In this document: piece after piece, positions 1-64,000 of the stretch
How the letters are laid out: the number at the start of each line of letters is the position of its first letter
How positions within the stretch are numbered: the stretch's first letter is position 1
DNA from: Nitrospinaceae bacterium
GTDB taxonomy: Bacteria > Nitrospinota > Nitrospinia > Nitrospinales > Nitrospinaceae
Reading direction: 5' to 3'
Length of the DNA stretch: 64,000 bases
NCBI GenBank assembly: GCA_965223665.1
Contig: OZ245011.1
Span: 3,040,001-3,104,000, forward strand
Notes under the pieces: generated by a model
What the model was told of the DNA's origin: nothing
Database searches by the model: none
What the model saw: only the letters and a program-made list of their open reading frames with translations
Program-made: the position numbers and the translations under genes

Positions 1-2
1 GT

Positions 3-3000
3 GGTGGAACGGATGGCGAAGCGGTAGCGGCCATGAAAGAGTTTACTGTACTCAGTAAAAGCGGCAAGAAAATTGTTTATGACGAGGCGGAACTGGAAAT
101 TGAAAAGACTTCTTTGGAAAACGATACCAACATTTCCATCACGCCATTGAAGCAAGACGATTTGCCGAAGTTGGATCCCGGCATGGTGAACGTGACTAAA
201 GGACCGCGCAAAGGATATCGCTTTTTGCCGCACGGACAGCGTTTCAAAAACAAAATCAAAGTTAAACTGCCTTATGATCTGGCAAAAATCCCGGCTGGCA
301 AAACCGCAGCGGACATTCGAACTTACTTTTTTGATGATGAAGCGGGTCAGTGGAAAAAACTGGAAAGAGTTCAAGTCGACGCCAACAGTCAAAAAGTGAT
401 CAGTAACACTAACCACTTTACGGACATGATCAACGCGGTGGTGACGGTCCCAGATTCGCCTCAAACTGCTTCGTTTAATCCGACGCAGTTGAAGGACATC
501 AAAGCAGCCGATCCCGGAGCGAAGATCAATCTCATTGAAGCGCCGCAGGCCAATAACATGGGCGATGCGCGAGTGAGTTACCCAATTGAAATTCCACCGG
601 GACGTAACGGCATGCATCCGCAGTTAGCGGTGCAATATAACTCCTCCGGCGGTAACGGTTGGATGGGTGTTGGTTGGGATCTTCCAATGCAAACGGTTTC
701 CATCGATACGCGATGGGGTGTTCCGCGTTACAGTTCCACCGAAGAAACCGAAACGTATTTGTTGAACGGAGAACAGCTCACTCCTGTGGCGCATCGTGAT
801 ACGCTGCAGCCTCGCACGGCGGACAAAATTTTTCATACACGTATCGAAGGACAATTCCGAAAAATCATTCGCCATGGTGACCTGCCCGACAATTATTGGT
901 GGGAAGTGATTGATAAAAACGGAACGCGGTTTTTCTATGGCGGTGGTCCGGATACCAATGGCGGCTCCGGTGGACCGACGACCAACTCCACTTTAGTGGA
1001 CGCCAGTGGCAACATCGGGAAATGGTCTCTTAGAGAAGTTCGCGATACCAACGGCAACTTCACGAAGTACACCTGCGTGCGTGAATCCGACAGTGGGTTG
1101 GGCGATGGCACCGGTGGCGTGCAGGGCTCGCAGCTGTATTTACAGACTATCACTTACAGTGGCCATGGAGCTACGGAAGGATTGTATAAAGTCGAGTTTA
1201 CCCGTGAAAGCGAACTCACCAATCCGGTACGTCGACCGGATGCGATGATCGATGCACGGCTCGGATTTAAAATGGTGACGGCCGATCTGTTAAGAATCAT
1301 TGAAGTGTCCTTCAACAATCAACCAGTGCGCAGTTATCGGTTCGATTACATCGAAGGCGCGTTCCGCAAAACGTTGTTGGAAAAAGTTTCGCAGTTTGAC
1401 GAAAACGCCAACCCGTTCGATACTGCGGCCATTCCCTTTAATTTTCATAACTTCGAGTACTTTGACGAAGCGCGGGAAGCCAACGATATCTACCGCGGGT
1501 TTGCAAGACCTTCCTATGGACAAGTGGAATTTTGGAATACCGGGAACGATAACGTAAAAGCCGACGGATTACTTGGTGATTTAGATGCGAGCGCTATCAG
1601 CGGAAATGAAGGTTCCGGTTTTGGTGGACACCTGTATATTGGAATCGGTACGGATCCCACAAAATACAATACTGTGGGCGGTAAGGTTGGTTTTAACTCA
1701 AGTGAAACTGAAGGGCTTCTGGCATTAATCGATATAAATGGCGATTCTCTTCCGGATAAAGTTTTCCGCGAGGGAAACACGGTATATTACCGCGCCAATC
1801 AATCCGGTCCCTTTGGGGGAACGGTGTTCGGAGATAAAAAAGTTGTCGCCAATTTATCGGACATTTTAGTTGAGCGCAATAATATGTTCTCATTTGGTGT
1901 GGAGTCGTACTGGGTTGGGTTCCTCGGATTTAATCTTAGCAACACCTTTGTAGAATCCCCCATTTATTTTACCGATGTTAATGGGGATAGTCTGCCAGAC
2001 TTAGTGAGAAATGGTGGAGTTTTGTTTAACCAGTTTATGGGTGTGGGTGATCCGGTATTCACTCCGAATAGTTCCGATACGGTTTATCCCATCGGTCCGG
2101 GTGTGGTTAATACCAATAATTTGTTGGAAAGTTTTCAAGCGCTATTTGAACAGCAAATCGATAACTTCCCTCTCATTGATACCTTAAGGAAATGGGTGGC
2201 ACCGTTTGACGGGCAAATTCAAATTACCGGAAATGTAGCGCTCATTGAGGACACCAGTCCGGAGCGCGCCGATTACACTACCGCTGATGGAGTAAGAGTT
2301 GCAATTCAACACAATGCCAGTGAATTGTGGACCGCCACCATTGTAGAAAACGACTACACGGCTAAAACTCCAACCGGGGTCGGTGCCATCAATGTGGTCA
2401 AAGGCGATATCATTTATTTTCGTGTTCAGTCTGAATTCGATGGTGCGTATGATCAGGTCAATTGGGATCCAACCATTCAATACCTGGGAGTGGTCTCCAC
2501 TCTTGATCCCAACAATTTAGATGCCTATGTCTATCAGGCCAGCGCGGACTTTGTGCTGCACGATTCTCGCGGTGGTGAAATGGGAATGCCACTGAACGGT
2601 ATGGTTCAAGTGGAAGGGACGCTGGAAAAAAATGGCGTAACTTCCGATGATATCACTGTTGAGTTGCTAAAGAATGGTTCAGTTATTTTTACACAAACGT
2701 TGAACTGGGATGTGCCCGGTTCCGCTGTGATAAACCAATCGGTTTCGGTCATAAAAAACGAGTTTGATAATACAGGGACCCAAACTCAAGTTGGGGATAC
2801 ATTATCCATTCGTGTTCTGGTGGACTCACCTATAGATTTGACCCAAATCAACTGGTTGTCGACGAATCCCATCCGTGCTTATTACACTTCTTCACCAGAT
2901 ATTCCCAATGTGAATGATCAAAACGGAAATCCACTGGTGAATATAAATTTATTTCCTGACACTGACCTGTATCCTGAAAATGATCTTACCGCACCGTTGG

Positions 3001-6000
3001 TTCCGTGGGTAGCTCCCTTACCTATGACCCAAACCTACACCGTCACACCGGCATTAGCGGCAGGTGGCGGCAGCAGCGTTCAGGATGTGGTGGTGACCGT
3101 TAAACGCAATGGCGACCGAGTGGCGAAGCATTTGTATTCGGATGGACCGTTTACCATCGATGCTACGCAAAACGACGAATTGTTTTTTGAGTTCACCACA
3201 CGTGATCCCGATTTATTCGGGAATCTCACGCAAATGGCGATAACAGTGACCTATGATCAAGGTGGTGTTCCACAAATGGTGCAAGTGCCAACGGCCTTTA
3301 ATTATCCGGAACAGCCAACCATCCTGACGCAACGATATCGAGGGTGGACCGCTTTCGGCTATAACGGTAATCGAGACCGTGCCACTCAACCGATCAATAT
3401 TACCCAAGAAGATCTTACTCTAAGTAATTTGGCCTCTCTGGATATTGATGCCTTGAATCAGGCGCTGCAGGATGCGGTCAATAACCAGAACCCGGATTTA
3501 AGTCTTGGTGACGATTTCAAAATGAACTTAGTTCCTTTCTTTCCTGCTTTTGCGAACCAACGATGGGAAGGTAACGATCCTAACTTATGGGCGGATGGAA
3601 CGACATTAAGTAGCTCCCGTAATGGTCCGGATTATATTTCAGTGCCTACTGCCGATTCTTTTGCGGGCGCTTCAGCGGTGCCTCGGCTCAGTCAGACCAA
3701 TCAAATTGGGTTTGCTTTAGGAGTGGGTTTTGTATCTGGTTCATTGGGAACCTCCGTGTCCCGTTCTATTCTGGATTTTAAAGATCTTAATGGAGATCAG
3801 TTTCCCGATGTCATCGGAAGTGGGCTTACAGTTCAGTTCTCTCCAATGATAGGCGGACTGGAAGGTTCGCGAAATGGAGTGGGTCTCAGTGGAGATAACC
3901 AGGAAACGGAGGGGGAAAGTTTTGTTTTTGGTATTAGTGGTGGTTTTCCCAGTCAGTCAGGTAACAGCACAGCTAATGTGGATTCCAGAGCAGGTGCAGG
4001 AGGAAACAGCGGCAATACAACCTTACAGCTTCCTGCATTGGGTATTAGTATCAGTGGTTCCGTCTCCCAGGGAGAATCGGAAATTCAGTATGACCTACGT
4101 GACATCAACGGCGATGGTCTGCCGGACAAAATTATTTTGGGTGGAACCATCTCGGTTCAATTCAATTTGGGTTATACCTTTTCTGCTCCGGAATCTTGGG
4201 ATGTGGCCAAAATTAATTTTGGTGAAAGTGACGGTACCACTCTGGGCCTAGGCTACAACGATGGAGTTTATGGTTGGGGAGCCGGTGTCAGCGGTAGTGA
4301 GTCGGAGTCCATCTCCTTCGATTCCTTACAGGACATCAATGGCGATGGTCTGTTGGATCGTGTCTCGGTGGATTCAAAAGATGCCAGCGTTATTCACGTT
4401 GGGTTTAATACCGGAAATAGTTTCACAATAAATTATCAGTTGGAAAGTGGTTTGGCCAAAGGAATGGCAAATACCATTTCAGAAACTGAAGGCGGAGGCG
4501 TTTACTTTACCTATCCTTATTTACTCTTTCCATTGCCTCCTATCTTCTTAGTCATCAACCCCGGAGTTGATTTCAGCGCGACGATGGGCCGTGTCGAAAC
4601 CAGTATTATCGACGTAGATGGAGACGGGTATCCGGACCACTTGTTCACGGACCAGGATCATGAAATGCAAGTGGCCCGTAATCTGCACAACCGTACCAAT
4701 ATCCTCAAACATATCAGCCGGCCTCTCGGTGGAACTGTCGATATTGAATACGTTCGTAGCGGTAATACCTATGACCAGCCGCAAAGCCGTTGGGTGATGA
4801 GCCGTGTCAAAGTATTCGACGGTTTCGTCGGAGACGGGGTTGATACCCAGGTGATGACTTACGAATACGAGGACGGATTTTTCCATCGTCAGGAACGTGA
4901 ATTCTATGGTTACCGAACGGTTATCGAAAACGATTGTGATAGCACCAACGATCCGGATGTGACCTGTGACAGCAATAACAGCGGCGGCAACCTCTATAGA
5001 ACCGTAACCCGTAAGTTCATCAACGACCTGTATTACAGCAAGGGCCTGATGGAAGAGGAAGTGATTGCTGATGCTTCCGGCAACCTGTTCATTGAAACGA
5101 TCAATGAATACCTGTTGCGCGATATCAATACCGGCAACGCACTGGTGGTCACTAACGATCCGAACGATGTGAATCAATTGACGGCCACGGTGTTCCCGGA
5201 GTTGTCCCGCGTCGATAAGTTTTTCTACGAAGGCCAGGCAACCGCGCAAAAAACCACGCACATGACGTATCAGTACGATACGCTCGGTAATGTCATCCGT
5301 TTCTTTGATGCCGGCGATACCGGAGCGCAGGATGATGTTGAAGCGATCATCGGTTACTTCAGCGATTTACCGAACTACATCGTCGGTAAGGCAGACAGCA
5401 TTCTGGTTAACGGCAATACGGTCGAGTTCCGTCGACGTGAAGCGGATATCCAACCGGGCACCGGCAACCTGCTGCAGGTGCGCCAATACCTGGCGAACGG
5501 TACACCAGCGGTGACCGATCTCACTTACGATGCGTTCGGGAATATCGCCAGCGTCACCGGTCCGCTCAATCTCAATGGCCAGCGTTATCAAATCGATTAC
5601 CTGTACGACAGCACGGTGAATACCTATGTGACCAGTATCACCGACAGTTTTGGTTACAACTCAACTGCCACATACAACTTGCTGTACGGCCTGGTGGAAA
5701 ATACCACCGATATCAACGCCAATGCGATTGATCGTACTTACGATGCCGTGGGCCGTGTCGATTCCATCACCGGTCCGTTCCAAACCGGCACCGGCAATAC
5801 CACGATTAATTTCGAGTACCATCCGAAGGTGACGGATACTGATCCGTTGTCCTGGGCGTTAACGCAGCATATCGATGTGTTCCGTAACGTCAACGATCCG
5901 ATTGAAACAGTGCTGTTCACCGACGGTCTGAAGCGTGTGCTGCAAACCAAGAAAGATTTGGCGCTGCACGTGGCCGAAGGTTCACCGACTCAGGATGTCA

Positions 6001-8714
6001 TGACCGTATCCGGTCGTGTGATTTTCGATTTCGTCGGCCGTACCATCAACCAGTACTATCCGGTGACCGAGAGCCTCGGTAACCAGGGTGCGTTCAACGT
6101 CAACTTCGATACGGTACAACCGACAGTGATGACGTATGACATCCTGGATCGTAATTTGCAAACCACCATTCCGGACAACACCAGTACGGTTATGGCATAC
6201 GATTTCGGTAACGACCGCAGTGGCACTCCACAGTTCCGTACCACGGTGACCGATGCCAACGGCATTATCAAGCAGACCTTCCGCGATGTGCGTAACTTGA
6301 TCACTTCGGTGAAAGAGTTTAACAATGCAGGCAGTCAGATTCTGTGGACCAGTTACGCTTACGATCCGTTAAAACAGATCACACAGGTGGTGGATGATCT
6401 CAACAACACCACCAACGTGGAGTACGACAACTTTGGTCGGCGTACGGTGATTAATAACCCGGATACCGGCCGCACTGAAACTCAGTACGACCTGGCGTCC
6501 AACGTCACGGCACGCATCACCGCGAACCTGCAGGCAGTTAGCCAGCAGATCAGCTATAACTACGACTTTAATCGCCTGTCGACTATCACCTACCCGCAGT
6601 TCACAGAAAACAATGTGGCGTATACCTACGGTGCACCGGGCGCACCGGATAACCGCGCCAATCGTATCGTGACAGTGAGTGATGAATCGGGCAGTGACGA
6701 ACGGTTCTACGATGTATTGGGCAACGTGGTGAAATCGATTCGGTCGATTGATTCCGATACCCAGGGAACCGGCGGACCGCCGGAGGTGTACACTACCGAG
6801 TTTGTGTACGATACCTGGAACCGTCTGCATGAGTTGACTTACCCGGATACGGAAGTGCTGACCTATCACTACGACTCCGGCGGGTTGGTCCACGATGCTT
6901 CCGGTGTGAAAGGTGCCTTTCCTTACGCTTACTTCAATAAACTGGAGTACGACAAGTTTGAGCAGCGCAAGTTCGTCGAGTACGGCAACGGTGTGAAAAC
7001 CACGTACGCTTACGATCCTTTGGATCGAAGGTTGTTCACGTTGAAGTCGGTGAAACCGGATACCAGCTTCTTCCAGGATCTGCTGTACACCTATGACGAT
7101 GTCGGGAATATTCTTCAACTGAAAAACCTGGCAGCAGTGAACCATCCGAATCAAATTGGTGGCGCAACGACGCAGAACTACCAGTACGACGATCTGTATC
7201 GGTTGACTCATGCCGACGGGGAATGGACTCCGGGTACCGGCAAGAAACAGTTGTACGACCTGGATATGGGTTACAACACGATTCACAATATCCAGTTCAA
7301 AGACCAGATGCATACGGAGCTGAAGTCGTCCGGTCAACCGGTGGTGCAGCAGAAGACGACGTATAATTTTGTGTACGGTTATACCGGACCGCATCCGCAT
7401 GCACCGACGGCGATTGGTGACAGAACGTTCACATACGATGCCAACGGTAACCAGACCGCCTGGACGCATAACAGCAATGGAACCCAGCGGACGATCACCT
7501 GGGACGAAGAAAACCGGATTCAGGGGATCTCTGATAACGGGGATCTGAGTACGTATAAGTACGATGATACGGGTCAACGTGTGATCAAAAGCACGTCTCA
7601 AGGTGAGACGGTGTATGTGAACCGTTGGGTGACGGCACGTAACCGTGATGTGGGCACGAAACATGTGTTCGCGGGACAGACGCGTGTGGTTTCCAAGTTG
7701 GCCAAACAGGAAAGAAACGGTCAGATCATCGAGGAGAAGGATCTGTTCTATTACCATCCGGATCATTTGGGCAGTAACGGTTATGTGACAGATGAAGCAG
7801 GTGCCATTTATCAGCATCACGAGTTCTTCCCGTTCGGGGAAACATGGATTGAAGAAACCGGCAACACTCAACCTTCACCGTACCTCTTCACCGGAAAGGA
7901 ACTGGATGAAGAGACGAAATTGTATTACTATGGAGCCAGGTACTTTGATCCCAGAACTTCTGTATGGCAAAGCCCTGATCCGATTTTGGGAGAATTAATT
8001 GCATTTAAATCAAGGCATGAAAGCCTTCCAAGAAAGCTATCCTTGTATAGTTATGGGTTGCAAAACCCGCTTGTTTTCACTGATCCAGATGGAAGGGATG
8101 CATTAATTGTTGTTTTTACACAATATAAAGTGGAAGTTCCTGGATTAGGAAAGATAGGGGGATTGGGGCATGCTGGTGTTGTTTTGATTGATAATAAATC
8201 TGGTTTTACCAAGTATTATGAATATGGAAGATATGATAGAGCAAATCGTGGGGTTGTGAGAAATATAAAAGTTCCAAATGTACAAATGGATGAAAACGGG
8301 AAACCGACTTCTGCATCCATGAAAAAATTATTAAGGACTTTATCGAAAAAAGCAGGTCACAACAGTAAAATAGAAGGGGCTTATATTAAAAACGATAACT
8401 TTAAGCAAATGTTTGATTATGCGAAAGGTAGAAAAGAGCAAAATAATGATCCTGACAGGGAGCCTTATGACAATACATCAAATAATTGTCTTACTTTCTG
8501 TTTGGATACTTCGAAGGCCGGAGGAGCAGAAGTACCTGATGATTTAGTGGATTGGCCAAATCAAGATATTGGAGACATCCAAGATGATCATCCTTCGGTG
8601 CGATTTGATCCGGAAAATGATGAAATTGGTGGTATGCTATATGATAAACCCTCTGGTATTGGAGAGAATATTGAACACCAATATAATCAATTTAAAAAAT
8701 GGTTAGATGAATAA
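3..8714 (+). CDS. Giant fused SpvB/TcB-like + FG-GAP + YD-repeat + Rhs-core polymorphic toxin with TseH-like C-terminal domain (5'-partial)
   Basis: Frame is open from base 3 (GGTDGEAVAA precedes the ATG at 33), so the gene probably starts left of the window. SpvB-type motif YPIEIPPGRNGMHPQLAVQYNSSGGNGWMGVGW; several DxNGDxLPD repeats; REFYGY (TcB mid domain); YD repeats; Rhs core YYHPDHLGS...PYLFTGKELDEETKLYYYGARYFDP...DPDGR. Confidence 0.93.
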   Translation, partial: GGTDGEAVAAMKEFTVLSKSGKKIVYDEAELEIEKTSLENDTNISITPLKQDDLPKLDPGMVNVTKGPRKGYRFLPHGQRFKNKIKVKLPYDLAKIPAGKTAADIRTYFFDDEAGQWKKLERVQVDANSQKVISNTNHFTDMINAVVTVPDSPQTASFNPTQLKDIKAADPGAKINLIEAPQANNMGDARVSYPIEIPPGRNGMHPQLAVQYNSSGGNGWMGVGWDLPMQTVSIDTRWGVPRYSSTEETETYLLNGEQLTPVAHRDTLQPRTADKIFHTRIEGQFRKIIRHGDLPDNYWWEVIDKNGTRFFYGGGPDTNGGSGGPTTNSTLVDASGNIGKWSLREVRDTNGNFTKYTCVRESDSGLGDGTGGVQGSQLYLQTITYSGHGATEGLYKVEFTRESELTNPVRRPDAMIDARLGFKMVTADLLRIIEVSFNNQPVRSYRFDYIEGAFRKTLLEKVSQFDENANPFDTAAIPFNFHNFEYFDEAREANDIYRGFARPSYGQVEFWNTGNDNVKADGLLGDLDASAISGNEGSGFGGHLYIGIGTDPTKYNTVGGKVGFNSSETEGLLALIDINGDSLPDKVFREGNTVYYRANQSGPFGGTVFGDKKVVANLSDILVERNNMFSFGVESYWVGFLGFNLSNTFVESPIYFTDVNGDSLPDLVRNGGVLFNQFMGVGDPVFTPNSSDTVYPIGPGVVNTNNLLESFQALFEQQIDNFPLIDTLRKWVAPFDGQIQITGNVALIEDTSPERADYTTADGVRVAIQHNASELWTATIVENDYTAKTPTGVGAINVVKGDIIYFRVQSEFDGAYDQVNWDPTIQYLGVVSTLDPNNLDAYVYQASADFVLHDSRGGEMGMPLNGMVQVEGTLEKNGVTSDDITVELLKNGSVIFTQTLNWDVPGSAVINQSVSVIKNEFDNTGTQTQVGDTLSIRVLVDSPIDLTQINWLSTNPIRAYYTSSPDIPNVNDQNGNPLVNINLFPDTDLYPENDLTAPLVPWVAPLPMTQTYTVTPALAAGGGSSVQDVVVTVKRNGDRVAKHLYSDGPFTIDATQNDELFFEFTTRDPDLFGNLTQMAITVTYDQGGVPQMVQVPTAFNYPEQPTILTQRYRGWTAFGYNGNRDRATQPINITQEDLTLSNLASLDIDALNQALQDAVNNQNPDLSLGDDFKMNLVPFFPAFANQRWEGNDPNLWADGTTLSSSRNGPDYISVPTADSFAGASAVPRLSQTNQIGFALGVGFVSGSLGTSVSRSILDFKDLNGDQFPDVIGSGLTVQFSPMIGGLEGSRNGVGLSGDNQETEGESFVFGISGGFPSQSGNSTANVDSRAGAGGNSGNTTLQLPALGISISGSVSQGESEIQYDLRDINGDGLPDKIILGGTISVQFNLGYTFSAPESWDVAKINFGESDGTTLGLGYNDGVYGWGAGVSGSESESISFDSLQDINGDGLLDRVSVDSKDASVIHVGFNTGNSFTINYQLESGLAKGMANTISETEGGGVYFTYPYLLFPLPPIFLVINPGVDFSATMGRVETSIIDVDGDGYPDHLFTDQDHEMQVARNLHNRTNILKHISRPLGGTVDIEYVRSGNTYDQPQSRWVMSRVKVFDGFVGDGVDTQVMTYEYEDGFFHRQEREFYGYRTVIENDCDSTNDPDVTCDSNNSGGNLYRTVTRKFINDLYYSKGLMEEEVIADASGNLFIETINEYLLRDINTGNALVVTNDPNDVNQLTATVFPELSRVDKFFYEGQATAQKTTHMTYQYDTLGNVIRFFDAGDTGAQDDVEAIIGYFSDLPNYIVGKADSILVNGNTVEFRRREADIQPGTGNLLQVRQYLANGTPAVTDLTYDAFGNIASVTGPLNLNGQRYQIDYLYDSTVNTYVTSITDSFGYNSTATYNLLYGLVENTTDINANAIDRTYDAVGRVDSITGPFQTGTGNTTINFEYHPKVTDTDPLSWALTQHIDVFRNVNDPIETVLFTDGLKRVLQTKKDLALHVAEGSPTQDVMTVSGRVIFDFVGRTINQYYPVTESLGNQGAFNVNFDTVQPTVMTYDILDRNLQTTIPDNTSTVMAYDFGNDRSGTPQFRTTVTDANGIIKQTFRDVRNLITSVKEFNNAGSQILWTSYAYDPLKQITQVVDDLNNTTNVEYDNFGRRTVINNPDTGRTETQYDLASNVTARITANLQAVSQQISYNYDFNRLSTITYPQFTENNVAYTYGAPGAPDNRANRIVTVSDESGSDERFYDVLGNVVKSIRSIDSDTQGTGGPPEVYTTEFVYDTWNRLHELTYPDTEVLTYHYDSGGLVHDASGVKGAFPYAYFNKLEYDKFEQRKFVEYGNGVKTTYAYDPLDRRLFTLKSVKPDTSFFQDLLYTYDDVGNILQLKNLAAVNHPNQIGGATTQNYQYDDLYRLTHADGEWTPGTGKKQLYDLDMGYNTIHNIQFKDQMHTELKSSGQPVVQQKTTYNFVYGYTGPHPHAPTAIGDRTFTYDANGNQTAWTHNSNGTQRTITWDEENRIQGISDNGDLSTYKYDDTGQRVIKSTSQGETVYVNRWVTARNRDVGTKHVFAGQTRVVSKLAKQERNGQIIEEKDLFYYHPDHLGSNGYVTDEAGAIYQHHEFFPFGETWIEETGNTQPSPYLFTGKELDEETKLYYYGARYFDPRTSVWQSPDPILGELIAFKSRHESLPRKLSLYSYGLQNPLVFTDPDGRDALIVVFTQYKVEVPGLGKIGGLGHAGVVLIDNKSGFTKYYEYGRYDRANRGVVRNIKVPNVQMDENGKPTSASMKKLLRTLSKKAGHNSKIEGAYIKNDNFKQMFDYAKGRKEQNNDPDREPYDNTSNNCLTFCLDTSKAGGAEVPDDLVDWPNQDIGDIQDDHPSVRFDPENDEIGGMLYDKPSGIGENIEHQYNQFKKWLDE

Positions 8715-8726
8715 GGCAAAAACTTA

Positions 8727-9281
8727 TTGAAGCTAAGTAATTTTGTAAAATATCTTATATTTTTCTTTATTATTGGTTGTGATGATTCCGGTTTTCTTGG
8801 CAGTTGGAATGTGAAAAATGATAATGGTTTTTTCATAGAACACGTAGAAATATCGGACGTTTCAATCGAATGCAAACAGGGAGAATATGGTAATAAAAAG
8901 ACCTACTTTGTTCCTTGTTTCCTAAAAGCAAAAATAATATATAGCCCTAAATATATATTCTTAAACAAAGTAGCCATATTATCAAAGTTAATTCCACTTG
9001 ATAAAATTTCGAAAGTAGAATATCAATCTTTAAATAATGACGAGTTGTTTCGACCCAAAGGGAATTCAGATCCTGATTATTTAGGACAAACTTACAGTGC
9101 TTATATTCAAAGTGTAATAAAACCTTTGTTTACCTTGGATATTTGGGGAAACACTGGCGACAGACAAAAAATTGAAGATATTGAAGTTAAATTTAAACTA
9201 TCCATTAGTGCTACGAAATGTGAAAAATTAATATTTGGAAATCACTCAAAAATCTTTTGTTTTGATTTTGGAGGTAAATAG
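8727..9281 (+). CDS. Putative lipoprotein immunity protein for the TseH-like toxin
   Basis: 12 nt downstream of the toxin stop, AT-rich, TTG start, signal peptide ending in lipobox-like FIIG-C. Confidence 0.7.
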   Translation: MKLSNFVKYLIFFFIIGCDDSGFLGSWNVKNDNGFFIEHVEISDVSIECKQGEYGNKKTYFVPCFLKAKIIYSPKYIFLNKVAILSKLIPLDKISKVEYQSLNNDELFRPKGNSDPDYLGQTYSAYIQSVIKPLFTLDIWGNTGDRQKIEDIEVKFKLSISATKCEKLIFGNHSKIFCFDFGGK

Positions 9282-9480
9282 ATTTTTTATCAGAACTGAT
9301 GAAATTTTATAACCTTAAATGTTAAGTTAAATTAGAATTAATAATTCGATAGCGTTATTCTTATTTCTTCTACGCGGAAAATACCCCTTCCTAAATTGCC
9401 ATCAAATATTAAACGACCACTAACATCGAAAAAGCTAAATTTTTATCTCATCTTAATAAGAATATTAAGATAGTTAACGG

Positions 9481-9736
9481 AGAGAAAGAGTTGTTCTTTT
9501 ATCATCCGGATCATTTGGGCAGTAACGGGTATGTGACGGATGTGGATGGAGCGATTTACCAGCACATTGAGTTCTTCCCGTTCGGGGAAACGTGGATTGA
9601 AGATACCGGCAACACTCAACCCTCACCGTACCTCTTCACCGGAAAGGAACTGGATGAAGAGACCAAGCTCTACTACTACGGCGCCCGCTATTACGATCCA
9701 CGAACAAGCGTGTGGCAGAGTGCGGACCCGATTTTA
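9481..9736 (+). repeat. Direct repeat of the Rhs core-coding DNA (about 7733-7987)
   Basis: Shared stretches such as catccggatcatttgggcagtaacgg and tcaccgtacctcttcaccggaaaggaactggatgaagagac. Confidence 0.92.
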
Positions 9737-10474
9737 AACCGGTATTTAGATGGATTGGGAAGTTTAGGTGGAGTTTATAATTCCAATAATTTAAATCTAT
9801 TTTCCTATGCTCATCAAAATCCATTGATTTTGTTCGATCCTGATGGATTGAGTACTGAGGTAGCTGAATCAGGTAATGGGATGTATAAAGTTACTGGAGG
9901 AAACCTTGCTGATGGAGATAAAGGAATATATGTGGTTAGCAAAAATAAGAAAACTGGAAAATTTGAAAGAACAGGTGAAAAACTAGGAGAATCGCTGACT
10001 ATGTATTCATTCTATAACGCTGACACTCAAGATGAGAAGGGACAACAAGGTTGGAAAGGTACTATTGACATAAATTCAAAAGAGTCTGGTAATTTGGTTT
10101 CGAACTTTAAGAAAAAAGTTAAAAGTGAAGCTGGGATCGGACTTTTTGAATATATGCTTAATGCCACCGATGGAAAAGAGTATGATTTTAAACGAGGTGG
10201 TGATCCAAACAGTAAGGACAGAAATTTTCACCATCGGGGATCTATATGGGAAACGAAAACTGACGGGACAAAAGTGTTTGGTACTGCAAGGGATGTCGGG
10301 AATTTTGCCGCAGGATATCTTGCAGCTTCAAAGGGCATTGGATATTCTTTTGCTAGAGGAGCTTTTGATCTCTTTGAGCAAAAGTTTATGCCTTGGAAAC
10401 CAGGAGAGGGCCCCCAGAGTACAAGGGCTCAGGAGTTAGGACATAAAGCTGGTACTTTAGATGCGGGAAAATGA
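9491..10474 (+). CDS. Orphan Rhs core + alternative C-terminal toxin (Ntox44-like motifs)
   Basis: Begins with FFYHPDHLGS...GARYYDP...DPDGL, homologous to the main gene core; the unrelated C-terminus has YDFK and DVGNFAAGY motifs. TTG start preceded by GGAG. Confidence 0.85.
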   Translation: MFFYHPDHLGSNGYVTDVDGAIYQHIEFFPFGETWIEDTGNTQPSPYLFTGKELDEETKLYYYGARYYDPRTSVWQSADPILNRYLDGLGSLGGVYNSNNLNLFSYAHQNPLILFDPDGLSTEVAESGNGMYKVTGGNLADGDKGIYVVSKNKKTGKFERTGEKLGESLTMYSFYNADTQDEKGQQGWKGTIDINSKESGNLVSNFKKKVKSEAGIGLFEYMLNATDGKEYDFKRGGDPNSKDRNFHHRGSIWETKTDGTKVFGTARDVGNFAAGYLAASKGIGYSFARGAFDLFEQKFMPWKPGEGPQSTRAQELGHKAGTLDAGK

Positions 10475-10485
10475 AAGTGAGCTAA

Positions 10486-11004
10486 ATGAAAACTAAAAAG
10501 TGGCTTTGGTTTCTATCAGTTTTTATATTGTTTCTATACTATCAGATTGACTATAAAAGATATTTTATAGAGAGCTCTGATGGCAGTAAGGTATTTACTG
10601 TTTGGGTCCGATATTTTGAATATTGTTATATAATTCCTGGGAAATATTATTTGCCCTATCTTCCTAAAGAAAATTATATAAAAACTGATGGCTGGAAAAA
10701 TTATTTAGATGTTGTTTTTAAGCCGCAAAATAAGGATAAATATGCTATAGCTATTTATCAGGAATTTAAAAAGTTTAACTTTGATAAGGGCATAAGGTTA
10801 TTTAAATCACAAAAATCACTGGAAGCCTATTATGGAATGGATGATGCGAGGATTTCAAGGGAAGATAAACTAAAAAGCTTGGAATATGTCTACGTTGATA
10901 TGGATGAAATATATGGTATTAGAGTAGTTCGCCATGAAGAGTTAATACAAACAAAAAAGAATTATGAAAAATTTTGGAAAGATATTAAGAAAGATAATAA
11001 ATGA
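10486..11004 (+). CDS. Putative immunity protein for the orphan toxin, N-terminal membrane anchor
   Basis: 11 nt after the orphan toxin stop, AT-rich, basic N-terminus followed by hydrophobic WLWFLSVFILFLYY. Confidence 0.7.
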   Translation: MKTKKWLWFLSVFILFLYYQIDYKRYFIESSDGSKVFTVWVRYFEYCYIIPGKYYLPYLPKENYIKTDGWKNYLDVVFKPQNKDKYAIAIYQEFKKFNFDKGIRLFKSQKSLEAYYGMDDARISREDKLKSLEYVYVDMDEIYGIRVVRHEELIQTKKNYEKFWKDIKKDNK

Positions 11005-11109
11005 TAAGCTTAAAATTAAATTTGTTATGATCCAAGGATTATAGTAGAAAAAATACTATAAAGATTGTATTGGGTTTCTATCGAAGCCAGTAAAAAGATC
11101 CTACCTCCC

Positions 11110-11472
11110 AGTTTGTGTACGATACCTGGAACCGTTTGCATGAGCTGACGTACCCGGATACGGAAGTGCTGACCTATCACTACGACTCCGGTGGATTGGT
11201 GCACGATGCTTCCGGTGTGAAAGGTGCCTTCCCTTACGCTTACTTCAGTAAACTCGAGTACGACCACTCACCGTGGGGGTGATATGATTCTTGAAAAGTT
11301 TCTTGGGATTCGGTAGGCTATTGAATTATCGTAAATTTATTTTGCCTCTAACCGCTAGTTTGGTTTGGGCAGCACAAGTTCGTCGAGTACGGCAACGGAG
11401 TAAAAACAACCTATGCTTACGATCCGTTAGACCGGCGCCTGTTCACCTTGAAGTCGGTGAAACCGGATACCA
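11110..11472 (+). pseudogene. Interrupted rhs YD-region remnant homologous to about 6799-7064
   Basis: 11110-11264 encodes FVYDTWNRLHELTYPDTEVLTYHYDSGGLVHDASGVKGAFPYAYFSKLEYD; 11363-11472 encodes FGQHKFVEYGNGVKTTYAYDPLDRRLFTLKSVKPDT. About 98 bp of unrelated DNA lies between; no start codon. Confidence 0.9.
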
Positions 11473-11605
11473 ACAAGTTAGTCTTTGTGTTTCACCTGGT
11501 GGTTCAGTAATTTCCAAAAGTTAAAAGGTTTATCTTTTAATTAGAGGTTGAGTTGTCTATCATAATTATGGAAAAATTAACATTGTTTATGCAAGGAAAC
11601 GAGAA

Positions 11606-12001
11606 ATGACCCAAGTTGGTAAATACATGAGCAACACTCTTTATACAACCACCCCGGACCAATATGCTCACATTGCCTTGGACGATATGTACAAAAACAA
11701 AGTGAACGCACTTTTAGTCAAGGATGGTGAGGATTTTGTCGGGATTTTTACAAAGACGGATTGGATGATCCTGGCCTTAAAAGGAGAGTGCGACCCTAAA
11801 TCTGTCAAGGTTTCTACATTAATGACGAAAATTGAAAGTACTGTCGATAAAGATCAGACTATTGCAGAGGCTAGCGCCCTCATCGAAAAAAAGAAAGTGC
11901 GACACCTGCCTGTCACCGACGGGGGCAAAATTGTGGGAATGTTTTCTGTAAAAGACATGGAAAAGTACTACCTGGATCTACATAAGAAAACCGATTTTTG
12001 A
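11606..12001 (+). CDS. CBS-pair domain protein
   Basis: VGIFTKTD and VRHLPVTDGGKIVGMFSVKD CBS motifs; AAGGA RBS. Confidence 0.85.
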   Translation: MTQVGKYMSNTLYTTTPDQYAHIALDDMYKNKVNALLVKDGEDFVGIFTKTDWMILALKGECDPKSVKVSTLMTKIESTVDKDQTIAEASALIEKKKVRHLPVTDGGKIVGMFSVKDMEKYYLDLHKKTDF

Positions 12002-12203
12002 CCTTCCTTGATTAACATTCACCTCCTATTCTTAATTCTCAGGCTAGAGGTTCCCTTCCGTTCCGGACTTCATTTTTACTATGAGTAAAAGGGTTTTTAC
12101 TTTTTTTAATCACTTTTTTTAAATTCTCTTCAACTATACGTTATATTAGATATTAGTTAAGGAATACTTCTTAAAGCTTATGTAAACCTCCTAAAACAAA
12201 CTG

Positions 12204-12842
12204 GTGCGAAACTTTTTAGAAAATTCAACGGATAAAAGTTTTTTTTCGATATTGCTGATTATCTTTTCCGTATTTTTTGTTTGGTCTGCAATTGATCCTT
12301 TTGATCGTTTTACCTGGTTTCTGGAAGTAATGCCAGCCATCATTGGATTAGTGGTTTTAGTCATTACTCATCCCAGGTTTCCATTGACTCGTTTCACGAT
12401 TTGTTTGATTTTGATCCACGCTATTATTCTGTTGATAGGAGGCCATTACACTTATGCTGAAGTACCTTTATTTAATTGGATCAAGGAAGCTCTAGATTTA
12501 TCTCGCAATCATTACGACCGATTGGGTCACCTCGCCCAGGGGTTTTTTCCCGCGATCATTGCCAGAGAAATTTTGTTACGCAAATCTCCCCTAGAACCGG
12601 GTAAATGGTTATTTTTTCTTGTGGTCTGCATTTGTTTATCGATTAGTGTGTTTTATGAGTTTATCGAATGGTGGGTTGCATTGGGCACCGGTGAATCTGC
12701 AGATGCATTTTTAGGTACACAAGGAGATGTTTGGGATACTCAATGGGACATGGCACTGGCAGGAACGGGAGCAATTTTAGCCCAAATCTTTTTTTCTAAA
12801 ACACATGATAGAGCTTTGGCACCCTTTACAGAAAAAGTTTAA
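12204..12842 (+). CDS. DUF2238 / YjdF-family inner-membrane protein
   Basis: TWFLEV, GGHYTYAEVPLF, RNHYDRLGH, FLGTQGDVWDTQWDM family motifs. Confidence 0.85.
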   Translation: MRNFLENSTDKSFFSILLIIFSVFFVWSAIDPFDRFTWFLEVMPAIIGLVVLVITHPRFPLTRFTICLILIHAIILLIGGHYTYAEVPLFNWIKEALDLSRNHYDRLGHLAQGFFPAIIAREILLRKSPLEPGKWLFFLVVCICLSISVFYEFIEWWVALGTGESADAFLGTQGDVWDTQWDMALAGTGAILAQIFFSKTHDRALAPFTEKV

Positions 12843-12854
12843 TAGTTCGAAAAA

Positions 12855-12893
12855 AATACCGCCCAAATTTCATACATAAATTAGGGCGGTATT
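12855..12893. terminator. Probable bidirectional intrinsic terminator
   Basis: Inverted repeat aataccgccc...gggcggtatt between convergent genes, flanked by A/T tracts. Confidence 0.7.
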
Positions 12894-12931
12894 AATTGTT
12901 GTTTGAAATAATAGTTGTTTACAGATGAAGG

Positions 12932-13468
12932 TTATAATTTAGTTTCTGTTCCTAAAGCCGAAGCAATTTTTTGAAGCATTTCCTTTTCCCCGGCGCTCAC
13001 ACGCTCTCCTCCAAATCCTAAAAATCCTCCTTCTTTAGCAGACATGGCGACTTTTTCTGCTACTGACATAGCCCATTCCTTATATTCCGAAGCTTCATTT
13101 GGAGTTGCTTTTTCGGAAAGTAAACTTTTGACCTGTTGACAATCTCGTAAACATTGTTCGAGAAATTTGTCTTTGGAATCCACTCCCTTTTCTTTCATCC
13201 GTTCCACACTTTTTTCTCGGAAATTTTTTGCTCGATCCCATGCACCTTCTTTCGGGCCAGCGCCCAGGTTGGGAAGAACACTTTGAATAAGTTCATTATT
13301 AGGGTATTCCTTTAAACCTGATAAAACTGATTTTGCATTGGACCAGCTTTCCTTTAAAGTTCCGAAAATACCACTACTCTCCGACATGGCGATAGTTGTG
13401 CCAATCATGGATGGCGTGTTTGTGAGCAAGAATATTTCTTCTTCTGAATATTTGTCCGCAAGTGCCAT
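12932..13468 (-). CDS. Conserved hypothetical protein (KEGGFLGFGGERVS family)
   Basis: 178-aa ORF with GGGGGAGGA RBS; C-terminal motif recognisable from a widespread uncharacterised family. Confidence 0.75.
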   Translation of the reverse strand: MALADKYSEEEIFLLTNTPSMIGTTIAMSESSGIFGTLKESWSNAKSVLSGLKEYPNNELIQSVLPNLGAGPKEGAWDRAKNFREKSVERMKEKGVDSKDKFLEQCLRDCQQVKSLLSEKATPNEASEYKEWAMSVAEKVAMSAKEGGFLGFGGERVSAGEKEMLQKIASALGTETKL

Positions 13469-13793
13469 AATCCTCCCCCTGACTTATTTGTTCTAATGTT
13501 TTGAAGAAAAATGAATTGTAACATAATTAGTTTGGACAAAAAATTGGTGTTGATTAAGGCCATAAATTACAATATATTAGTTGAGTTAAGCTAACTAAGG
13601 GTTTCTAGTTGGAGTCATTATGTTAGATTATTGAATAATATGGATATTTGTTTTTTAAATTAGAAAAATAGTCACTCGCCACTGCTTTCTTTAATAAATG
13701 ATTATTATAGTTGTCTGAAAAAAAGATTAATTGTAACCCTTCCTAAACCTTAGAAATATTCTTCAAAGAAATCATTTCCTCAGGAGAACCTTA

Positions 13794-14684
13794 ATGGATA
13801 TTCTTTTTGAAAAAATTCCTTACATATGGGAACTTTTAAACACCCCTTTATTTGAATTGGATGGAAACAAGGTTTCTCTTGTTTCATTTATCATTGCTTT
13901 ATTTATTCTCTTCGGGTTTTTCTTAATTTCTAAATTAATTGAACGAGGGGTACGCAACACTCTCAAAAATAAAACCATTGATCCGGGAATCAAAGGATCC
14001 ATTGAACGATTTTCTCGATACTTAACAATTATTGCTGGGGCGTTCATTGCACTGGATACCATTGGAATAAGTATGTCTTCCATTGCAGCATTAGGCGCGG
14101 TATTAATGGTAGGAATTGGTTTTGGATTACAAAATATAACTCAGAACTTTATTGCAGGTATCATCATTCTTTTGGAGCGACCCATCAAACAAGGCGATGT
14201 TGTAGTTGTTGGTGATGTTTCTGGAAGAGTTCGTGATATTCGGGTTCGATCCACTATCATAGAAACCAGAGATGATGTGGCTATTATTGTTCCCAACTCT
14301 CAGTTCATCGCGGAACAAGTGATCAATGACAGTTTTTCTGGCCACACTATTCGAAGAACTTTAAAAGTGGGTGTGGCTTATGGTTCGAATGTTCAATTAG
14401 TAACAAAAATTCTTATTGAGCTTGCTAATGCAAATGAACAGATTTTGAAGGATCCTGCACCTAAAGTCTTTTTTATGGATTTTGGAAGTTCGTCCTTAGA
14501 TTTTGAATTACGGTTCTGGGTAACAGAGCTTTGGGCTACAGATTCTATTCTTTCCGAATTAAGATACGATATTGATTGTGAATTTAGAAATGAAAACATT
14601 TGTATCCCCTTTCCTCAACGGGATCTGCATATCAAATCATCAGAGCCTCATTTTCGCCTCGCTTATGAACAGGGATCTTCTTAA
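13794..14684 (+). CDS. Small-conductance mechanosensitive channel (MscS family)
   Basis: GIGFGLQNITQNFIAGIIILLERPIKQGD, IVPNSQF, VGVAYGS, FGSSSLDFEL, IPFPQRDLHI. Confidence 0.93.
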   Translation: MDILFEKIPYIWELLNTPLFELDGNKVSLVSFIIALFILFGFFLISKLIERGVRNTLKNKTIDPGIKGSIERFSRYLTIIAGAFIALDTIGISMSSIAALGAVLMVGIGFGLQNITQNFIAGIIILLERPIKQGDVVVVGDVSGRVRDIRVRSTIIETRDDVAIIVPNSQFIAEQVINDSFSGHTIRRTLKVGVAYGSNVQLVTKILIELANANEQILKDPAPKVFFMDFGSSSLDFELRFWVTELWATDSILSELRYDIDCEFRNENICIPFPQRDLHIKSSEPHFRLAYEQGSS

Positions 14685-14743
14685 TTTAATATCATTCTCA
14701 TTTATCCGAGCGAATCGTCGTCAAATTAGTTTTTAATCAATTG

Positions 14744-15292
14744 TTACTTCATGAGTTTGGGGTTTGGAAGGTTTAGACCAAAGGCGGGAACTTTTTTATC
14801 TTGTTGCGTCAATTTTTGATATATCGCATGAAATTGGTTTGTATCTAATTCCGGATCTAGCAAGGTATTCAATTGTTGGGTTGTAATGGGTTGTTGAGAG
14901 CTTTCAGCAAATAGAGAAGTTCCTAATCCCATCCAATGCGGATAAACAAATTTATGATGAACTAAACTTTTGATCTCACCATAATATTTTAAAGCCATCC
15001 AAAGCACATGTTGGGCAATATATACAGGAACACATCGCCCAATGGCTGCAACACGGGATGGATTTTCCCCTGGATAACTCCAAAAAAATACCTCTGTTTG
15101 ACCCATTAATGAAAACTCTTTCCGCATTTCTCGAAACCTGGGTCTAAGTTTTTTTGAAAACCAGGCTTCAACCTTTACAGGTTGCTCTTCTATGGATGGG
15201 CAATTAGTTTCGGCCAATGAGTAATTCACATGAAATAATATTAGGCTGCTAACTAAACTTATGTAAGTTAAATACCGATAGATACTTTTCAT
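14744..15292 (-). CDS. Secreted hypothetical protein, paralog of 15879-16427
   Basis: Start moved to ATG 15292 (MKSIYRY..., 182 aa) gives a signal peptide ending SLA; shares AIGxCVPxYIAxHV and HWxGxGT motifs with the neighbour. Confidence 0.75.
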   Translation of the reverse strand: MKSIYRYLTYISLVSSLILFHVNYSLAETNCPSIEEQPVKVEAWFSKKLRPRFREMRKEFSLMGQTEVFFWSYPGENPSRVAAIGRCVPVYIAQHVLWMALKYYGEIKSLVHHKFVYPHWMGLGTSLFAESSQQPITTQQLNTLLDPELDTNQFHAIYQKLTQQDKKVPAFGLNLPNPKLMK

Positions 15293-15436
15293 ATTCACCC
15301 AATAGAACACAATTACTGTAAGTCTATGATGAATAAATACTAAAAGATGGCTTTTAGTTCTTTTCAAATTGTTTCCTAATAAAAATACAATAAAACCACT
15401 CTACCCTGATACTGAAAAATATAATTGGAGAAAAAA

Positions 15437-15877
15437 ATGAGAGATAAAAAGAAAATTGTAAATTTAGTTGTTGACCAAATAAGATCTCAAATAATTATTG
15501 GAACTGAAAGTAACCTGGATTCTATAGATAATCCCTTAAATGAATATGCTTTGGGTTACATTTTTGGCTTTAGTTGCGGTTCTTTTGAGAATAGTGAAAT
15601 TCGAAACTATTTAGAAAAAATGAGTATCCTAACTCAGGTATATTCAAAGCTTTTTGGGACCTATGGCGAACACTTTTTGAAAGAATCCCTGAGTTTACAA
15701 GGAAATCCGGATTTTCAAAAAGGGGGAAATTGCGGTTGGGAAGAAATGAAGCGGATCCTTTTTAGAGAAGAACGAGCCATGGGATTAGCTCGCTTCCTTA
15801 AAGAAGGTAAAGCAACTTTCGCTTTATCAACGCGAAAACCAGTTTTTCTTAATAATGCTGCCCTTTCTGTGGCATAA
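15437..15877 (+). CDS. Hypothetical protein
   Basis: ORF filling the gap between the paralogs; GGAG 6 nt before ATG 15437. Confidence 0.6.
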   Translation: MRDKKKIVNLVVDQIRSQIIIGTESNLDSIDNPLNEYALGYIFGFSCGSFENSEIRNYLEKMSILTQVYSKLFGTYGEHFLKESLSLQGNPDFQKGGNCGWEEMKRILFREERAMGLARFLKEGKATFALSTRKPVFLNNAALSVA

Positions 15878-15878
15878 A

Positions 15879-16427
15879 TTAGGGTTTGACCTTTTTAACA
15901 TTGGCAGGACGACTTCCAAAATAAGGAACGGTATCGTCTTGGACAGAAAATTTACGATATAGCGAATGAAACTCTTCAGTGCTGAGATTTGCGTTTAGCA
16001 ATTGTTGCACTTGATCAGGGGTTACCACCTGTTGGGAAGGTTCATCAAAGGTGGTAGTCCCAATTCCAATCCAATGAGTATGTAAAAAAGTTTGATTGAC
16101 CAAGCTTTTTATCCCGCCTGTATATTTCAATGCTTTCTTAATGACGTGTCGCGCAATATATGCCGGAACACATTTGCCAATTGCGATTACTTTTGCTGTT
16201 TCCCCTATTGGAAAAGGGCGGATTGCAGCTCGTGTATATCCTACCTCCAAAAACTCTTTAATTATTTGTTTTTTTTGCTTTTTAAATTTTTTTGAGATAT
16301 ATCCCTCGATCTTTACCTTTTTTTCCTCAACAGGTTGACAACCTTCAATCGCCTCGGACCAAGCATTTCCTTGAAAAATCGCACAAAATACCACACCTAA
16401 AATAAAAACAAATAAAGTTCGTTTCAT
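15879..16427 (-). CDS. Secreted hypothetical protein, paralog of 14744-15292
   Basis: Signal peptide MKRTLFVFILGVVF...AWS; full-length similarity to the paralog. Confidence 0.78.
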   Translation of the reverse strand: MKRTLFVFILGVVFCAIFQGNAWSEAIEGCQPVEEKKVKIEGYISKKFKKQKKQIIKEFLEVGYTRAAIRPFPIGETAKVIAIGKCVPAYIARHVIKKALKYTGGIKSLVNQTFLHTHWIGIGTTTFDEPSQQVVTPDQVQQLLNANLSTEEFHSLYRKFSVQDDTVPYFGSRPANVKKVKP

Positions 16428-16567
16428 TTCTATAACTGCCTTTCTAAATCCTGATTAAGATAAAACCATGTAATTCCTTCCATTTAATGGGGTTATGGTA
16501 AAATAAACCAATATAATGGAGGGCTTTCAATTAAATATGCCTGAAAACTCTGAAATTCAGGCGATTT

Positions 16568-16798
16568 TTATCTATTATTGTATTCATTTGCACATTTTAC
16601 ACTGCAAAAAAATAATTCTTCCCCGGACACATTTTTTTTTACTGCTTCGGGTTTAGGAATATAAATTCCGCAATTCGGGTCCCTGACCATTTCTGTGGAA
16701 TTTTGGGAAGAACCCTCCTGGTCAGATGGTTTTAAAAACCACCGAAGTAAAAGTAAAACCAGGGTGATAATTAATGCAATTATTGCTAACCGAGACAT
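16568..16798 (-). CDS. Small membrane-anchored YHS/TRASH-type metal-binding protein
   Basis: N-terminal TM; MVRDPNCGIYIP...FFCSVKC. Confidence 0.75.
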   Translation of the reverse strand: MSRLAIIALIITLVLLLLRWFLKPSDQEGSSQNSTEMVRDPNCGIYIPKPEAVKKNVSGEELFFCSVKCANEYNNR

Positions 16799-16883
16799 TG
16801 CTCATTGTACTTTTTATAGACCACCGAATCAATGGCTACGGATTTCATTTAAATTTGAGTGCTAGAAAGAAAAAACATCTTAT

Positions 16884-17897
16884 ATGAGTAAGAATTTACC
16901 AGAAAATCCTCAAGACCCAGATGATGAGAATATTCCTGATGAAGAGTTACTCCCACCTCTTTCTGAGGATATAGAGCCAGATAATTCTGAGGGTGAAGAA
17001 AATCAAGGTTCCAGTCAGCTTTTACCGGTGGTGCGTGAAGATCATTCCCTTGCTCCCCTTGACCCTTTAACAACTTATATTAATGAAGTTCGAAATTATT
17101 CAGAATTAACCGAAGAGGAAGAACATAATTTAGCTCTTCATTTCAAAGAAACCGGAGATGTAAAAGCCGCCTACCAATTGATCACTCACAATTTAATGTT
17201 GGTGGTTAAAATTGCTCTCACATTTCGCCGCGAGTGGGAAAATATGATGGACTTGATTCAGGAAGGTAATGTGGGGCTTATGAAAGCAGTTCAAAATTTT
17301 GATCCGTTTCGAGGAGTGAGGCTTCCGGCATATGCCAGTTGGTGGATTAAGGCTTATATTTTAAAATTTATTTTAGATAATTGGCGTTTGGTGAAAGTAG
17401 GTACAACCAATGCAAGACGCAAGTTACTTTATAACCTGCAAAAAGAAAAAGCGAAATTAGAAGCCCAGGGTTTTGTGCCTTCGTCGAAACAACTGGCTGA
17501 GCATTTTGGTGTAGAAGAACAAGATGTTATCGATGTAGAAGCAAGTTTAGGAGCTTATGATGTTTCTATGGATACTCCTACTAAACCGGACAGCACACTC
17601 ACCCCAATGAAAACACTCACCGATGGGGCTCACCCTGAGCAGGATGTCGAGACTCAACAATTTCATGAAGCGTTTCGTGAAAAAATTGCCCAATTTCTTG
17701 AAGACCTTAAACCTATCGAAAAAGAGTTATTTGCCACTCGAATTCTATCTGTAGACCCGACTTCCTTGAAAGAAATTGGGGAACATTATAATATCACCCG
17801 GGAAGCAGTCCGCCAGGCAGAGCAGCGCTTGCTTAAAAAGTTCAAAGCGTATATAACGGAGGCCATGCCAGAAGCTGAGGATTATTTCAAACTTTGA
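16884..17897 (+). CDS. rpoH: RNA polymerase sigma factor, RpoH/sigma-32 type
   Basis: DLIQEGNVGLMKAVQNFDP, YASWWIKAYI, NWRLVKVGTTNARRKLLYNL (RpoH-box-like), region 4 ITREAVRQAE. Confidence 0.85.
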   Translation: MSKNLPENPQDPDDENIPDEELLPPLSEDIEPDNSEGEENQGSSQLLPVVREDHSLAPLDPLTTYINEVRNYSELTEEEEHNLALHFKETGDVKAAYQLITHNLMLVVKIALTFRREWENMMDLIQEGNVGLMKAVQNFDPFRGVRLPAYASWWIKAYILKFILDNWRLVKVGTTNARRKLLYNLQKEKAKLEAQGFVPSSKQLAEHFGVEEQDVIDVEASLGAYDVSMDTPTKPDSTLTPMKTLTDGAHPEQDVETQQFHEAFREKIAQFLEDLKPIEKELFATRILSVDPTSLKEIGEHYNITREAVRQAEQRLLKKFKAYITEAMPEAEDYFKL

Positions 17898-17987
17898 GAT
17901 AAGTAGTATTTTCTGGGTTAGTTGCAGGATGTATTTATTCATATTAAAGAAATTTTTGGGTATTCATTAAATCAGGAGGAGGAATAA

Positions 17988-19376
17988 ATGGAACACCGGG
18001 TTGAAACCGATAGTATGGGAGAAATTAAGGTTCCCGCAAATAAGTATTATGGCGCCCAAACCGCTCGGTCTCTTATTCATTTTGATATTGGAATTGAAAC
18101 CATGCCGCGTGAACTGATCCGCGCAATGGGTATCCTTAAAAAAGCCGCGGCTACTGTTAACTGTGAGTTAGGGCTACTATCTGAAGATAAAAAGATTTTA
18201 ATGAATCAGGCAGCAGATGAAGTTATTTCCGGAGAGTTGGATAGCCATTTCCCTTTGCGTGTATGGCAAACTGGAAGTGGAACTCAAACAAATATGAATA
18301 CAAATGAGGTCATTGCAAATCGGGCCATTGAAATTAGTGGAGGAAAACTTGGGAGTAAAGACCCCATTCACCCGAATGATGATGTTAATAAAGGTCAGTC
18401 TTCTAATGATACATTTCCTACTGCAATGCATATAGCAGCGGTAGAAAAAATTAATGAAACCTTAATTCCTTCAATAGGAAAACTAAGGGATACATTGAAA
18501 AAAAAGTCGGAGGAGTTTAAAGAAATAATAAAAATTGGCCGAACGCATTTAATGGATGCAACACCTCTTACTTTAGGGCAGGAGTTTAGTGGGTATGTGA
18601 CTCAACTGGATAACGCTATTCAACGAATTGATGGATGTCTGCCTCGGTTGCTTCAAATTGCTTTAGGGGGAACTGCTGTGGGAACGGGAATTAATTCTCA
18701 TAAAGAGTTTCCTAAAAAAGTCGCCTCTGAAATTGCCAATCTGACGGGTCATCCTTTTATAACCGCTCCAAACAAATTTGAGGCACTTGCGGCCCATGAT
18801 GCAGTGGTTGAAGCAAGCGGGGTTATGAAAACAATTGCCTGTTCGCTGATGAAAATTGCAAATGATATTCGATGGTTGGGCTCTGGTCCACGCTGTGGAA
18901 TTGGGGAAATTACTTTACCGGCCAATGAGCCTGGGAGTTCTATTATGCCGGGAAAAGTTAATCCTACTCAGTCGGAAGCCATGACGATGGTGGCAGCACA
19001 AGTGATTGGAAATGATACGGTAGTTAACGTTGGGGGCTCGTCGGGTAACTTTGAATTGAATGTATTTAAACCGGTGATGATATACAATTTGCTGCAATCG
19101 ATTCGGCTTATTTCCGATGCTTGTAAATCCTTTAACGAACATTGCGCTGCAGGAATTAAACCCAATAAAGGGAAAATTGAAGAGCATCTAAAAAATTCTT
19201 TAATGTTAGTGACTGCTTTGAATCCACATATTGGTTATGACAATGCAGCCAAAGTAGCGAAAAAAGCATTTGAAGAAAATAGCACTTTAAAAGAAGCGGC
19301 AGTATCTTTAGGGCTGTTAACAGGAGAGGAATTCGATGAAAAAGTTCAGCCAAAAAATATGATCGGTCCGAAATAA
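17988..19376 (+). CDS. fumC: Class II fumarate hydratase
   Basis: [34 protein letters not shown] signature. Confidence 0.97.
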
Positions 19377-19380
19377 CCCT

Positions 19381-20148
19381 TTAAATTGGAGAAGATTTAA
19401 ATCGATCAATCAGTTGTAAGTTTTCTGTAAAACATTTACGAGTGGCAAGATGAGTGGTAAGAATGGTTGTTAGACTTGCTGTTCCCGCGATCATGAATAC
19501 AACGGCTAGTTGATACTTTACCGCTTCTAAGGGTGATCCTCCTGCAATAATAAATCCAGTCATAATTCCTGGTAAATGAACCAAACCAATTACCTTCATG
19601 CTATCTATCGAGGGAATTAGAGCAGCCCTAACTGATTTTCTTAGTGCCCGCTGACTGGCTTGAGCTTTGTTTGCCCCTAGCGCAAGTAAGGTTTCAATTT
19701 GGTTACTTTGATGCTTCATTTCTCCAATTAACCGGTTCATGGCCAGGGATGATGCATTCATTGAGTTTCCAATAATCATGCCTCCTAAGGGAATAATAAA
19801 TTTTGCTTCGGGAGCAATGATTCCTGCAGCAAACAATATTGAAAACGTTAATACAGATCCTGCAAGGATACCTATGAAAGCCACTTGGAAAGATTGAGGA
19901 ATTTCGTTTCCACGTTTTCCAGAAATAGAAGCTGCCACTCCGCACATTAATAACAATATCAAAAACAAAAATACTTTTCCTTCAATTTGGAAAATAGCTT
20001 CTAAAATGAAACCCATAACTATTAGTTGTATTAATGCTCGGGTAGAACCAATCATCAAATCTTTTTCTAATTTCAATTGATTGCTGTATGAAATAATCAT
20101 TGCAATCAATACTAAACCGTAAACTATCACTAAAGATTCAATATTCAT
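19381..20148 (-). CDS. fetB: FetB/YbbM (UPF0014) ABC transporter permease
   Basis: RALIQL, IIPLGGMIIGNSM, GLVHLPGIMTGFIIAGGSPLEAVKYQ. Confidence 0.85.
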   Translation of the reverse strand: MNIESLVIVYGLVLIAMIISYSNQLKLEKDLMIGSTRALIQLIVMGFILEAIFQIEGKVFLFLILLLMCGVAASISGKRGNEIPQSFQVAFIGILAGSVLTFSILFAAGIIAPEAKFIIPLGGMIIGNSMNASSLAMNRLIGEMKHQSNQIETLLALGANKAQASQRALRKSVRAALIPSIDSMKVIGLVHLPGIMTGFIIAGGSPLEAVKYQLAVVFMIAGTASLTTILTTHLATRKCFTENLQLIDRFKSSPI

Positions 20149-20173
20149 TTAAGTTACCTACAATTTATAAAAT

Positions 20174-20893
20174 TTAGGAATTAGAGTTGAGATTACCTTT
20201 GAAAAATTTTTTCAATATATCGTTTTCATGGTCTTTCATTAAGTGTTCAATCGGACCTCGCACCAATATCGAACCATTTATCATTATGATGGTTTGTGCA
20301 TTAAGTCTTCGAGCCTGTTCAATATTATGAGTGACTAAAATTGTGGTGATTTTTAGGTCATGGTGTATTCGTTGGATAAGTTTTTCAATGGTCAATGCGG
20401 CTGTAGGGTCCAATGCTGATGTAGGTTCATCAAGCATGATAATCTCTGGCTTGTTGGCTAATACCTGGGCAAGAGCCACTCGTTGTTGCTCTCCGATGGA
20501 TAAAGAATTTGCTTGCCGATTCAATATATCTATAGGAAGCCCCACTTGCTTAATTAAAGACTCACATTCAGTTTTTAAAAAAGATTCGTTTCGTAGAGAA
20601 GGTCCGGTGGAGATATTTTTCTCGACACTTCCCGGTAGTAAAGCAGGAACTTGAAATACCATTCCTATTTGTTTTCTCAAATTCAAAGGGTCTATGGAAT
20701 TGACATCTTGCCCATTCAACATAATTTGACCGGAACTAATAGTTTCAAGGCGGTTCAAGCACCTCAGTAAGGTAGACTTTCCGGATCCCGAAGGGCCCAG
20801 GACCAATAACATTTCAGCTGTTGGAACTTTAAATGAAACGTTATTAAGAATGGAACGTTCAAAATTTTTATAAATATTAGAAACTTCTAACAC
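20174..20893 (-). CDS. ABC transporter ATP-binding protein (FetA-like partner)
   Basis: Walker A GPSGSGKST, LSIGEQQR, MLDEPTSALD; likely start GTG near 20893 rather than 20977. Confidence 0.88.
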   Translation of the reverse strand: MLEVSNIYKNFERSILNNVSFKVPTAEMLLVLGPSGSGKSTLLRCLNRLETISSGQIMLNGQDVNSIDPLNLRKQIGMVFQVPALLPGSVEKNISTGPSLRNESFLKTECESLIKQVGLPIDILNRQANSLSIGEQQRVALAQVLANKPEIIMLDEPTSALDPTAALTIEKLIQRIHHDLKITTILVTHNIEQARRLNAQTIIMINGSILVRGPIEHLMKDHENDILKKFFKGNLNSNS

Positions 20894-21021
20894 CAAACGA
20901 CCTAAAAAAAAGATGAAAAAATAGTATTTTTTTTTTGGAAAAATTAGATACAATAGAATTATAGTACCCTTATTCAATTATTTTAAGGTCGGTGACTATG
21001 GCATTACCGCCTAGAAAAAAA

Positions 21022-21468
21022 ATGAAATCATTGCTGGGGTATCTACTTGTCCTTTTATGGATATTCCATTTTAGTTTTGGCAATTCTTTTCATTACCATC
21101 CCACTTATACCCATTCCCATGCGGGGGCTTTAGAACCTCATAATCATGGGGGCCACTTTCACTCACAAGAAATAGAGACAATTGCGGAATTTCTCCATCA
21201 AAGTAATCCTTTATGGCCTGGCGAAACCCACCAACACCCTGAACCCTCTCCTGGAACTGACAGAGACTCGGCACAACTAGATTTTAACAAAAGTATCCTA
21301 CTTCCAGACAAAAGTTTTGTTCCTATTAAAGTGGCCTGGTCGCAAACTCAATTATTTGCAATAAATCATAGCAAGCAAGATTTTAATATTGACGTATCTC
21401 AACATTTTCAAATATTAAAATTTCCCTCCTCAATATCAGAGCGTTCTCCACCTTTCCATAGCATCTAA
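21022..21468 (+). CDS. His-rich exported/membrane protein upstream of czcCBA (CzcI-like position)
   Basis: Hydrophobic N-terminus, HYHPTYTHSH/HNHGGHFH tracts, C-terminal ERSPP motif. Confidence 0.65.
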   Translation: MKSLLGYLLVLLWIFHFSFGNSFHYHPTYTHSHAGALEPHNHGGHFHSQEIETIAEFLHQSNPLWPGETHQHPEPSPGTDRDSAQLDFNKSILLPDKSFVPIKVAWSQTQLFAINHSKQDFNIDVSQHFQILKFPSSISERSPPFHSI

Positions 21469-21572
21469 TTTTATTTTTCTTTAGCTAAAATAATAATTGC
21501 AGCTCTATCACCTTGTCTGCCTATTTTAAGCAGTGAGGAGACTATGTGATTTTTTGAAGCATTAGGTTTGCT

Positions 21573-22898
21573 ATGAATTCTTACTTTTTAAAAACTATTG
21601 TTTCCTTCGTTATTTTACTAAGTCTGCACAATATAGCGTTGGGAAAATCAGATAAAAATAAAAACTCTATTAATGAGCTTACGGGAGAATTAACACTTCG
21701 GCAAGTAGTTACTCAGGTTCTGATGCGGAATCCAGAGTTAAAAGCCTACTCTCTCGAAATCCGCGCAAGGGAAGCTCGTATTCTGCAGGCAGGGTTACGG
21801 CCCAATCCACAAATTTTGTTGGATACACAGGATATTTTGGGTTCCGGAGGATTTAGTGGCGCTGATCAATCTCAATCGACTATTACACTTAGCCAAATTA
21901 TAGAGTTAGGTGGAAAACGCACTCGAAGAGAAAAAGAAGCCATTCGCAAACGGGACTTAGCTCAATGGGATTACGAAACCAACCGAATGGATGTTTTAAC
22001 ACGAGTTGCTAAGGATTTTATTGAAGCGGTAGCGGCTCAAGAAAAATTATTGCTCACTAAAGAATTGGTTAATCTATCAAAAAATTTATTAAGAGCCGTA
22101 AAGGAAAAAGTAACTGCTGGGAAGGTATCTCCAATCCAAAAAATAAAAGCAGAAGTTGCTCTTTCTTCCACTCGAATTCAATATCAACAAGCTTTCAACC
22201 AAGTGCAAAAAACCTATCGCAAATTGGCAACTTCGTGGGGAAGTACTCAACCCCAATTTAAAAAAGTAGTTGGAGATCTATTTAAGATTTCTTCGATTCC
22301 TAAATTCGAGACACTAAAAAAACAATTATTGCGTAACCCTCAATTAGCGCGATGGGCGGCAGAGGTAACTCAACGCCAGGCAAAATTGGATTTAGAACTT
22401 GCAAATGCTAAACCGAACTTGAGAGTGGGCGCGGGGGGCCGTTGGTTCCAGGAAACAAAGGATAATACTTTTATTTTTGAATTTTCATTTCCGTTACAGT
22501 TCTTTGATCGCAACCAAGGGGCGATTGCAGAAGCAAGACATCGATTAGCCAAAATAGAGCAAGAGAAAAAAGCCATCACACTTCAATTGCACCGCAATCT
22601 TTCTGAAAAATATTTACGTTTAATCAATGCACATCAAAGTGTCATTGCATTAAAGAAAAAAGTCCTTCCGGGAGCGCAAACGGCTTTTGAAGCCACACAA
22701 GAAGGATACCAATATGGAAAGTTCGGTTATTTGGAAATATTGGACAGTCAACGAACTTTATTTGATGCACGTGCGCAATACATCAACGCTCTATTGGAAT
22801 ATCATCAAGCTCTTGCAGATGTAGAGCGATTAATTGGCAAACCCTTAAGCCAAATTTTTTATTTAAAGGAATCAAATTCCGGAGGACCCAATAAATGA
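21573..22898 (+). CDS. czcC: TolC-family outer membrane protein, CzcC-like
   Basis: Signal peptide; QAGLRPNP, IELGGKR, PLQFFDRNQG, GYQYGKFGYLEILDSQRTL. Confidence 0.88.
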   Translation: MNSYFLKTIVSFVILLSLHNIALGKSDKNKNSINELTGELTLRQVVTQVLMRNPELKAYSLEIRAREARILQAGLRPNPQILLDTQDILGSGGFSGADQSQSTITLSQIIELGGKRTRREKEAIRKRDLAQWDYETNRMDVLTRVAKDFIEAVAAQEKLLLTKELVNLSKNLLRAVKEKVTAGKVSPIQKIKAEVALSSTRIQYQQAFNQVQKTYRKLATSWGSTQPQFKKVVGDLFKISSIPKFETLKKQLLRNPQLARWAAEVTQRQAKLDLELANAKPNLRVGAGGRWFQETKDNTFIFEFSFPLQFFDRNQGAIAEARHRLAKIEQEKKAITLQLHRNLSEKYLRLINAHQSVIALKKKVLPGAQTAFEATQEGYQYGKFGYLEILDSQRTLFDARAQYINALLEYHQALADVERLIGKPLSQIFYLKESNSGGPNK

Positions 22899-24667
22899 AT
22901 CCTCGGTCAAAGCGAAACATTTTTTGGATTTTGTTAGTTGGCTTTTTGTTTGGGATTTTCATTTTTAAAGGGGATTGGTTTTCTTTCAAAAAAAAGACCT
23001 CAACTTCAGTCCATCTTCCTACTCAAAGTACACTTTCAGAATATAAAAAAGGTTCCCATGGTGGAATTTTATTAACCAAAGAGGATTTACAATTGGAAGT
23101 TCTTCTTATTGAGGACAAAAACAACCCACCTCATTTCAGAGTTTATCCATTTAATTCTGAGGGAAATGCAATTAACCTATCGCAACTCCAATTGCAAATT
23201 CAATTAAACAGATTGGATCAAACGAATAAATTTTTGTTTAGACCTTCCGGAGAGTATTTTGAAAACAATGAAATTGTAGAAGAACCTCATTCTTTTGAAG
23301 TGGAGGTGACGGCAAAGTTTAACAATAAAGACTATTCATGGAACTATTCCCACTATGAAAGCCGCGCAGAAATTTCCAGTGAATCGGCGCGGAACGCAGG
23401 AATTGAATTATCTAAAGCAGGTCCAGCTAATTTGAAAAAAGTAATGCAACTTCCCGGGGAAATTGGTCTTCATGAAAAAAGAGTAGCGCATGTAGTGCCT
23501 CGGGTGGATGCAATGGTTTTAAAGGTAAATAAAGACTTAGGTGATAAGGTAAGAAAGGGAGACTTGCTGGCTATTTTAGAAAGCCGGGAACTGGCTGATG
23601 CCAGAAGCGCTTACCTTGCTGCTATCAAAAAAGCTGAACCCGTGAGAATGGACTTAGAGCGCCAGCAAATGCTTTATAAAAATACAAAAACGATGATTGA
23701 TTTATTAAATGAAGAGAAAGATCTGGATCAAATACATGATGAAATTGATAAGTTAATTTTAGGAGAATCCCGAGCCCAACTTATTCCGGCATATGCAAAA
23801 TTGTTAAGGTCCCAGGCGGTTTATGAAAGAGAAAAGTTACTTTATGAAAAAAAGATTTCTTCAAGATCCGAGTATCTTTTAGCCTTTGAAGAATTTAAAA
23901 GTTCAGATGCAAAGTATAAGGCCATGCGGGAAGAAGTAGAATATAAAAATCAGATATTGATGTTAGAAAAAAAACGAAATTTTGATATGGCAAATTTGCA
24001 AATTCAAACCACTCAGCAGAAACTTTTGGCATTGGGTCTTTCAAAAAAGGAAATTCAAAAATTGCCGGATTCCAAAGGACAAAAGTTTACTCAGTATGAA
24101 CTCAGATCTGCAATTGACGGCGAAGTTATCCAAAAACACATTACTGCAGGTGAAGCCGTTAAAAAGGATGATGATATTTTTGTTTTAGCCAATCTTTCAG
24201 AAGTCTGGGTGAATATTGCGGTTCCCGCAAAGGACTTGAATATTATTAAATTAGGTCAATCCATAAAGGTCAAATCAGATAATTTAGGTATTGAGGCTAC
24301 AGGAAAACTTACTTATTTAGGATCCATCATTGACGAAAAAACACGGACGGTAACTGGGCGAGTTGTGATTTCAAATACTGATCAACAATGGCGACCCGGG
24401 ATGTATGTCACGATTGAGTTATTAAAAGAATCGAGAGAAGTTTCCCTAGCAGTTCAAGCTAGCGCTATCCAATCTTATCAAGGATGGTCTGTGGTCTTTA
24501 TTAAAGTTGGCGATATTTATGAAGCCCGACCTCTGGAACTTGGTGAATCTGATGGTCAGTGGATTGAAGTTTTAAAAGGTTTGCAACCGGGCGCGGAGTA
24601 TGTGAGTAAAAATAGCTTTGTGATTAAAGCGGAAATTGGAAAGTCCGGGGCTTCACAGGATCATTAA
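22895..24667 (+). CDS. czcB: RND periplasmic adaptor, CzcB-like, with extended helical hairpin
   Basis: GSHGG N-domain, lipoyl halves (GDKVRKGDLLA; LRSAIDGEV), WRPGMYV; ATAAATGA junction overlapping the czcC stop. Confidence 0.88.
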   Translation: MNPRSKRNIFWILLVGFLFGIFIFKGDWFSFKKKTSTSVHLPTQSTLSEYKKGSHGGILLTKEDLQLEVLLIEDKNNPPHFRVYPFNSEGNAINLSQLQLQIQLNRLDQTNKFLFRPSGEYFENNEIVEEPHSFEVEVTAKFNNKDYSWNYSHYESRAEISSESARNAGIELSKAGPANLKKVMQLPGEIGLHEKRVAHVVPRVDAMVLKVNKDLGDKVRKGDLLAILESRELADARSAYLAAIKKAEPVRMDLERQQMLYKNTKTMIDLLNEEKDLDQIHDEIDKLILGESRAQLIPAYAKLLRSQAVYEREKLLYEKKISSRSEYLLAFEEFKSSDAKYKAMREEVEYKNQILMLEKKRNFDMANLQIQTTQQKLLALGLSKKEIQKLPDSKGQKFTQYELRSAIDGEVIQKHITAGEAVKKDDDIFVLANLSEVWVNIAVPAKDLNIIKLGQSIKVKSDNLGIEATGKLTYLGSIIDEKTRTVTGRVVISNTDQQWRPGMYVTIELLKESREVSLAVQASAIQSYQGWSVVFIKVGDIYEARPLELGESDGQWIEVLKGLQPGAEYVSKNSFVIKAEIGKSGASQDH

Positions 24668-24676
24668 ACTAATATT

Positions 24677-27600
24677 ATGTTAGAAAAACTTTTAAATTTT
24701 TCCATAAAGCAAAGAGTTTTTATTTTACTTGCCACTCTAGGGATTGCGGGTTTGGGAGTATTCAATTTTCAACAACTTCCTATTGATGCTTTGCCGGATA
24801 TTACTAACATTCAGGTACAGATAAATACGGAAGCGCCTGGTTACTCCCCTTTGGAAGTGGAACAGAGGATTACCTTTCTAATAGAGACGGTGCTTTCAGG
24901 AATGCCGTATTTAAATGAAATCCGATCCATTTCCCGTTATGGATTATCTCAAGTAACCGTGGTTTTTAAGGATGGGACAGACATTTATTTTGCCAGGCAA
25001 TTAATCAATTCGAGATTGCAGGAAGTTAAAAGCAAGTTGCCCTTGGGAATTGATCCGGTTATGGGACCAATTGCCACAGGTTTGGGAGAAATTTTTATGT
25101 GGGCGCTTCAATGGGAGCGTCAACCTCCAAGTGAAGACACCTTTAAAAGTTCCGTTGAATTGAGAACCGTTCAGGATTGGATAATTCGTCCTCAATTACG
25201 AACCATTCCCGGAGTAGCAGATATCAATAGTATTGGAGGATACGTGAAGGAATATCATGTTTCACCCGATCCTGAAAAGCTTGTAGCCTTTAATGTGACG
25301 TTTCGTGAAATATTAAATTCTCTTATTAAAAATAACGCAAATGTAGGGGCAGGATATATCGAACATCAGGGAGAACAATATCTCATTCGAACTCCGGGAC
25401 AGGTCCAATCCATTCACGATATTGAACAAATCATAATAGGATCTCATCGAGGGGTTCCCATATATATAAAAGACGTGGCTAAAGTTAATGTGGCCAAGGA
25501 GCTTCGAACGGGAGCAGCAACCCAGAATGGACAAGAGGTTGTACTGGGAACCGTTTTTATGTTGAAAGGTGAAAACAGCAGGGCAGTTTCTTTGCGGGTT
25601 GCAGAAAAAATGAAAGCAATCAATCGGACCTTACCCGATGGTTTAGAAGCTAAAACTGTGTATGATCGAACCAAATTGGTCAACGCTACTCTTCAAACCG
25701 TCCGCAATAACCTTTTGGAAGGCGCCCTATTGGTTATTGTTATTTTATTTTTATTGTTGGGGAATATCAGAGCCGCTTTAATCACCGCATTGGTCATACC
25801 ACTTTCCATGTTGTTTGCTATTTCGGGAATGGTGGCTCATAAAGTGAGTGGAAATCTTTTAAGTTTAGGAGCCATCGACTTTGGAATTATTGTAGACAGT
25901 ACCGTAATCATTGTAGAAAACTGCCTTCGGCGTATGGCCATTGCTCAAGCAGAACACAATCGATTACTTACGCGAGAGGAACGATTTTCTGTAGTTCGTG
26001 GAGCTGCAGCCGAAGTGGCCCGGCCCAGTATTTTCGGCATCATTATTATAATGATTGTGTATCTGCCTATAATGACTCTATCTGGAATTGAAGGAAAAAT
26101 GTTTCAGCCTATGGCATTTACAGTTTTAGCCGCATTGACAGGGGCGATGATACTTTCAATAACCTTTATTCCTGCTATGGTAGCTCAATTTGCCACCGGT
26201 CCAATCTCTGAAAAGAATAATCCTCTGATTAAATGGTCAAAAAATGTCTACAAGCCTGTTTTGGATTCAGCTTTGAGAAATCGTCCTGCAATTTTAACCT
26301 TTGCTGGAGTGCTGTTGGTATTGAGTATATTAATGGGAACTCAATTAGGTAAAGAATTTATTCCCACTCTTGATGAACAAGACTTAGCGATTCATGCGTT
26401 GAGAATTCCTGGGACAAGCCTAACCCAAGCCGTTCAAATGCAGGATGAAGTTGAAAGAAAGATTAAAGAGTTTGCCGAAGTCGACTATGTATTCGCCAAA
26501 ATTGGTACTGCAGAAATTGCTACCGACCCTATGCCCCCAAGCGTTGCTGATGTGTTTGTAATAATGCAACCGCGTTCAAACTGGCCTAATCCCAAACTAT
26601 CCAGAACCGGTTTAATAAAAAAAATAGAATCCTCCCTGAGAACATTACCGGGAAATAATTATGAATTTACACAACCCATTCAGATGCGCTTCAATGAGCT
26701 AATTGCCGGGGTGCGTAGCGATGTTGCAGTTAAAGTTCATGGGGATGATTTGGACGTATTGATCAGCCAAGCCGAAAAAATATCTCAACAACTTCGGATT
26801 ATTCCCGGAGCTTCTGATGTACGTGTTGAGCAGGTTTCCGGATTGCCCATTTTAACCATTCAGTTAAAAAGGGATGAAATGGCGCGCTTAGGATTAAATA
26901 TTTCAGATGTGCAAGATATCATAAGCATTGCTATTGGGGGTAAATCAGCAGGTCAAATATTTGAAGGAGACCGTAGATTTGATTTGATGGTACGTCTACC
27001 TGGCAATCAAAGAGAGGATATTGAATTTTTAAAACGGATTCCTCTACCTTATGCAGAAAACTTAAAAACCGGGGTGGGGACTAAAGATATTATAAAGCCC
27101 AGGTTTCAAACAGGGAAAAACCTCCCTACGTTCATAACTTTAGGAGCGGTAGCTGAGTTTAAAGTAATTAAAGGTCCCAATCAGATAAGCCGAGAAAATG
27201 GAAAACGGCGAGTGGTTGTTTCCTCAAATGTACGAGGACGCGATTTAGGTTCTTTCGTTGAAGAGGCGGAAACCCTTATTCAAAATAAAATTTCCTTACC
27301 CCCTGGTTATTGGATTTCCTGGGGGGGACAATTTGAACATTTGATATCTGCGGGTAAGCGTTTGTGGATTGTCGTTCCAGTGGCTTTATTATTAATTTTT
27401 CTATTATTGTTTGCAGCGTTTGGCTCCACGAAGCATGCTTTTCTTGTTTTTACAGGCGTACCCTTGGCTTTGACAGGAGGTGTATTTTCGTTGTGGATTC
27501 GAGATATTCCTCTTTCGATATCGGCTTCCATAGGGTTTATAGCTCTTTCCGGGGTGGCTGTTTTAAATGGAGTGGTCATGATCTCTTTTATTAATAAACT

Positions 27601-27853
27601 TAGAGAAGAAGGTTTTTCTTTGGATAAAGCCATTCATGAAGGATGTTTAACGCGATTGCGACCTATTCTTATGACGGCTCTTGTGGCTTCACTGGGATTT
27701 CTGCCAATGGCTATCGCAACGGGTACGGGGGCTGAAGTACAAAGGCCCTTAGCAACCGTTGTCATTGGAGGGATTCTTTCTTCTACCGCCTTAACACTTA
27801 TTGTACTTCCCGTTTTATATCGAATTTTCCACAGAGAAAGTCAAACGAATTAG
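24677..27853 (+). CDS. czcA: Heavy-metal RND efflux pump, CusA/CzcA family
   Basis: LPIDALPDITNIQVQINT, SLGAIDFGIIVD, GIEGKMFQPMA, RLRPILMTALVASLGFLPMA. Confidence 0.95.
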   Translation: MLEKLLNFSIKQRVFILLATLGIAGLGVFNFQQLPIDALPDITNIQVQINTEAPGYSPLEVEQRITFLIETVLSGMPYLNEIRSISRYGLSQVTVVFKDGTDIYFARQLINSRLQEVKSKLPLGIDPVMGPIATGLGEIFMWALQWERQPPSEDTFKSSVELRTVQDWIIRPQLRTIPGVADINSIGGYVKEYHVSPDPEKLVAFNVTFREILNSLIKNNANVGAGYIEHQGEQYLIRTPGQVQSIHDIEQIIIGSHRGVPIYIKDVAKVNVAKELRTGAATQNGQEVVLGTVFMLKGENSRAVSLRVAEKMKAINRTLPDGLEAKTVYDRTKLVNATLQTVRNNLLEGALLVIVILFLLLGNIRAALITALVIPLSMLFAISGMVAHKVSGNLLSLGAIDFGIIVDSTVIIVENCLRRMAIAQAEHNRLLTREERFSVVRGAAAEVARPSIFGIIIIMIVYLPIMTLSGIEGKMFQPMAFTVLAALTGAMILSITFIPAMVAQFATGPISEKNNPLIKWSKNVYKPVLDSALRNRPAILTFAGVLLVLSILMGTQLGKEFIPTLDEQDLAIHALRIPGTSLTQAVQMQDEVERKIKEFAEVDYVFAKIGTAEIATDPMPPSVADVFVIMQPRSNWPNPKLSRTGLIKKIESSLRTLPGNNYEFTQPIQMRFNELIAGVRSDVAVKVHGDDLDVLISQAEKISQQLRIIPGASDVRVEQVSGLPILTIQLKRDEMARLGLNISDVQDIISIAIGGKSAGQIFEGDRRFDLMVRLPGNQREDIEFLKRIPLPYAENLKTGVGTKDIIKPRFQTGKNLPTFITLGAVAEFKVIKGPNQISRENGKRRVVVSSNVRGRDLGSFVEEAETLIQNKISLPPGYWISWGGQFEHLISAGKRLWIVVPVALLLIFLLLFAAFGSTKHAFLVFTGVPLALTGGVFSLWIRDIPLSISASIGFIALSGVAVLNGVVMISFINKLREEGFSLDKAIHEGCLTRLRPILMTALVASLGFLPMAIATGTGAEVQRPLATVVIGGILSSTALTLIVLPVLYRIFHRESQTN

Positions 27854-27874
27854 TAGGGTGGGGTTGATCAGAAG

Positions 27875-28891
27875 TTATTTTTCAGCATATTCGAACATAC
27901 GATCTAAGCAACGTAGTGCCAGTTTTTGAATTTCAGGTTCGAGGTTGATGATATTTTCCGGTTTAGGATTTTCTAATGTTGCTAAAACTTCTTCTAATGA
28001 ATTTGCCTTCATGTATTTGCACATAGTACAAGTGCCGACGAATTTTTTTTCAGGAAATTCAGACTGCAATACTCCGGACAAACCACATTCCGTCAGTAAG
28101 AAGAAAGAACCGCAATCTGATTTTCTTACATGATTTAGCATTCCTGTAGTACTACCAACATAATCGGCTTTGTCTACAACTTCGGGCTTACATTCCGGAT
28201 GGACTAGTATCTTTACATCCGGGTTGTTACCTCGAACAAAATCAATAGAGTCTGGAGCATATTCTTCATGGACGTAGCAGGTGCCATCGTAAACAATGAT
28301 CTCTTTTTTCACACCCTTTTCTCTTAAATAATTGATCACATTAAGACCCATTAACTTATCCGGTAAAAAGTAAATTTTATCGTTTTCAAGGTTCTCAATG
28401 ATTTTATATACATTAGAAGATGTCACACAAACGTCGCAGTGGGCTTTTACAGCAGCAGTGGTATTTATGTAGCAAACAAATGTGTGATCTGGATATTCAA
28501 CTCGCAAACGCTTCACAATAGTGTCAGAAATACTATCAGCCAATGAGCAACCCCCATCAGGGTTTGGGTCCAGAACCAGTTTTTCAGGGTTTAATATTTT
28601 TGCAGTTTCTACCATGAAACGTACCGAAGCAAATAGAATGACATCGGCCTTAGATTGACGAGCCGCTTTTGCCAATCCATAAGAATCACCAGTATGGTCA
28701 GCTACCCCATAGAGAATTTCAGGAGCTACGTAATTGTGGGCAAGGATGATTGCGTTTTTTTCCTTCTTTAATTCTTCAATCTGCCGAATAGTCGGAAAAA
28801 TACGCTCGCAATGCTCTCTGGTGAATTCACACAAAGGACTACCCACTCGTATGGGTTTTAGTTTTTCATATAAAGAATCAACGGTAACCAT
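27875..28891 (-). CDS. nadA: Quinolinate synthase A
   Basis: ILAHNY, GDSYGLA, GGCSLAD, YINTTAAVKA, CYVH, HPEC, CKYMK; true start probably ATG 28891 just after the HIT gene. Confidence 0.93.
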   Translation of the reverse strand: MVTVDSLYEKLKPIRVGSPLCEFTREHCERIFPTIRQIEELKKEKNAIILAHNYVAPEILYGVADHTGDSYGLAKAARQSKADVILFASVRFMVETAKILNPEKLVLDPNPDGGCSLADSISDTIVKRLRVEYPDHTFVCYINTTAAVKAHCDVCVTSSNVYKIIENLENDKIYFLPDKLMGLNVINYLREKGVKKEIIVYDGTCYVHEEYAPDSIDFVRGNNPDVKILVHPECKPEVVDKADYVGSTTGMLNHVRKSDCGSFFLLTECGLSGVLQSEFPEKKFVGTCTMCKYMKANSLEEVLATLENPKPENIINLEPEIQKLALRCLDRMFEYAEK

Positions 28892-28895
28892 AATC

Positions 28896-29240
28896 CTAAC
28901 CTGGAGGCCATTGCATGGGACGTCCCCCAAGCAAATGAAAATGAATATGAAACACTGACTGGCCGGCACCTCTTCCACAATTGTTGACAATCCGAAATCC
29001 CGATTGGTCAATGCCTAAATCATGTGCGATTTTCTTTCCTGCCATGAAGATCGATCCGACTAAACCAGCATCCGCTTCTTCAATATCCATTAGAGACGAA
29101 AAATGTTTTTTGGTAATAAGCAAAATATGTGTGGGTGCTTGGGGATTAATATCTTTAATAGCAAACACCTCGTTATTTTCATAAACTTTTTCAGCAGGAA
29201 TTTCGCCTTGATCAATTTTACAAAACAAGCAATCAGCCAT
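28896..29240 (-). CDS. hinT: Histidine triad (HIT) nucleotide-binding protein
   Basis: DCLFCKI, DINPQAPTH, GQSVFHIHFHLLGGR..WPPG. Confidence 0.93.
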   Translation of the reverse strand: MADCLFCKIDQGEIPAEKVYENNEVFAIKDINPQAPTHILLITKKHFSSLMDIEEADAGLVGSIFMAGKKIAHDLGIDQSGFRIVNNCGRGAGQSVFHIHFHLLGGRPMQWPPG

Positions 29241-29395
29241 GATAGCCCTTTTCCGCAGGTTGAAGAATGAATATCAGTCCTAATATATAACGGAATGACA
29301 TTAGACTCAACTATGGGTAAAAGTGTTTATTTATTAAATAGTTGAGATGTTTGTTGCCTAATAAAAATTTTTTTCCAATAGAGTTTCTAAATTAA

Positions 29396-29425
29396 AAGGG
29401 CTAAAGCTTTCAAGCTTTAGCCCTT
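29396..29425 (-). terminator. Intrinsic terminator of the DNRLRE gene
   Basis: aagggctaaagctt-tc-aagctttagccctt inverted repeat followed by a U-tract on the minus strand. Confidence 0.8.
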
Positions 29426-29479
29426 ATTGGTCATTGCGTAATATACTAATTTAATTAAAAATGAAATTAAGGTTATTGC

Positions 29480-32400
29480 TTATGGAGATCCCTCCAGTTC
29501 GAGGAGGTAATTACCTGAATCATTACCTCCTATATCTCCAACAACAATCGTGTGCACTCCTGTTTGATTCAAGGTGCAGTTGATTTCGCTTTGAACGCCT
29601 GGACTACTTGAGCCCCCTTGACATAATAAAATATTGTTAGGTTGAAAAACCCTAATCGAAGCGGAAACAGGATTATCAGGATCCATGCGAATGGTAATCT
29701 CATCTCGAAAATTACCGGAAAAGGTATATCCGTCGAGTTCTACTCCGGGGTTGATAGTTCCTGCTACAGAATTCCCATAAGAAATAGAGGTGGGATTCAC
29801 CCAGGGAAGATTCTGTAACATTAAATCAAAATTCCAGGTTTGGTTTCCACCAGCATCTCCTACAAGGATCAGAAATGTTCCCGTCTGATCTAAAGTACAC
29901 ATTAGTTCCGTGATATCATCAAAACAAAGGACTGTTCCGTCATCTCGGTAAACCCGAATATCGGTGGCCACCAGAATTTCAGGGATCGTTCGAACAAATA
30001 TTTTATCCCCCAATGTTCCTGAAAAAGTAAAACCGACTGGTTTAACTGCCGGATTAATGAAGTTTCCTGTAACAATATCGTCGTACGCAATTGGAGTTGC
30101 TCCAATCCATGGTAGCGTTTGCAGAAGAAGTTGGTAATTCCCGGATTCATCGGACCCATTTTCACCGGCAACAATTAAATAAGTTCCTGTTTCATCTAAA
30201 GTACAAACCAAATCCAAAACCACAGGAGGCACATCAGTTCGTGAACTTTTATTGCACAATAAGGTCCCATCTTCTCTATAGACTTGTAAATGAGGATGCA
30301 TTGGGAAATCAGCTGCCATACGAATAAAAATTTGATCCCCTGATGTTCCGGAAAACGTATATCCATCAAGCTCAATAGCCGGATTGATTGAGCCAGCAGC
30401 CGTATCTCCATAAGCAATCGGTGTAGAGTTCGCCCAAGGGTTTAACCTCTGCAGTAAAAGATCATAAAAGCTGGACGCATTTCCCCCTTCTTCTTGGACT
30501 AAGATGGTATGGGTTCCAGTCTGATCCAACGTACACTGCAATTCCTGAGAAACCGGAGGATCATCATCATCTCTAAAAAAGGTTCGCGAACATAATAATA
30601 TTCCATTTTCTCGAAATACTTGTACCAAGACAACAAATGGGCCTGATCCGGTTACTACTCCAACAGCATCCATCCTTATTAAGATTTTATCGCCGGATTG
30701 CCCATTAAATAAATATTGATCCGTTCCACCAATTGGATCAATACTATCCAAAATTACGTCACCATATTTAATCAGCTGTTGAGAGGGTCCACTGGAAAAG
30801 GTGATCTTAAGTTGAGGTTGACCGGAAGCGGCTTCTCGCGAGTTCAGGTCAATGCCGTTGGTGGTGCCACCGGTTCGGATAGCAATCCCATTATTGGGAA
30901 TGGCTCCATCCACCCAATCCTGGACTAAATCAATGCCGTCCTGATTTAAGTCGATGATATTTTCTCCAAATTGAAATGGCGGAATGGTCCCCAGAACTGT
31001 GGTGCCAAAGTTAGAACCCAAATTATTCCAGGTTACTGTTCCTTCATCCCAAGACGCGTTAGTTGAAACAATTTCGTAATTACCGCTACTAACATCGAAT
31101 AGATTTAAAATTACGCTTACAGCTTGTATTTGTGATCCGGCAGGAATGAAACTTAAATCCCAACCGATTACAGAGATTAATTCACCACCCCCATTATCGC
31201 CGTCTGCATTGATAAATATTTCATTTCCAAAATTCGTATTGGGAGTAGTTTCGTCAACATAAGAATCTCTATTTGAAATAAGGGTTTGCATTTGCGTAGG
31301 GGAACCGCCACTATAAGCAAGAGTGAGTTTGGGTCGAGTTCCGGCAATAGCGGCTTCACTGGAGCGAATGTCAATTCCGTTGTTGGTTCCACCGCTTTTA
31401 ATCACGATTCCATTGTTAAAAATCGACCCATCCACCCAGCTCTGTATCAATTGGATACCATCTGTATTCAAGATAATGACATTTTCACCGGATTGACCTG
31501 CCGGAATTGTTCCCAATAAAGTAGTGCCAGTATTGGGAGCAATATCGTTCCAATTGACCGTACTCTCATTCCATGCGACATCTATGGAATAAATTTCATA
31601 GGGACCGGAACTGATATCGAATAACTCAAGGGTGATAAAAGCGGATTGTACAGTGGCACTAGCAGGTACCGCAGAAATATCCCACTGAATAACGGATTGC
31701 AATTCACCGAATGATCCGTTACTCGGATCCTGATCAGTACCATCTGCACTTAAGAATGTTTCATTGCCAAAGTTACTGGTCGGAGACGTTTCACGAATGT
31801 AAGAATCTTCCGTTCCGGAATAACTGGGATCAGGAGACACTCCATTTTGAAAACTTTGCAGGATGACACCGGATGAGGGAGTGTAGTCGATAGTTAGTTT
31901 AGGTCGTGTGACAGCAGTGACCGTTTCACGGCTATTGGCATCAATGCCATTATTAGTGCCGCCGCTTCGAATGACAATACCATTATTGGGAATGCTTCCA
32001 TTTACCCATCCTTGGACTAAGTTGATTCCATCTGCATTTAAAATGACTGCATTTGTCCCAATAGTTCCGGGAGAAATTGTGCCTAAAATAATACTCCCAA
32101 GGTTGGACGCAATATCACTATAAATCACTCCACTCTCAGTCCAAGCTGTGTCCACGGAATAGATTTCATAGGGACCAGAGCTGGTATCAAACAGGTCCAG
32201 GGTGATAGTTGCAGATTGCACTGTTGCACCGGAAGGTATTGCTGAAATATCCCATTGGATCACAGAGACGACTTCACCAAATAGCCCATTGCTCGGATCT
32301 TGGTCTACCCCATCAGCGCTCAAAAAAGTTTCGCTACCAAAGTTATTGGCGGGGGAGGTTTGTCGAAGAAAAGAATCCTGAGTTCCTGAGTAACTGCCAT

Positions 32401-32503
32401 TTGGTAAAGCTCCATCCTGAAATTCCAAAGTGGTTTGAGCGAAACTTAATGAGTTTAAAAAAATAGAAAACAAAAAAAAGGATGCAGAAAGAATTTTCTT
32501 CAC
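29480..32503 (-). CDS. Large secreted repeat protein: 3 DNRLRE/CBM96-like domains + 4 PPC-like domains
   Basis: Signal peptide; three repeats of DS(Y/F)..P..NFG.E...WD(I/L)S.(I/V)P...V..W.DG..PNNGI...SRE...PKL; four repeats of I.YGD...F.G..GD.I.IR...LC...CTL.QTG. Confidence 0.82.
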   Translation of the reverse strand: MKKILSASFFLFSIFLNSLSFAQTTLEFQDGALPNGSYSGTQDSFLRQTSPANNFGSETFLSADGVDQDPSNGLFGEVVSVIQWDISAIPSGATVQSATITLDLFDTSSGPYEIYSVDTAWTESGVIYSDIASNLGSIILGTISPGTIGTNAVILNADGINLVQGWVNGSIPNNGIVIRSGGTNNGIDANSRETVTAVTRPKLTIDYTPSSGVILQSFQNGVSPDPSYSGTEDSYIRETSPTSNFGNETFLSADGTDQDPSNGSFGELQSVIQWDISAVPASATVQSAFITLELFDISSGPYEIYSIDVAWNESTVNWNDIAPNTGTTLLGTIPAGQSGENVIILNTDGIQLIQSWVDGSIFNNGIVIKSGGTNNGIDIRSSEAAIAGTRPKLTLAYSGGSPTQMQTLISNRDSYVDETTPNTNFGNEIFINADGDNGGGELISVIGWDLSFIPAGSQIQAVSVILNLFDVSSGNYEIVSTNASWDEGTVTWNNLGSNFGTTVLGTIPPFQFGENIIDLNQDGIDLVQDWVDGAIPNNGIAIRTGGTTNGIDLNSREAASGQPQLKITFSSGPSQQLIKYGDVILDSIDPIGGTDQYLFNGQSGDKILIRMDAVGVVTGSGPFVVLVQVFRENGILLCSRTFFRDDDDPPVSQELQCTLDQTGTHTILVQEEGGNASSFYDLLLQRLNPWANSTPIAYGDTAAGSINPAIELDGYTFSGTSGDQIFIRMAADFPMHPHLQVYREDGTLLCNKSSRTDVPPVVLDLVCTLDETGTYLIVAGENGSDESGNYQLLLQTLPWIGATPIAYDDIVTGNFINPAVKPVGFTFSGTLGDKIFVRTIPEILVATDIRVYRDDGTVLCFDDITELMCTLDQTGTFLILVGDAGGNQTWNFDLMLQNLPWVNPTSISYGNSVAGTINPGVELDGYTFSGNFRDEITIRMDPDNPVSASIRVFQPNNILLCQGGSSSPGVQSEINCTLNQTGVHTIVVGDIGGNDSGNYLLELEGSP

Positions 32504-32588
32504 GAAACCCCCTTTTGGGTGAAATATTTTGCGTGGAGAATAGAATATTTAACCAACATTTGGAATAATAAATACCCCATATGGGCTA

Positions 32589-32616
32589 AAAATAGCAAAA
32601 TAGACTTTTATGTCAA
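32589..32616 (-). promoter_or_regulatory. Candidate sigma70 promoter of the DNRLRE gene
   Basis: Minus strand TTGACA-16 nt-TATTTT with TGn extension. Confidence 0.45.
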
Positions 32617-32889
32617 GTAATTTTGTGTAAAAAATATTTCCTAAAAGTTGATGGAAAAGGGTTTATTATCCAAACTTTTTCCAAATAAAATTTTAAAGTT
32701 TTTATTTATATGGAGTTAGGGATATGAAAGCCCTTTATACGAAACTATCTAATGAAAATTTTTTTTAAAAAAATTAGAATAATTTTCTAGGTCTCAATCA
32801 TTCGAGAACAAGATGTAAAACGAGAAATTTCTTCAAATAGGTAAGCGTAGCTTGTTCAGGAAAAAACTTAGAATAGAAAGGGAGGATTG

Positions 32890-34347
32890 TTAGCGGAAAA
32901 AATTTTCGCGATCAAAGGGTTGTTGTAAATCCATTTTTTGCAGGTATGCTTGAATTTCTTTTTTATAGGAAACAAAAGGATCGAGCATCAAAAATGGTTC
33001 TTCTTTATTGAGTCTGAAACCAATCCAATCAATTAAGTAACCTGTTTGACTTTGGAGTAAAGTTCTCACTAGTTCTCCACGTCCGTCGGCACGGGTTCCC
33101 TTGGGAGGAGTCGATTTGGAATAGTTAATTGCTGCATCTGTAGTAAGACGAAATGAATCTCCATTTTCTTCTAATCCCCAGTAGAGGCCTTGTGATTTAT
33201 TCAGGTTATGAAATTCTAGATCTAAACTTCTAATCCATGGATCCTTCCAGGATAAGTTTTCGTCTTTCATAAATTCCGAAAGCATCCAGTATTTACTAGC
33301 CCAATCCACTCGTCCTAACAATGCTTCGGGTCCTTTCGGAAGGTCGGTAAGGACAGATTCCCAAGCCTCTAATACCCAATTAATGTCACGGGATTTTCCT
33401 GTTAGATGTTCTTTCGCAGTATTTAATATATCCCATTGCAAGTCAAGAGCTGTTCCTGTATTCCCATCTCGAAATTCAACATTCCATTTAAAACTTTGAT
33501 CTCTGGAAATATCTCTCATAGTGGATACTGAATCGAGTAATATCCAATCGGGATTGGCAACACCCAATTCAATCAATTCCATCATCACTGCAGTGGATCC
33601 CATTTTTAATGCGTTTGCAAATTCACTCATATTGGAATCCCCTACCAGCAAATGTATGCGACGATATTTGCTTGGGTCTGATAACGGTTCATCCCGTGTA
33701 TTTACAATAGCCCGATTGTACTGAACCCATCGATAAAATTCATTTGGAATATGATCCGCGCGTTGAGAGATTTGGAAATTGACTTCTTCAGCATCCTTTC
33801 GAGCCTGATGGATATCGTCCCAATCTCTAAAAGGTTGAGGATTACAAGCTCCGGTTCTTCCGGCTCCTGCATATATTTGCCGAGTGACCAAAAACGCTGC
33901 AAGTAATCTTAAGTTTTCCCGGTTATCGAATTGAAATGCTCGGCTAACTAAATAATTTTCATGGCAGCCAAATGTGGCATTAGTTTCCAGGTCGACATTA
34001 TTTTTGATAAAAGCTACTTGATCCGCCCAACCTAATTCTTCTAATGCACATTGAATGATTTCATCACCTGCACGGTCTAAGGTCACTAAGTCCACCAGGT
34101 TAGAACATTCGGGGGAGGCGTATTCTAAATGTCCCATATCAAGATAAATCCGACCCCCATTTGCAAGAAACCCTCCATTACCAGGTGGTTCATCATTTGC
34201 ACGATAATGAAGATCAAGAACTCCTTGTTTTTGATCAAATATGTGGTTCTTTACCCGGACGGCTACATCTATTGCGCCATATTTAAAATCGTCTTCTTTA
34301 ATAAGAAGACCGTATTCCGTTTCAATTCCGTATATTCGTTTATCCAT
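32890..34347 (-). CDS. pafA: PafA-family UBact/Pup ligase
   Basis: RIYGIETEYG, NGGRIYLDMGHLEYASPEC, KNNVD, GCHENY, ISQRAD, NTRDEP, RRIHLLVGDSNMSE. Confidence 0.9.
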   Translation of the reverse strand: MDKRIYGIETEYGLLIKEDDFKYGAIDVAVRVKNHIFDQKQGVLDLHYRANDEPPGNGGFLANGGRIYLDMGHLEYASPECSNLVDLVTLDRAGDEIIQCALEELGWADQVAFIKNNVDLETNATFGCHENYLVSRAFQFDNRENLRLLAAFLVTRQIYAGAGRTGACNPQPFRDWDDIHQARKDAEEVNFQISQRADHIPNEFYRWVQYNRAIVNTRDEPLSDPSKYRRIHLLVGDSNMSEFANALKMGSTAVMMELIELGVANPDWILLDSVSTMRDISRDQSFKWNVEFRDGNTGTALDLQWDILNTAKEHLTGKSRDINWVLEAWESVLTDLPKGPEALLGRVDWASKYWMLSEFMKDENLSWKDPWIRSLDLEFHNLNKSQGLYWGLEENGDSFRLTTDAAINYSKSTPPKGTRADGRGELVRTLLQSQTGYLIDWIGFRLNKEEPFLMLDPFVSYKKEIQAYLQKMDLQQPFDRENFFR

Positions 34348-34356
34348 TTTAAAAAA

Positions 34357-35109
34357 CTAAAAAGCGGTTTTTAATTCATCGATTTCATTAGATGTAAGGG
34401 CTCGGTACAATGTTTTTCGTTGTGAACTGTAATTTAGGATTGCACCTTCAAATTCCCATTGTTTAAAAGCTTCTTTCAGAGTCGAGGGCAATTGGTCTTT
34501 ATCATCCTCTTCGTCTTCACTACTTTTGTTTTGTTGTTTTCCCTTTTCCCACAAAACGCATCCTTCTTGCAAGGCTTTTTTAAGAGAAAAAGAAGTAAAG
34601 TCCATTTCATTTATTTTCTCTTGAATAACTTTTGTCTCCGTTTCAATTCCGGAAATCACAGAACCTTTATGAAATGTCTCCCAGTGCCCATCATAATTGA
34701 GCCGAATAAATTGCGGTTTATTTTGAAAGTCAATTTCTACCAGTAGTAATTTCACCAAATAGGGAGCCCGCATCACTTCTTCAAAGTTTTGTTTCAAAGC
34801 TGGGGCAATTCCAAACTGTAAAAGACGAGTTAAAGTAACGTCTTTTTCTGATCTATTAAAACCTTCCAAGTGGGCTAAGTCCAATAAATTCATTCTTAAT
34901 CGTTCCACATCTGCAGGATGACCCATGCCACCTAAGGCAATACGATCATAAATTTCAAAGACTTTTCCTGGTTGGGGTGTGAATCCGAATATGACGGCGC
35001 CTTCATTAAAGGGAACAGCAATAACAGGCTGTCCTTTTGCTAGTTTTTCTTGAACATAACTATGACGGGTGGAAATTGCTTCCATCCAGCGGAATGGTTC
35101 TTCAAACAT
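34357..35109 (-). CDS. prcA: 20S proteasome alpha subunit
   Basis: KVFEIYDRIALGGMG; position between prcB and pafA. Confidence 0.85.
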   Translation of the reverse strand: MFEEPFRWMEAISTRHSYVQEKLAKGQPVIAVPFNEGAVIFGFTPQPGKVFEIYDRIALGGMGHPADVERLRMNLLDLAHLEGFNRSEKDVTLTRLLQFGIAPALKQNFEEVMRAPYLVKLLLVEIDFQNKPQFIRLNYDGHWETFHKGSVISGIETETKVIQEKINEMDFTSFSLKKALQEGCVLWEKGKQQNKSSEDEEDDKDQLPSTLKEAFKQWEFEGAILNYSSQRKTLYRALTSNEIDELKTAF

Positions 35110-35110
35110 A

Positions 35111-35911
35111 TCAATTCCTTTGTACGGACTCGCGGTATAGATCTTCTAATTCAGTTTCAGTAAGAAATCGATATCCTTGGTCGGTAATACTGGCAATGAT
35201 GGGAAATATTTTTTCCTCAGGGCGAGCTTTTCCGGTTGCGGTATCGAATTGGGCTGCTGTTTGTAATAATCGAATAGCTAACTTGCAAGCATCAGGAAAT
35301 TCTCTTTCACTTAATTCCTTTTTCCCCCACAAGTTCTCGTGTTCCATGATTCCACGAATGATGGGGGAACCCGATCCGGTTGCAGTGTGAGTTTTTATTT
35401 CGAACTGTGCTCCTAAAATATCATAAAAGTAAATAAAAGGTTTTTGGGTTGCAATGTCAAATGCGGCAAAGATAGGACTCACCGTACCCACTCCTTGGAT
35501 AGCCAATCCCATGTTCTCCTTCAATAGTTTTGAAAGAGCGCGAATTTTTCCTTCAGTGCTCAAAGGTTGGAGCTGAGATCTGCGATAATATTCAAAATTA
35601 TGGGAAAGGACACGAGCCATTTCAAACGCAGTTGCCGGAACCCCGGCAATAGCCATTAATGAATAATCATCTATGGGAATTACCTTATCGCAATATTCGT
35701 ACATAATTGCATTGCCGGCAGTGGCACGTCGGTCTCCTGCAATTAAAACACCACCTTTAAAGTGAAATGCTAAAACGGTAGTTCCATGGATTAATTCAGA
35801 CTTATTTAATCCATTGGAATGGTCTACAAGGTTTGGCCATTGGTAACCTGATTTTTGCAGCAGGTCGATAAAATCTCCTGGACCGTAGTTTTCAAATGAA
35901 GGTTGGTTCAT
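35111..35911 (-). CDS. prcB: 20S proteasome beta subunit with 43-aa propeptide
   Basis: HG|TTVLA autocleavage site, AGDRRATAGN, ATGSGS, DTATG. Confidence 0.93.
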   Translation of the reverse strand: MNQPSFENYGPGDFIDLLQKSGYQWPNLVDHSNGLNKSELIHGTTVLAFHFKGGVLIAGDRRATAGNAIMYEYCDKVIPIDDYSLMAIAGVPATAFEMARVLSHNFEYYRRSQLQPLSTEGKIRALSKLLKENMGLAIQGVGTVSPIFAAFDIATQKPFIYFYDILGAQFEIKTHTATGSGSPIIRGIMEHENLWGKKELSEREFPDACKLAIRLLQTAAQFDTATGKARPEEKIFPIIASITDQGYRFLTETELEDLYRESVQRN

Positions 35912-36084
35912 TGCCCGGTTCGTTGTTTATATTTTTCAGATTGTTTGGGATCCACGCGCTTCATTCGTTTTAAAATATTATCTTTTCCAGGGCGGGATAC
36001 ATCCGGCCGACTGGGTCCACTATCTTTTCGGTCAGGGGTCGAATCTTTTTTTTCCTCCCGCCGCATCGGATCATTCATTTCCAT
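35908..36084 (-). CDS. ubact: Ubiquitin-like protein UBact (58 aa; not in the ORF track)
   Basis: Hand translation MEMNDPMRREEKKDSTPDRKDSGPSRPDVSRPGKDNILKRMKRVDPKQSEKYKQRTGQ; AAGGAG RBS; TGA overlaps the prcB ATG; R[ST]G[EQ] terminus typical of UBact. Confidence 0.95.
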   Translation of the reverse strand: MEMNDPMRREEKKDSTPDRKDSGPSRPDVSRPGKDNILKRMKRVDPKQSEKYKQRTGQ

Positions 36085-37568
36085 GCGTATTGCTCCTTAT
36101 AAGAATCAAGGGTTTGATCAACATCTTTTTTTTCGATTACATCTGTTAAATCTAAATATTCACCGTTTAAAAATTCAATTTTGGTCCAATGGATTGATTG
36201 TACATTTTCTTTATCATTTTTTACAAAGTTTCCCCGAATTTTAGCTCGTGTGTTATTCGGAGGCTCTTGAATTGCTTTTTGAACTTCAGACTCTGGGATT
36301 AAGGATAGAATTTCATTTTGCTGCATCAAGCCGTAAAACAGGCCTCGTTCTGGATCTAAATTATGGTATTCCAAATCCAGACTTTGCATAATAGGATCTT
36401 CCCAGTTAACTCCCTCCGATTCCATAAAATCATTAAATATATTTCGCTTTATGGCCCAATCAATCCTGTTTGATAAGCGATCAGGATCTTCCTTTAAATC
36501 ATTTAAAGTCCTTGCCCATTCATCAGTGACCCATTTCCATTCTTCTGCATTTTCAAATAAACTTTTATGTTTAATAGCTTGTTCTAAATATGACTCCTGA
36601 ATTTCCAACGGTGTGATTGTGCCTCCTGTGATTTTCTTTAATGGAATGCTTCCTGAAATATCCCTTGAAACTTGTTTTACATCCCAAACCGGATCTTCCA
36701 ATTCTACAGGGGGAGGCAGTACCTCAGCTCCAATCATAGCTAATACTAAACGAGTTGTTCCTATTTTTAATGCGGTCGCGTAAGGGGACATATTGGCATC
36801 CCCCAGGATTAAATGCAAGCGTCTATATTTTTCCTGATTTGAATGTGGTTCGTCTCTTGTATTGATGATTGGCCGTTTAGTCATGGTTTCAATACTGAGA
36901 ATGGTTTCAACAAAATCTGCTCTTTGAGACAATTGAAATCCCTGGGATAAAGATTCTCCTGGAATTTCAGATCCTACTTTACCTGCTCCGGCAAATAATT
37001 GACGAGTGACTAAGAATGGAACTAAAAATTGAACCCAGTAATCAAATGGCTGTCTACGTGAAATTAAATAATTATCATGAGTCCCATAACTATGACCACT
37101 ATAGTCAGTATTATTCTTAAATACTTGTAGGTAATTACCCCCCAAATCTCTATTTCGTAATCGCACACATTCTGCAATAATCCGCTCACCTGCAAGGTCG
37201 TGTGTCACTAACTCAAAAACAGATTGGCATTCAGGGGTACTGTATTCGGGGTGGGTATGATCATTGTAAAATCGAGCTCCATTTGTTAATACTCTGTCAC
37301 ATTTCATTTCTCGATATGTATAAGGACGAATTTTATCCTGCTCACAAAACTCTTCCTCTTCCTCGTCTTGTGCCAATCGAGAAACTTGAAAACCGCGCAT
37401 ATCTGTATGGGTTCGCTCTTTATCATATGCCCAAGAATCTTGAACACTTTTTAATTCACAGCGACGTAAAAGTTCCATAGATTCTTCAACGGGATCCGAA
37501 GAATCTTGATCTTCCCTGATAATTCCAAACTCAGTTTCTATTCCCATTAAGGGAACAATTTTACTCAT
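36075..37568 (-). CDS. dop: Dop-family deamidase/depupylase
   Basis: MGIETEFG, LTNGARFYNDHTHPEYSTPEC (Dop-type), KNNTD..GHSYGTHDNY, RRLHLILGDANMS. Confidence 0.9.
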   Translation of the reverse strand: MSKIVPLMGIETEFGIIREDQDSSDPVEESMELLRRCELKSVQDSWAYDKERTHTDMRGFQVSRLAQDEEEEEFCEQDKIRPYTYREMKCDRVLTNGARFYNDHTHPEYSTPECQSVFELVTHDLAGERIIAECVRLRNRDLGGNYLQVFKNNTDYSGHSYGTHDNYLISRRQPFDYWVQFLVPFLVTRQLFAGAGKVGSEIPGESLSQGFQLSQRADFVETILSIETMTKRPIINTRDEPHSNQEKYRRLHLILGDANMSPYATALKIGTTRLVLAMIGAEVLPPPVELEDPVWDVKQVSRDISGSIPLKKITGGTITPLEIQESYLEQAIKHKSLFENAEEWKWVTDEWARTLNDLKEDPDRLSNRIDWAIKRNIFNDFMESEGVNWEDPIMQSLDLEYHNLDPERGLFYGLMQQNEILSLIPESEVQKAIQEPPNNTRAKIRGNFVKNDKENVQSIHWTKIEFLNGEYLDLTDVIEKKDVDQTLDSYKEQYAWK

Positions 37569-39184
37569 ATAATCGACCGATTGATGGTATGAGAAGCAGC
37601 TTGATCTGAATCATTTGGACGACGTAATCTAGCAACATTTTTAGGATCAAAGTCCAATAATTGGAGCCAATCTTCCATATTTGAATCTGTAGGAAGGACA
37701 CTATTTTCCTTAAACTCTACTTTCAGAGCATTCATTAAATCATCTACCTTTAAAATTAGAGGTTCGCCTTTGATTGCCCTTTCAATGGCGATTTCTTTGG
37801 CTCGCAATACAATGCCCTCTAAAATAGCTCCGGATATAAAATCTTTCCAAAATAGTTTTTTAAGCTCTCCGCTGCGCATAGTCAAAATGACTGCTTCCTG
37901 TTCAGGATTTCGAGAAAATAATTGGTCGAGGAAGGGTTGAATAAATTCTTGTATATCTTCTTTTTCAAAGGGAAGACTTTCTTTAAGGTAAACTTTAAGA
38001 ATCGATTCACAATCTTCTCTATTAGGGCGGCTTACTTTAATTTTGCGGTCGATTCTGCCCGGTCGCAGAATTGCAGGATCAATTAGGTCAGGCCTGTTGG
38101 TTGCTAATATCACAACAGTATCTTGTATGGACTCAATTCCATCCATTTCAGCACAAAACATTGGAACTAGCGTATTTGAAATATTATTTCCGCGCCAGGC
38201 CTGCCGGGTACCTAAGACGGACTCCGCCTCATCAATAAAAATAAAGGGCATGTGGCCTTTTTCTTTATAATCTTTAGCTCGTTTAAAAATTTCTCTAACT
38301 TTACGTTCGGATTCTCCCAACCACATATTGAGAATTTCCGGACCCTTGACATGAATAAATTGCCCTTGTAAATCGCTATGTTTCCCCCCTTTTTCTTTAA
38401 GTTTGGCAATAATATCTGAAAGTATGGCTTTCCCTATCAAAGTTTTGCCACAACCTGGGGGTCCATAAAATAAGAATCCCTTGGGCATCCGGTATTCCAT
38501 TTTGTCGAGAATTTCTTGGTGAAGGATAGGATATTCAATAACCTTGCGGACTTCTTCAATGACATTGTCCTGACCTCCAACGCGGTCCCAAGTGATAGGA
38601 TTGAACTCATCCTCAACAGCAGACTTAGACTGTCTTTTGGGTAATCGCTTAAGAATGACTTTTTGGGTAGGATCAAGGATAACCTCATCTCCCTCCCGCA
38701 TGGGATCTTCTTTAAGCTCATCACATACCTGAACCATTGACTCAGAATTACTACCTGCAGAAACTAACCATTGACCATCGGCTAGTCGACAAACTATTTT
38801 TGCAAGGGGGCCTTGATCAGGACGCGGCAGTTTAGCAATGGCAACAAACCCTTCATTTACTGCAACTTGATCTCCTACCTTTAAAGGCTCATTTTCTATA
38901 ATTTCAGGAGAAACTGCTGCTTGATACTCGGTTCCTGCTACATTCAACCGAATTAAATCATCTTCTCCAGGGCCTAAAACCGTTCCGATCCGATGAGCGG
39001 GTAATTTTAGCTTACGGATCGTTTCTTCAAGGGTTTTCATTTTTAGGGCATACTGCTGTGCGGCCTGTTGGGATTGAAGCAGGGCATCCCTTATATCAAA
39101 AATTTTTTCTTGGAGTTCAGGTTTGTCAGACGTTTCATCTAATATCTGATCTATTAATTCTATAATATGGGTCGGATCTCCCAT
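37565..39184 (-). CDS. arc: Proteasomal AAA+ ATPase (ARC/Mpa family)
   Basis: N-terminal coiled coil and OB-like domains; GPPGCGKT, KGPEILNMWLGESE, FIDEAE, DPAILRPGRID, DFISGA. Confidence 0.92.
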   Translation of the reverse strand: MGDPTHIIELIDQILDETSDKPELQEKIFDIRDALLQSQQAAQQYALKMKTLEETIRKLKLPAHRIGTVLGPGEDDLIRLNVAGTEYQAAVSPEIIENEPLKVGDQVAVNEGFVAIAKLPRPDQGPLAKIVCRLADGQWLVSAGSNSESMVQVCDELKEDPMREGDEVILDPTQKVILKRLPKRQSKSAVEDEFNPITWDRVGGQDNVIEEVRKVIEYPILHQEILDKMEYRMPKGFLFYGPPGCGKTLIGKAILSDIIAKLKEKGGKHSDLQGQFIHVKGPEILNMWLGESERKVREIFKRAKDYKEKGHMPFIFIDEAESVLGTRQAWRGNNISNTLVPMFCAEMDGIESIQDTVVILATNRPDLIDPAILRPGRIDRKIKVSRPNREDCESILKVYLKESLPFEKEDIQEFIQPFLDQLFSRNPEQEAVILTMRSGELKKLFWKDFISGAILEGIVLRAKEIAIERAIKGEPLILKVDDLMNALKVEFKENSVLPTDSNMEDWLQLLDFDPKNVARLRRPNDSDQAASHTINRSII

Positions 39185-39480
39185 AATGAATCCTTTTTTA
39201 GTGGATAATTATCAATTGTATGATTAATTTTTCGAATAAATCAAGTGGTTTCCCCATCGATTTATTGGCCGTAAACTCCCAAATTTTGGGATATTTCAAA
39301 ATTTATTAGGTTTAACCTTTTGTTCATAAGGGTTTGTAATGTTAGGATATATTATTCTACTCCGTCAAATATTTGGTGGCGGTTTGGTTAATTTTTCCGG
39401 ACAATTCTGTTCGTTTTTGCTACCAAATTAGGATACCAAAGTTTTGGCTAATCTGTGAATAATACCTAGAGAAAATATAA

Positions 39481-40773
39481 ATGAAGGTCAATAATAAATC
39501 GCTGATTGATAAGTGTATCATTAGCTTCAGTCATGACCAATATGAGTCACGGGTAGCCGCAGATCGATTTTCCATTGAAAAGGCCCAAAAAGAAATAGCG
39601 CAAAATAAAAAAGGAATCAGTCATTTAATTTTACGAGCGCGGGATGACAAAATTGATCGACTAAAATTCCTGTTTCTTATTCATGGTATTCCCCTCATGT
39701 GTTACTCCTTGGGAAATCTTATTTTATCTAGTCTTAAAGAAATTGTTGTTGTTGGTTCGCAAGAAGTAAAAACCATATTGGATTTATTCCTTCAATGTAT
39801 AGATACAAAAGGAAAAAAAATTCATTTTGTTCATGAAGACCCGGATAATTTAATGCTGATTAACACCATGATATTAGGAAGAAATGTATTATCACTTTCT
39901 CCTAATGAATTGGTCCTTTTCCAACCCGGCGACCTTCCTTTTATGTTCAATTTGGAAAAAGTAATTCAAGACAAAGATATTAAGAATCACAATCTCATTC
40001 TTTGGTTGAATTCAAGGGAAGAAATGTTTCCAAGATACCATGAAGATCCGAATAGAGAGTTTGTTCAAAGGAATTATCATTATCGAATTATTGATGAAAA
40101 GACGAATCGATTGCACGATTTAAAAGAACCGAACGTTTATCCTATTAATTTAGGTGCTATTGAAGAAGATATCATTGAGTTGTTACATCAAACTCGAAAA
40201 GATGGGAAAATTATATATGCCGGATTGAACAAAGCTTTGAAACAACCGGCTCGAATGTTACGGTTGTTACCTATTTTGGCAAATCATTTTAGACATTTTG
40301 AATCAGATTTAAAAAAATTCAGGATGAATGATGATTATAAATTTGGAATGCACAGAAAAAACTTTAATCAAGGAGCATCGATTTTGCTGGATACCAAATG
40401 TGTTGCCAAATTAAATGATGATCCTGCCTATGTTTCGGATGTAGATGCCTTGGAAGATTGGGAAGACTTTGAGTCATTGATTTCCTTTGCAAAAGACTTA
40501 CATGGGGAGGAGGGATTATGTTGGGTTCACCCATTTGGGAAAGAATTATTAAAGTTTAAAAAGGAAGCCATGCCCCAGCTTAAAAAACATATTCCAATGT
40601 ATAAAAACTTTTCTGAATATTTAGGGAATATTTATCGTTCTTTAGAAATGAAATACATTCCTTTTAATAGTAAAGAGCAATTCGATGTTCCTCACAAAAA
40701 TCAACATTCCATCGAAATGGCTTACCAATGGTACTCAGACCATACACGAAATTTTATGAGGAAATCGGCTTAA
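39481..40773 (+). CDS. Nucleotidyltransferase-like (MobA/GT-A fold) protein of unknown function
   Basis: KFLFLIHGIPLMCYSL...EIVVVG, PGDLPF, DVDALED motifs; lacks a canonical N-terminal LAGG loop. Confidence 0.6.
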   Translation: MKVNNKSLIDKCIISFSHDQYESRVAADRFSIEKAQKEIAQNKKGISHLILRARDDKIDRLKFLFLIHGIPLMCYSLGNLILSSLKEIVVVGSQEVKTILDLFLQCIDTKGKKIHFVHEDPDNLMLINTMILGRNVLSLSPNELVLFQPGDLPFMFNLEKVIQDKDIKNHNLILWLNSREEMFPRYHEDPNREFVQRNYHYRIIDEKTNRLHDLKEPNVYPINLGAIEEDIIELLHQTRKDGKIIYAGLNKALKQPARMLRLLPILANHFRHFESDLKKFRMNDDYKFGMHRKNFNQGASILLDTKCVAKLNDDPAYVSDVDALEDWEDFESLISFAKDLHGEEGLCWVHPFGKELLKFKKEAMPQLKKHIPMYKNFSEYLGNIYRSLEMKYIPFNSKEQFDVPHKNQHSIEMAYQWYSDHTRNFMRKSA

Positions 40774-40828
40774 AGAAACCTGTTTGTATTAGTGAGTTGA
40801 TGGTCAAGAACTTGATGGCGAGATATTA

Positions 40829-41866
40829 ATGGAATTTTTGAAAAACATTCAAAAAATGATGATGCGGCTTAAACCTGGTTTTGCTTCTTCATCAGTATTT
40901 GCCACTCCCAAACATGTTGCGGTGCGTCCCCGGTTTTTTGAAATTGCTCAAAGTGCCAATTTAAAACCTTTTGTATTATTATCTATTGCTGTCCATCTTA
41001 TTGTAATAATCCTGCATTTATATGTCCCCCTCGATTCTGAAAAAAAGGAGGCTTCTCCACCTATCAAAGTTAAATATGTTCCGCCTCCCAAAGAAGAAAA
41101 CAAACCATCGACATTAATTGATGCCCCTAAACCCAAAAAAATTGAGAAACCGAGGTCGACCGAGTTATTGTCAAGTTTTGATAGCCGAGCGCATTCCAAC
41201 CGAAAGCCGTCCAGTAAAAAAGTCTATAGAAATAAAAAAACTATTGTTCCTAAGGTAAGTGGAATGACTCCGATTCCAAGAAAGAAAATAGAGATTCCTC
41301 AGAAAAAATATTATCCACCTCCTAAAAAGAAAACTATTAAAAAAGAATTTAAGCAGGCTAAAACAGGATTTATTACTTCCCCTCCACAAAAGGAGATTCC
41401 CAAGAAAAAGCCAATAACTAAAACAGTTCCAGGTGGAACGATGTCATTCTTGGATGGCTTTGACCCAGAAAAATATGCATCTTTAGATACGAAATCTCCA
41501 GAGGACCTGTTTCAGGATGACGACCAACCGATTTCATTGGATACAAAAGAAGAAAAGTATGCGAGTTATTTTGCCCGCATTAAACACCAAATAGAACGGG
41601 TTTGGGTTTATCCGGATCAAGCAGCCCGAAAGGGAATCAGTGGAAAATTATCTTTAAAATTTCGTATTAGCAGAGATGGAAATCTATTGGAAGTAAGATT
41701 AGTTGATTCATCTGGTTCCAACCTATTAGATGATGCGGCAATTAATGCTGTCAAAGGGGCTTCTCCCTATTATCCATTCCCTGTGACAATCGAAAGAGAC
41801 GATCTTTCCATTCTCGCTACCTTTATCTACAGTCCTTCATATAAAGCCCAATACCAAGCGCGCTAA
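40829..41866 (+). CDS. TonB-family energy transducer
   Basis: TM with SIAVH, Pro/Lys-rich linker, C-terminal WVYP..A.RKGISG...SSGSNLLDDAA. Confidence 0.88.
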   Translation: MEFLKNIQKMMMRLKPGFASSSVFATPKHVAVRPRFFEIAQSANLKPFVLLSIAVHLIVIILHLYVPLDSEKKEASPPIKVKYVPPPKEENKPSTLIDAPKPKKIEKPRSTELLSSFDSRAHSNRKPSSKKVYRNKKTIVPKVSGMTPIPRKKIEIPQKKYYPPPKKKTIKKEFKQAKTGFITSPPQKEIPKKKPITKTVPGGTMSFLDGFDPEKYASLDTKSPEDLFQDDDQPISLDTKEEKYASYFARIKHQIERVWVYPDQAARKGISGKLSLKFRISRDGNLLEVRLVDSSGSNLLDDAAINAVKGASPYYPFPVTIERDDLSILATFIYSPSYKAQYQAR

Positions 41867-42260
41867 AAATCTTTTTACGGTTACAGATGCAGTTAATTGT
41901 ACAAATAAAATTTGGTTCTCATTTGCTTTTTAAGGATTGAAAAAGAAGGAAAAACGATTTTTTAGAATTCCTGCTTGGAAAGAGTTTACTTTTTTAGTTC
42001 GTGAAAATGATTTATTCTCCGTTAGAAGAGCCGAAAAAAGAAAAAAATTCGAACCAACTATTTGAAATCTTAAATGAATGTAACCAGGCACTCAATGATT
42101 CAACGACCTTTTGCGAGAAAGGTTGAAAGACTACAGGCCAGTGTTAAGACTGGTGCTTGCGCAACGTTTACCTGTTTTCAGCCAATAGCTGTTGTTAAGG
42201 TAGGCAGATAAATAAAAAAAAGTGTAGTATCCTATATTCCAAAATAATAGAATCCGGTGC

Positions 42261-43046
42261 ATGAAAGCTATTAACCCTATTTTGATTCTACAATTGCGTC
42301 CTGAAGATTCTATTGCCGACAGCGAATATGCTTGCTTTCTTAAATATGGTGGTTTACAGGTTGAGGATACACACAGAATACGCATTGAAAAGTGTGGAAT
42401 CCCTGACAATCTGAACATAGATGATCACTCCGCTATCATTGTTGGTGGGAGCCCGTTTGACATCAGCACCCCGGAGAATAAGAAATCCCGGATACAGAAA
42501 AAAATTGAAGCTGACTTTAACAGACTATTGGAACAAGTGGTAACGCGGGATATCCCTTTTCTTGGTGCTTGTTCCGGCAATGGTTTACTAGGAAAATATC
42601 TTGGTACCAGAGTCTCCAGGACTTACGGTGAACCTGTGAGCCTTACCACATTGAATATCACAGAAGAGGGAAAGCGGGACAAATTACTTGCGGATTTTCC
42701 TGAGCGAATAGACGTTCTTCTCGGTCATAAGGAAGCCGTTGATAGCACCCCCGACGGTGCAACCTTACTTATGACCGGGAGCGATTGTCCTGTACAGATG
42801 TTCCGTATTGGAAAAAACGTATATGCCACCCAGTTCCACCCGGAAGGGGATGCAGAGGAATTCATATTGCGAATCGATACCTATCGGAATCATGGCTATT
42901 TTGAACCTCATGAAGCAGATGAACTAAAAAGGAGTGTTTGTCAAAGACCCACATCTCATGCACAGGAAATACTGAGACGCTTTGTCGAAAACTATTATAC
43001 CCGCTGTAACCCGCAGTTACCCGGCTCTACCCAAACAAATTGCTGA
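42261..43046 (+). CDS. Class I glutamine amidotransferase
   Basis: GGSPF, PFLGACSG (Cys nucleophile), QFHPE. Confidence 0.88.
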   Translation: MKAINPILILQLRPEDSIADSEYACFLKYGGLQVEDTHRIRIEKCGIPDNLNIDDHSAIIVGGSPFDISTPENKKSRIQKKIEADFNRLLEQVVTRDIPFLGACSGNGLLGKYLGTRVSRTYGEPVSLTTLNITEEGKRDKLLADFPERIDVLLGHKEAVDSTPDGATLLMTGSDCPVQMFRIGKNVYATQFHPEGDAEEFILRIDTYRNHGYFEPHEADELKRSVCQRPTSHAQEILRRFVENYYTRCNPQLPGSTQTNC

Positions 43047-43085
43047 CATTTTGCCACCAAATGAAAGGCGAAATCCTGCATGGAG

Positions 43086-43169
43086 TGCCGAAGAGAGGAT
43101 TTGAACCTCCACGGGATCGCTCCCACATGAACCTGAATCATGCGTGTCTACCAATTCCACCACTTCGGC
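43086..43169 (-). tRNA. tRNA-Leu(CAG)
   Basis: Minus strand GCCGAAG acceptor pairs with CTTCGGC-A; D-loop GGAATTGGTAGAC; anticodon arm CATGA-TTCAGGT-TCATG; long variable arm; GGTTCAAATCC T-arm. Confidence 0.96.
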
Positions 43170-43334
43170 ATATGGGGTCACGGGAATAGGCCGATAAAAT
43201 AGCATAACTCCTCAAAATTTTGGAAAATTTTTGATTTTTCCCACAATATCCCCTCTTTTTTTTGAAAAATCCTCAGAAGTTGCTAAATGAATCATGACCA
43301 AAAGTGTCAAAAATTTAATTAGTTAGCTAAAATC

Positions 43335-43373
43335 GTGACAAAACCGTGACAATTTTGTAACATATTCTTAACA
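43335..43373 (-). promoter_or_regulatory. Four 11-bp-phased direct repeats, Pho-box/OmpR-family-like operator
   Basis: Plus-strand hexamers gtgaca (43335), gtgaca (43346), gtaaca (43357), ttaaca (43368). Confidence 0.6.
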
Positions 43374-43415
43374 TAAATATGCGATGTTAACGCTTCATAA
43401 ATAAGATTTTTACAA

Positions 43416-43598
43416 GTGAATATTGAGATGAATGAGAGACGTGAAAATTCGACCCCGAATTTAGGGTTTTCGGGTTCTGAAGCAAATCCACAGGAAGTAT
43501 GCCGTTTGATTTATGATCATTTGGTCATGAGAAAGCTATTGGAGTTGCAGCAGGCTGTAACCCGACTCAATGCTTTAATTCGGCAAATTGCTAGTTAG
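43416..43598 (+). CDS. Possible small hypothetical protein
   Basis: 60-aa ORF (alternative ATG 43428) in an otherwise empty gap with an amphipathic C-terminal helix; weak RBS. Confidence 0.3.
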   Translation: MNIEMNERRENSTPNLGFSGSEANPQEVCRLIYDHLVMRKLLELQQAVTRLNALIRQIAS

Positions 43599-43635
43599 AT
43601 CCTGCATGCGGATACAAGGCTGAGGTAAGGTAACC

Positions 43636-44661
43636 TTAGCTTTCTTCGCTTATGTCCACCAGTTTGCTTATAGAAAGGTGGTCATGGAACAAGAAATAAA
43701 TCCCACCAATAAAAATTACAGCGAAATTCAAAGTCCAGGCGACAAAACCAAAACTTACGGTTGCCACTTCCGCTTCCCCCATTATTTTATGCAAAGCGAT
43801 CAGGACTCCTGCATTGAATGATCCTAAAAATCCCGGGGTAGGTAAAACTGTAATTAAAATACAAACCATTACTGTGAGTAATACTAGAGATTCCGCTGAT
43901 TTGTCATTCAATTCATAAGCCCAATACAAAGGATAATACTGGAGAACAATGAGTCCCCAAACCAACACGGTTGCTAACATAATATAAACAAGCGTTTTTA
44001 TGCTTTTTACAATCACCAATCCTTGACTGAATGTTTCTGTAAGTTGTACCACTTTATACTGCCATTTCTCAGGGAATGGTTTGACGAACCAGTGAACCAA
44101 AACCAAAGCTTTTTCATGGTGGAAAGCCAATAAGTAAATAAAGGCCATCAGTCCTGCCACAATCATTAAACTAAAAACACCAAAATTGAATGCTAAGTCT
44201 TTTATCGAAACACCAGACCAGGAAATATTGCTATCAAAAATATGACCATAAAAAACCAATAGTCCGGCAAACATAAGCAGCAACATTATCAAATCAAATA
44301 ATCGCTCAACCACAATGGTGGCAAATGAACTGGCAAATGATAATCCTACGCGCTTTCCTAATAAATAGGCTCTGATAAACTCTCCGGCTCGAGCCGGAAG
44401 CACTCCTGCCATAAATCCCACCATTAGTGGAGAATATAACTCTGAAGTGCAGACTTCTTTTAAGGGATTGAGTAAGACTCGCCAGCGAATCGCCCGAACG
44501 ATATAAGTCAATGCCATTAAAATAAAGGTAAGAAATAAATAGGAATAATTGATATGTTCAAATGAATCGATCAACTGTTGGACCGACACATTTCGCATCG
44601 TATACCATATGGCTACGGCGGCCACAATTAGGCCAATAATAAGTTGTCCGGATTTTTTCAA
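43636..44661 (-). CDS. Lysylphosphatidylglycerol synthase TM-like (UPF0104) flippase-like membrane protein
   Basis: RAIRWRVLL, LPARAGEFIR, ATIVVERLFD, LPTPGFLGSF. Confidence 0.85.
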   Translation of the reverse strand: MKKSGQLIIGLIVAAVAIWYTMRNVSVQQLIDSFEHINYSYLFLTFILMALTYIVRAIRWRVLLNPLKEVCTSELYSPLMVGFMAGVLPARAGEFIRAYLLGKRVGLSFASSFATIVVERLFDLIMLLLMFAGLLVFYGHIFDSNISWSGVSIKDLAFNFGVFSLMIVAGLMAFIYLLAFHHEKALVLVHWFVKPFPEKWQYKVVQLTETFSQGLVIVKSIKTLVYIMLATVLVWGLIVLQYYPLYWAYELNDKSAESLVLLTVMVCILITVLPTPGFLGSFNAGVLIALHKIMGEAEVATVSFGFVAWTLNFAVIFIGGIYFLFHDHLSISKLVDISEES

Positions 44662-45590
44662 TCTTGAAGGTTCGTTAAAATGGATTGCGCTAATTCAATA
44701 TCTTTTTTGATTTGTGCGACGAGGGCATCTGCAGATTCAAATTCAATTTCTCCACGAATCCGTTGAATAAATTGAATTTCAATATCCTCTCCATATATTG
44801 TCGCATGAAAATCGAAAATGTGAACCTCCACACTCAATCGATCTCTATTAAAAGTGGGATTAAATCCAATATTGACGACCCCAGAATATTTTTTATCATG
44901 GTGAATTGCCCGAACGGCATAAACGCCGGTACCAGGGATTTGTACCTTGCTGGTATCTAAATTGGCTGTGGGGAAGCCAATTCCGCGACCGGTTTTATAG
45001 CCGTGCACGACGGGGCCCTGTATAGAATAATAACGGCCAAGATATTCCTTAGCCTTTTCAACGTTACCATCTTCTATCAATTCTCTTAGATAAGAACTGC
45101 TCACTCGATGTCCATTAATGGATACTGGATCAATCACATGTACCAAAAAATCAAACTCTTTCCCAAATTTTTTTAAATAAGCAACAGTGCCTTCCCGTCC
45201 TCGACCAAATGCGTAATCGAATCCAACAACCACTTCTTTGACCCCGATCGCATCCACTAGAATATTTTTGGCAAATTCTCTAGGACGTTGGTCTGCAAAC
45301 TTTTCATCGAATTTTGCACAAATAACCTGGTCCACCCCGCATTTTTCAATCAATTTCATTTTTTGTTTAAATGAGGTCAATAGTGGAGGGACTTTTTCCG
45401 GGGCGATGATTTTCAATGGATGTGGTTCAAAGGTAAATATAATGCCGGTCCCCTTTTTATTTTGTGCAATTTCAGCTACTTTGCGAAAAATAATTTGGTG
45501 GCCCATATGCGCCCCATCGAAATTTCCTAATGCCACGACAGGATAAGGTATGGGAGAGGGAATTTGCTTGGTTCCTCGAATGATTTTCAT
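44658..45590 (-). CDS. ribF: Bifunctional riboflavin kinase/FAD synthetase
   Basis: GNFDGAHMGHQ, TFEPHP, GRGIGFPTANL, NIGFNPTF, EVHIFDF. Confidence 0.96.
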   Translation of the reverse strand: MKIIRGTKQIPSPIPYPVVALGNFDGAHMGHQIIFRKVAEIAQNKKGTGIIFTFEPHPLKIIAPEKVPPLLTSFKQKMKLIEKCGVDQVICAKFDEKFADQRPREFAKNILVDAIGVKEVVVGFDYAFGRGREGTVAYLKKFGKEFDFLVHVIDPVSINGHRVSSSYLRELIEDGNVEKAKEYLGRYYSIQGPVVHGYKTGRGIGFPTANLDTSKVQIPGTGVYAVRAIHHDKKYSGVVNIGFNPTFNRDRLSVEVHIFDFHATIYGEDIEIQFIQRIRGEIEFESADALVAQIKKDIELAQSILTNLQD

Positions 45591-45797
45591 TGTTTAAGGT
45601 TTAAAAATTATTTGCTATTTTTCAATGATAAGGCCTAAATGACCCATCAAAAATAAAAACAAAGAATATCCGAGGATGAGTATTTATTCAATGGTAGAGA
45701 AACAATAAATTGGATAGTCCAAGAGGGGTCTTGCTCCAGGAATATTTGTTTGATATGATCCTAGCATAAACCATTTATCTTTTAGGAATTTAGACCC

Positions 45798-46085
45798 ATG
45801 TTTGATATCGGGTTTTTTGAAATCATGATTCTGATGGCCATTGCAGTAGTGGTCATAGGACCTTCCAACCTTCCTAAATTGGCCAAAGCAGTTGGTCGAG
45901 GCTGGGGGGAATTCCAAAATACTTTCAACGAATTAAAACAAGACGTTCTTGATGAAACTGAGGGAGTGAAACAAACTGTCAATTTGGATCAGTTAGAGCA
46001 GGAAGTATCTGCTGCTACCAAGGTGGATGTTGACGTAAACCTCGACCTCAATTCCGAACCGGATATTAAACCTAAAGAAGATTGA
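45798..46085 (+). CDS. Twin-arginine translocase TatA/TatB-family subunit
   Basis: MFDIGFFEIMIL...VVIGPSNLPKLAKAVGR. Confidence 0.85.
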   Translation: MFDIGFFEIMILMAIAVVVIGPSNLPKLAKAVGRGWGEFQNTFNELKQDVLDETEGVKQTVNLDQLEQEVSAATKVDVDVNLDLNSEPDIKPKED

Positions 46086-46170
46086 TCCGTCTTTAAAGAT
46101 TCAAAAATTTCTTTTTTCTTCACTTTATCTTAATTTACATAATTTACCCTTTATTATTGGAGGAAACATA

Positions 46171-46809
46171 ATGCCTTCGAACTTTCTAATAAATAGAAAA
46201 ACTCTCGTCTTTTGCCTGATTGGTTTGCTCATTATTTTTTTAACAGGCTCTGCCCCAGCTGAAATGGCTAAGGAAGAAGGGTCTAAAATGGAAATGGATG
46301 CTCAAGGCCAGGCGATGATGGAGAAATGGAAACAATTTGCCACCCCAAATGAGAACCATAAAGTACTTAATGTTATAGTGGGCCAATGGGATCATGTGGT
46401 TAAGTGGTGGATGGATCCTACGGCACCCCCAGAAGTTTCTAAAGGAACCAGTGACATTCAATGGATTATGGGAGGACGTTATATTAAACACAGTGTAAAA
46501 GGAACATCCATGGGTCAACCCTTCGAGGGAATGAGTATTATTGGATTTGATAATGGAAAGAAAAAATATCAACTGCTTTGGATTGATAATATGGGCACAG
46601 GTTTCATGAATGGAGAGTCTACTTTTGATCCCGCAAAAAACGAATTTCACGAGACGGGACGCTTTACAGATCCAATGATGGGAGAAACCCAGTACAGGGC
46701 GGTTTTGAAACTAATTGATAAAGATCATTATTCTTACGAAATGTTTACCAAAAATATGAAGGGCAAGGAATATCGCCTTGGAGAGATTCAATATACCCGG
46801 AAGCAGTAA
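46171..46809 (+). CDS. Secreted DUF1579-family protein
   Basis: Signal peptide; TPNENHKVL..IVGQW, IMGGRY, MGQPFEG...GFDN..KKYQLLWIDNMGTG. Confidence 0.78.
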   Translation: MPSNFLINRKTLVFCLIGLLIIFLTGSAPAEMAKEEGSKMEMDAQGQAMMEKWKQFATPNENHKVLNVIVGQWDHVVKWWMDPTAPPEVSKGTSDIQWIMGGRYIKHSVKGTSMGQPFEGMSIIGFDNGKKKYQLLWIDNMGTGFMNGESTFDPAKNEFHETGRFTDPMMGETQYRAVLKLIDKDHYSYEMFTKNMKGKEYRLGEIQYTRKQ

Positions 46810-46871
46810 TATATTTAGTGGGTACGGATTTTCTATTTCAGTAAACCAACCTCAATCTTGCCAGGGGTCTC

Positions 46872-47264
46872 ATGCTCAGTACCCCCACATTACATCCATT
46901 TCTTTCCCATTTTCCAACGGCGTTATTCGTTGCAGGAATGGTTTTATTATTTCTCGGGAAAAAACGTAATAATGCGAAACTTATTCAAGCGGCCTCCTTG
47001 AACCTTAGTATTGGTTTATTAATGGCTGTGTTGGCCGCACTGTCTGGGATGTTCGCCGCGGATATTGGTCTCTGGCCCACTCCAAAAATTGAAGGACACC
47101 AAGGATATTCATTTGCCTTTGTGGCTCTTTTTGTAGTTACCGTTGTGTATTCTTATACGAAAACATTTTCACAAATGGCATTAATCATTTATTTTTTTAA
47201 TTTCGTTTTAATGTGTGCTACGGCTTGGTCAGGTTATTTATTGGTGTTTCATTCCAAGGGTTGA
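46872..47264 (+). CDS. DUF2231-family membrane protein
   Basis: LHPFLSHFPTALF motif, about four TM segments. Confidence 0.72.
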   Translation: MLSTPTLHPFLSHFPTALFVAGMVLLFLGKKRNNAKLIQAASLNLSIGLLMAVLAALSGMFAADIGLWPTPKIEGHQGYSFAFVALFVVTVVYSYTKTFSQMALIIYFFNFVLMCATAWSGYLLVFHSKG

Positions 47265-47677
47265 AGAGTGGCTACCCCAAACCTGTGCACCAATTCTCCA
47301 CCAAAATAACCGGTAACAAGAGAAGTGATCATTCCCACTAACAGGCAAATATGGTACAAAAAAAAAGCCCATTTTTTTTTCCGTAATCGAAATAACCAAA
47401 GAGAATTCGCAAATAAAAATACGGTTGATATTGCAAAAAGAATATGAAAACTTAAAAAATTTCGAAATTCATCTTTCACTTCTAAACTTAGCACTCCTAA
47501 AAACCCTACTCCCATTGCAACCAAGGCCCACAAAAATCCAAATCGTATATTAAACCGTCCTGCAATCTCAACGATTTCTTCTTTTCTCATTCTTCCATAT
47601 ATTTCTAATAATGTACCGCTTGTGAACAAAGCCACAGGAAAATGAACCAGCAAAGGATGTATTTTTGAAAAAATCAT
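47249..47677 (-). CDS. DUF2231-family membrane protein
   Basis: IHPLLVHFPVAL and TGYFGGELVHRFGV motifs. Confidence 0.8.
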   Translation of the reverse strand: MIFSKIHPLLVHFPVALFTSGTLLEIYGRMRKEEIVEIAGRFNIRFGFLWALVAMGVGFLGVLSLEVKDEFRNFLSFHILFAISTVFLFANSLWLFRLRKKKWAFFLYHICLLVGMITSLVTGYFGGELVHRFGVATLQPLE

Positions 47678-47698
47678 CGGATTTAACCTTGAAAATTT

Positions 47699-48493
47699 TT
47701 ATTGCGCAAATTTTGCCAAAACTACACCTGCAGAAACAGAAACGTTGAGTGATTCAATAGGTTCTTGTCCTGGTATTCGAACTAAATTGTTGCACCGGCT
47801 TTTGACTGCCGATGAAAGCCCCTTTTGTTCATTGCCGAAAACCAATACACAAGGACGTTTTACTTTAACGTTATGCAATGATTGTTTTGCTTTAGAATCC
47901 AATCCTAAAATAAACACACCTTTGTTTTTTAAATCCCTTAAGGTTGAAGACATACTTTTGCAATTATAAATAGAAACCCACTCTAAAGCTCCTTCAGCGG
48001 TTCGGGCTAAAGAAGAAGAAATTAGAGAGCGGTTGGTTCCTGTGGGTAGAATTAATCCCTCACATCCAAAAAATGCACAAGACCGAAGAATGGCACCAAT
48101 GTTATGAGAGTTATCCACCCCATCCAAAGCAACCATTAAACTATTTTTGCTTAGGCCATTACGAGTGAGACTGTGGGCGGATAAGATCTTTAGCGGTCTT
48201 GCAACTATAACAATTCCTTCATGGTGAACTCCCGCAGCAACTTTATTCAATGATTCCGTATCTAACTGGCGATAGGGAAGCCTATTTTGACGGCACCAAT
48301 TTAAGATTTCCGGTATTTGAGCCTTGCGATCCTTATTAAAAAAGACCCGCAAGATATCTTGCGGTCTTTTTATAAAAATCTGCTGGCAGGCGTTCCAACC
48401 ATAAACGGTAAATTCCGTTTCTTTAAGCGAGGTTCTCTTTTGGGTAACCTTGGGATGATTTTTTTTATTTAAATCAGATTTAGGTTTTTGCAA
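47699..48493 (-). CDS. TrmH/SpoU-family RNA methyltransferase
   Basis: HNIGAILRS, VFGNEQKGLS, IPG..ESLNVSVSAG. Confidence 0.92.
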   Translation of the reverse strand: MQKPKSDLNKKNHPKVTQKRTSLKETEFTVYGWNACQQIFIKRPQDILRVFFNKDRKAQIPEILNWCRQNRLPYRQLDTESLNKVAAGVHHEGIVIVARPLKILSAHSLTRNGLSKNSLMVALDGVDNSHNIGAILRSCAFFGCEGLILPTGTNRSLISSSLARTAEGALEWVSIYNCKSMSSTLRDLKNKGVFILGLDSKAKQSLHNVKVKRPCVLVFGNEQKGLSSAVKSRCNNLVRIPGQEPIESLNVSVSAGVVLAKFAQ

Positions 48494-48546
48494 TCAACAA
48501 TAATCTCCATGGCTGGGTTAAGTTGGAGACATTGTATCAATTGGTA

Positions 48547-48993
48547 TTAACGAATAAAAGTTCCAAGTTTGCGATTAACTTCATCCAAACGATTGATTAA
48601 CAAATCAATAATTTGATCCTTTACTTTTGACATAACTCTAGGTTCAATTTCACAGGCAGAATTTTGATCTACTTTTAAAGCCACTACTTCTTCATCAGCA
48701 ACGATGCTGCTGGTACGGATTCGTTTTCCTTTTAAGGTCACCTCACCAAAAATGGCACCTGGAACCAATTGTGCAAGTGTGACTGTGGTGGGTTGGGTAC
48801 GCACTACGCTAATTTTACCTTGGAGTAGGACAAAAAAACCAAGGTCCACTTCTCCCTCGGATAATAAGTTTTCACCAATTTTATAATCTTTAAAACAATC
48901 AGGGTGATTCCATAAAACTTCACGATCGTTAGAATCCATATCCTGAAAAAATGGAATCTCGTCCATTAACTTAAAGACGGCATCTTTATTCAT
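48547..48993 (-). CDS. Stand-alone cyclic nucleotide-binding domain protein
   Basis: EGE...FFVLLQGKISV, GAIFGEV...RTSSIVA. Confidence 0.85.
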   Translation of the reverse strand: MNKDAVFKLMDEIPFFQDMDSNDREVLWNHPDCFKDYKIGENLLSEGEVDLGFFVLLQGKISVVRTQPTTVTLAQLVPGAIFGEVTLKGKRIRTSSIVADEEVVALKVDQNSACEIEPRVMSKVKDQIIDLLINRLDEVNRKLGTFIR

Positions 48994-49095
48994 TAGTTTG
49001 TTCCTGGATAATTAATAATGTCTATTATTCCAATATAACGCATCTATTTTTCAACTCAACAAATAGAGTAAAAAATAATTATAAATTGGAAAAGT

Positions 49096-50163
49096 TTAAC
49101 CGTGTCCACCCATCATGAAGGCCTCGGATTCTTCAAACCGTGGTGAGGGTAAATGAGCCACGCTATCGAAAAATTGCTGGGAGCAACTTAAAACATCAGA
49201 AGTGGTAGGTAATTGAAACGTTTTTCTGCGGAATGCTGCAGCTCCTGGATAACCAAAAGCCATCCAAACCGCTAATTTTCGCAAACTTAGAAGAGTTCTT
49301 CGAGTGTCATATTGAGGAATTAACAATTCTAAATATCTTTGTAAAAGTTCCATGGGAGAAGGGTTTATAGAGGGGTTATTTTCTCCAAGGCATTGTTGGA
49401 AAATCCAGGGGTTTCGCAGTGCCCCTCTTCCTATCATTACGGCATCAACCTCAGTTTCTTGTAAAAGATCTCGAGCTCGCTGAGCATCCCTAATGTCTCC
49501 GTTTCCAATAATAGGTAGGGTGGTATTTTTTTTAACATCACGAATTAAATCCCAATCTGCCTGCCCGCTGTAAGCCTGTAATCGAGTTCTACCATGAATA
49601 GCCACCCATTCACATCCGGAATTTTTGGCCGCCTCCACACACTCGTGAATCGTTAATTCTGCATCGCTCCATCCAGTCCTCATTTTCACAGTTAAAGGAA
49701 GTTCGATATTATTTTTAATTTTTGTTAAGAACTTTTCTAGAAAGATGGGGTCTCTCATTAATGCAGCTCCACAACCCTTTTTTACAACCTTTTTGACAGG
49801 ACAACCGAGATTTATATCTAGGAAATCCGCACCATTTTCTTTGACAAGAGGTGCTACCTTAATAAAATCCTCAGCGAGTTCTCCAAATAATTGAATTCCC
49901 ACCAAGGTGCCTCGATTTGTATGGGTTCGAATCATTCTTTTTGTTTTTTCAGAATTAAACATTAAACCTTTCGCGGAAACAAGTTCGGAAATTAAAACTC
50001 CAGCACCCATTTCATCCATTAATTGTCTGAAACAAACATCCGTTATTCCAGACATGGGGGCCATCCAAAATCCATTTCGCATACGGTTTATCAAACCTTT
50101 TGGTCCATTAGGTTTTAGTGTATTGTTTCTTTTGAGATTGGGATTTAATTCTGAATCAGACAT
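49096..50163 (-). CDS. dusB: tRNA-dihydrouridine synthase (DusB-like)
   Basis: APMSGITD, DINLGCPVKKV, TVKMRTGW, IHGRTR, GNGDI, MIGRGALRNPW. Confidence 0.92.
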   Translation of the reverse strand: MSDSELNPNLKRNNTLKPNGPKGLINRMRNGFWMAPMSGITDVCFRQLMDEMGAGVLISELVSAKGLMFNSEKTKRMIRTHTNRGTLVGIQLFGELAEDFIKVAPLVKENGADFLDINLGCPVKKVVKKGCGAALMRDPIFLEKFLTKIKNNIELPLTVKMRTGWSDAELTIHECVEAAKNSGCEWVAIHGRTRLQAYSGQADWDLIRDVKKNTTLPIIGNGDIRDAQRARDLLQETEVDAVMIGRGALRNPWIFQQCLGENNPSINPSPMELLQRYLELLIPQYDTRRTLLSLRKLAVWMAFGYPGAAAFRRKTFQLPTTSDVLSCSQQFFDSVAHLPSPRFEESEAFMMGGHG

Positions 50164-50173
50164 ATTTTGAAAA

Positions 50174-51082
50174 TTATTTTATTTTAAATTTTGCTTGCTT
50201 TAAGAACTCTTCAAAATGTGGGGGTAAAGAGGCTTTCAAATCAATAATGCGGTTTTTAAAATTAATTTTCAACTTATAAGCATGGAGACCTAAATTACCT
50301 TCTGAGGAATTACCGTATACTGGATCATGAGTTAATGGAGCCCCTTTCAAAGATAAATGGACTCGGATTTGATTGGTTCTCCCTGTGCGGGGTATTACCT
50401 TAAGTAAAGTTATTCCATTAAATGTAATCAACTTTTCAAAATCTGTAAGGGCGGGTTTGGGATTAATGGAATTTGGGCCTACTCCCCTTGCGGAACCTTT
50501 GATTTTTCCAATTGGAGCATCCACAGAAAATTGGTTTGGCAAGTCTTTGCAATCCACCAAAGCCAAATATTCTTTATATACTCTGTTGTTTGTGAATTCC
50601 TCTGTTAGTGCAGCTGCTGTTTCCGAAGTTTTTGCAAAAACCACCACACCTGTTGTTAAAGCATCTAGCCTTTGAACTGGTCGAGGGATTTCATTTTTAT
50701 AATGTTCTTTTAGAATTTCTGTCATGCTATTTTTAAAATAACGACCACTTGGATGGATAGGAAGGGGAGCTCCCTTGTTAAATACTCGAATATTGTCGTC
50801 TTCGTAAATAACAAACAATTTTCTATTGGCAGGAGGCTCCTGTCGAATTCCCATATTTGTAACAATAAAATCATGCTCTTTTAGTACGGTACCTAATCCA
50901 GCGGTTTTTCCATTGACTGAAATATCTCCTTTTTGAATTTTACTTTTCCACTCTTGAAAACTTAAGAAAGGAAACCGGTCAGTAAAATAGTTTTCAATAA
51001 AATATCCAATATATTTACCCGGTAAATAAGATTGATAAATTTGTTCAGCAGGTGGGGGACTTTCTAATCGAACGGAAGCCAT
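50174..51082 (-). CDS. RluA-family pseudouridine synthase
   Basis: QRLDALTTGVVVFAK, TGRTNQIRVHL, DPVYG, LHAYKL. Confidence 0.92.
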   Translation of the reverse strand: MASVRLESPPPAEQIYQSYLPGKYIGYFIENYFTDRFPFLSFQEWKSKIQKGDISVNGKTAGLGTVLKEHDFIVTNMGIRQEPPANRKLFVIYEDDNIRVFNKGAPLPIHPSGRYFKNSMTEILKEHYKNEIPRPVQRLDALTTGVVVFAKTSETAAALTEEFTNNRVYKEYLALVDCKDLPNQFSVDAPIGKIKGSARGVGPNSINPKPALTDFEKLITFNGITLLKVIPRTGRTNQIRVHLSLKGAPLTHDPVYGNSSEGNLGLHAYKLKINFKNRIIDLKASLPPHFEEFLKQAKFKIK

Positions 51083-51290
51083 TGAATTAACACCATGGCA
51101 TTGAATAGAGAATTTTTTTGGTTTTTAAAGAGGACTTAGAGATCTCTGAATGGACTTGAGGACAAGAGTAAATTGAGTTTTTTAAAAAATTATATACTTT
51201 CATCAGCATAAAATATTTAATTCAAAATTCAATAAATCATTAGTTATTGTTTATTGATTTGGTTAAGTCCAATGTAGTTAAAAAAATTAT

Positions 51291-51857
51291 TTAATTTCTA
51301 CTTGGGTCTACCGGAGCGGTTAAAAGATATTCATATTCTTTACCTAGGGAACGTACCACCTTAGCCCAAACCAAAGGATCCGATGAATCAAATACGAAAT
51401 CTTCTGATGCATTACAAGTCAACCAACTTTTTTGCTTCATTTCATTGTTAAGTTGGCCAATTCCCCACCCGGAATATCCTAAATAAAATCGAATCTGTAC
51501 TAAAGGATTATCCATTTTAGGATAAATTTCTTCTAACACATCCCAACTCATTCCTAATTGCACACCAGGACAGACGGTTTCTAATTGTGGAATGGGTTCC
51601 GGTGTACGGCACAAATAAAATACCTGTGATTGAGAGACAGGGCCACCAATAAATACCTCTTGTTCATGATATTTTAAAAGTTTAGATTCCCCAAAAATTT
51701 CTGCTGCTGTCAGATCGGACTTACGGTTTACCACTAACCCAAATGATCCTTCATCATTATGATTACACAATAGGACAACTGTTCTAGAAAAGTTGGGATC
51801 CGGCAAGACCGGGTTGGCAATTAAGAATGATCCTTTTCCATATGGTTCACTAGTCAT
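51291..51857 (-). CDS. YqgE/AlgH (UPF0301) family protein
   Basis: DPNFSRTVVLLC, GSFGLVVNR, GGPV, LGYSGWGIGQL. Confidence 0.92.
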   Translation of the reverse strand: MTSEPYGKGSFLIANPVLPDPNFSRTVVLLCNHNDEGSFGLVVNRKSDLTAAEIFGESKLLKYHEQEVFIGGPVSQSQVFYLCRTPEPIPQLETVCPGVQLGMSWDVLEEIYPKMDNPLVQIRFYLGYSGWGIGQLNNEMKQKSWLTCNASEDFVFDSSDPLVWAKVVRSLGKEYEYLLTAPVDPSRN

Positions 51858-51886
51858 GGTGAATCCTGAGAAAAGAGGAGTTCGAG

Positions 51887-52507
51887 TTATAGATTCAAAG
51901 ATTGCAATTTTTTAAATGCAGGTCCCTGTTTTGCAGAATCTTTACCTTCTCGGGAAGCGAAATTATTATCCATATAGAGAGCCACTAAGTTGGGCAATTT
52001 TTTGGAACAAGAAAGTGCTAATAAACCCTCATCCCCAATTTCATTTTGCGCCAGGTCGATTTCTTCGATCAACTCTAGGGTATTTTCATTTGCCAGGATT
52101 TTAGCACCTTCGTCTTTTAAATAATTTCTATAGAGGTTCAAAGTTTTTACTTTTTTAAGAATGGGTGATTTGACTACTGCCCGTATTCCATTGGGACCTA
52201 AATCATTTCCCCCAAGTTCTAACCAATTAATCTTGGCAAAAACTTCATTTTCAGAAAGAAAATGAGCCCCTGCATCCCCGATTTTGTTACCGCCTAAATT
52301 AAGTCGCTTTAAATTAACAATACGTTCATCTTCAGCAATGGTTTTTAATCCATTCACGCCTACGCAACAACCTTTTAAATTCAATTCCCGGCCATTTGGA
52401 GAAATTTGATCATCCACGATTTTTTTCATCGCTTCAATCAATCTTTCACCTGTATAATTACAGGGCTCAGCGGTGTCGTAAATGCGATACCCACTTAATG
52501 ACGGCAT
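51887..52507 (-). CDS. Leucine-rich repeat protein (RI-like, 28-aa repeats)
   Basis: LNLGGNKIGDAGA, LELGGNDLGPNG, LNLYRNYLKDEGA, IDLAQNEIGDEG. Confidence 0.85.
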   Translation of the reverse strand: MPSLSGYRIYDTAEPCNYTGERLIEAMKKIVDDQISPNGRELNLKGCCVGVNGLKTIAEDERIVNLKRLNLGGNKIGDAGAHFLSENEVFAKINWLELGGNDLGPNGIRAVVKSPILKKVKTLNLYRNYLKDEGAKILANENTLELIEEIDLAQNEIGDEGLLALSCSKKLPNLVALYMDNNFASREGKDSAKQGPAFKKLQSLNL

Positions 52508-52653
52508 AACTCCCTCAATTTTTATAATAATAAAGGGCCATTTTGAACTCCACGAATAAACAAAAAACCTATAAGATATATGGAGTTATAGGTTGATGAT
52601 TGTAGAGGCTTGCTGTCTGGCCTAATTTATGATAAGCACAGGCTATTATAATG

Positions 52654-52681
52654 TTGACAGAAAATCAATATAATTTAAAAT
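52654..52681 (+). promoter_or_regulatory. Candidate sigma70 promoter for hisI-hisG
   Basis: TTGACA-16 nt-TAAAAT, about 27 nt upstream of the ATG with AGGAG RBS. Confidence 0.5.
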
Positions 52682-52708
52682 TCGCTCTTTCATTATATAG
52701 GAGATATT

Positions 52709-53086
52709 ATGCAATTGGATTTTGAAAAAATGGGAGGACTGGTTCCTGCAATTATTCAAGATGCCGAAACCGGAAAAGTTCTTATGTTGGCCTATATGAA
52801 TCAAGTGGCTTGGGAAAAAACGTTGGAAACTGGAAAAGCTTGGTTTTACAGCCGTTCACGAGACAAACAATGGATGAAGGGTGAAGAAAGTGGTAATGTT
52901 CAGGTCGTAAAAGAGGTTTTAGTAGACTGTGATGATGATACTGTTTTGTTGAAGGTCGAACAAGTTGGTAAAGCAGCTTGCCATAAGGGATATCAAAGTT
53001 GCTTTTTTCGAAAACTCAATGGGGAACTGACTACTGTTGAGGAGCAAATTTTTGACCCTAAAAAGGTCTACAAAAATCCAAAATAA
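52709..53086 (+). CDS. hisI: Phosphoribosyl-AMP cyclohydrolase
   Basis: [37 protein letters not shown]. Confidence 0.96.
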
Positions 53087-53116
53087 TTTTTAAATCTATT
53101 TTTCAGGTGAAATTTA

Positions 53117-53995
53117 ATGAGCGGTAATGTACTAAAACTGGGGATACCTAAAGGGAGCTTAGAAGAAGCAACTGTTAATCTTTTTGCTAAAGCTGGGTAT
53201 CAAATTAAAATTAAAAGTCGATCTTACTACCCAAGTATTGATGATGATGAAATTGAATGTATGCTGATCCGCGCTCAAGAAATTGCTCGTTACGTAGCCG
53301 ACGGTGTATTAGATGCGGGCCTCACAGGTAAAGATTGGGTCCAGGAAAATCGAGTGGATGTAGTAGAAATTGCGGACTTGGTTTATTCCAAAACATCAGC
53401 GCGTCCGGTGCGATGGGTGCTAGCGGTTCCCAATGACTCTCCTGTAAAAACTGTAAAGGATTTACAAGGGAAACGCGTTGCCACTGAAGCGGTCAACATG
53501 ACGGTCGACTTTTTGAAAAAACATGGTGTAACGGCTTCAGTTGAGTTCTCATGGGGTGCTACTGAAGTGAAACCTCCGAAACTTGCAGATGCAATTGTAG
53601 AAGTTACAGAAACGGGTAATTCTCTTCGAGCGAATAATCTTAGAATTGTGGATACCTTGATGGAGTCCAATACCAAATTCATTATGAATAAAGAAGCCCA
53701 TAAGGATGATTGGAAGAAAAATAAGGTAGACCGATTAGTTTTAATGTTAAAAGGGGCTATGGCGGCAAATAAAAAAGTTGGAATGTTGATGAACGTTCCA
53801 AAATCTTCCTTAGAAAAAATTCTCAAAATTTTGCCTCCAGAATTAAAACCTACAGTTGCTGAATTAACAGATAATAATTGGGTGGATTTGACAGTGATCT
53901 TAGAGGAGCATTTAGTTCGTGAAATTGTTCCTGATCTTAAAGCAGCAGGTGCTGAAGATATTGTCGAATTTCCATTGAATAAAATCATTCACTAA
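53117..53995 (+). CDS. hisG: ATP phosphoribosyltransferase (long form)
   Basis: [42 protein letters not shown]-terminal regulatory domain. Confidence 0.96.
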
Positions 53996-54007
53996 TTTTT
54001 TTTCGCC

Positions 54008-55189
54008 TTGACCGAAGACAACGAAAAATCTAAATCCGATTCTGAAGAAGAAAAATCGGAACCTTCATCAGAAGATTCATCGAAGGAGGCTTTTGAACCA
54101 GAAGATGCGGATCCTAATCCCTCATCTGAAGAACCAACCTCTCCTGTGGATGAGCCTGAAACCATCTATGAACCTCCCAGTAAAAAGTCAACACCTACCT
54201 CAAAGAAAAGATTAATACCAAAGGTAATTTGGGAGTTCTTACTCTTTTTAATAATTGTGGCTCTCTTGGGAGGTGGATATTTCCTTTTCAAAGAACAAAC
54301 TCGTTTTCAAAAAAGAGTTAATTCTAAAATATCTAATTTAGAGTCTGAAATTAGCAATTTAAAAACTCAGCAGCAGATTTTGCAAGGAAAAGCCAAAAGA
54401 TTGGACAGATTCCAACTGGATGTTTCAAGTTTAAAAAGTCAATCCAAACAAAATTTAAATGAACAACAAAAATCCTTAAATTCATTAAATTTAAAAATTA
54501 ATGAAATTGAAGATAAATTGTCTTCAATTAAAGAGCAAGCAACCGCGGAGACTTCAGAAGAAACAACTCAATCTCCATCCGCTGAAGATAATTCTGATAA
54601 TACTAATGTGGAGGAAGATAGTGGAGATGAAATAGATAGCTCAGCGATTTCTGACCCTGAAGGAAATGCAGAGAAATTGGAAAGTGATTCTGGCGAAACT
54701 ATAAAGGAAGAAAAGCCAGTTGCGGAAGAGACGAGTGCCGAAAGTGAAACCTCCCAAGAGGATTCTGATATAAACGAAGACTCAGCCGAGGAAGATGTTT
54801 CAAATTCGGTAGAGGAGGTGCCTGCATCTGAGATTGCCGAAGACCCAACTTTAACTAAAGAGTCCATTGAACCCCTATTATCAACCCCGAAAACCGAAGA
54901 TCAACCTCCACCACCCACAGAGGAAGTGGAAGAAGCTGAGTCTATTGAAGAACCTCAAGAGCCTGAGGAAGAAGAAACAGAGCTCTCTTCTGAGCCGGTA
55001 ACTTCTGAGGAATCCGAGTCAGAGCCAGAACCAATTCCTGTTTCACCCGACAATTCTCAAAAAAAAATAACGCACAATGATTTTATTGATTGGGTGGAAG
55101 AAACCATTAGTAAGCTATTTCAATGGATTGGGGAAGGACTTCAGAAAATTTGGGATTATATTTCCGCCAAAATTAAAGAGAATTTATAA
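54008..55189 (+). CDS. Single-pass membrane protein with coiled coil and long acidic disordered region
   Basis: TM FLLFLIIVALLGGGYFLF; heptad region; E/D/S/P-rich tract; TTG start uncertain. Confidence 0.7.
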   Translation: MTEDNEKSKSDSEEEKSEPSSEDSSKEAFEPEDADPNPSSEEPTSPVDEPETIYEPPSKKSTPTSKKRLIPKVIWEFLLFLIIVALLGGGYFLFKEQTRFQKRVNSKISNLESEISNLKTQQQILQGKAKRLDRFQLDVSSLKSQSKQNLNEQQKSLNSLNLKINEIEDKLSSIKEQATAETSEETTQSPSAEDNSDNTNVEEDSGDEIDSSAISDPEGNAEKLESDSGETIKEEKPVAEETSAESETSQEDSDINEDSAEEDVSNSVEEVPASEIAEDPTLTKESIEPLLSTPKTEDQPPPPTEEVEEAESIEEPQEPEEEETELSSEPVTSEESESEPEPIPVSPDNSQKKITHNDFIDWVEETISKLFQWIGEGLQKIWDYISAKIKENL

Positions 55190-55982
55190 TTTTTGTTTTG
55201 CTTAGAATTCCTGATTTGACACAAAGGTTTTGAAAACAAGTTAAACCCTCCATTTCATTTTTTCCTAAATCGTAAATTATTTTGTTTTGTAAATAATCCC
55301 GGCAAATATTTTCATCAATTCCAGTTAAAGCGGATTGGTGTTTAATAATATTTTCTATTTGTACTTCTCCATTTTTCTTGGCCTGCTGAACGATTTGTAG
55401 AAAATTTGAATCTATATTTACTTCATTACTAACAGCAACTACCGCGTGAACAAAAGTTTTTTGAGTTTTTTTGTACCATTCTTCGCTTAAATCAAAAACC
55501 TCATAGTTGGAATTTTTAATTAATTTAAAGGCTTGGTCACCTATTACAAGCATTGCGTCATAATTGAAAAAATCTTTTTCTTCGGGATAACAAGAATTAA
55601 ATTTTACGTCCTTGGAGAAACGACTCTGAAACAATAAGCGTAACAAAGTCACGGAAGTCCTAGAGCGACTGTCTAGCCCTACGGTTTTTATTTTTGATAA
55701 AGGTTTTTGAGTAATGAGAAGTACAGTTCCTACCGGGCCTTTGGAAGAAATGGATATGTTGGGAAATAATTTAAATTGATCCACATTTTTCAAAAACTCA
55801 ATGGACGGAATCATTGCTAAATCTAATTTGCCTTGAATCAAGCTATCCGCTAGGGAGGAAGGGGTATCTTGAATAACTTTGAAATTTCCCTTTTCACTTA
55901 ATTCAAGTAATGGAATCAGCAATGGTTGTGCATTTAAAAAATTATGGAAGCCAAACTTTAGAGGGTTAATAATTTTATTCAT
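55173..55982 (-). CDS. mqnA: Chorismate dehydratase (futalosine menaquinone pathway)
   Basis: FLNAQPL, LDLAMIPSIE, GPVGTVLL, SRTSVTL, LVIGDQA, DLSEEW...FVHAV. Confidence 0.85.
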   Translation of the reverse strand: MNKIINPLKFGFHNFLNAQPLLIPLLELSEKGNFKVIQDTPSSLADSLIQGKLDLAMIPSIEFLKNVDQFKLFPNISISSKGPVGTVLLITQKPLSKIKTVGLDSRSRTSVTLLRLLFQSRFSKDVKFNSCYPEEKDFFNYDAMLVIGDQAFKLIKNSNYEVFDLSEEWYKKTQKTFVHAVVAVSNEVNIDSNFLQIVQQAKKNGEVQIENIIKHQSALTGIDENICRDYLQNKIIYDLGKNEMEGLTCFQNLCVKSGILSKTKIINSL

Positions 55983-56078
55983 AATGGATGAAACTTTTAA
56001 GCTATTTCTTTACTAATTAAAGAAAAATAGGCAGCAACGTTTGAAAGAATATTAATATTACGAAATTCCAAATAAAAA

Positions 56079-56106
56079 AACCGGGATGGAAATTTCCATC
56101 CCGGTT
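56079..56106 (-). terminator. Intrinsic terminator downstream of hppA
   Basis: Perfect 28-bp palindrome aaccgggatggaaatttccatcccggtt followed by a U-tract on the minus strand. Confidence 0.85.
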
Positions 56107-56124
56107 AATAAGTTTATCTATTGT

Positions 56125-58203
56125 TTAAATAAATAAAGGAGCTAGTACCAATGAAACAATAGACATCAATTTAATTAAGATATTCATAGCAGGTCCTGAT
56201 GTATCTTTCAATGGATCTCCCACAGTATCACCCACTACAGTAGCTTTATGTGCATCGGAACCTTTACCTCCTAATGCCCCGCCTTCGACATATTTTTTTG
56301 CATTGTCCCAAGCACCACCACCATTGGACATGAAAAGGGCCAGCATTACTCCTGAAAGTGTTGCGCCTACCAACATTCCACCTAAAGACTCTTTACCTAA
56401 AAGAAAGCCAATAAGGATGGGTGTTACAAAAGCCGCAACACCTGGTAAAATCATTTCCCTTAATGCCGCCTGAGTGCTGATATCAATACATCGTGCTGTA
56501 TCAGGTTTTCCGGTTCCTTCCATCAGTCCTTCAATTTCTTTAAATTGCCGACGAATTTCTTCAACCATAAGAAAAGCGCCTTTTCCAACAGAAGTCATGG
56601 TGATTGCAGCTACTAAAAAGGGAACCATTCCCCCAATTAATACTCCAATGATTACGGTAGTTTTGGTTATATCGATGGAATCAATTCCTGCGGCTTGAGT
56701 GTATGCAGAAAACAAGGCTAAGGCGGTCAAAGCAGCAGATCCAATAGCAAAACCTTTACCGATAGCGGCAGTAGTGTTTCCTAAAGCATCCAATCCATCC
56801 GTAACTTTTCGAGTTTCTTCACCAAGTCCCGCCATTTCGGAAATTCCCCCTGCGTTGTCAGCAATGGGTCCGTAAGCGTCAACCGACATGGTGATACCAA
56901 CAGTTGCTAACATTCCAACAGCTGCTAACGCCACACCATATAATCCTGCGGCTTTCGCTGAAACAAAAATTGCAAGAGCAATGGTTAAAATAGGAATCGC
57001 ACAACTTTCCATGGCAACGGCTAAGCCAGTGATCATAACTGTAGCCACACCTGTTTTACTTGATTCTGCAATACGAATAACAGGTTTTCCCGCAGTATAA
57101 TATTCCGTTATAAGTCCAATAACAATTCCTGCAAAACAGCCAAATGCTAAAGCAGCAAAAACACCCATTGGCAGACCCATTACGGTGATTGCTATATAGG
57201 CTCCTAACAAAAGTGCGCCGGCACTAACAAAAGTAGAATAACGTAATACATCAGCGGGGTCTAAACTGGACATGGCTCTGATGGATCGAATTCCAATAAT
57301 GGAGGCTATCAATCCGATCATTGCAATAATTACCGGAAGTGACATATATTGAAAACGTAATCCGGCTTCCATGGTGGTGGCAATAGCAATGGTTGCTATC
57401 ATAGAACCTACATAAGACTCAAAAATATCAGCTCCTAATCCAGCAGTATCACCAACACAGTCACCTACGTTATCCGCAATAACCCCTGGGTTCCTTGGAT
57501 CGTCTTCCGGAATTCCTGCCTCCACTTTTCCTACCAAGTCAGAGCCAACATCTGCTATTTTGGTGTATATTCCACCGCCAACACGTGCAAACAAGGCAAT
57601 GGAGCTAGCTCCCATTGCAAATCCACTGATAACGCTTGCAGAGTCGCCTCTACCAAATAAAAGAAACAATCCGCCCACACCTAGAAGTCCCAGGCTTGCG
57701 ACGCAAAGTCCCATAACCGCACCACCGTTAAAAGCAACATCAAGTGCTTTTGCCTCTCCACCGTCGGTGGCCGCTTGAGAAGTTCTTACATTCGCTGTAG
57801 TTGCGGCATTCATTCCAAAAAATCCTGCCGCCATGGAACAAACAGCTCCTAAAATGTAAGAAACCCCAGTCCAAAATCCAATCCACAAACCTTTTTGTGA
57901 ACCAATAAAAATAACTAACAAGAGGAACACAGCTCCAACAAAATATGCCAAGATTCTATATTCTCTTGAGAGAAAAACCATGGCGCCCTCATGAATGGAC
58001 TCAGCGATTTCAGTCATTTTTTCATTGCCTTCAGGTTGGTCATCCACGTATTCATATACTTTCCACGCGATCACCAAACCAAAGAGTCCGAATAAGGGAC
58101 CAAAATACGCAAAATTTTGGGAAACGCCAAACGCGGAAAAGACCACATAAATCAAAAAGGCCAATCCGATAAAAATTAGCTCTCCCTTATATTCTTGCAT
58201 CAT
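56125..58203 (-). CDS. hppA: Membrane-bound pyrophosphatase, K+-dependent, probably Na+-translocating
   Basis: [61 protein letters not shown]. Confidence 0.95.
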
Positions 58204-58205
58204 TC

Positions 58206-58769
58206 TTATTGTTCCTCCGTTTGATTAAGAGATTTTTCGTATAATTCTTTCAGTGTTGCTTCAATTCTGGCAACAGCTTGATCGATCATGTCATTTACTT
58301 GTGGCCACTCTTCCTCCTTAAAAGGAGTTAACACGTAGTCCACAATTTCTTCTTTATTGTCAGGCCGGTCTACCCCTAAGCGAAATCGGATAAATTGATC
58401 TGTACCTATTCTATCAATTATAGATCCAATCCCACGGTTTCCTGCGTCGCCCCCTTTAGTCTTACGTTTGATTTTCCCCAAGGCTAAATCAATTTCATCA
58501 TGAACAACTACCAATTGTTCGGGAAGTAAATCGAATGCTTTCAGAAACGAAAGAGCTGCTTTCCCACTTTCATTCATGTACGTCATGGGTTTAGAAACCA
58601 TGACGGGGCAACCATTAATCTTACCTTTTCCAAAAAGGGAAAAATACTTATGCTGGTCGAGTTGAATTTGATGCTTTTCGGCCAAAGCGTCAATTACTAA
58701 GAACCCAATGTTATGTCGGGTTAACTCATAGCGTGGCCCAGGATTACCTAACCCAAGAATTAAAAACAC
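58206..58769 (-). CDS. pth: Peptidyl-tRNA hydrolase
   Basis: [35 protein letters not shown]. Confidence 0.95.
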
Positions 58770-58792
58770 AAGCGTAAACGGTGTGAGCCGAT

Positions 58793-59443
58793 TTAAGACT
58801 CAGGTTTTTCTGCAGCTGGTTCAGGGGCAGCTGCGGGAGTTTCACCTTCAACACCTTCACCCTCTTCACCTTCTGGTTTTTCTTCCTTCGTTTTTACTTC
58901 ATGCACAGAAACTATAACTTCTTCAATGTTTGTTAAAACCTCTATATTATCAGGAATTTTAAGATCTGAAACGTGAAGAACCTGGTCTAATTGAACCTCT
59001 TCCATATTAACTTCAAACTTTTCTGGAATTTCATTGGGCAAACAGCGTATTTCCAAATTATGTAAACTATGTTCTACAATCCCACCTAATTTTTCACCTG
59101 GGGAATGGCCAACAAGAATGATTGGAGCGTTTACCTTGATTTTGTCTTTCATATCGATTTCCAAAAAATCCGCATGAACCCACCCCTCTTTAATGGGATG
59201 CTCTTGATGATCCTTTAAGAGAACAACTCGTTTATCTTTTGAATCTCCTTCAATTGAAAGCTCAATCAAAGCATTGATACCTTTTTGTTCTAATAGCTTT
59301 TTTAGTTCTTTCGGTTTAATGGTTAAAGCAACCGTAGAGTCTTTACCATATAGTACTGCAGGTAACATTCCATCGCCCCGCAAACGTCTGTTGGCACCTT
59401 TTCCACGACCTTCTCGAATTTTTCCTGATAATGCGTTACTCAT
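58793..59443 (-). CDS. rplY: 50S ribosomal protein L25/Ctc
   Basis: GKGANRRLR..PAVLYG, HADFL; true start probably ATG 59443 (MSNALSG). Confidence 0.93.
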   Translation of the reverse strand: MSNALSGKIREGRGKGANRRLRGDGMLPAVLYGKDSTVALTIKPKELKKLLEQKGINALIELSIEGDSKDKRVVLLKDHQEHPIKEGWVHADFLEIDMKDKIKVNAPIILVGHSPGEKLGGIVEHSLHNLEIRCLPNEIPEKFEVNMEEVQLDQVLHVSDLKIPDNIEVLTNIEEVIVSVHEVKTKEEKPEGEEGEGVEGETPAAAPEPAAEKPES

Positions 59444-59444
59444 T

Positions 59445-60407
59445 TTATAAATCTTCCTTTGAATCAAATAATGAACTGATCGAGCTTTCACTATGAATTC
59501 TAATAATTGCCTCTCCTAATAAAGGAGCTACCGACAATATTTTTATTTTTCCTATCTTTTTTAACTCATCGTTAAGAGGAATTGTGTTAGTTGTGATAAT
59601 GGATTTAATTGGAGATTTTTCTATTCTTTCACCAGCAGGACCCGAGAGTACAGGATGGCTACAAGCAGCATGAACTTCCCCCGCTCCCGCGTCCAAAAGT
59701 GCGTTTGTAGCTTCTACCAAGGTTCCAGCTGTATCAATCATATCATCAATTATAACGGCAACTTTGCCTTTGACATCTCCAATAATATTCATCGCTTTGG
59801 CAACATTTGGACCTTCACGTCGTTTATCAATAATTGCCAGGGAGGTTTTCAAACGTTTCGCGAAAGCTCGTGATCTCTCCACACCCCCTGCGTCAGGAGA
59901 AATGATTACGAGGTCAGAAAGATTCATGCTCTTTATATAGTTAATTAAAACATTCATTGCGAACAAATGGTCTACAGGAATGTTGAAAAATCCTTGAATT
60001 TGTCCCGCATGAAGATCCACAGTTAATACACGGTCCGTCCCTGCTGTGTGCAGCAAATCAGCAACCAGTTTTGAAGTAATAGGAACACGGGGCTCACATT
60101 TGCGATCTTGACGTGCATAACCATAATAAGGAATTACCGCGGTGATCCGTTTTGCGGAAGACCGACGTAATGCATCAATCATGATTAGTAATTCCATTAA
60201 ATTGGTATTTCCTGGGGCACAAGTGGGCTGAATGACGAAAACATCTCCTCCTCTTACGTTTTCCTCAATTCGAACGTAAATTTCTCCATCAGAAAAATCT
60301 TTGACCACACTTTTTCCCAGATCGATATTCATATAGGAACAAATATCTTTGGAAAGGTCCAGATTGGCACGTCCTGAAAAAACTAAAACATTTCCGTTAT
60401 CACTCAT
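59445..60407 (-). CDS. prs: Ribose-phosphate pyrophosphokinase
   Basis: [45 protein letters not shown]. Confidence 0.97.
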
Positions 60408-60434
60408 CCACTTTTACCGAACTATATTAAAAAA

Positions 60435-60510
60435 TGGCTGGGGCGGGAGGACTCGAACCTCCGAATGCATGAACCAAAATCATGTGTCTTAGCCACTTGA
60501 CGACGCCCCA
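60435..60510 (-). tRNA. tRNA-Gln(TTG)
   Basis: Minus strand TGGGGCG...CGCCCCA-G-CCA; anticodon arm CATGA-TTTTGGT-TCATG; GGTTCGAGTCC; classic ispE-tRNA-Gln-prs synteny. Confidence 0.97.
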
Positions 60511-60697
60511 ATAAAAATATTTCCCAAATCGATCCACTCAAACACTATTAAATCCAAATCGAAACCTATAAAGATCTCCGAATACTTTATGAGTCACTTT
60601 GTAAGGTATTTCTTAACAAAGTGAAAAGTGAAAGGGTTGTATACTAGGGGAAAAAAAGATCCAATGGCGCAACCCCGCTCGTGGCTTTCTTCCTAGT

Positions 60698-61597
60698 TTA
60701 TGGGTAATTGAGCACATTTTCCGGCAGAAATTCCGAAAACTGCGATACCGTCTCTGTAAAAAATATATCCCAATCCCCATCACTACACTCAGCAAAAGCC
60801 CTATTTGCCGAGTTAAACTCTTGAAACATTCCGAAAACAGACGAACCGCTCCCTGAAACTAACAACCCCTGGGGTTGGAAGGAACGTAGTCGATCCTTGG
60901 CCATTTGGACAACCGGATATCGTTTTAAAACAACGGTTTCCAAGTCATTTACCAAATTGGCACCTAATTTAACGATATCCGACTGGGAAAAAAAATCGCT
61001 CAAAATGCTAATATTTTTTTGATTTTTTGTCAAATTTAAATTGAGATGTTGATATACCTCAGATGTAGAAACGAATATCTTTGGAAAAATCAGTATAACA
61101 TAGCATTTTTTAAAGGGTTGCAAGGGAGTGAGTTTTTCTCCACGACCTTGCCCTCTTGCTGCAGGTGAACATAAAAAAAAGGGTACATCTGAGCCAATTT
61201 GAGCAGATATTTCTATTAATTGTTTTCTTTTAAGACCAAGGTCCCAAAGGTAATTTAGCCCCAATAAAGCTCCAGCAGCATTCCCGCTTCCACCTCCTAG
61301 GCCTGCACCGACGGGAATCCTCTTTTTTAAATGTATTTTACAGCCTTTTTCCGAAATTTCAGGAAATTGCCTCTTCAGTAATTGGGCGGATTTGCAAATT
61401 AAATTAGAAGAATCTGTTGGGATATTAGGATCATTGCAAGTTAATGATATGTTACTGGGTTGGTTTTCGATTTCTAAGCAATCAAACAAATTGACCATTT
61501 GAAAGATGGTGTCCAATTCATGAAATCCATCTGGTCGTTTCCCTAAAATGGATAACCCAAGATTAATTTTAGCAGGAGTTTGAATACTTAGTTTCAT
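60698..61597 (-). CDS. ispE: 4-diphosphocytidyl-2-C-methyl-D-erythritol kinase
   Basis: PAKINLGL, IPVGAGLGGGSGNAA, GSDVPFF, SGSGSSVF. Confidence 0.96.
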   Translation of the reverse strand: MKLSIQTPAKINLGLSILGKRPDGFHELDTIFQMVNLFDCLEIENQPSNISLTCNDPNIPTDSSNLICKSAQLLKRQFPEISEKGCKIHLKKRIPVGAGLGGGSGNAAGALLGLNYLWDLGLKRKQLIEISAQIGSDVPFFLCSPAARGQGRGEKLTPLQPFKKCYVILIFPKIFVSTSEVYQHLNLNLTKNQKNISILSDFFSQSDIVKLGANLVNDLETVVLKRYPVVQMAKDRLRSFQPQGLLVSGSGSSVFGMFQEFNSANRAFAECSDGDWDIFFTETVSQFSEFLPENVLNYP

Positions 61598-61613
61598 GGA
61601 ACTAAAGTTTTTT

Positions 61614-62393
61614 CTATGAACCGGGTAAATTTAATCGAAAGGATTCATCCGGAATTCCTTGGTTAATTTTTGGATCAAAATATTTTAATGAAACTTCTTC
61701 ACCCGTTGTATTTTTATTGATATGAATTTTATTAGGAAAAATGTATTCATCCTGGGTTCTATAATCTTGCCATTGAACTGTATAAGCAATTTTTTGATTT
61801 TTCCAATGTTCCATCCGGGTGGGAACCATTTTTAAAGGATCTATTTCAATTATTATTTGGTCTCCAATTTCGTTAGAAGTAGAAAGACTCACAAATGGAG
61901 ACCCCTCAAGTTTTTTTTCGTTTTTTACTTGCATGGACTCAATTCCTGGAATATTACCAGAAAAAATTTGCACATATTTCCGAAAATCAAATTGAGTCCC
62001 CAGCATTTGAAATAAAATATCCCAAACTTCTAATCCTTTATAAACTTTTTGATTGCTCACATCATATAGGAGTGAATTAGAATTGGAAACTAGTAATACA
62101 CCTAAGGGTTGACCAAATATATTTAAAGTATCCAGACGTACCATCGTGTTGTTACGAATCAGCAACGTTTGGCGGAAGGTTTGTTTGCTACTGGAAGATT
62201 GAATTGAGGTTTTTACAAAAGACTTTAAATCCTGAAAGCGTTTTTGTCTTTCTTTTAAATTGTTGAGTAATTCATGGGAAGAATATTGGAGTGAGTTATC
62301 CTGGATTTCAGGAGCAATAGTTTTTGTCTGGCACGCACAAAGTAACAATAAGCATAGACCAAACCACCTTCTTAAGGGTTGAAAATGGTGCAT
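61614..62393 (-). CDS. Lipoprotein, LolB/DUF4292-like
   Basis: Lipobox LLCA-C; occupies the lolB position between a TPR gene and ispE. Confidence 0.6.
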   Translation of the reverse strand: MHHFQPLRRWFGLCLLLLCACQTKTIAPEIQDNSLQYSSHELLNNLKERQKRFQDLKSFVKTSIQSSSSKQTFRQTLLIRNNTMVRLDTLNIFGQPLGVLLVSNSNSLLYDVSNQKVYKGLEVWDILFQMLGTQFDFRKYVQIFSGNIPGIESMQVKNEKKLEGSPFVSLSTSNEIGDQIIIEIDPLKMVPTRMEHWKNQKIAYTVQWQDYRTQDEYIFPNKIHINKNTTGEEVSLKYFDPKINQGIPDESFRLNLPGS

Positions 62394-62404
62394 GACTGAG
62401 AATA

Positions 62405-64000
62405 TTAATTAGAGTGAAGAAGGTCGGATGCTTTTTTTATTTTACTCCGTAGATCTTTAGGCGTCGGCAACTCCTCTGAAGGGGCTTTGAATTTTTGGAG
62501 AGTTAAAATCAAACTGGTTTTCCAAGCTTTAACGGCCTCAGTGAGATTATCCATTGAGAAATAAACATCTCCCAAATGATCGTATAGAACAGGATCAGGG
62601 TCTATATAAATCAGAGCTTTTTTAATTTGCGTCAAGGCTTTTTCGTGCTGACCTTTTTTATGATAAATCCAACCCAAGCTATCTAAAAAATAAGCGTTCT
62701 TTGGTTGAATGGTCAAAGCTTGCTCTAAATGGTCAACAGCTTCATCTAACGCTTCTCCCCGTTTGGCATAAGTATATCCAATAAAGTTATGAGCATTTGA
62801 ATTACTTGGATTAATGGCCAAAGTTTGTTTCATACTTTTGATGGCTTGAATGTCATTTCCAACACGGGAAAAAAGGGTTCCCTGCTCATAGAAATATGAA
62901 TCTTTTTGATCATTTAATGAAATGGCTTTATTAATATTACGGATGGCTTCTTCATTTTCGTCAAGAGACATGTGCGCTAATGCTAAAGCATGATAAAGAC
63001 GGTCATTCTCAGGCTCCAGAACTAAAGCTTTATTAAGATAATCCACCGAAACTTTCATTTCCCGATTTAAACCATGTAGTCGAGCCAACTGTAAAAGAAC
63101 ATCTACTGAATTTGGGTCTGGGCTATTGGCTCTTGATAATTCGACTTCTTTAATGGCCTTATCCATTCTTCCAAACAATTCGAAAATTTTTGCAATGGCT
63201 AATCGCAGTTCTCTATCTTCCTCATTGGCAAGTGCAAGTCGAAATTCATCTAAAGCCCCTAAGTATACAGCTTGTTCATAAAATATAGCCCCCAGCATTC
63301 TATGAATATTGGGTTCGTCCCAAGGAAAGGTTGCATCCTTGGAATTGATATTTAAGTTAGTACTTCCAGCATCGGCTTGATTTTTAAAATGCATACTTTC
63401 TAAATGGTTTTTAACTGTCTCGTTACTGGGATCCACTTTTAAAATGATTTGATATTGTTTTGCTGCTTCCTCATATTTTTGTTGTAACTCCAAAACCCTT
63501 GCTAAATTCTGTCGAGCTTCTAAAAGCCCAGGACGTAAATTTATCGATTTTTTAAATTTTTCTTCAGCGCTTTCCATTTCTCCTGACCTCGCTAAAGAGG
63601 TGCCTAAATAATGATAACCCAGAGGATTTCCAGGATCGACGATCGTTACTTTTTTGAACTGCTCTTTGGCTTGATCATATTCTTTAAGGGTTTTTAATAC
63701 ATAACCTGTCAATAACAAAGCTCTGGAGTTTGAGGGATCTATGTCGATTATTTTTTTATAATGTTGAAGGGCTTGTTGGTATTTCCCTTGAGTCGATAGT
63801 ATGTCAGCCATGATCATTCGAATTCTTAAATTGTTAGGGAAATGATTTAGGGCTTCAGTCCCCGATTCCAAGGCATCGTCCAACCGACCTGTTCTTAAAT
63901 ATAAGATAACGAGTTTTGTATAGTGTTTTTCTTGAGTAGAATCGTATCTTACGACTCTTGAAAAATGCAACGCGGCACCATCAAAATCTCCTTCACGTTC
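62405..64000 (-). CDS. TPR-repeat protein (5'-partial)
   Basis: Many TPRs; NFIGYTYA, FLDSLGWIY, HLGDVY; frame stays open to the window edge. Confidence 0.9.
   Translation of the reverse strand, partial: EREGDFDGAALHFSRVVRYDSTQEKHYTKLVILYLRTGRLDDALESGTEALNHFPNNLRIRMIMADILSTQGKYQQALQHYKKIIDIDPSNSRALLLTGYVLKTLKEYDQAKEQFKKVTIVDPGNPLGYHYLGTSLARSGEMESAEEKFKKSINLRPGLLEARQNLARVLELQQKYEEAAKQYQIILKVDPSNETVKNHLESMHFKNQADAGSTNLNINSKDATFPWDEPNIHRMLGAIFYEQAVYLGALDEFRLALANEEDRELRLAIAKIFELFGRMDKAIKEVELSRANSPDPNSVDVLLQLARLHGLNREMKVSVDYLNKALVLEPENDRLYHALALAHMSLDENEEAIRNINKAISLNDQKDSYFYEQGTLFSRVGNDIQAIKSMKQTLAINPSNSNAHNFIGYTYAKRGEALDEAVDHLEQALTIQPKNAYFLDSLGWIYHKKGQHEKALTQIKKALIYIDPDPVLYDHLGDVYFSMDNLTEAVKAWKTSLILTLQKFKAPSEELPTPKDLRSKIKKASDLLHSN

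What the first reader, a model, noticed from the sequence alone, without database searches (positions are those of the whole stretch)
3..11472. Fused TcB-TcC-like Rhs cocoon whose exchangeable payloads both appear to target the bacterial envelope
Seen: one protein joins a putative ZU5-like N-terminal domain (ELEIEKTSL...ISIT...YRFLPHGQRFKNKIKVKLPY), a SpvB/TcB-type region, FG-GAP repeats, a YD shell and an Rhs core. Downstream are toxin/immunity cassettes, and both immunity candidates are exported (lipoprotein; N-terminal anchor). No PAAR, VgrG or TcA gene lies in the window. Known: TcB-TcC shells deliver anti-eukaryotic cargo via TcA, whereas antibacterial Rhs proteins generally use T6SS PAAR/VgrG. 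Inference: this is a TcA-independent, possibly self-delivering antibacterial polymorphic toxin system in a probable nitrite oxidiser, with an unknown export route.
Basis: partly seen in the sequence, partly recalled or inferred. Interest (0 to 1): 0.78.

Follow-up and report, generated by a model that had tools for sequence, protein, structure and literature searches.

The report
Sec-exported TcB-TcC-like Rhs toxin locus
This is a giant secreted bacterial "cocoon" toxin with swappable warheads and matching antidote genes, belonging to a widespread class that was catalogued by computer in 2012 but whose way of reaching its victims is still unknown.

Summary
The full ORF is 3665 aa and starts 2284 nt upstream. 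Its order is: Sec-type signal peptide, degenerate purple-acid-phosphatase-like domain, DNRLRE/CBM96 domain, ZU5 domain with a conserved H-F-T motif, SpvB, FG-GAP propeller, TcdB_midN, RHS shell, Rhs core, and a TseH-like cysteine-hydrolase tip.

Downstream lie a lipoprotein ORF, an orphan Rhs-core+toxin cassette with a membrane-anchored partner ORF, and Rhs-shell remnants.

This is a member of the "TcdB/TcaC-type" polymorphic toxins described in silico by Zhang et al. 2012. At least 943 large relatives exist, nearly all with signal peptide and ZU5.

I found no TcA, no T6SS sheath and no PAAR on the protein, so the TcA-independent antibacterial reading holds. The first export step is Sec, not unknown.

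Envelope targeting is not a property of the scaffold. The same-genus ortholog carries an LHH nuclease with a cytoplasmic SUKH immunity protein at the same breakpoint.

New here:
- the pseudo-phosphatase N-terminal fusion, found on 1 of 92 carriers of that module;
- an uncharacterised toxin/immunity family (CT2/Imm2) with no solved-fold match.

Verdict: new member of a known kind, of moderate interest.

The parts
3..8714 (+). Window part (residues 763-3665) of the 3665-aa Rhs toxin gene. The true start is G000:C1:3037717, 2284 nt upstream of the window. The upstream part encodes the signal peptide (1-27), Pur_ac_phosph_N (37-126), a degenerate Metallophos domain (152-336) and a DNRLRE domain (570-733).
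30..443 (+). ZU5 domain (residues 772-909). The H900-F901-T902 motif lies at nt 414-422, between the last two beta-strands, and is the predicted autoproteolytic site.
   Evidence: AF2 pLDDT 93.3. Foldseek PDB top hits are ankyrin ZU5, UNC5b, GAIN and NLRP1. H-F-[TS] is present in 116 of 117 aligned homologs, is invariant in A1, and is present in 47 of 55 rows of A3.
558..1196 (+). SpvB / TcB N-terminal domain (residues 948-1160)
   Evidence: PF03534 E 1e-22; YenB 31-243 E 4e-9
1200..4568 (+). FG-GAP (DxNGDxxPD) propeller repeats, interrupted by a conserved stretch of roughly 550-600 aa with no Pfam family (residues ~1161-2284). This region is about twice as long as the corresponding part of TcB.
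   Evidence: Weak FG-GAP/FG-GAP_3 hits. Invariant columns throughout A1. No Pfam family at E<=0.1 over ~1440-2000. Fold not modelled.
4569..4949 (+). TcdB_toxin_midN domain (residues 2285-2411)
   Evidence: PF12256 E 4e-20
4950..7829 (+). RHS/YD-repeat shell (residues ~2412-3371)
   Evidence: PF05593, TIGR01643. The A1 profile matches TcdB2-TccC3 with E 3e-66.
7830..8093 (+). Rhs-associated core carrying PxxxxDxxG (P3451...D3456-P-D-G3459), the predicted aspartyl self-cleavage site. Homology with the congener's gene ends at about nt 7990.
   Evidence: TIGR03696 E 1.4e-16; invariant P3451, D3456, G3459
8094..8714 (+). CT1: TseH-like (NlpC/P60-type) cysteine hydrolase tip, 206 aa plus stop. GC is 0.35 against 0.49 for the shell.
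   Evidence: PF25218 E 9e-25. PDB 6v98_A E 1.8e-25, with the GHAGV and NC(x)TF motifs aligned. GC.
8727..9281 (+). Imm1 candidate: a 184-aa predicted lipoprotein (…FFFIIGC|DD) that starts 13 nt after the toxin stop. It has no detectable relatives.
   Evidence: no family; only itself found; atlas gave nothing
9491..10474 (+). Orphan cassette. Rhs core (9491-9850) is followed by CT2 (9851-10471), with …FDPDGL between them. nt 9482-9735 are 82% identical to 7734-7987 of the main gene. CT2 is a 207-aa tip of an uncharacterised family distantly like Ntox44.
   Evidence: TIGR03696 E 2.4e-18; 478 representative relatives, always C-terminal; AF2 pLDDT 91.8; no PDB fold match; weak Ntox44 in 3 of 36 relatives
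10486..11004 (+). Imm2 candidate: a 172-aa ORF with an N-terminal signal-anchor (MKTKKWLWFLSVFILFLYYQI). It belongs to a family that recurs directly downstream of CT2-type tips.
   Evidence: Homolog in 16 of 72 downstream ORFs by phmmer, and in 27 of 72 after two profile rounds. Alignment A5.
11107..11472 (+). Two remnants of Rhs shell (11107-11264 and 11363-11472) that mark the distal end of the cassette array. They are conserved at 90% in the congener (L212:19473-19837).

Best explanation
This is a Sec-exported, TcA-independent polymorphic antibacterial toxin of the ZU5-SpvB-propeller-RHS ('TcdB/TcaC-type') class.

Shown:
- The 3665-aa protein has a Sec-type signal peptide. It is followed by a variable N-terminal 'display' module, here a catalytically degenerate purple-acid-phosphatase-like domain plus a DNRLRE/CBM96 domain, both borrowed from a lineage-specific family of giant surface proteins.
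- Then comes a ZU5 domain with the conserved H-F-T motif, then a fused TcB-like and TcC-like shell, and an Rhs core with the PxxxxDxxG self-cleavage motif.
- The tip is a TseH-like cysteine hydrolase.
- The tip and its downstream gene are replaced wholesale in the congener at the Rhs-core boundary.

Inferred:
1. After Sec export the ZU5 domain cuts between F901 and T902. This leaves the cocoon held non-covalently by its first beta-strand to the N-terminal module on or near the producer's surface.
2. The tip is cleaved after DPDG and sits unfolded inside the shell.
3. On contact with a competitor, CT1 reaches the periplasm and degrades peptidoglycan.
4. The lipoprotein Imm1 protects the producer and its kin in the periplasm.
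5. The orphan CT2/Imm2 pair is a silent spare that can be recombined onto the shell through the 254-nt, 82%-identical core repeat. CT2 also acts outside the cytoplasm, because its conserved partner family is membrane-anchored or lipoprotein.

Unknown: how the ~400-kDa protein crosses the producer's outer membrane, and how the tip crosses the target's. The genome is diderm and has two secretins.
For: Architecture and start:
- A Shine-Dalgarno AGGTGA lies 6 nt before the first ATG.
- The N-terminus MNKRLMYPFLFLCLLIQTLGSPFESFA|Q is conserved in the congener.

Family:
- 943 proteins of at least 2015 aa score E<=0.001 among 2375 scored.
- All 120 listed carry the ZU5 segment.
- 96 of 119 have a hydrophobic N-terminal stretch; many of the other 23 are visibly truncated calls.
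- 203 of 620 pattern hits in species genomes encode relatives, across Actinomycetota, Bacteroidota, Myxococcota, Nitrospirota, Spirochaetota and others.

ZU5: fold; motif.

Homology to Tc BC: TcdB2-TccC3 E 3e-27 with the single sequence and 3e-66 with the profile; YenB N-terminus.

No rival delivery machine:
- VRP1 and TcA_TcB_BD gave no hit.
- 0 of the 20 largest other ORFs is TcA-like.
- VipB gave no hit, with E. coli as positive control.
- There is no PAAR domain on the protein.
- 0 of 22 large neighbouring ORFs in related loci is TcA-like.

CT1:
- PF25218 87.9 bits against a cut-off of 27.
- 6v98_A E 1.8e-25.
- TseH kills only from the periplasm and TsiH protects (PMC4453574, passages).

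CT2/Imm2.

Payload exchange: 82.5% nt identity over 10.8 kb ends at window ~7990. The congener then has LHH (E 1.8e-27) plus SUKH (E 5.9e-24) and different orphans.

Prior description of the class: PMC3482391 (passages).

Diderm host: BamA 675 bits, two secretins.
Against: - No step of secretion, ZU5 cleavage, encapsulation, toxicity or immunity was measured. All of them are inferred from homology.
- Imm1 has no detectable relative anywhere. Its immunity role therefore rests only on position and a lipobox.
- By my crude hydropathy measure, Imm1 (1.77) and Imm2 (1.93) fall just under the 2.0 threshold that 66 of 72 CT2-linked downstream ORFs pass.
- The ZU5 H-F-T motif is missing in 8 of 55 aligned genome loci and in 6 more that I left out of the alignment. 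Most are Bacteroidota. Cleavage is therefore not universal in the family.
- The TcA Pfam searches had no positive control.
- A Sec signal peptide alone does not take a protein across an outer membrane.
- The Ntox44 link for CT2 is weak. CT2 itself gave no hit; 3 of 36 relatives hit, best E 0.0011. I recall that Pfam calls Ntox44 a predicted RNase, which would conflict with a periplasmic target.
Confidence: 0.8

Rival explanations
1. It is primarily a surface adhesion or kin-recognition protein, like the recently described bacterial teneurin-like proteins. On this view the N-terminal CBM96 and pseudo-phosphatase modules and the shell mediate cell-cell contact, and the toxin tip is a secondary policing device rather than a weapon against other species.
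For: - The N-terminal module is shared with 8 of the 20 largest ORFs of the genome. These are HYR/CBM96 adhesin-like giants.
- Its phosphatase ligands are lost, so a binding role is likelier than catalysis.
Against: - Rapid payload and immunity replacement between congeners and retained orphan cassettes are the signature of antagonism.
- TseH-type hydrolases lyse cells.
- The two roles are not mutually exclusive.
Confidence: 0.1
2. It is the BC part of a Tc-type (ABC) toxin aimed at eukaryotes, working with a TcA-like translocator that is too divergent to recognise or is encoded elsewhere.
For: - It shows sequence homology to TcdB2-TccC3, YenB and YenC2.
- The Pfam TcA models had no positive control in the tool's control genomes.
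Against: - No TcA domains occur in the 20 largest other ORFs or in 22 large neighbours of related loci.
- It has a signal peptide and a ZU5 domain, which I recall Tc BC subunits do not have.
- The tips are antibacterial types with adjacent immunity genes.
- The family is common in free-living soil and sediment bacteria.
Confidence: 0.04
3. It is cargo of a contractile injection system, either a T6SS or the eCIS encoded at C1:1.38-1.40 Mb.
For: The genome has one PAAR gene and an eCIS_core protein. TseH itself is a T6SS effector in Vibrio.
Against: - No VipB sheath gene was found, with a positive control.
- The protein has no PAAR domain and does have a Sec signal peptide.
- The eCIS lies 1.66 Mb away.
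- The family occurs in monoderm Actinomycetota, which lack T6SS.
Confidence: 0.03

Closest known systems
'TcdB/TcaC-type' polymorphic toxins of Zhang, de Souza, Anantharaman, Iyer & Aravind 2012 (PMC3482391; passages seen)
   Same: - Signal peptide, N-terminal ZU5 autopeptidase, SpvB, integrin-like beta-propeller, RHS repeats.
- Polymorphic C-terminal toxin, with Tox-NLPC/P60 and Tox-LD-peptidase explicitly listed for this route, and immunity genes.
[quoted passage not shown]
   Different: - That description is purely computational.
- It predates the shell structures and treats RHS as a filament.
- It does not mention a purple-acid-phosphatase-like or DNRLRE N-terminal module.
- The CT2/Imm2 pair is not among its named families, except for a possible distant tie to Ntox44, for which it lists no immunity protein.
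Tc (ABC) toxin BC subcomplex: TcdB2-TccC3 (4o9x, 6h6e), YenB-YenC2 (4igl)
   Same: SpvB-type N-terminus, FG-GAP propeller, TcdB_midN, RHS shell, aspartyl self-cleavage motif PxxxxDxxG, and a hypervariable C-terminal cargo. Natural tcB-tcC fusion genes are noted in PMC7861908 (passages).
   Different: - No TcA was found.
- A Sec signal peptide, a ZU5 domain and a 760-aa N-terminal extension are present.
- The region between SpvB and midN is about twice as long.
- The tips are antibacterial and have immunity genes.
Bacterial teneurin-like proteins (TLPs), Raoelijaona et al. 2026 (PMC13018210; abstract, section 6 and passages seen)
   Same: - Sec-dependent YD-shell polymorphic toxins with variable N-terminal adhesion domains, an encapsulated polymorphic tip and immunity genes.
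- No obvious delivery machinery; the authors state that delivery and release remain to be elucidated.
   Different: - TLPs close the shell with an FN-plug and an NHL propeller and carry a TIP domain. This protein uses a TcB-type SpvB/FG-GAP/midN half and a ZU5 domain.
- The paper's text mentions neither SpvB, TcB nor ZU5 (0 occurrences each).
T6SS Rhs effectors (e.g. RhsA, Tse5, Tse15)
   Same: RHS shell, Rhs core self-cleavage, polymorphic tip, orphan cassettes. Weak PDB sequence hits to 8cp6 and 8uy4.
   Different: They have PAAR, prePAAR or VgrG-binding N-termini and no signal peptide. Here there is no PAAR on the protein and no sheath gene in the genome.
TseH/TsiH of Vibrio cholerae (PMC4453574; PDB 6v98)
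   Same: CT1 aligns over residues 12-146 with 6v98 31-166 (E 1.8e-25), including the GHAGV and NC(x)TF motifs. TseH is toxic only in the periplasm, and the downstream gene protects.
   Different: TseH is a free-standing 223-aa T6SS cargo; here the domain is the tip of an Rhs shell. Imm1 has no detectable relatives, and I had no TsiH sequence to compare.

Membership tests
TcdB/TcaC-type polymorphic toxin (Zhang et al. 2012) | N-terminal signal peptide | tested here: met
   The N-terminus is MNKR + a 16-residue hydrophobic core + SFA|Q. Hydropathy is 2.55. It is conserved in the congener. No SignalP-type predictor was available.
TcdB/TcaC-type polymorphic toxin (Zhang et al. 2012) | N-terminal ZU5-superfamily autopeptidase domain | tested here: met
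   The fold matches ankyrin, UNC5b, GAIN and NLRP1 ZU5 domains. H-F-T is conserved in 116 of 117 homologs. Cleavage itself is not testable here.
TcdB/TcaC-type polymorphic toxin (Zhang et al. 2012) | SpvB domain followed by an integrin-like (FG-GAP) beta-propeller | tested here: met
   SpvB E 1e-22. FG-GAP_3 scores 26.7 bits, just under its 26.9 cut-off. There are six or more DxNGDxxPD repeats whose columns are invariant in A1.
TcdB/TcaC-type polymorphic toxin (Zhang et al. 2012) | RHS repeats, and a variable C-terminal toxin with an adjacent immunity gene and spare cassettes | tested here: met
   Tip and immunity gene are replaced in the congener.
Tc (ABC) toxin complex, BC subunits | TcB-like SpvB/midN half plus TcC-like RHS half with a PxxxxDxxG aspartyl autoprotease | tested here: met
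Tc (ABC) toxin complex, BC subunits | A TcA translocator encoded in the genome | tested here: not met
   VRP1 and TcA_TcB_BD gave no hit, but the models rang in none of the 14 control genomes. 0 of the 20 largest other ORFs and 0 of 22 neighbouring large ORFs in related loci are TcA-like. The genome is 98.6% complete.
T6SS Rhs effector | PAAR, prePAAR or VgrG-linked N-terminus, and a T6SS in the genome | tested here: not met
   No PAAR family on P0002 at E<=0.1. VipB is absent, with E. coli as positive control. One orphan PAAR lies 1.66 Mb away beside an eCIS.
TseH family (PF25218), NlpC/P60-like cysteine hydrolase | Profile score over cut-off, and the His and Cys motifs retained | tested here: met
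   87.9 bits against a cut-off of 27. GHAGV and NNC(L)TF align with GHAGV and HNC(M)TF of 6v98. That these residues are the catalytic pair is recalled, not tested.
TseH family (PF25218), NlpC/P60-like cysteine hydrolase | Periplasmic toxicity neutralised by the downstream gene product | not testable with these tools
   This needs expression in E. coli with and without an export signal and Imm1.
Ntox44 (PF15607), for CT2 | Profile match over the gathering score | tested here: not met
   CT2 gave 0 families at E<=0.1. 3 of 36 relatives matched, best E 0.0011. The congener's orphan scored E 0.00098, 19.9 bits against a cut-off of 24.
Ntox44 (PF15607), for CT2 | Motifs DxK, GNxxxG and DxxxD (as given by Zhang 2012) | tested here: inconclusive
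   D112-F-K114 and G150-N151-x-x-A154-G155 are invariant in A2. A DxxxD motif was not identified. CT2 also has an N-terminal beta subdomain, although Ntox44 is described as all-alpha.
Bacterial teneurin-like proteins | FN-plug + NHL propeller + YD shell superfold | tested here: not met
   No NHL or FN-plug family on P0002 at E<=0.1. The shell-closing half is of the TcB type. Only weak sequence hits to 9pt5 and 9ifo, restricted to the YD shell.
Purple acid phosphatase (active enzyme), for residues 37-336 | Conserved metal-ligand motifs GD, GDxxY, GNH[DE], H and GHxH | tested here: not met
   The domain hits Pfam and PDB PAPs. But motif I D is N (86 of 88 homologs have D). Motif III N-H is D-A (88 of 88 have N and 88 of 88 have H). 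Motif V first H is R (88 of 88 have H).

The most novel reading that the evidence does not exclude
The ZU5-SpvB-propeller-RHS proteins may be a self-contained delivery device that needs neither TcA nor a contractile machine. This would apply to a family of at least about a thousand members in both monoderm and diderm bacteria.

On this reading, ZU5 autoproteolysis leaves the loaded cocoon spring-tethered to a variable N-terminal adhesin. The family-specific ~550-600-aa insertion in the FG-GAP propeller replaces TcA as the gate and receptor-binding element. Each tip brings its own entry segment: a beta subdomain on CT2, and a hydrophobic helix before the congener's LHH nuclease.

In parallel, CT2/Imm2 would define a new-fold toxin family that acts in the periplasm or on the membrane, rather than a nuclease.
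Probability: 0.25. Interest if true: 0.7.

Novelty: new member of a known kind. Interest (0 to 1): 0.4.

Why it matters
Sec-dependent shell toxins without a known injector are abundant in environmental bacteria, yet none of the ZU5-SpvB type has been studied at the bench. This class and the teneurin-like proteins published in 2026 are two such groups. How a folded ~300-400-kDa cocoon leaves a diderm cell and hands its cargo to another cell is an open question.

This locus offers a clean natural experiment. Two congeners share the same scaffold but have a cell-wall hydrolase and a nuclease, respectively, swapped in at the same breakpoint. It also offers a testable autoproteolytic tether (H-F-T) and a large uncharacterised toxin/immunity family (CT2/Imm2) with no solved-fold relative.

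It does not overturn anything. It fits the 2012 computational scheme.

Tried and rejected
- Complex prediction of CT2 with Imm2 (residues 24-172), both as alignments, gave no verdict (score 0.00). It is no evidence either way.
- Sequencing-run search: no RNA holder was listed. Four DNA rows came from one study, so I laid no reads.
- CT2 fold search: Foldseek against the PDB had 0 matches at E<=0.001. VIA-align against 48,161 chains gave a best Z of 3.5. HMMER against the PDB found nothing below E 0.069. The atlas gave only unnamed clusters and a 17% Ntox44 lead.
- Imm1: no Pfam or NCBIfam family. No relative in the 5.8-billion-cluster search at near lengths. The atlas best score was 0.88, in unnamed clusters.
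- CT1, Imm1, CT2 and Imm2 have no tblastn relatives in the 76 genome loci of the scaffold family, and no second copy in the own genome. The TseH family is found in 1 of 120 genomes of the phylum, the own genome only; that search's 14 control genomes rang in none.
- High GC as a sign of horizontal transfer is rejected. The gene has GC 0.478 against a genome GC of 0.382, but other giant genes here have 0.43-0.50.
- The 15-kb integrase island at tRNA-Thr does not carry the Rhs gene. Its 48-bp direct repeat ends 1.4 kb before the gene. The congener has the gene 872 nt after an uninterrupted tRNA-Thr.
- Two literature searches listed no experimental study of ZU5-SpvB-Rhs toxins. This covers only the held library and those search terms.
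- A first alignment of the phosphatase N-termini was unusable. I replaced it with pairwise BLAST column counts.

Full report
**1. What is at the coordinates**

ORF 3..8714 (+) runs off the 5' edge of the window. The window is G000:C1:3040001-3104000. Reading upstream, the frame stays open to an ATG at C1:3037717. An AGGTGA lies 6 nt before that ATG. The full product is 3665 aa (P0002).

Pfam and NCBIfam give the following, with residues in brackets:
- Pur_ac_phosph_N (37-126)
- Metallophos (152-336)
- DNRLRE (570-733, E 6e-25)
- SpvB (948-1160, E 1e-22)
- weak FG-GAP
- TcdB_toxin_midN (2285-2411, E 4e-20)
- RHS repeats
- Rhs_assc_core (3372-3459, E 1.4e-16)
- TseH-like (3480-3599, E 9e-25)

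The first 27 residues (MNKR, a 16-residue hydrophobic core, SFA|Q) look like a Sec signal peptide. No dedicated predictor was available, so this call is by inspection and hydropathy.

Downstream are:
- a 184-aa lipobox ORF (8727..9281);
- an orphan Rhs core plus tip (9491..10474; TIGR03696 E 2.4e-18);
- a 172-aa ORF with a signal-anchor-like N-terminus (10486..11004);
- two Rhs-shell remnants (11107-11264 and 11363-11472).

The orphan's 5' end (9482-9735) is 82% identical to 7734-7987 of the main gene. That is the kind of repeat through which Rhs tips are displaced.

**2. The ZU5 call**

An alignment of the window segment with 54 segments translated from related genome loci (A3) gave an AF2 model with pLDDT 93.3. 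Its best PDB matches by Foldseek are:
- ankyrin ZU5 domains (3kbu_C, E 8e-6, TM 0.65);
- UNC5b (3g5b);
- the autoproteolytic GAIN domains (4dlo_B, 8oek);
- the NLRP1 FIIND (7crw_A).

H900-F901-T902 sits between the last two strands of the model. H-F-[T/S] is present in 116 of 117 aligned protein homologs. In that alignment I dropped the window's own database copy and three segments shorter than 150 aa. The motif is invariant in the 24-sequence alignment A1.

Among species-genome loci, 47 of 55 rows of A3 keep the motif. I left eight further usable segments out of A3. Six lack it, one has it, and one is out of frame. The loci without it are mostly Bacteroidota.

That HF|S-type motifs are the cleavage sites of PIDD, Nup98 and FIIND domains is recalled, not tested here. 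Zhang et al. 2012 make the same inference for bacterial ZU5 domains.

**3. The family**

With residues 760-1700 as query, 943 proteins of 2015-6414 aa score E<=0.001 among 2375 scored. All 120 listed carry the ZU5 segment. They fall into two length classes:
- about 2900 aa, with ZU5 starting 30-110 residues after the N-terminus;
- about 3450 aa, with a ~550-600-aa extension before ZU5.

By hydropathy, 96 of 119 have a signal-peptide-like N-terminus. Many of the other 23 are visibly truncated calls. Their precomputed Pfam lists show many different tips: restriction-endonuclease-fold, HNH-type (AHH, WHH, SHH), colicin DNase, deaminase, RNase, lysozyme, YkuD, Tlde1-like and TseH.

A scan of species genomes found relatives in 203 of 620 pattern hits. 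These span Actinomycetota, Bacteroidota, Myxococcota, Nitrospirota, Spirochaetota, Gammaproteobacteria and others.

This is the class that Zhang et al. 2012 call the TcdB/TcaC export type. [quoted passage not shown] They list Tox-NLPC/P60 and Tox-LD-peptidase among its tips (PMC3482391, passages).

Song et al. 2021 note natural tcB-tcC fusion genes and set them aside (PMC7861908, passages).

Bacterial teneurin-like proteins are a parallel Sec-dependent YD-shell class. Their delivery is stated to be unknown (PMC13018210, abstract, section 6 and passages).

Two searches of the held library listed no bench study of the ZU5-SpvB-Rhs type.

**4. Relation to Tc toxins and to injectors**

By sequence the protein matches TcdB2-TccC3 (E 3e-27; 3e-66 with the A1 profile), TccC2, YenC2 and the YenB/TcdB1/SpvB N-termini. 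The PxxxxDxxG self-cleavage motif is invariant (P3451, D3456, G3459).

Evidence against a TcA partner:
- No TcA family (VRP1, TcA_TcB_BD) hits the genome. These models rang in no control genome either, so I added two further checks.
- None of the 20 largest other ORFs (at least 1670 aa) has a TcA domain.
- None of 22 large ORFs beside related loci has one.

Evidence against a contractile injector:
- The T6SS sheath family VipB is absent, with E. coli as positive control.
- The single PAAR gene lies at C1:1382397 beside an eCIS.

The host is diderm (BamA 675 bits) and has two secretins. So the TcA-independent, non-T6SS reading stands. The first export step (Sec) is visible. The outer-membrane step is not.

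**5. The N-terminal module**

Residues 28-760 are homologous to the N-termini of 92 giant proteins. Of these, only the query itself carries SpvB or RHS domains, that is 1 of 92, and 0 of the other 91. In the own genome, 8 of the 20 largest ORFs share the PAP_N and/or Metallophos leader, usually with CBM96/DNRLRE and HYR domains.

In 88 homologs the metallophosphatase ligands are kept: motif I D in 86 of 88, and motif III N, motif III H and the first H of motif V each in 88 of 88. The Rhs protein instead has N, D-A and R at these positions. The congener shares the first two changes but keeps GHSH.

The module is therefore most likely a non-catalytic display or binding part, sitting in the slot that other family members fill with discoidin, lectin, FN3 or dockerin domains.

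The full DNRLRE-ZU5-SpvB junction is found in G000 and in the one same-genus genome G001 (95% identity). It was not found in the 39 other relatives searched.

**6. The payloads**

CT1 aligns with the solved TseH structure (6v98_A, E 1.8e-25), with the GHAGV and NC(x)TF motifs in register. TseH kills E. coli and V. cholerae only when sent to the periplasm, and TsiH protects (PMC4453574, passages).

Imm1 follows 13 nt after the stop and has a lipobox, but it has no detectable relative. Its role is inferred from position alone.

CT2 has 478 representative relatives at E<=0.001, always at a C-terminus. Of 30 relatives scanned:
- 1 is a SpvB-type Rhs protein;
- 17 are DUF6443-RHS proteins;
- 1 has RHS repeats only;
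- 11 have no family.

Its AF2 model is confident (pLDDT 91.8): a beta subdomain followed by a helical domain. It has no solved-fold match. It shares the DxK and GNxxxG motifs with Ntox44 but does not reach that profile's threshold.

In 79 metagenome loci encoding CT2 relatives, 72 have an ORF of at least 70 aa within 300 nt downstream. Of those 72:
- Imm2 homologs make up 16 by phmmer, and 27 after two profile rounds.
- 66 (59 of 64 distinct sequences) have a strongly hydrophobic N-terminal segment, and some have lipoboxes. The same measure passes 409 of 1366 (30%) size-matched ORFs of the own genome.
- By that measure Imm2 itself scores 1.93 and Imm1 1.77, both just under the threshold of 2.0.

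The conserved pairing and the exported nature of the partner family argue that CT2 acts outside the cytoplasm.

**7. Exchangeability, and why 'envelope targeting' is not a property of the system**

The congener's gene (L212:2572-13656, 3694 aa) is 82.5% identical at the nucleotide level over 10.8 kb. Homology stops at window ~7990, about 35 codons before DPDG.

Its tip is an LHH HNH/EndoVII nuclease (E 1.8e-27) preceded by a hydrophobic helix. The tip is followed by:
- a SUKH immunity protein with no export signal (E 5.9e-24);
- a TPR protein;
- another orphan (weak Ntox44, E 0.00098) with a membrane-anchored partner;
- the same distal Rhs-shell remnant (90% identical).

The scaffold thus carries cytoplasm-acting as well as envelope-acting tips.

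**8. Context**

- A 15-kb island with a tyrosine integrase is inserted in tRNA-Thr(CGU). It is bounded by a 48-bp exact repeat and ends 1.4 kb before the gene.
- In the congener the intact tRNA lies 872 nt before the gene.
- The gene's GC (0.478 against 0.382 for the genome) is matched by other giant genes (0.43-0.50). The tips and immunity genes drop to about 0.35.
- 'Nitrite oxidiser' was not established. There is only a weak NarG-like hit.

**9. Verdict**

The finding is a real and intact polymorphic toxin locus of a class already described in silico. Its interest lies in three things: the class is unstudied at the bench, the congener pair shows a clean payload swap, and the CT2/Imm2 family is uncharacterised.

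Noticed in passing
outside the window: G000:C1:3021167-3036289 (L002:1-14289): A 15-kb integrative island sits in tRNA-Thr(CGU). It is bounded by a 48-bp exact direct repeat (3021196-3021243 and 3036242-3036289), with a tyrosine integrase (Phage_integrase + Arm-DNA-bind_3) at its right end. It is absent from the same site in the congener.
   Followed up: partly
G000:C1, e.g. 3795820-3806532, 2558356-2566881, 2756036-2761993, 1101723-1107533, 4144875-4156843, 2552681-2557924: This is a lineage-specific family of giant (1750-3570 aa) secreted proteins. They share an N-terminal purple-acid-phosphatase-like leader followed by CBM96/DNRLRE, HYR and disaggregatase-type repeats. The DNRLRE-ZU5-SpvB query (its DNRLRE part in nearly all cases) matched 42 places in this genome and 44 in the congener.
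   Followed up: partly
window 29480-32503 (-): A 1007-aa ORF with three DNRLRE domains (E 3e-74). It is another member of the expanded CBM96/DNRLRE repertoire.
   Followed up: no
window 32890-39184 (-): A Pup-proteasome operon in a diderm genome: PafA-like ligase, 20S alpha and beta subunits, Dop-like depupylase and a proteasome AAA ATPase.
   Followed up: no
G000:C1:1660925-1668409 (L111:4925-12409, -): A second, shorter SpvB-Rhs locus, split into a 359-aa SpvB ORF and a 2114-aa FG-GAP/TcdB_midN/RHS ORF. Two CBM96 domains are inserted among the RHS repeats. No ZU5 was seen. The genome has five further Rhs_assc_core hits in all.
   Followed up: partly
G000:C1:1382397-1400206 and 1570490-1575520: An extracellular contractile injection system region, with a PAAR gene and an 1880-aa eCIS_core protein. 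Separately, there is a 1677-aa ORF with an anthrax-LF-type (Anthrax_toxA) domain.
   Followed up: no
related loci L040, L047, L053, L064, L066, L076, L081, L085 (Bacteroidota); L043: In Bacteroidota relatives, the gene is directly preceded by co-directional genes for 520-1100-aa proteins with T9SS C-terminal sorting domains. Ten of the 22 ORFs scanned have such a domain, and two of those are also subtilases. One gammaproteobacterial locus has a secretin gene 2.6 kb upstream. Several of these Bacteroidota proteins have lost the ZU5 H-F-T motif.
   Followed up: partly
L212:12889-13653 (congener G001): The congener's LHH nuclease tip begins with a hydrophobic, helix-like stretch right after the DPDG cleavage motif. 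This is possibly a membrane-entry element for a cytoplasm-acting cargo.
   Followed up: no
window 21573-27853 (+): A CzcCBA/Ihp-type heavy-metal RND efflux operon: TolC-like outer-membrane protein, adaptor, and a CusA/CzcA permease at 1553 bits.
   Followed up: no
G000:C1:3002610-3006089 (+): An 1160-aa ORF with weak NarG-like similarity (58.6 bits, far below cut-off), about 35 kb upstream of the toxin gene.
   Followed up: no
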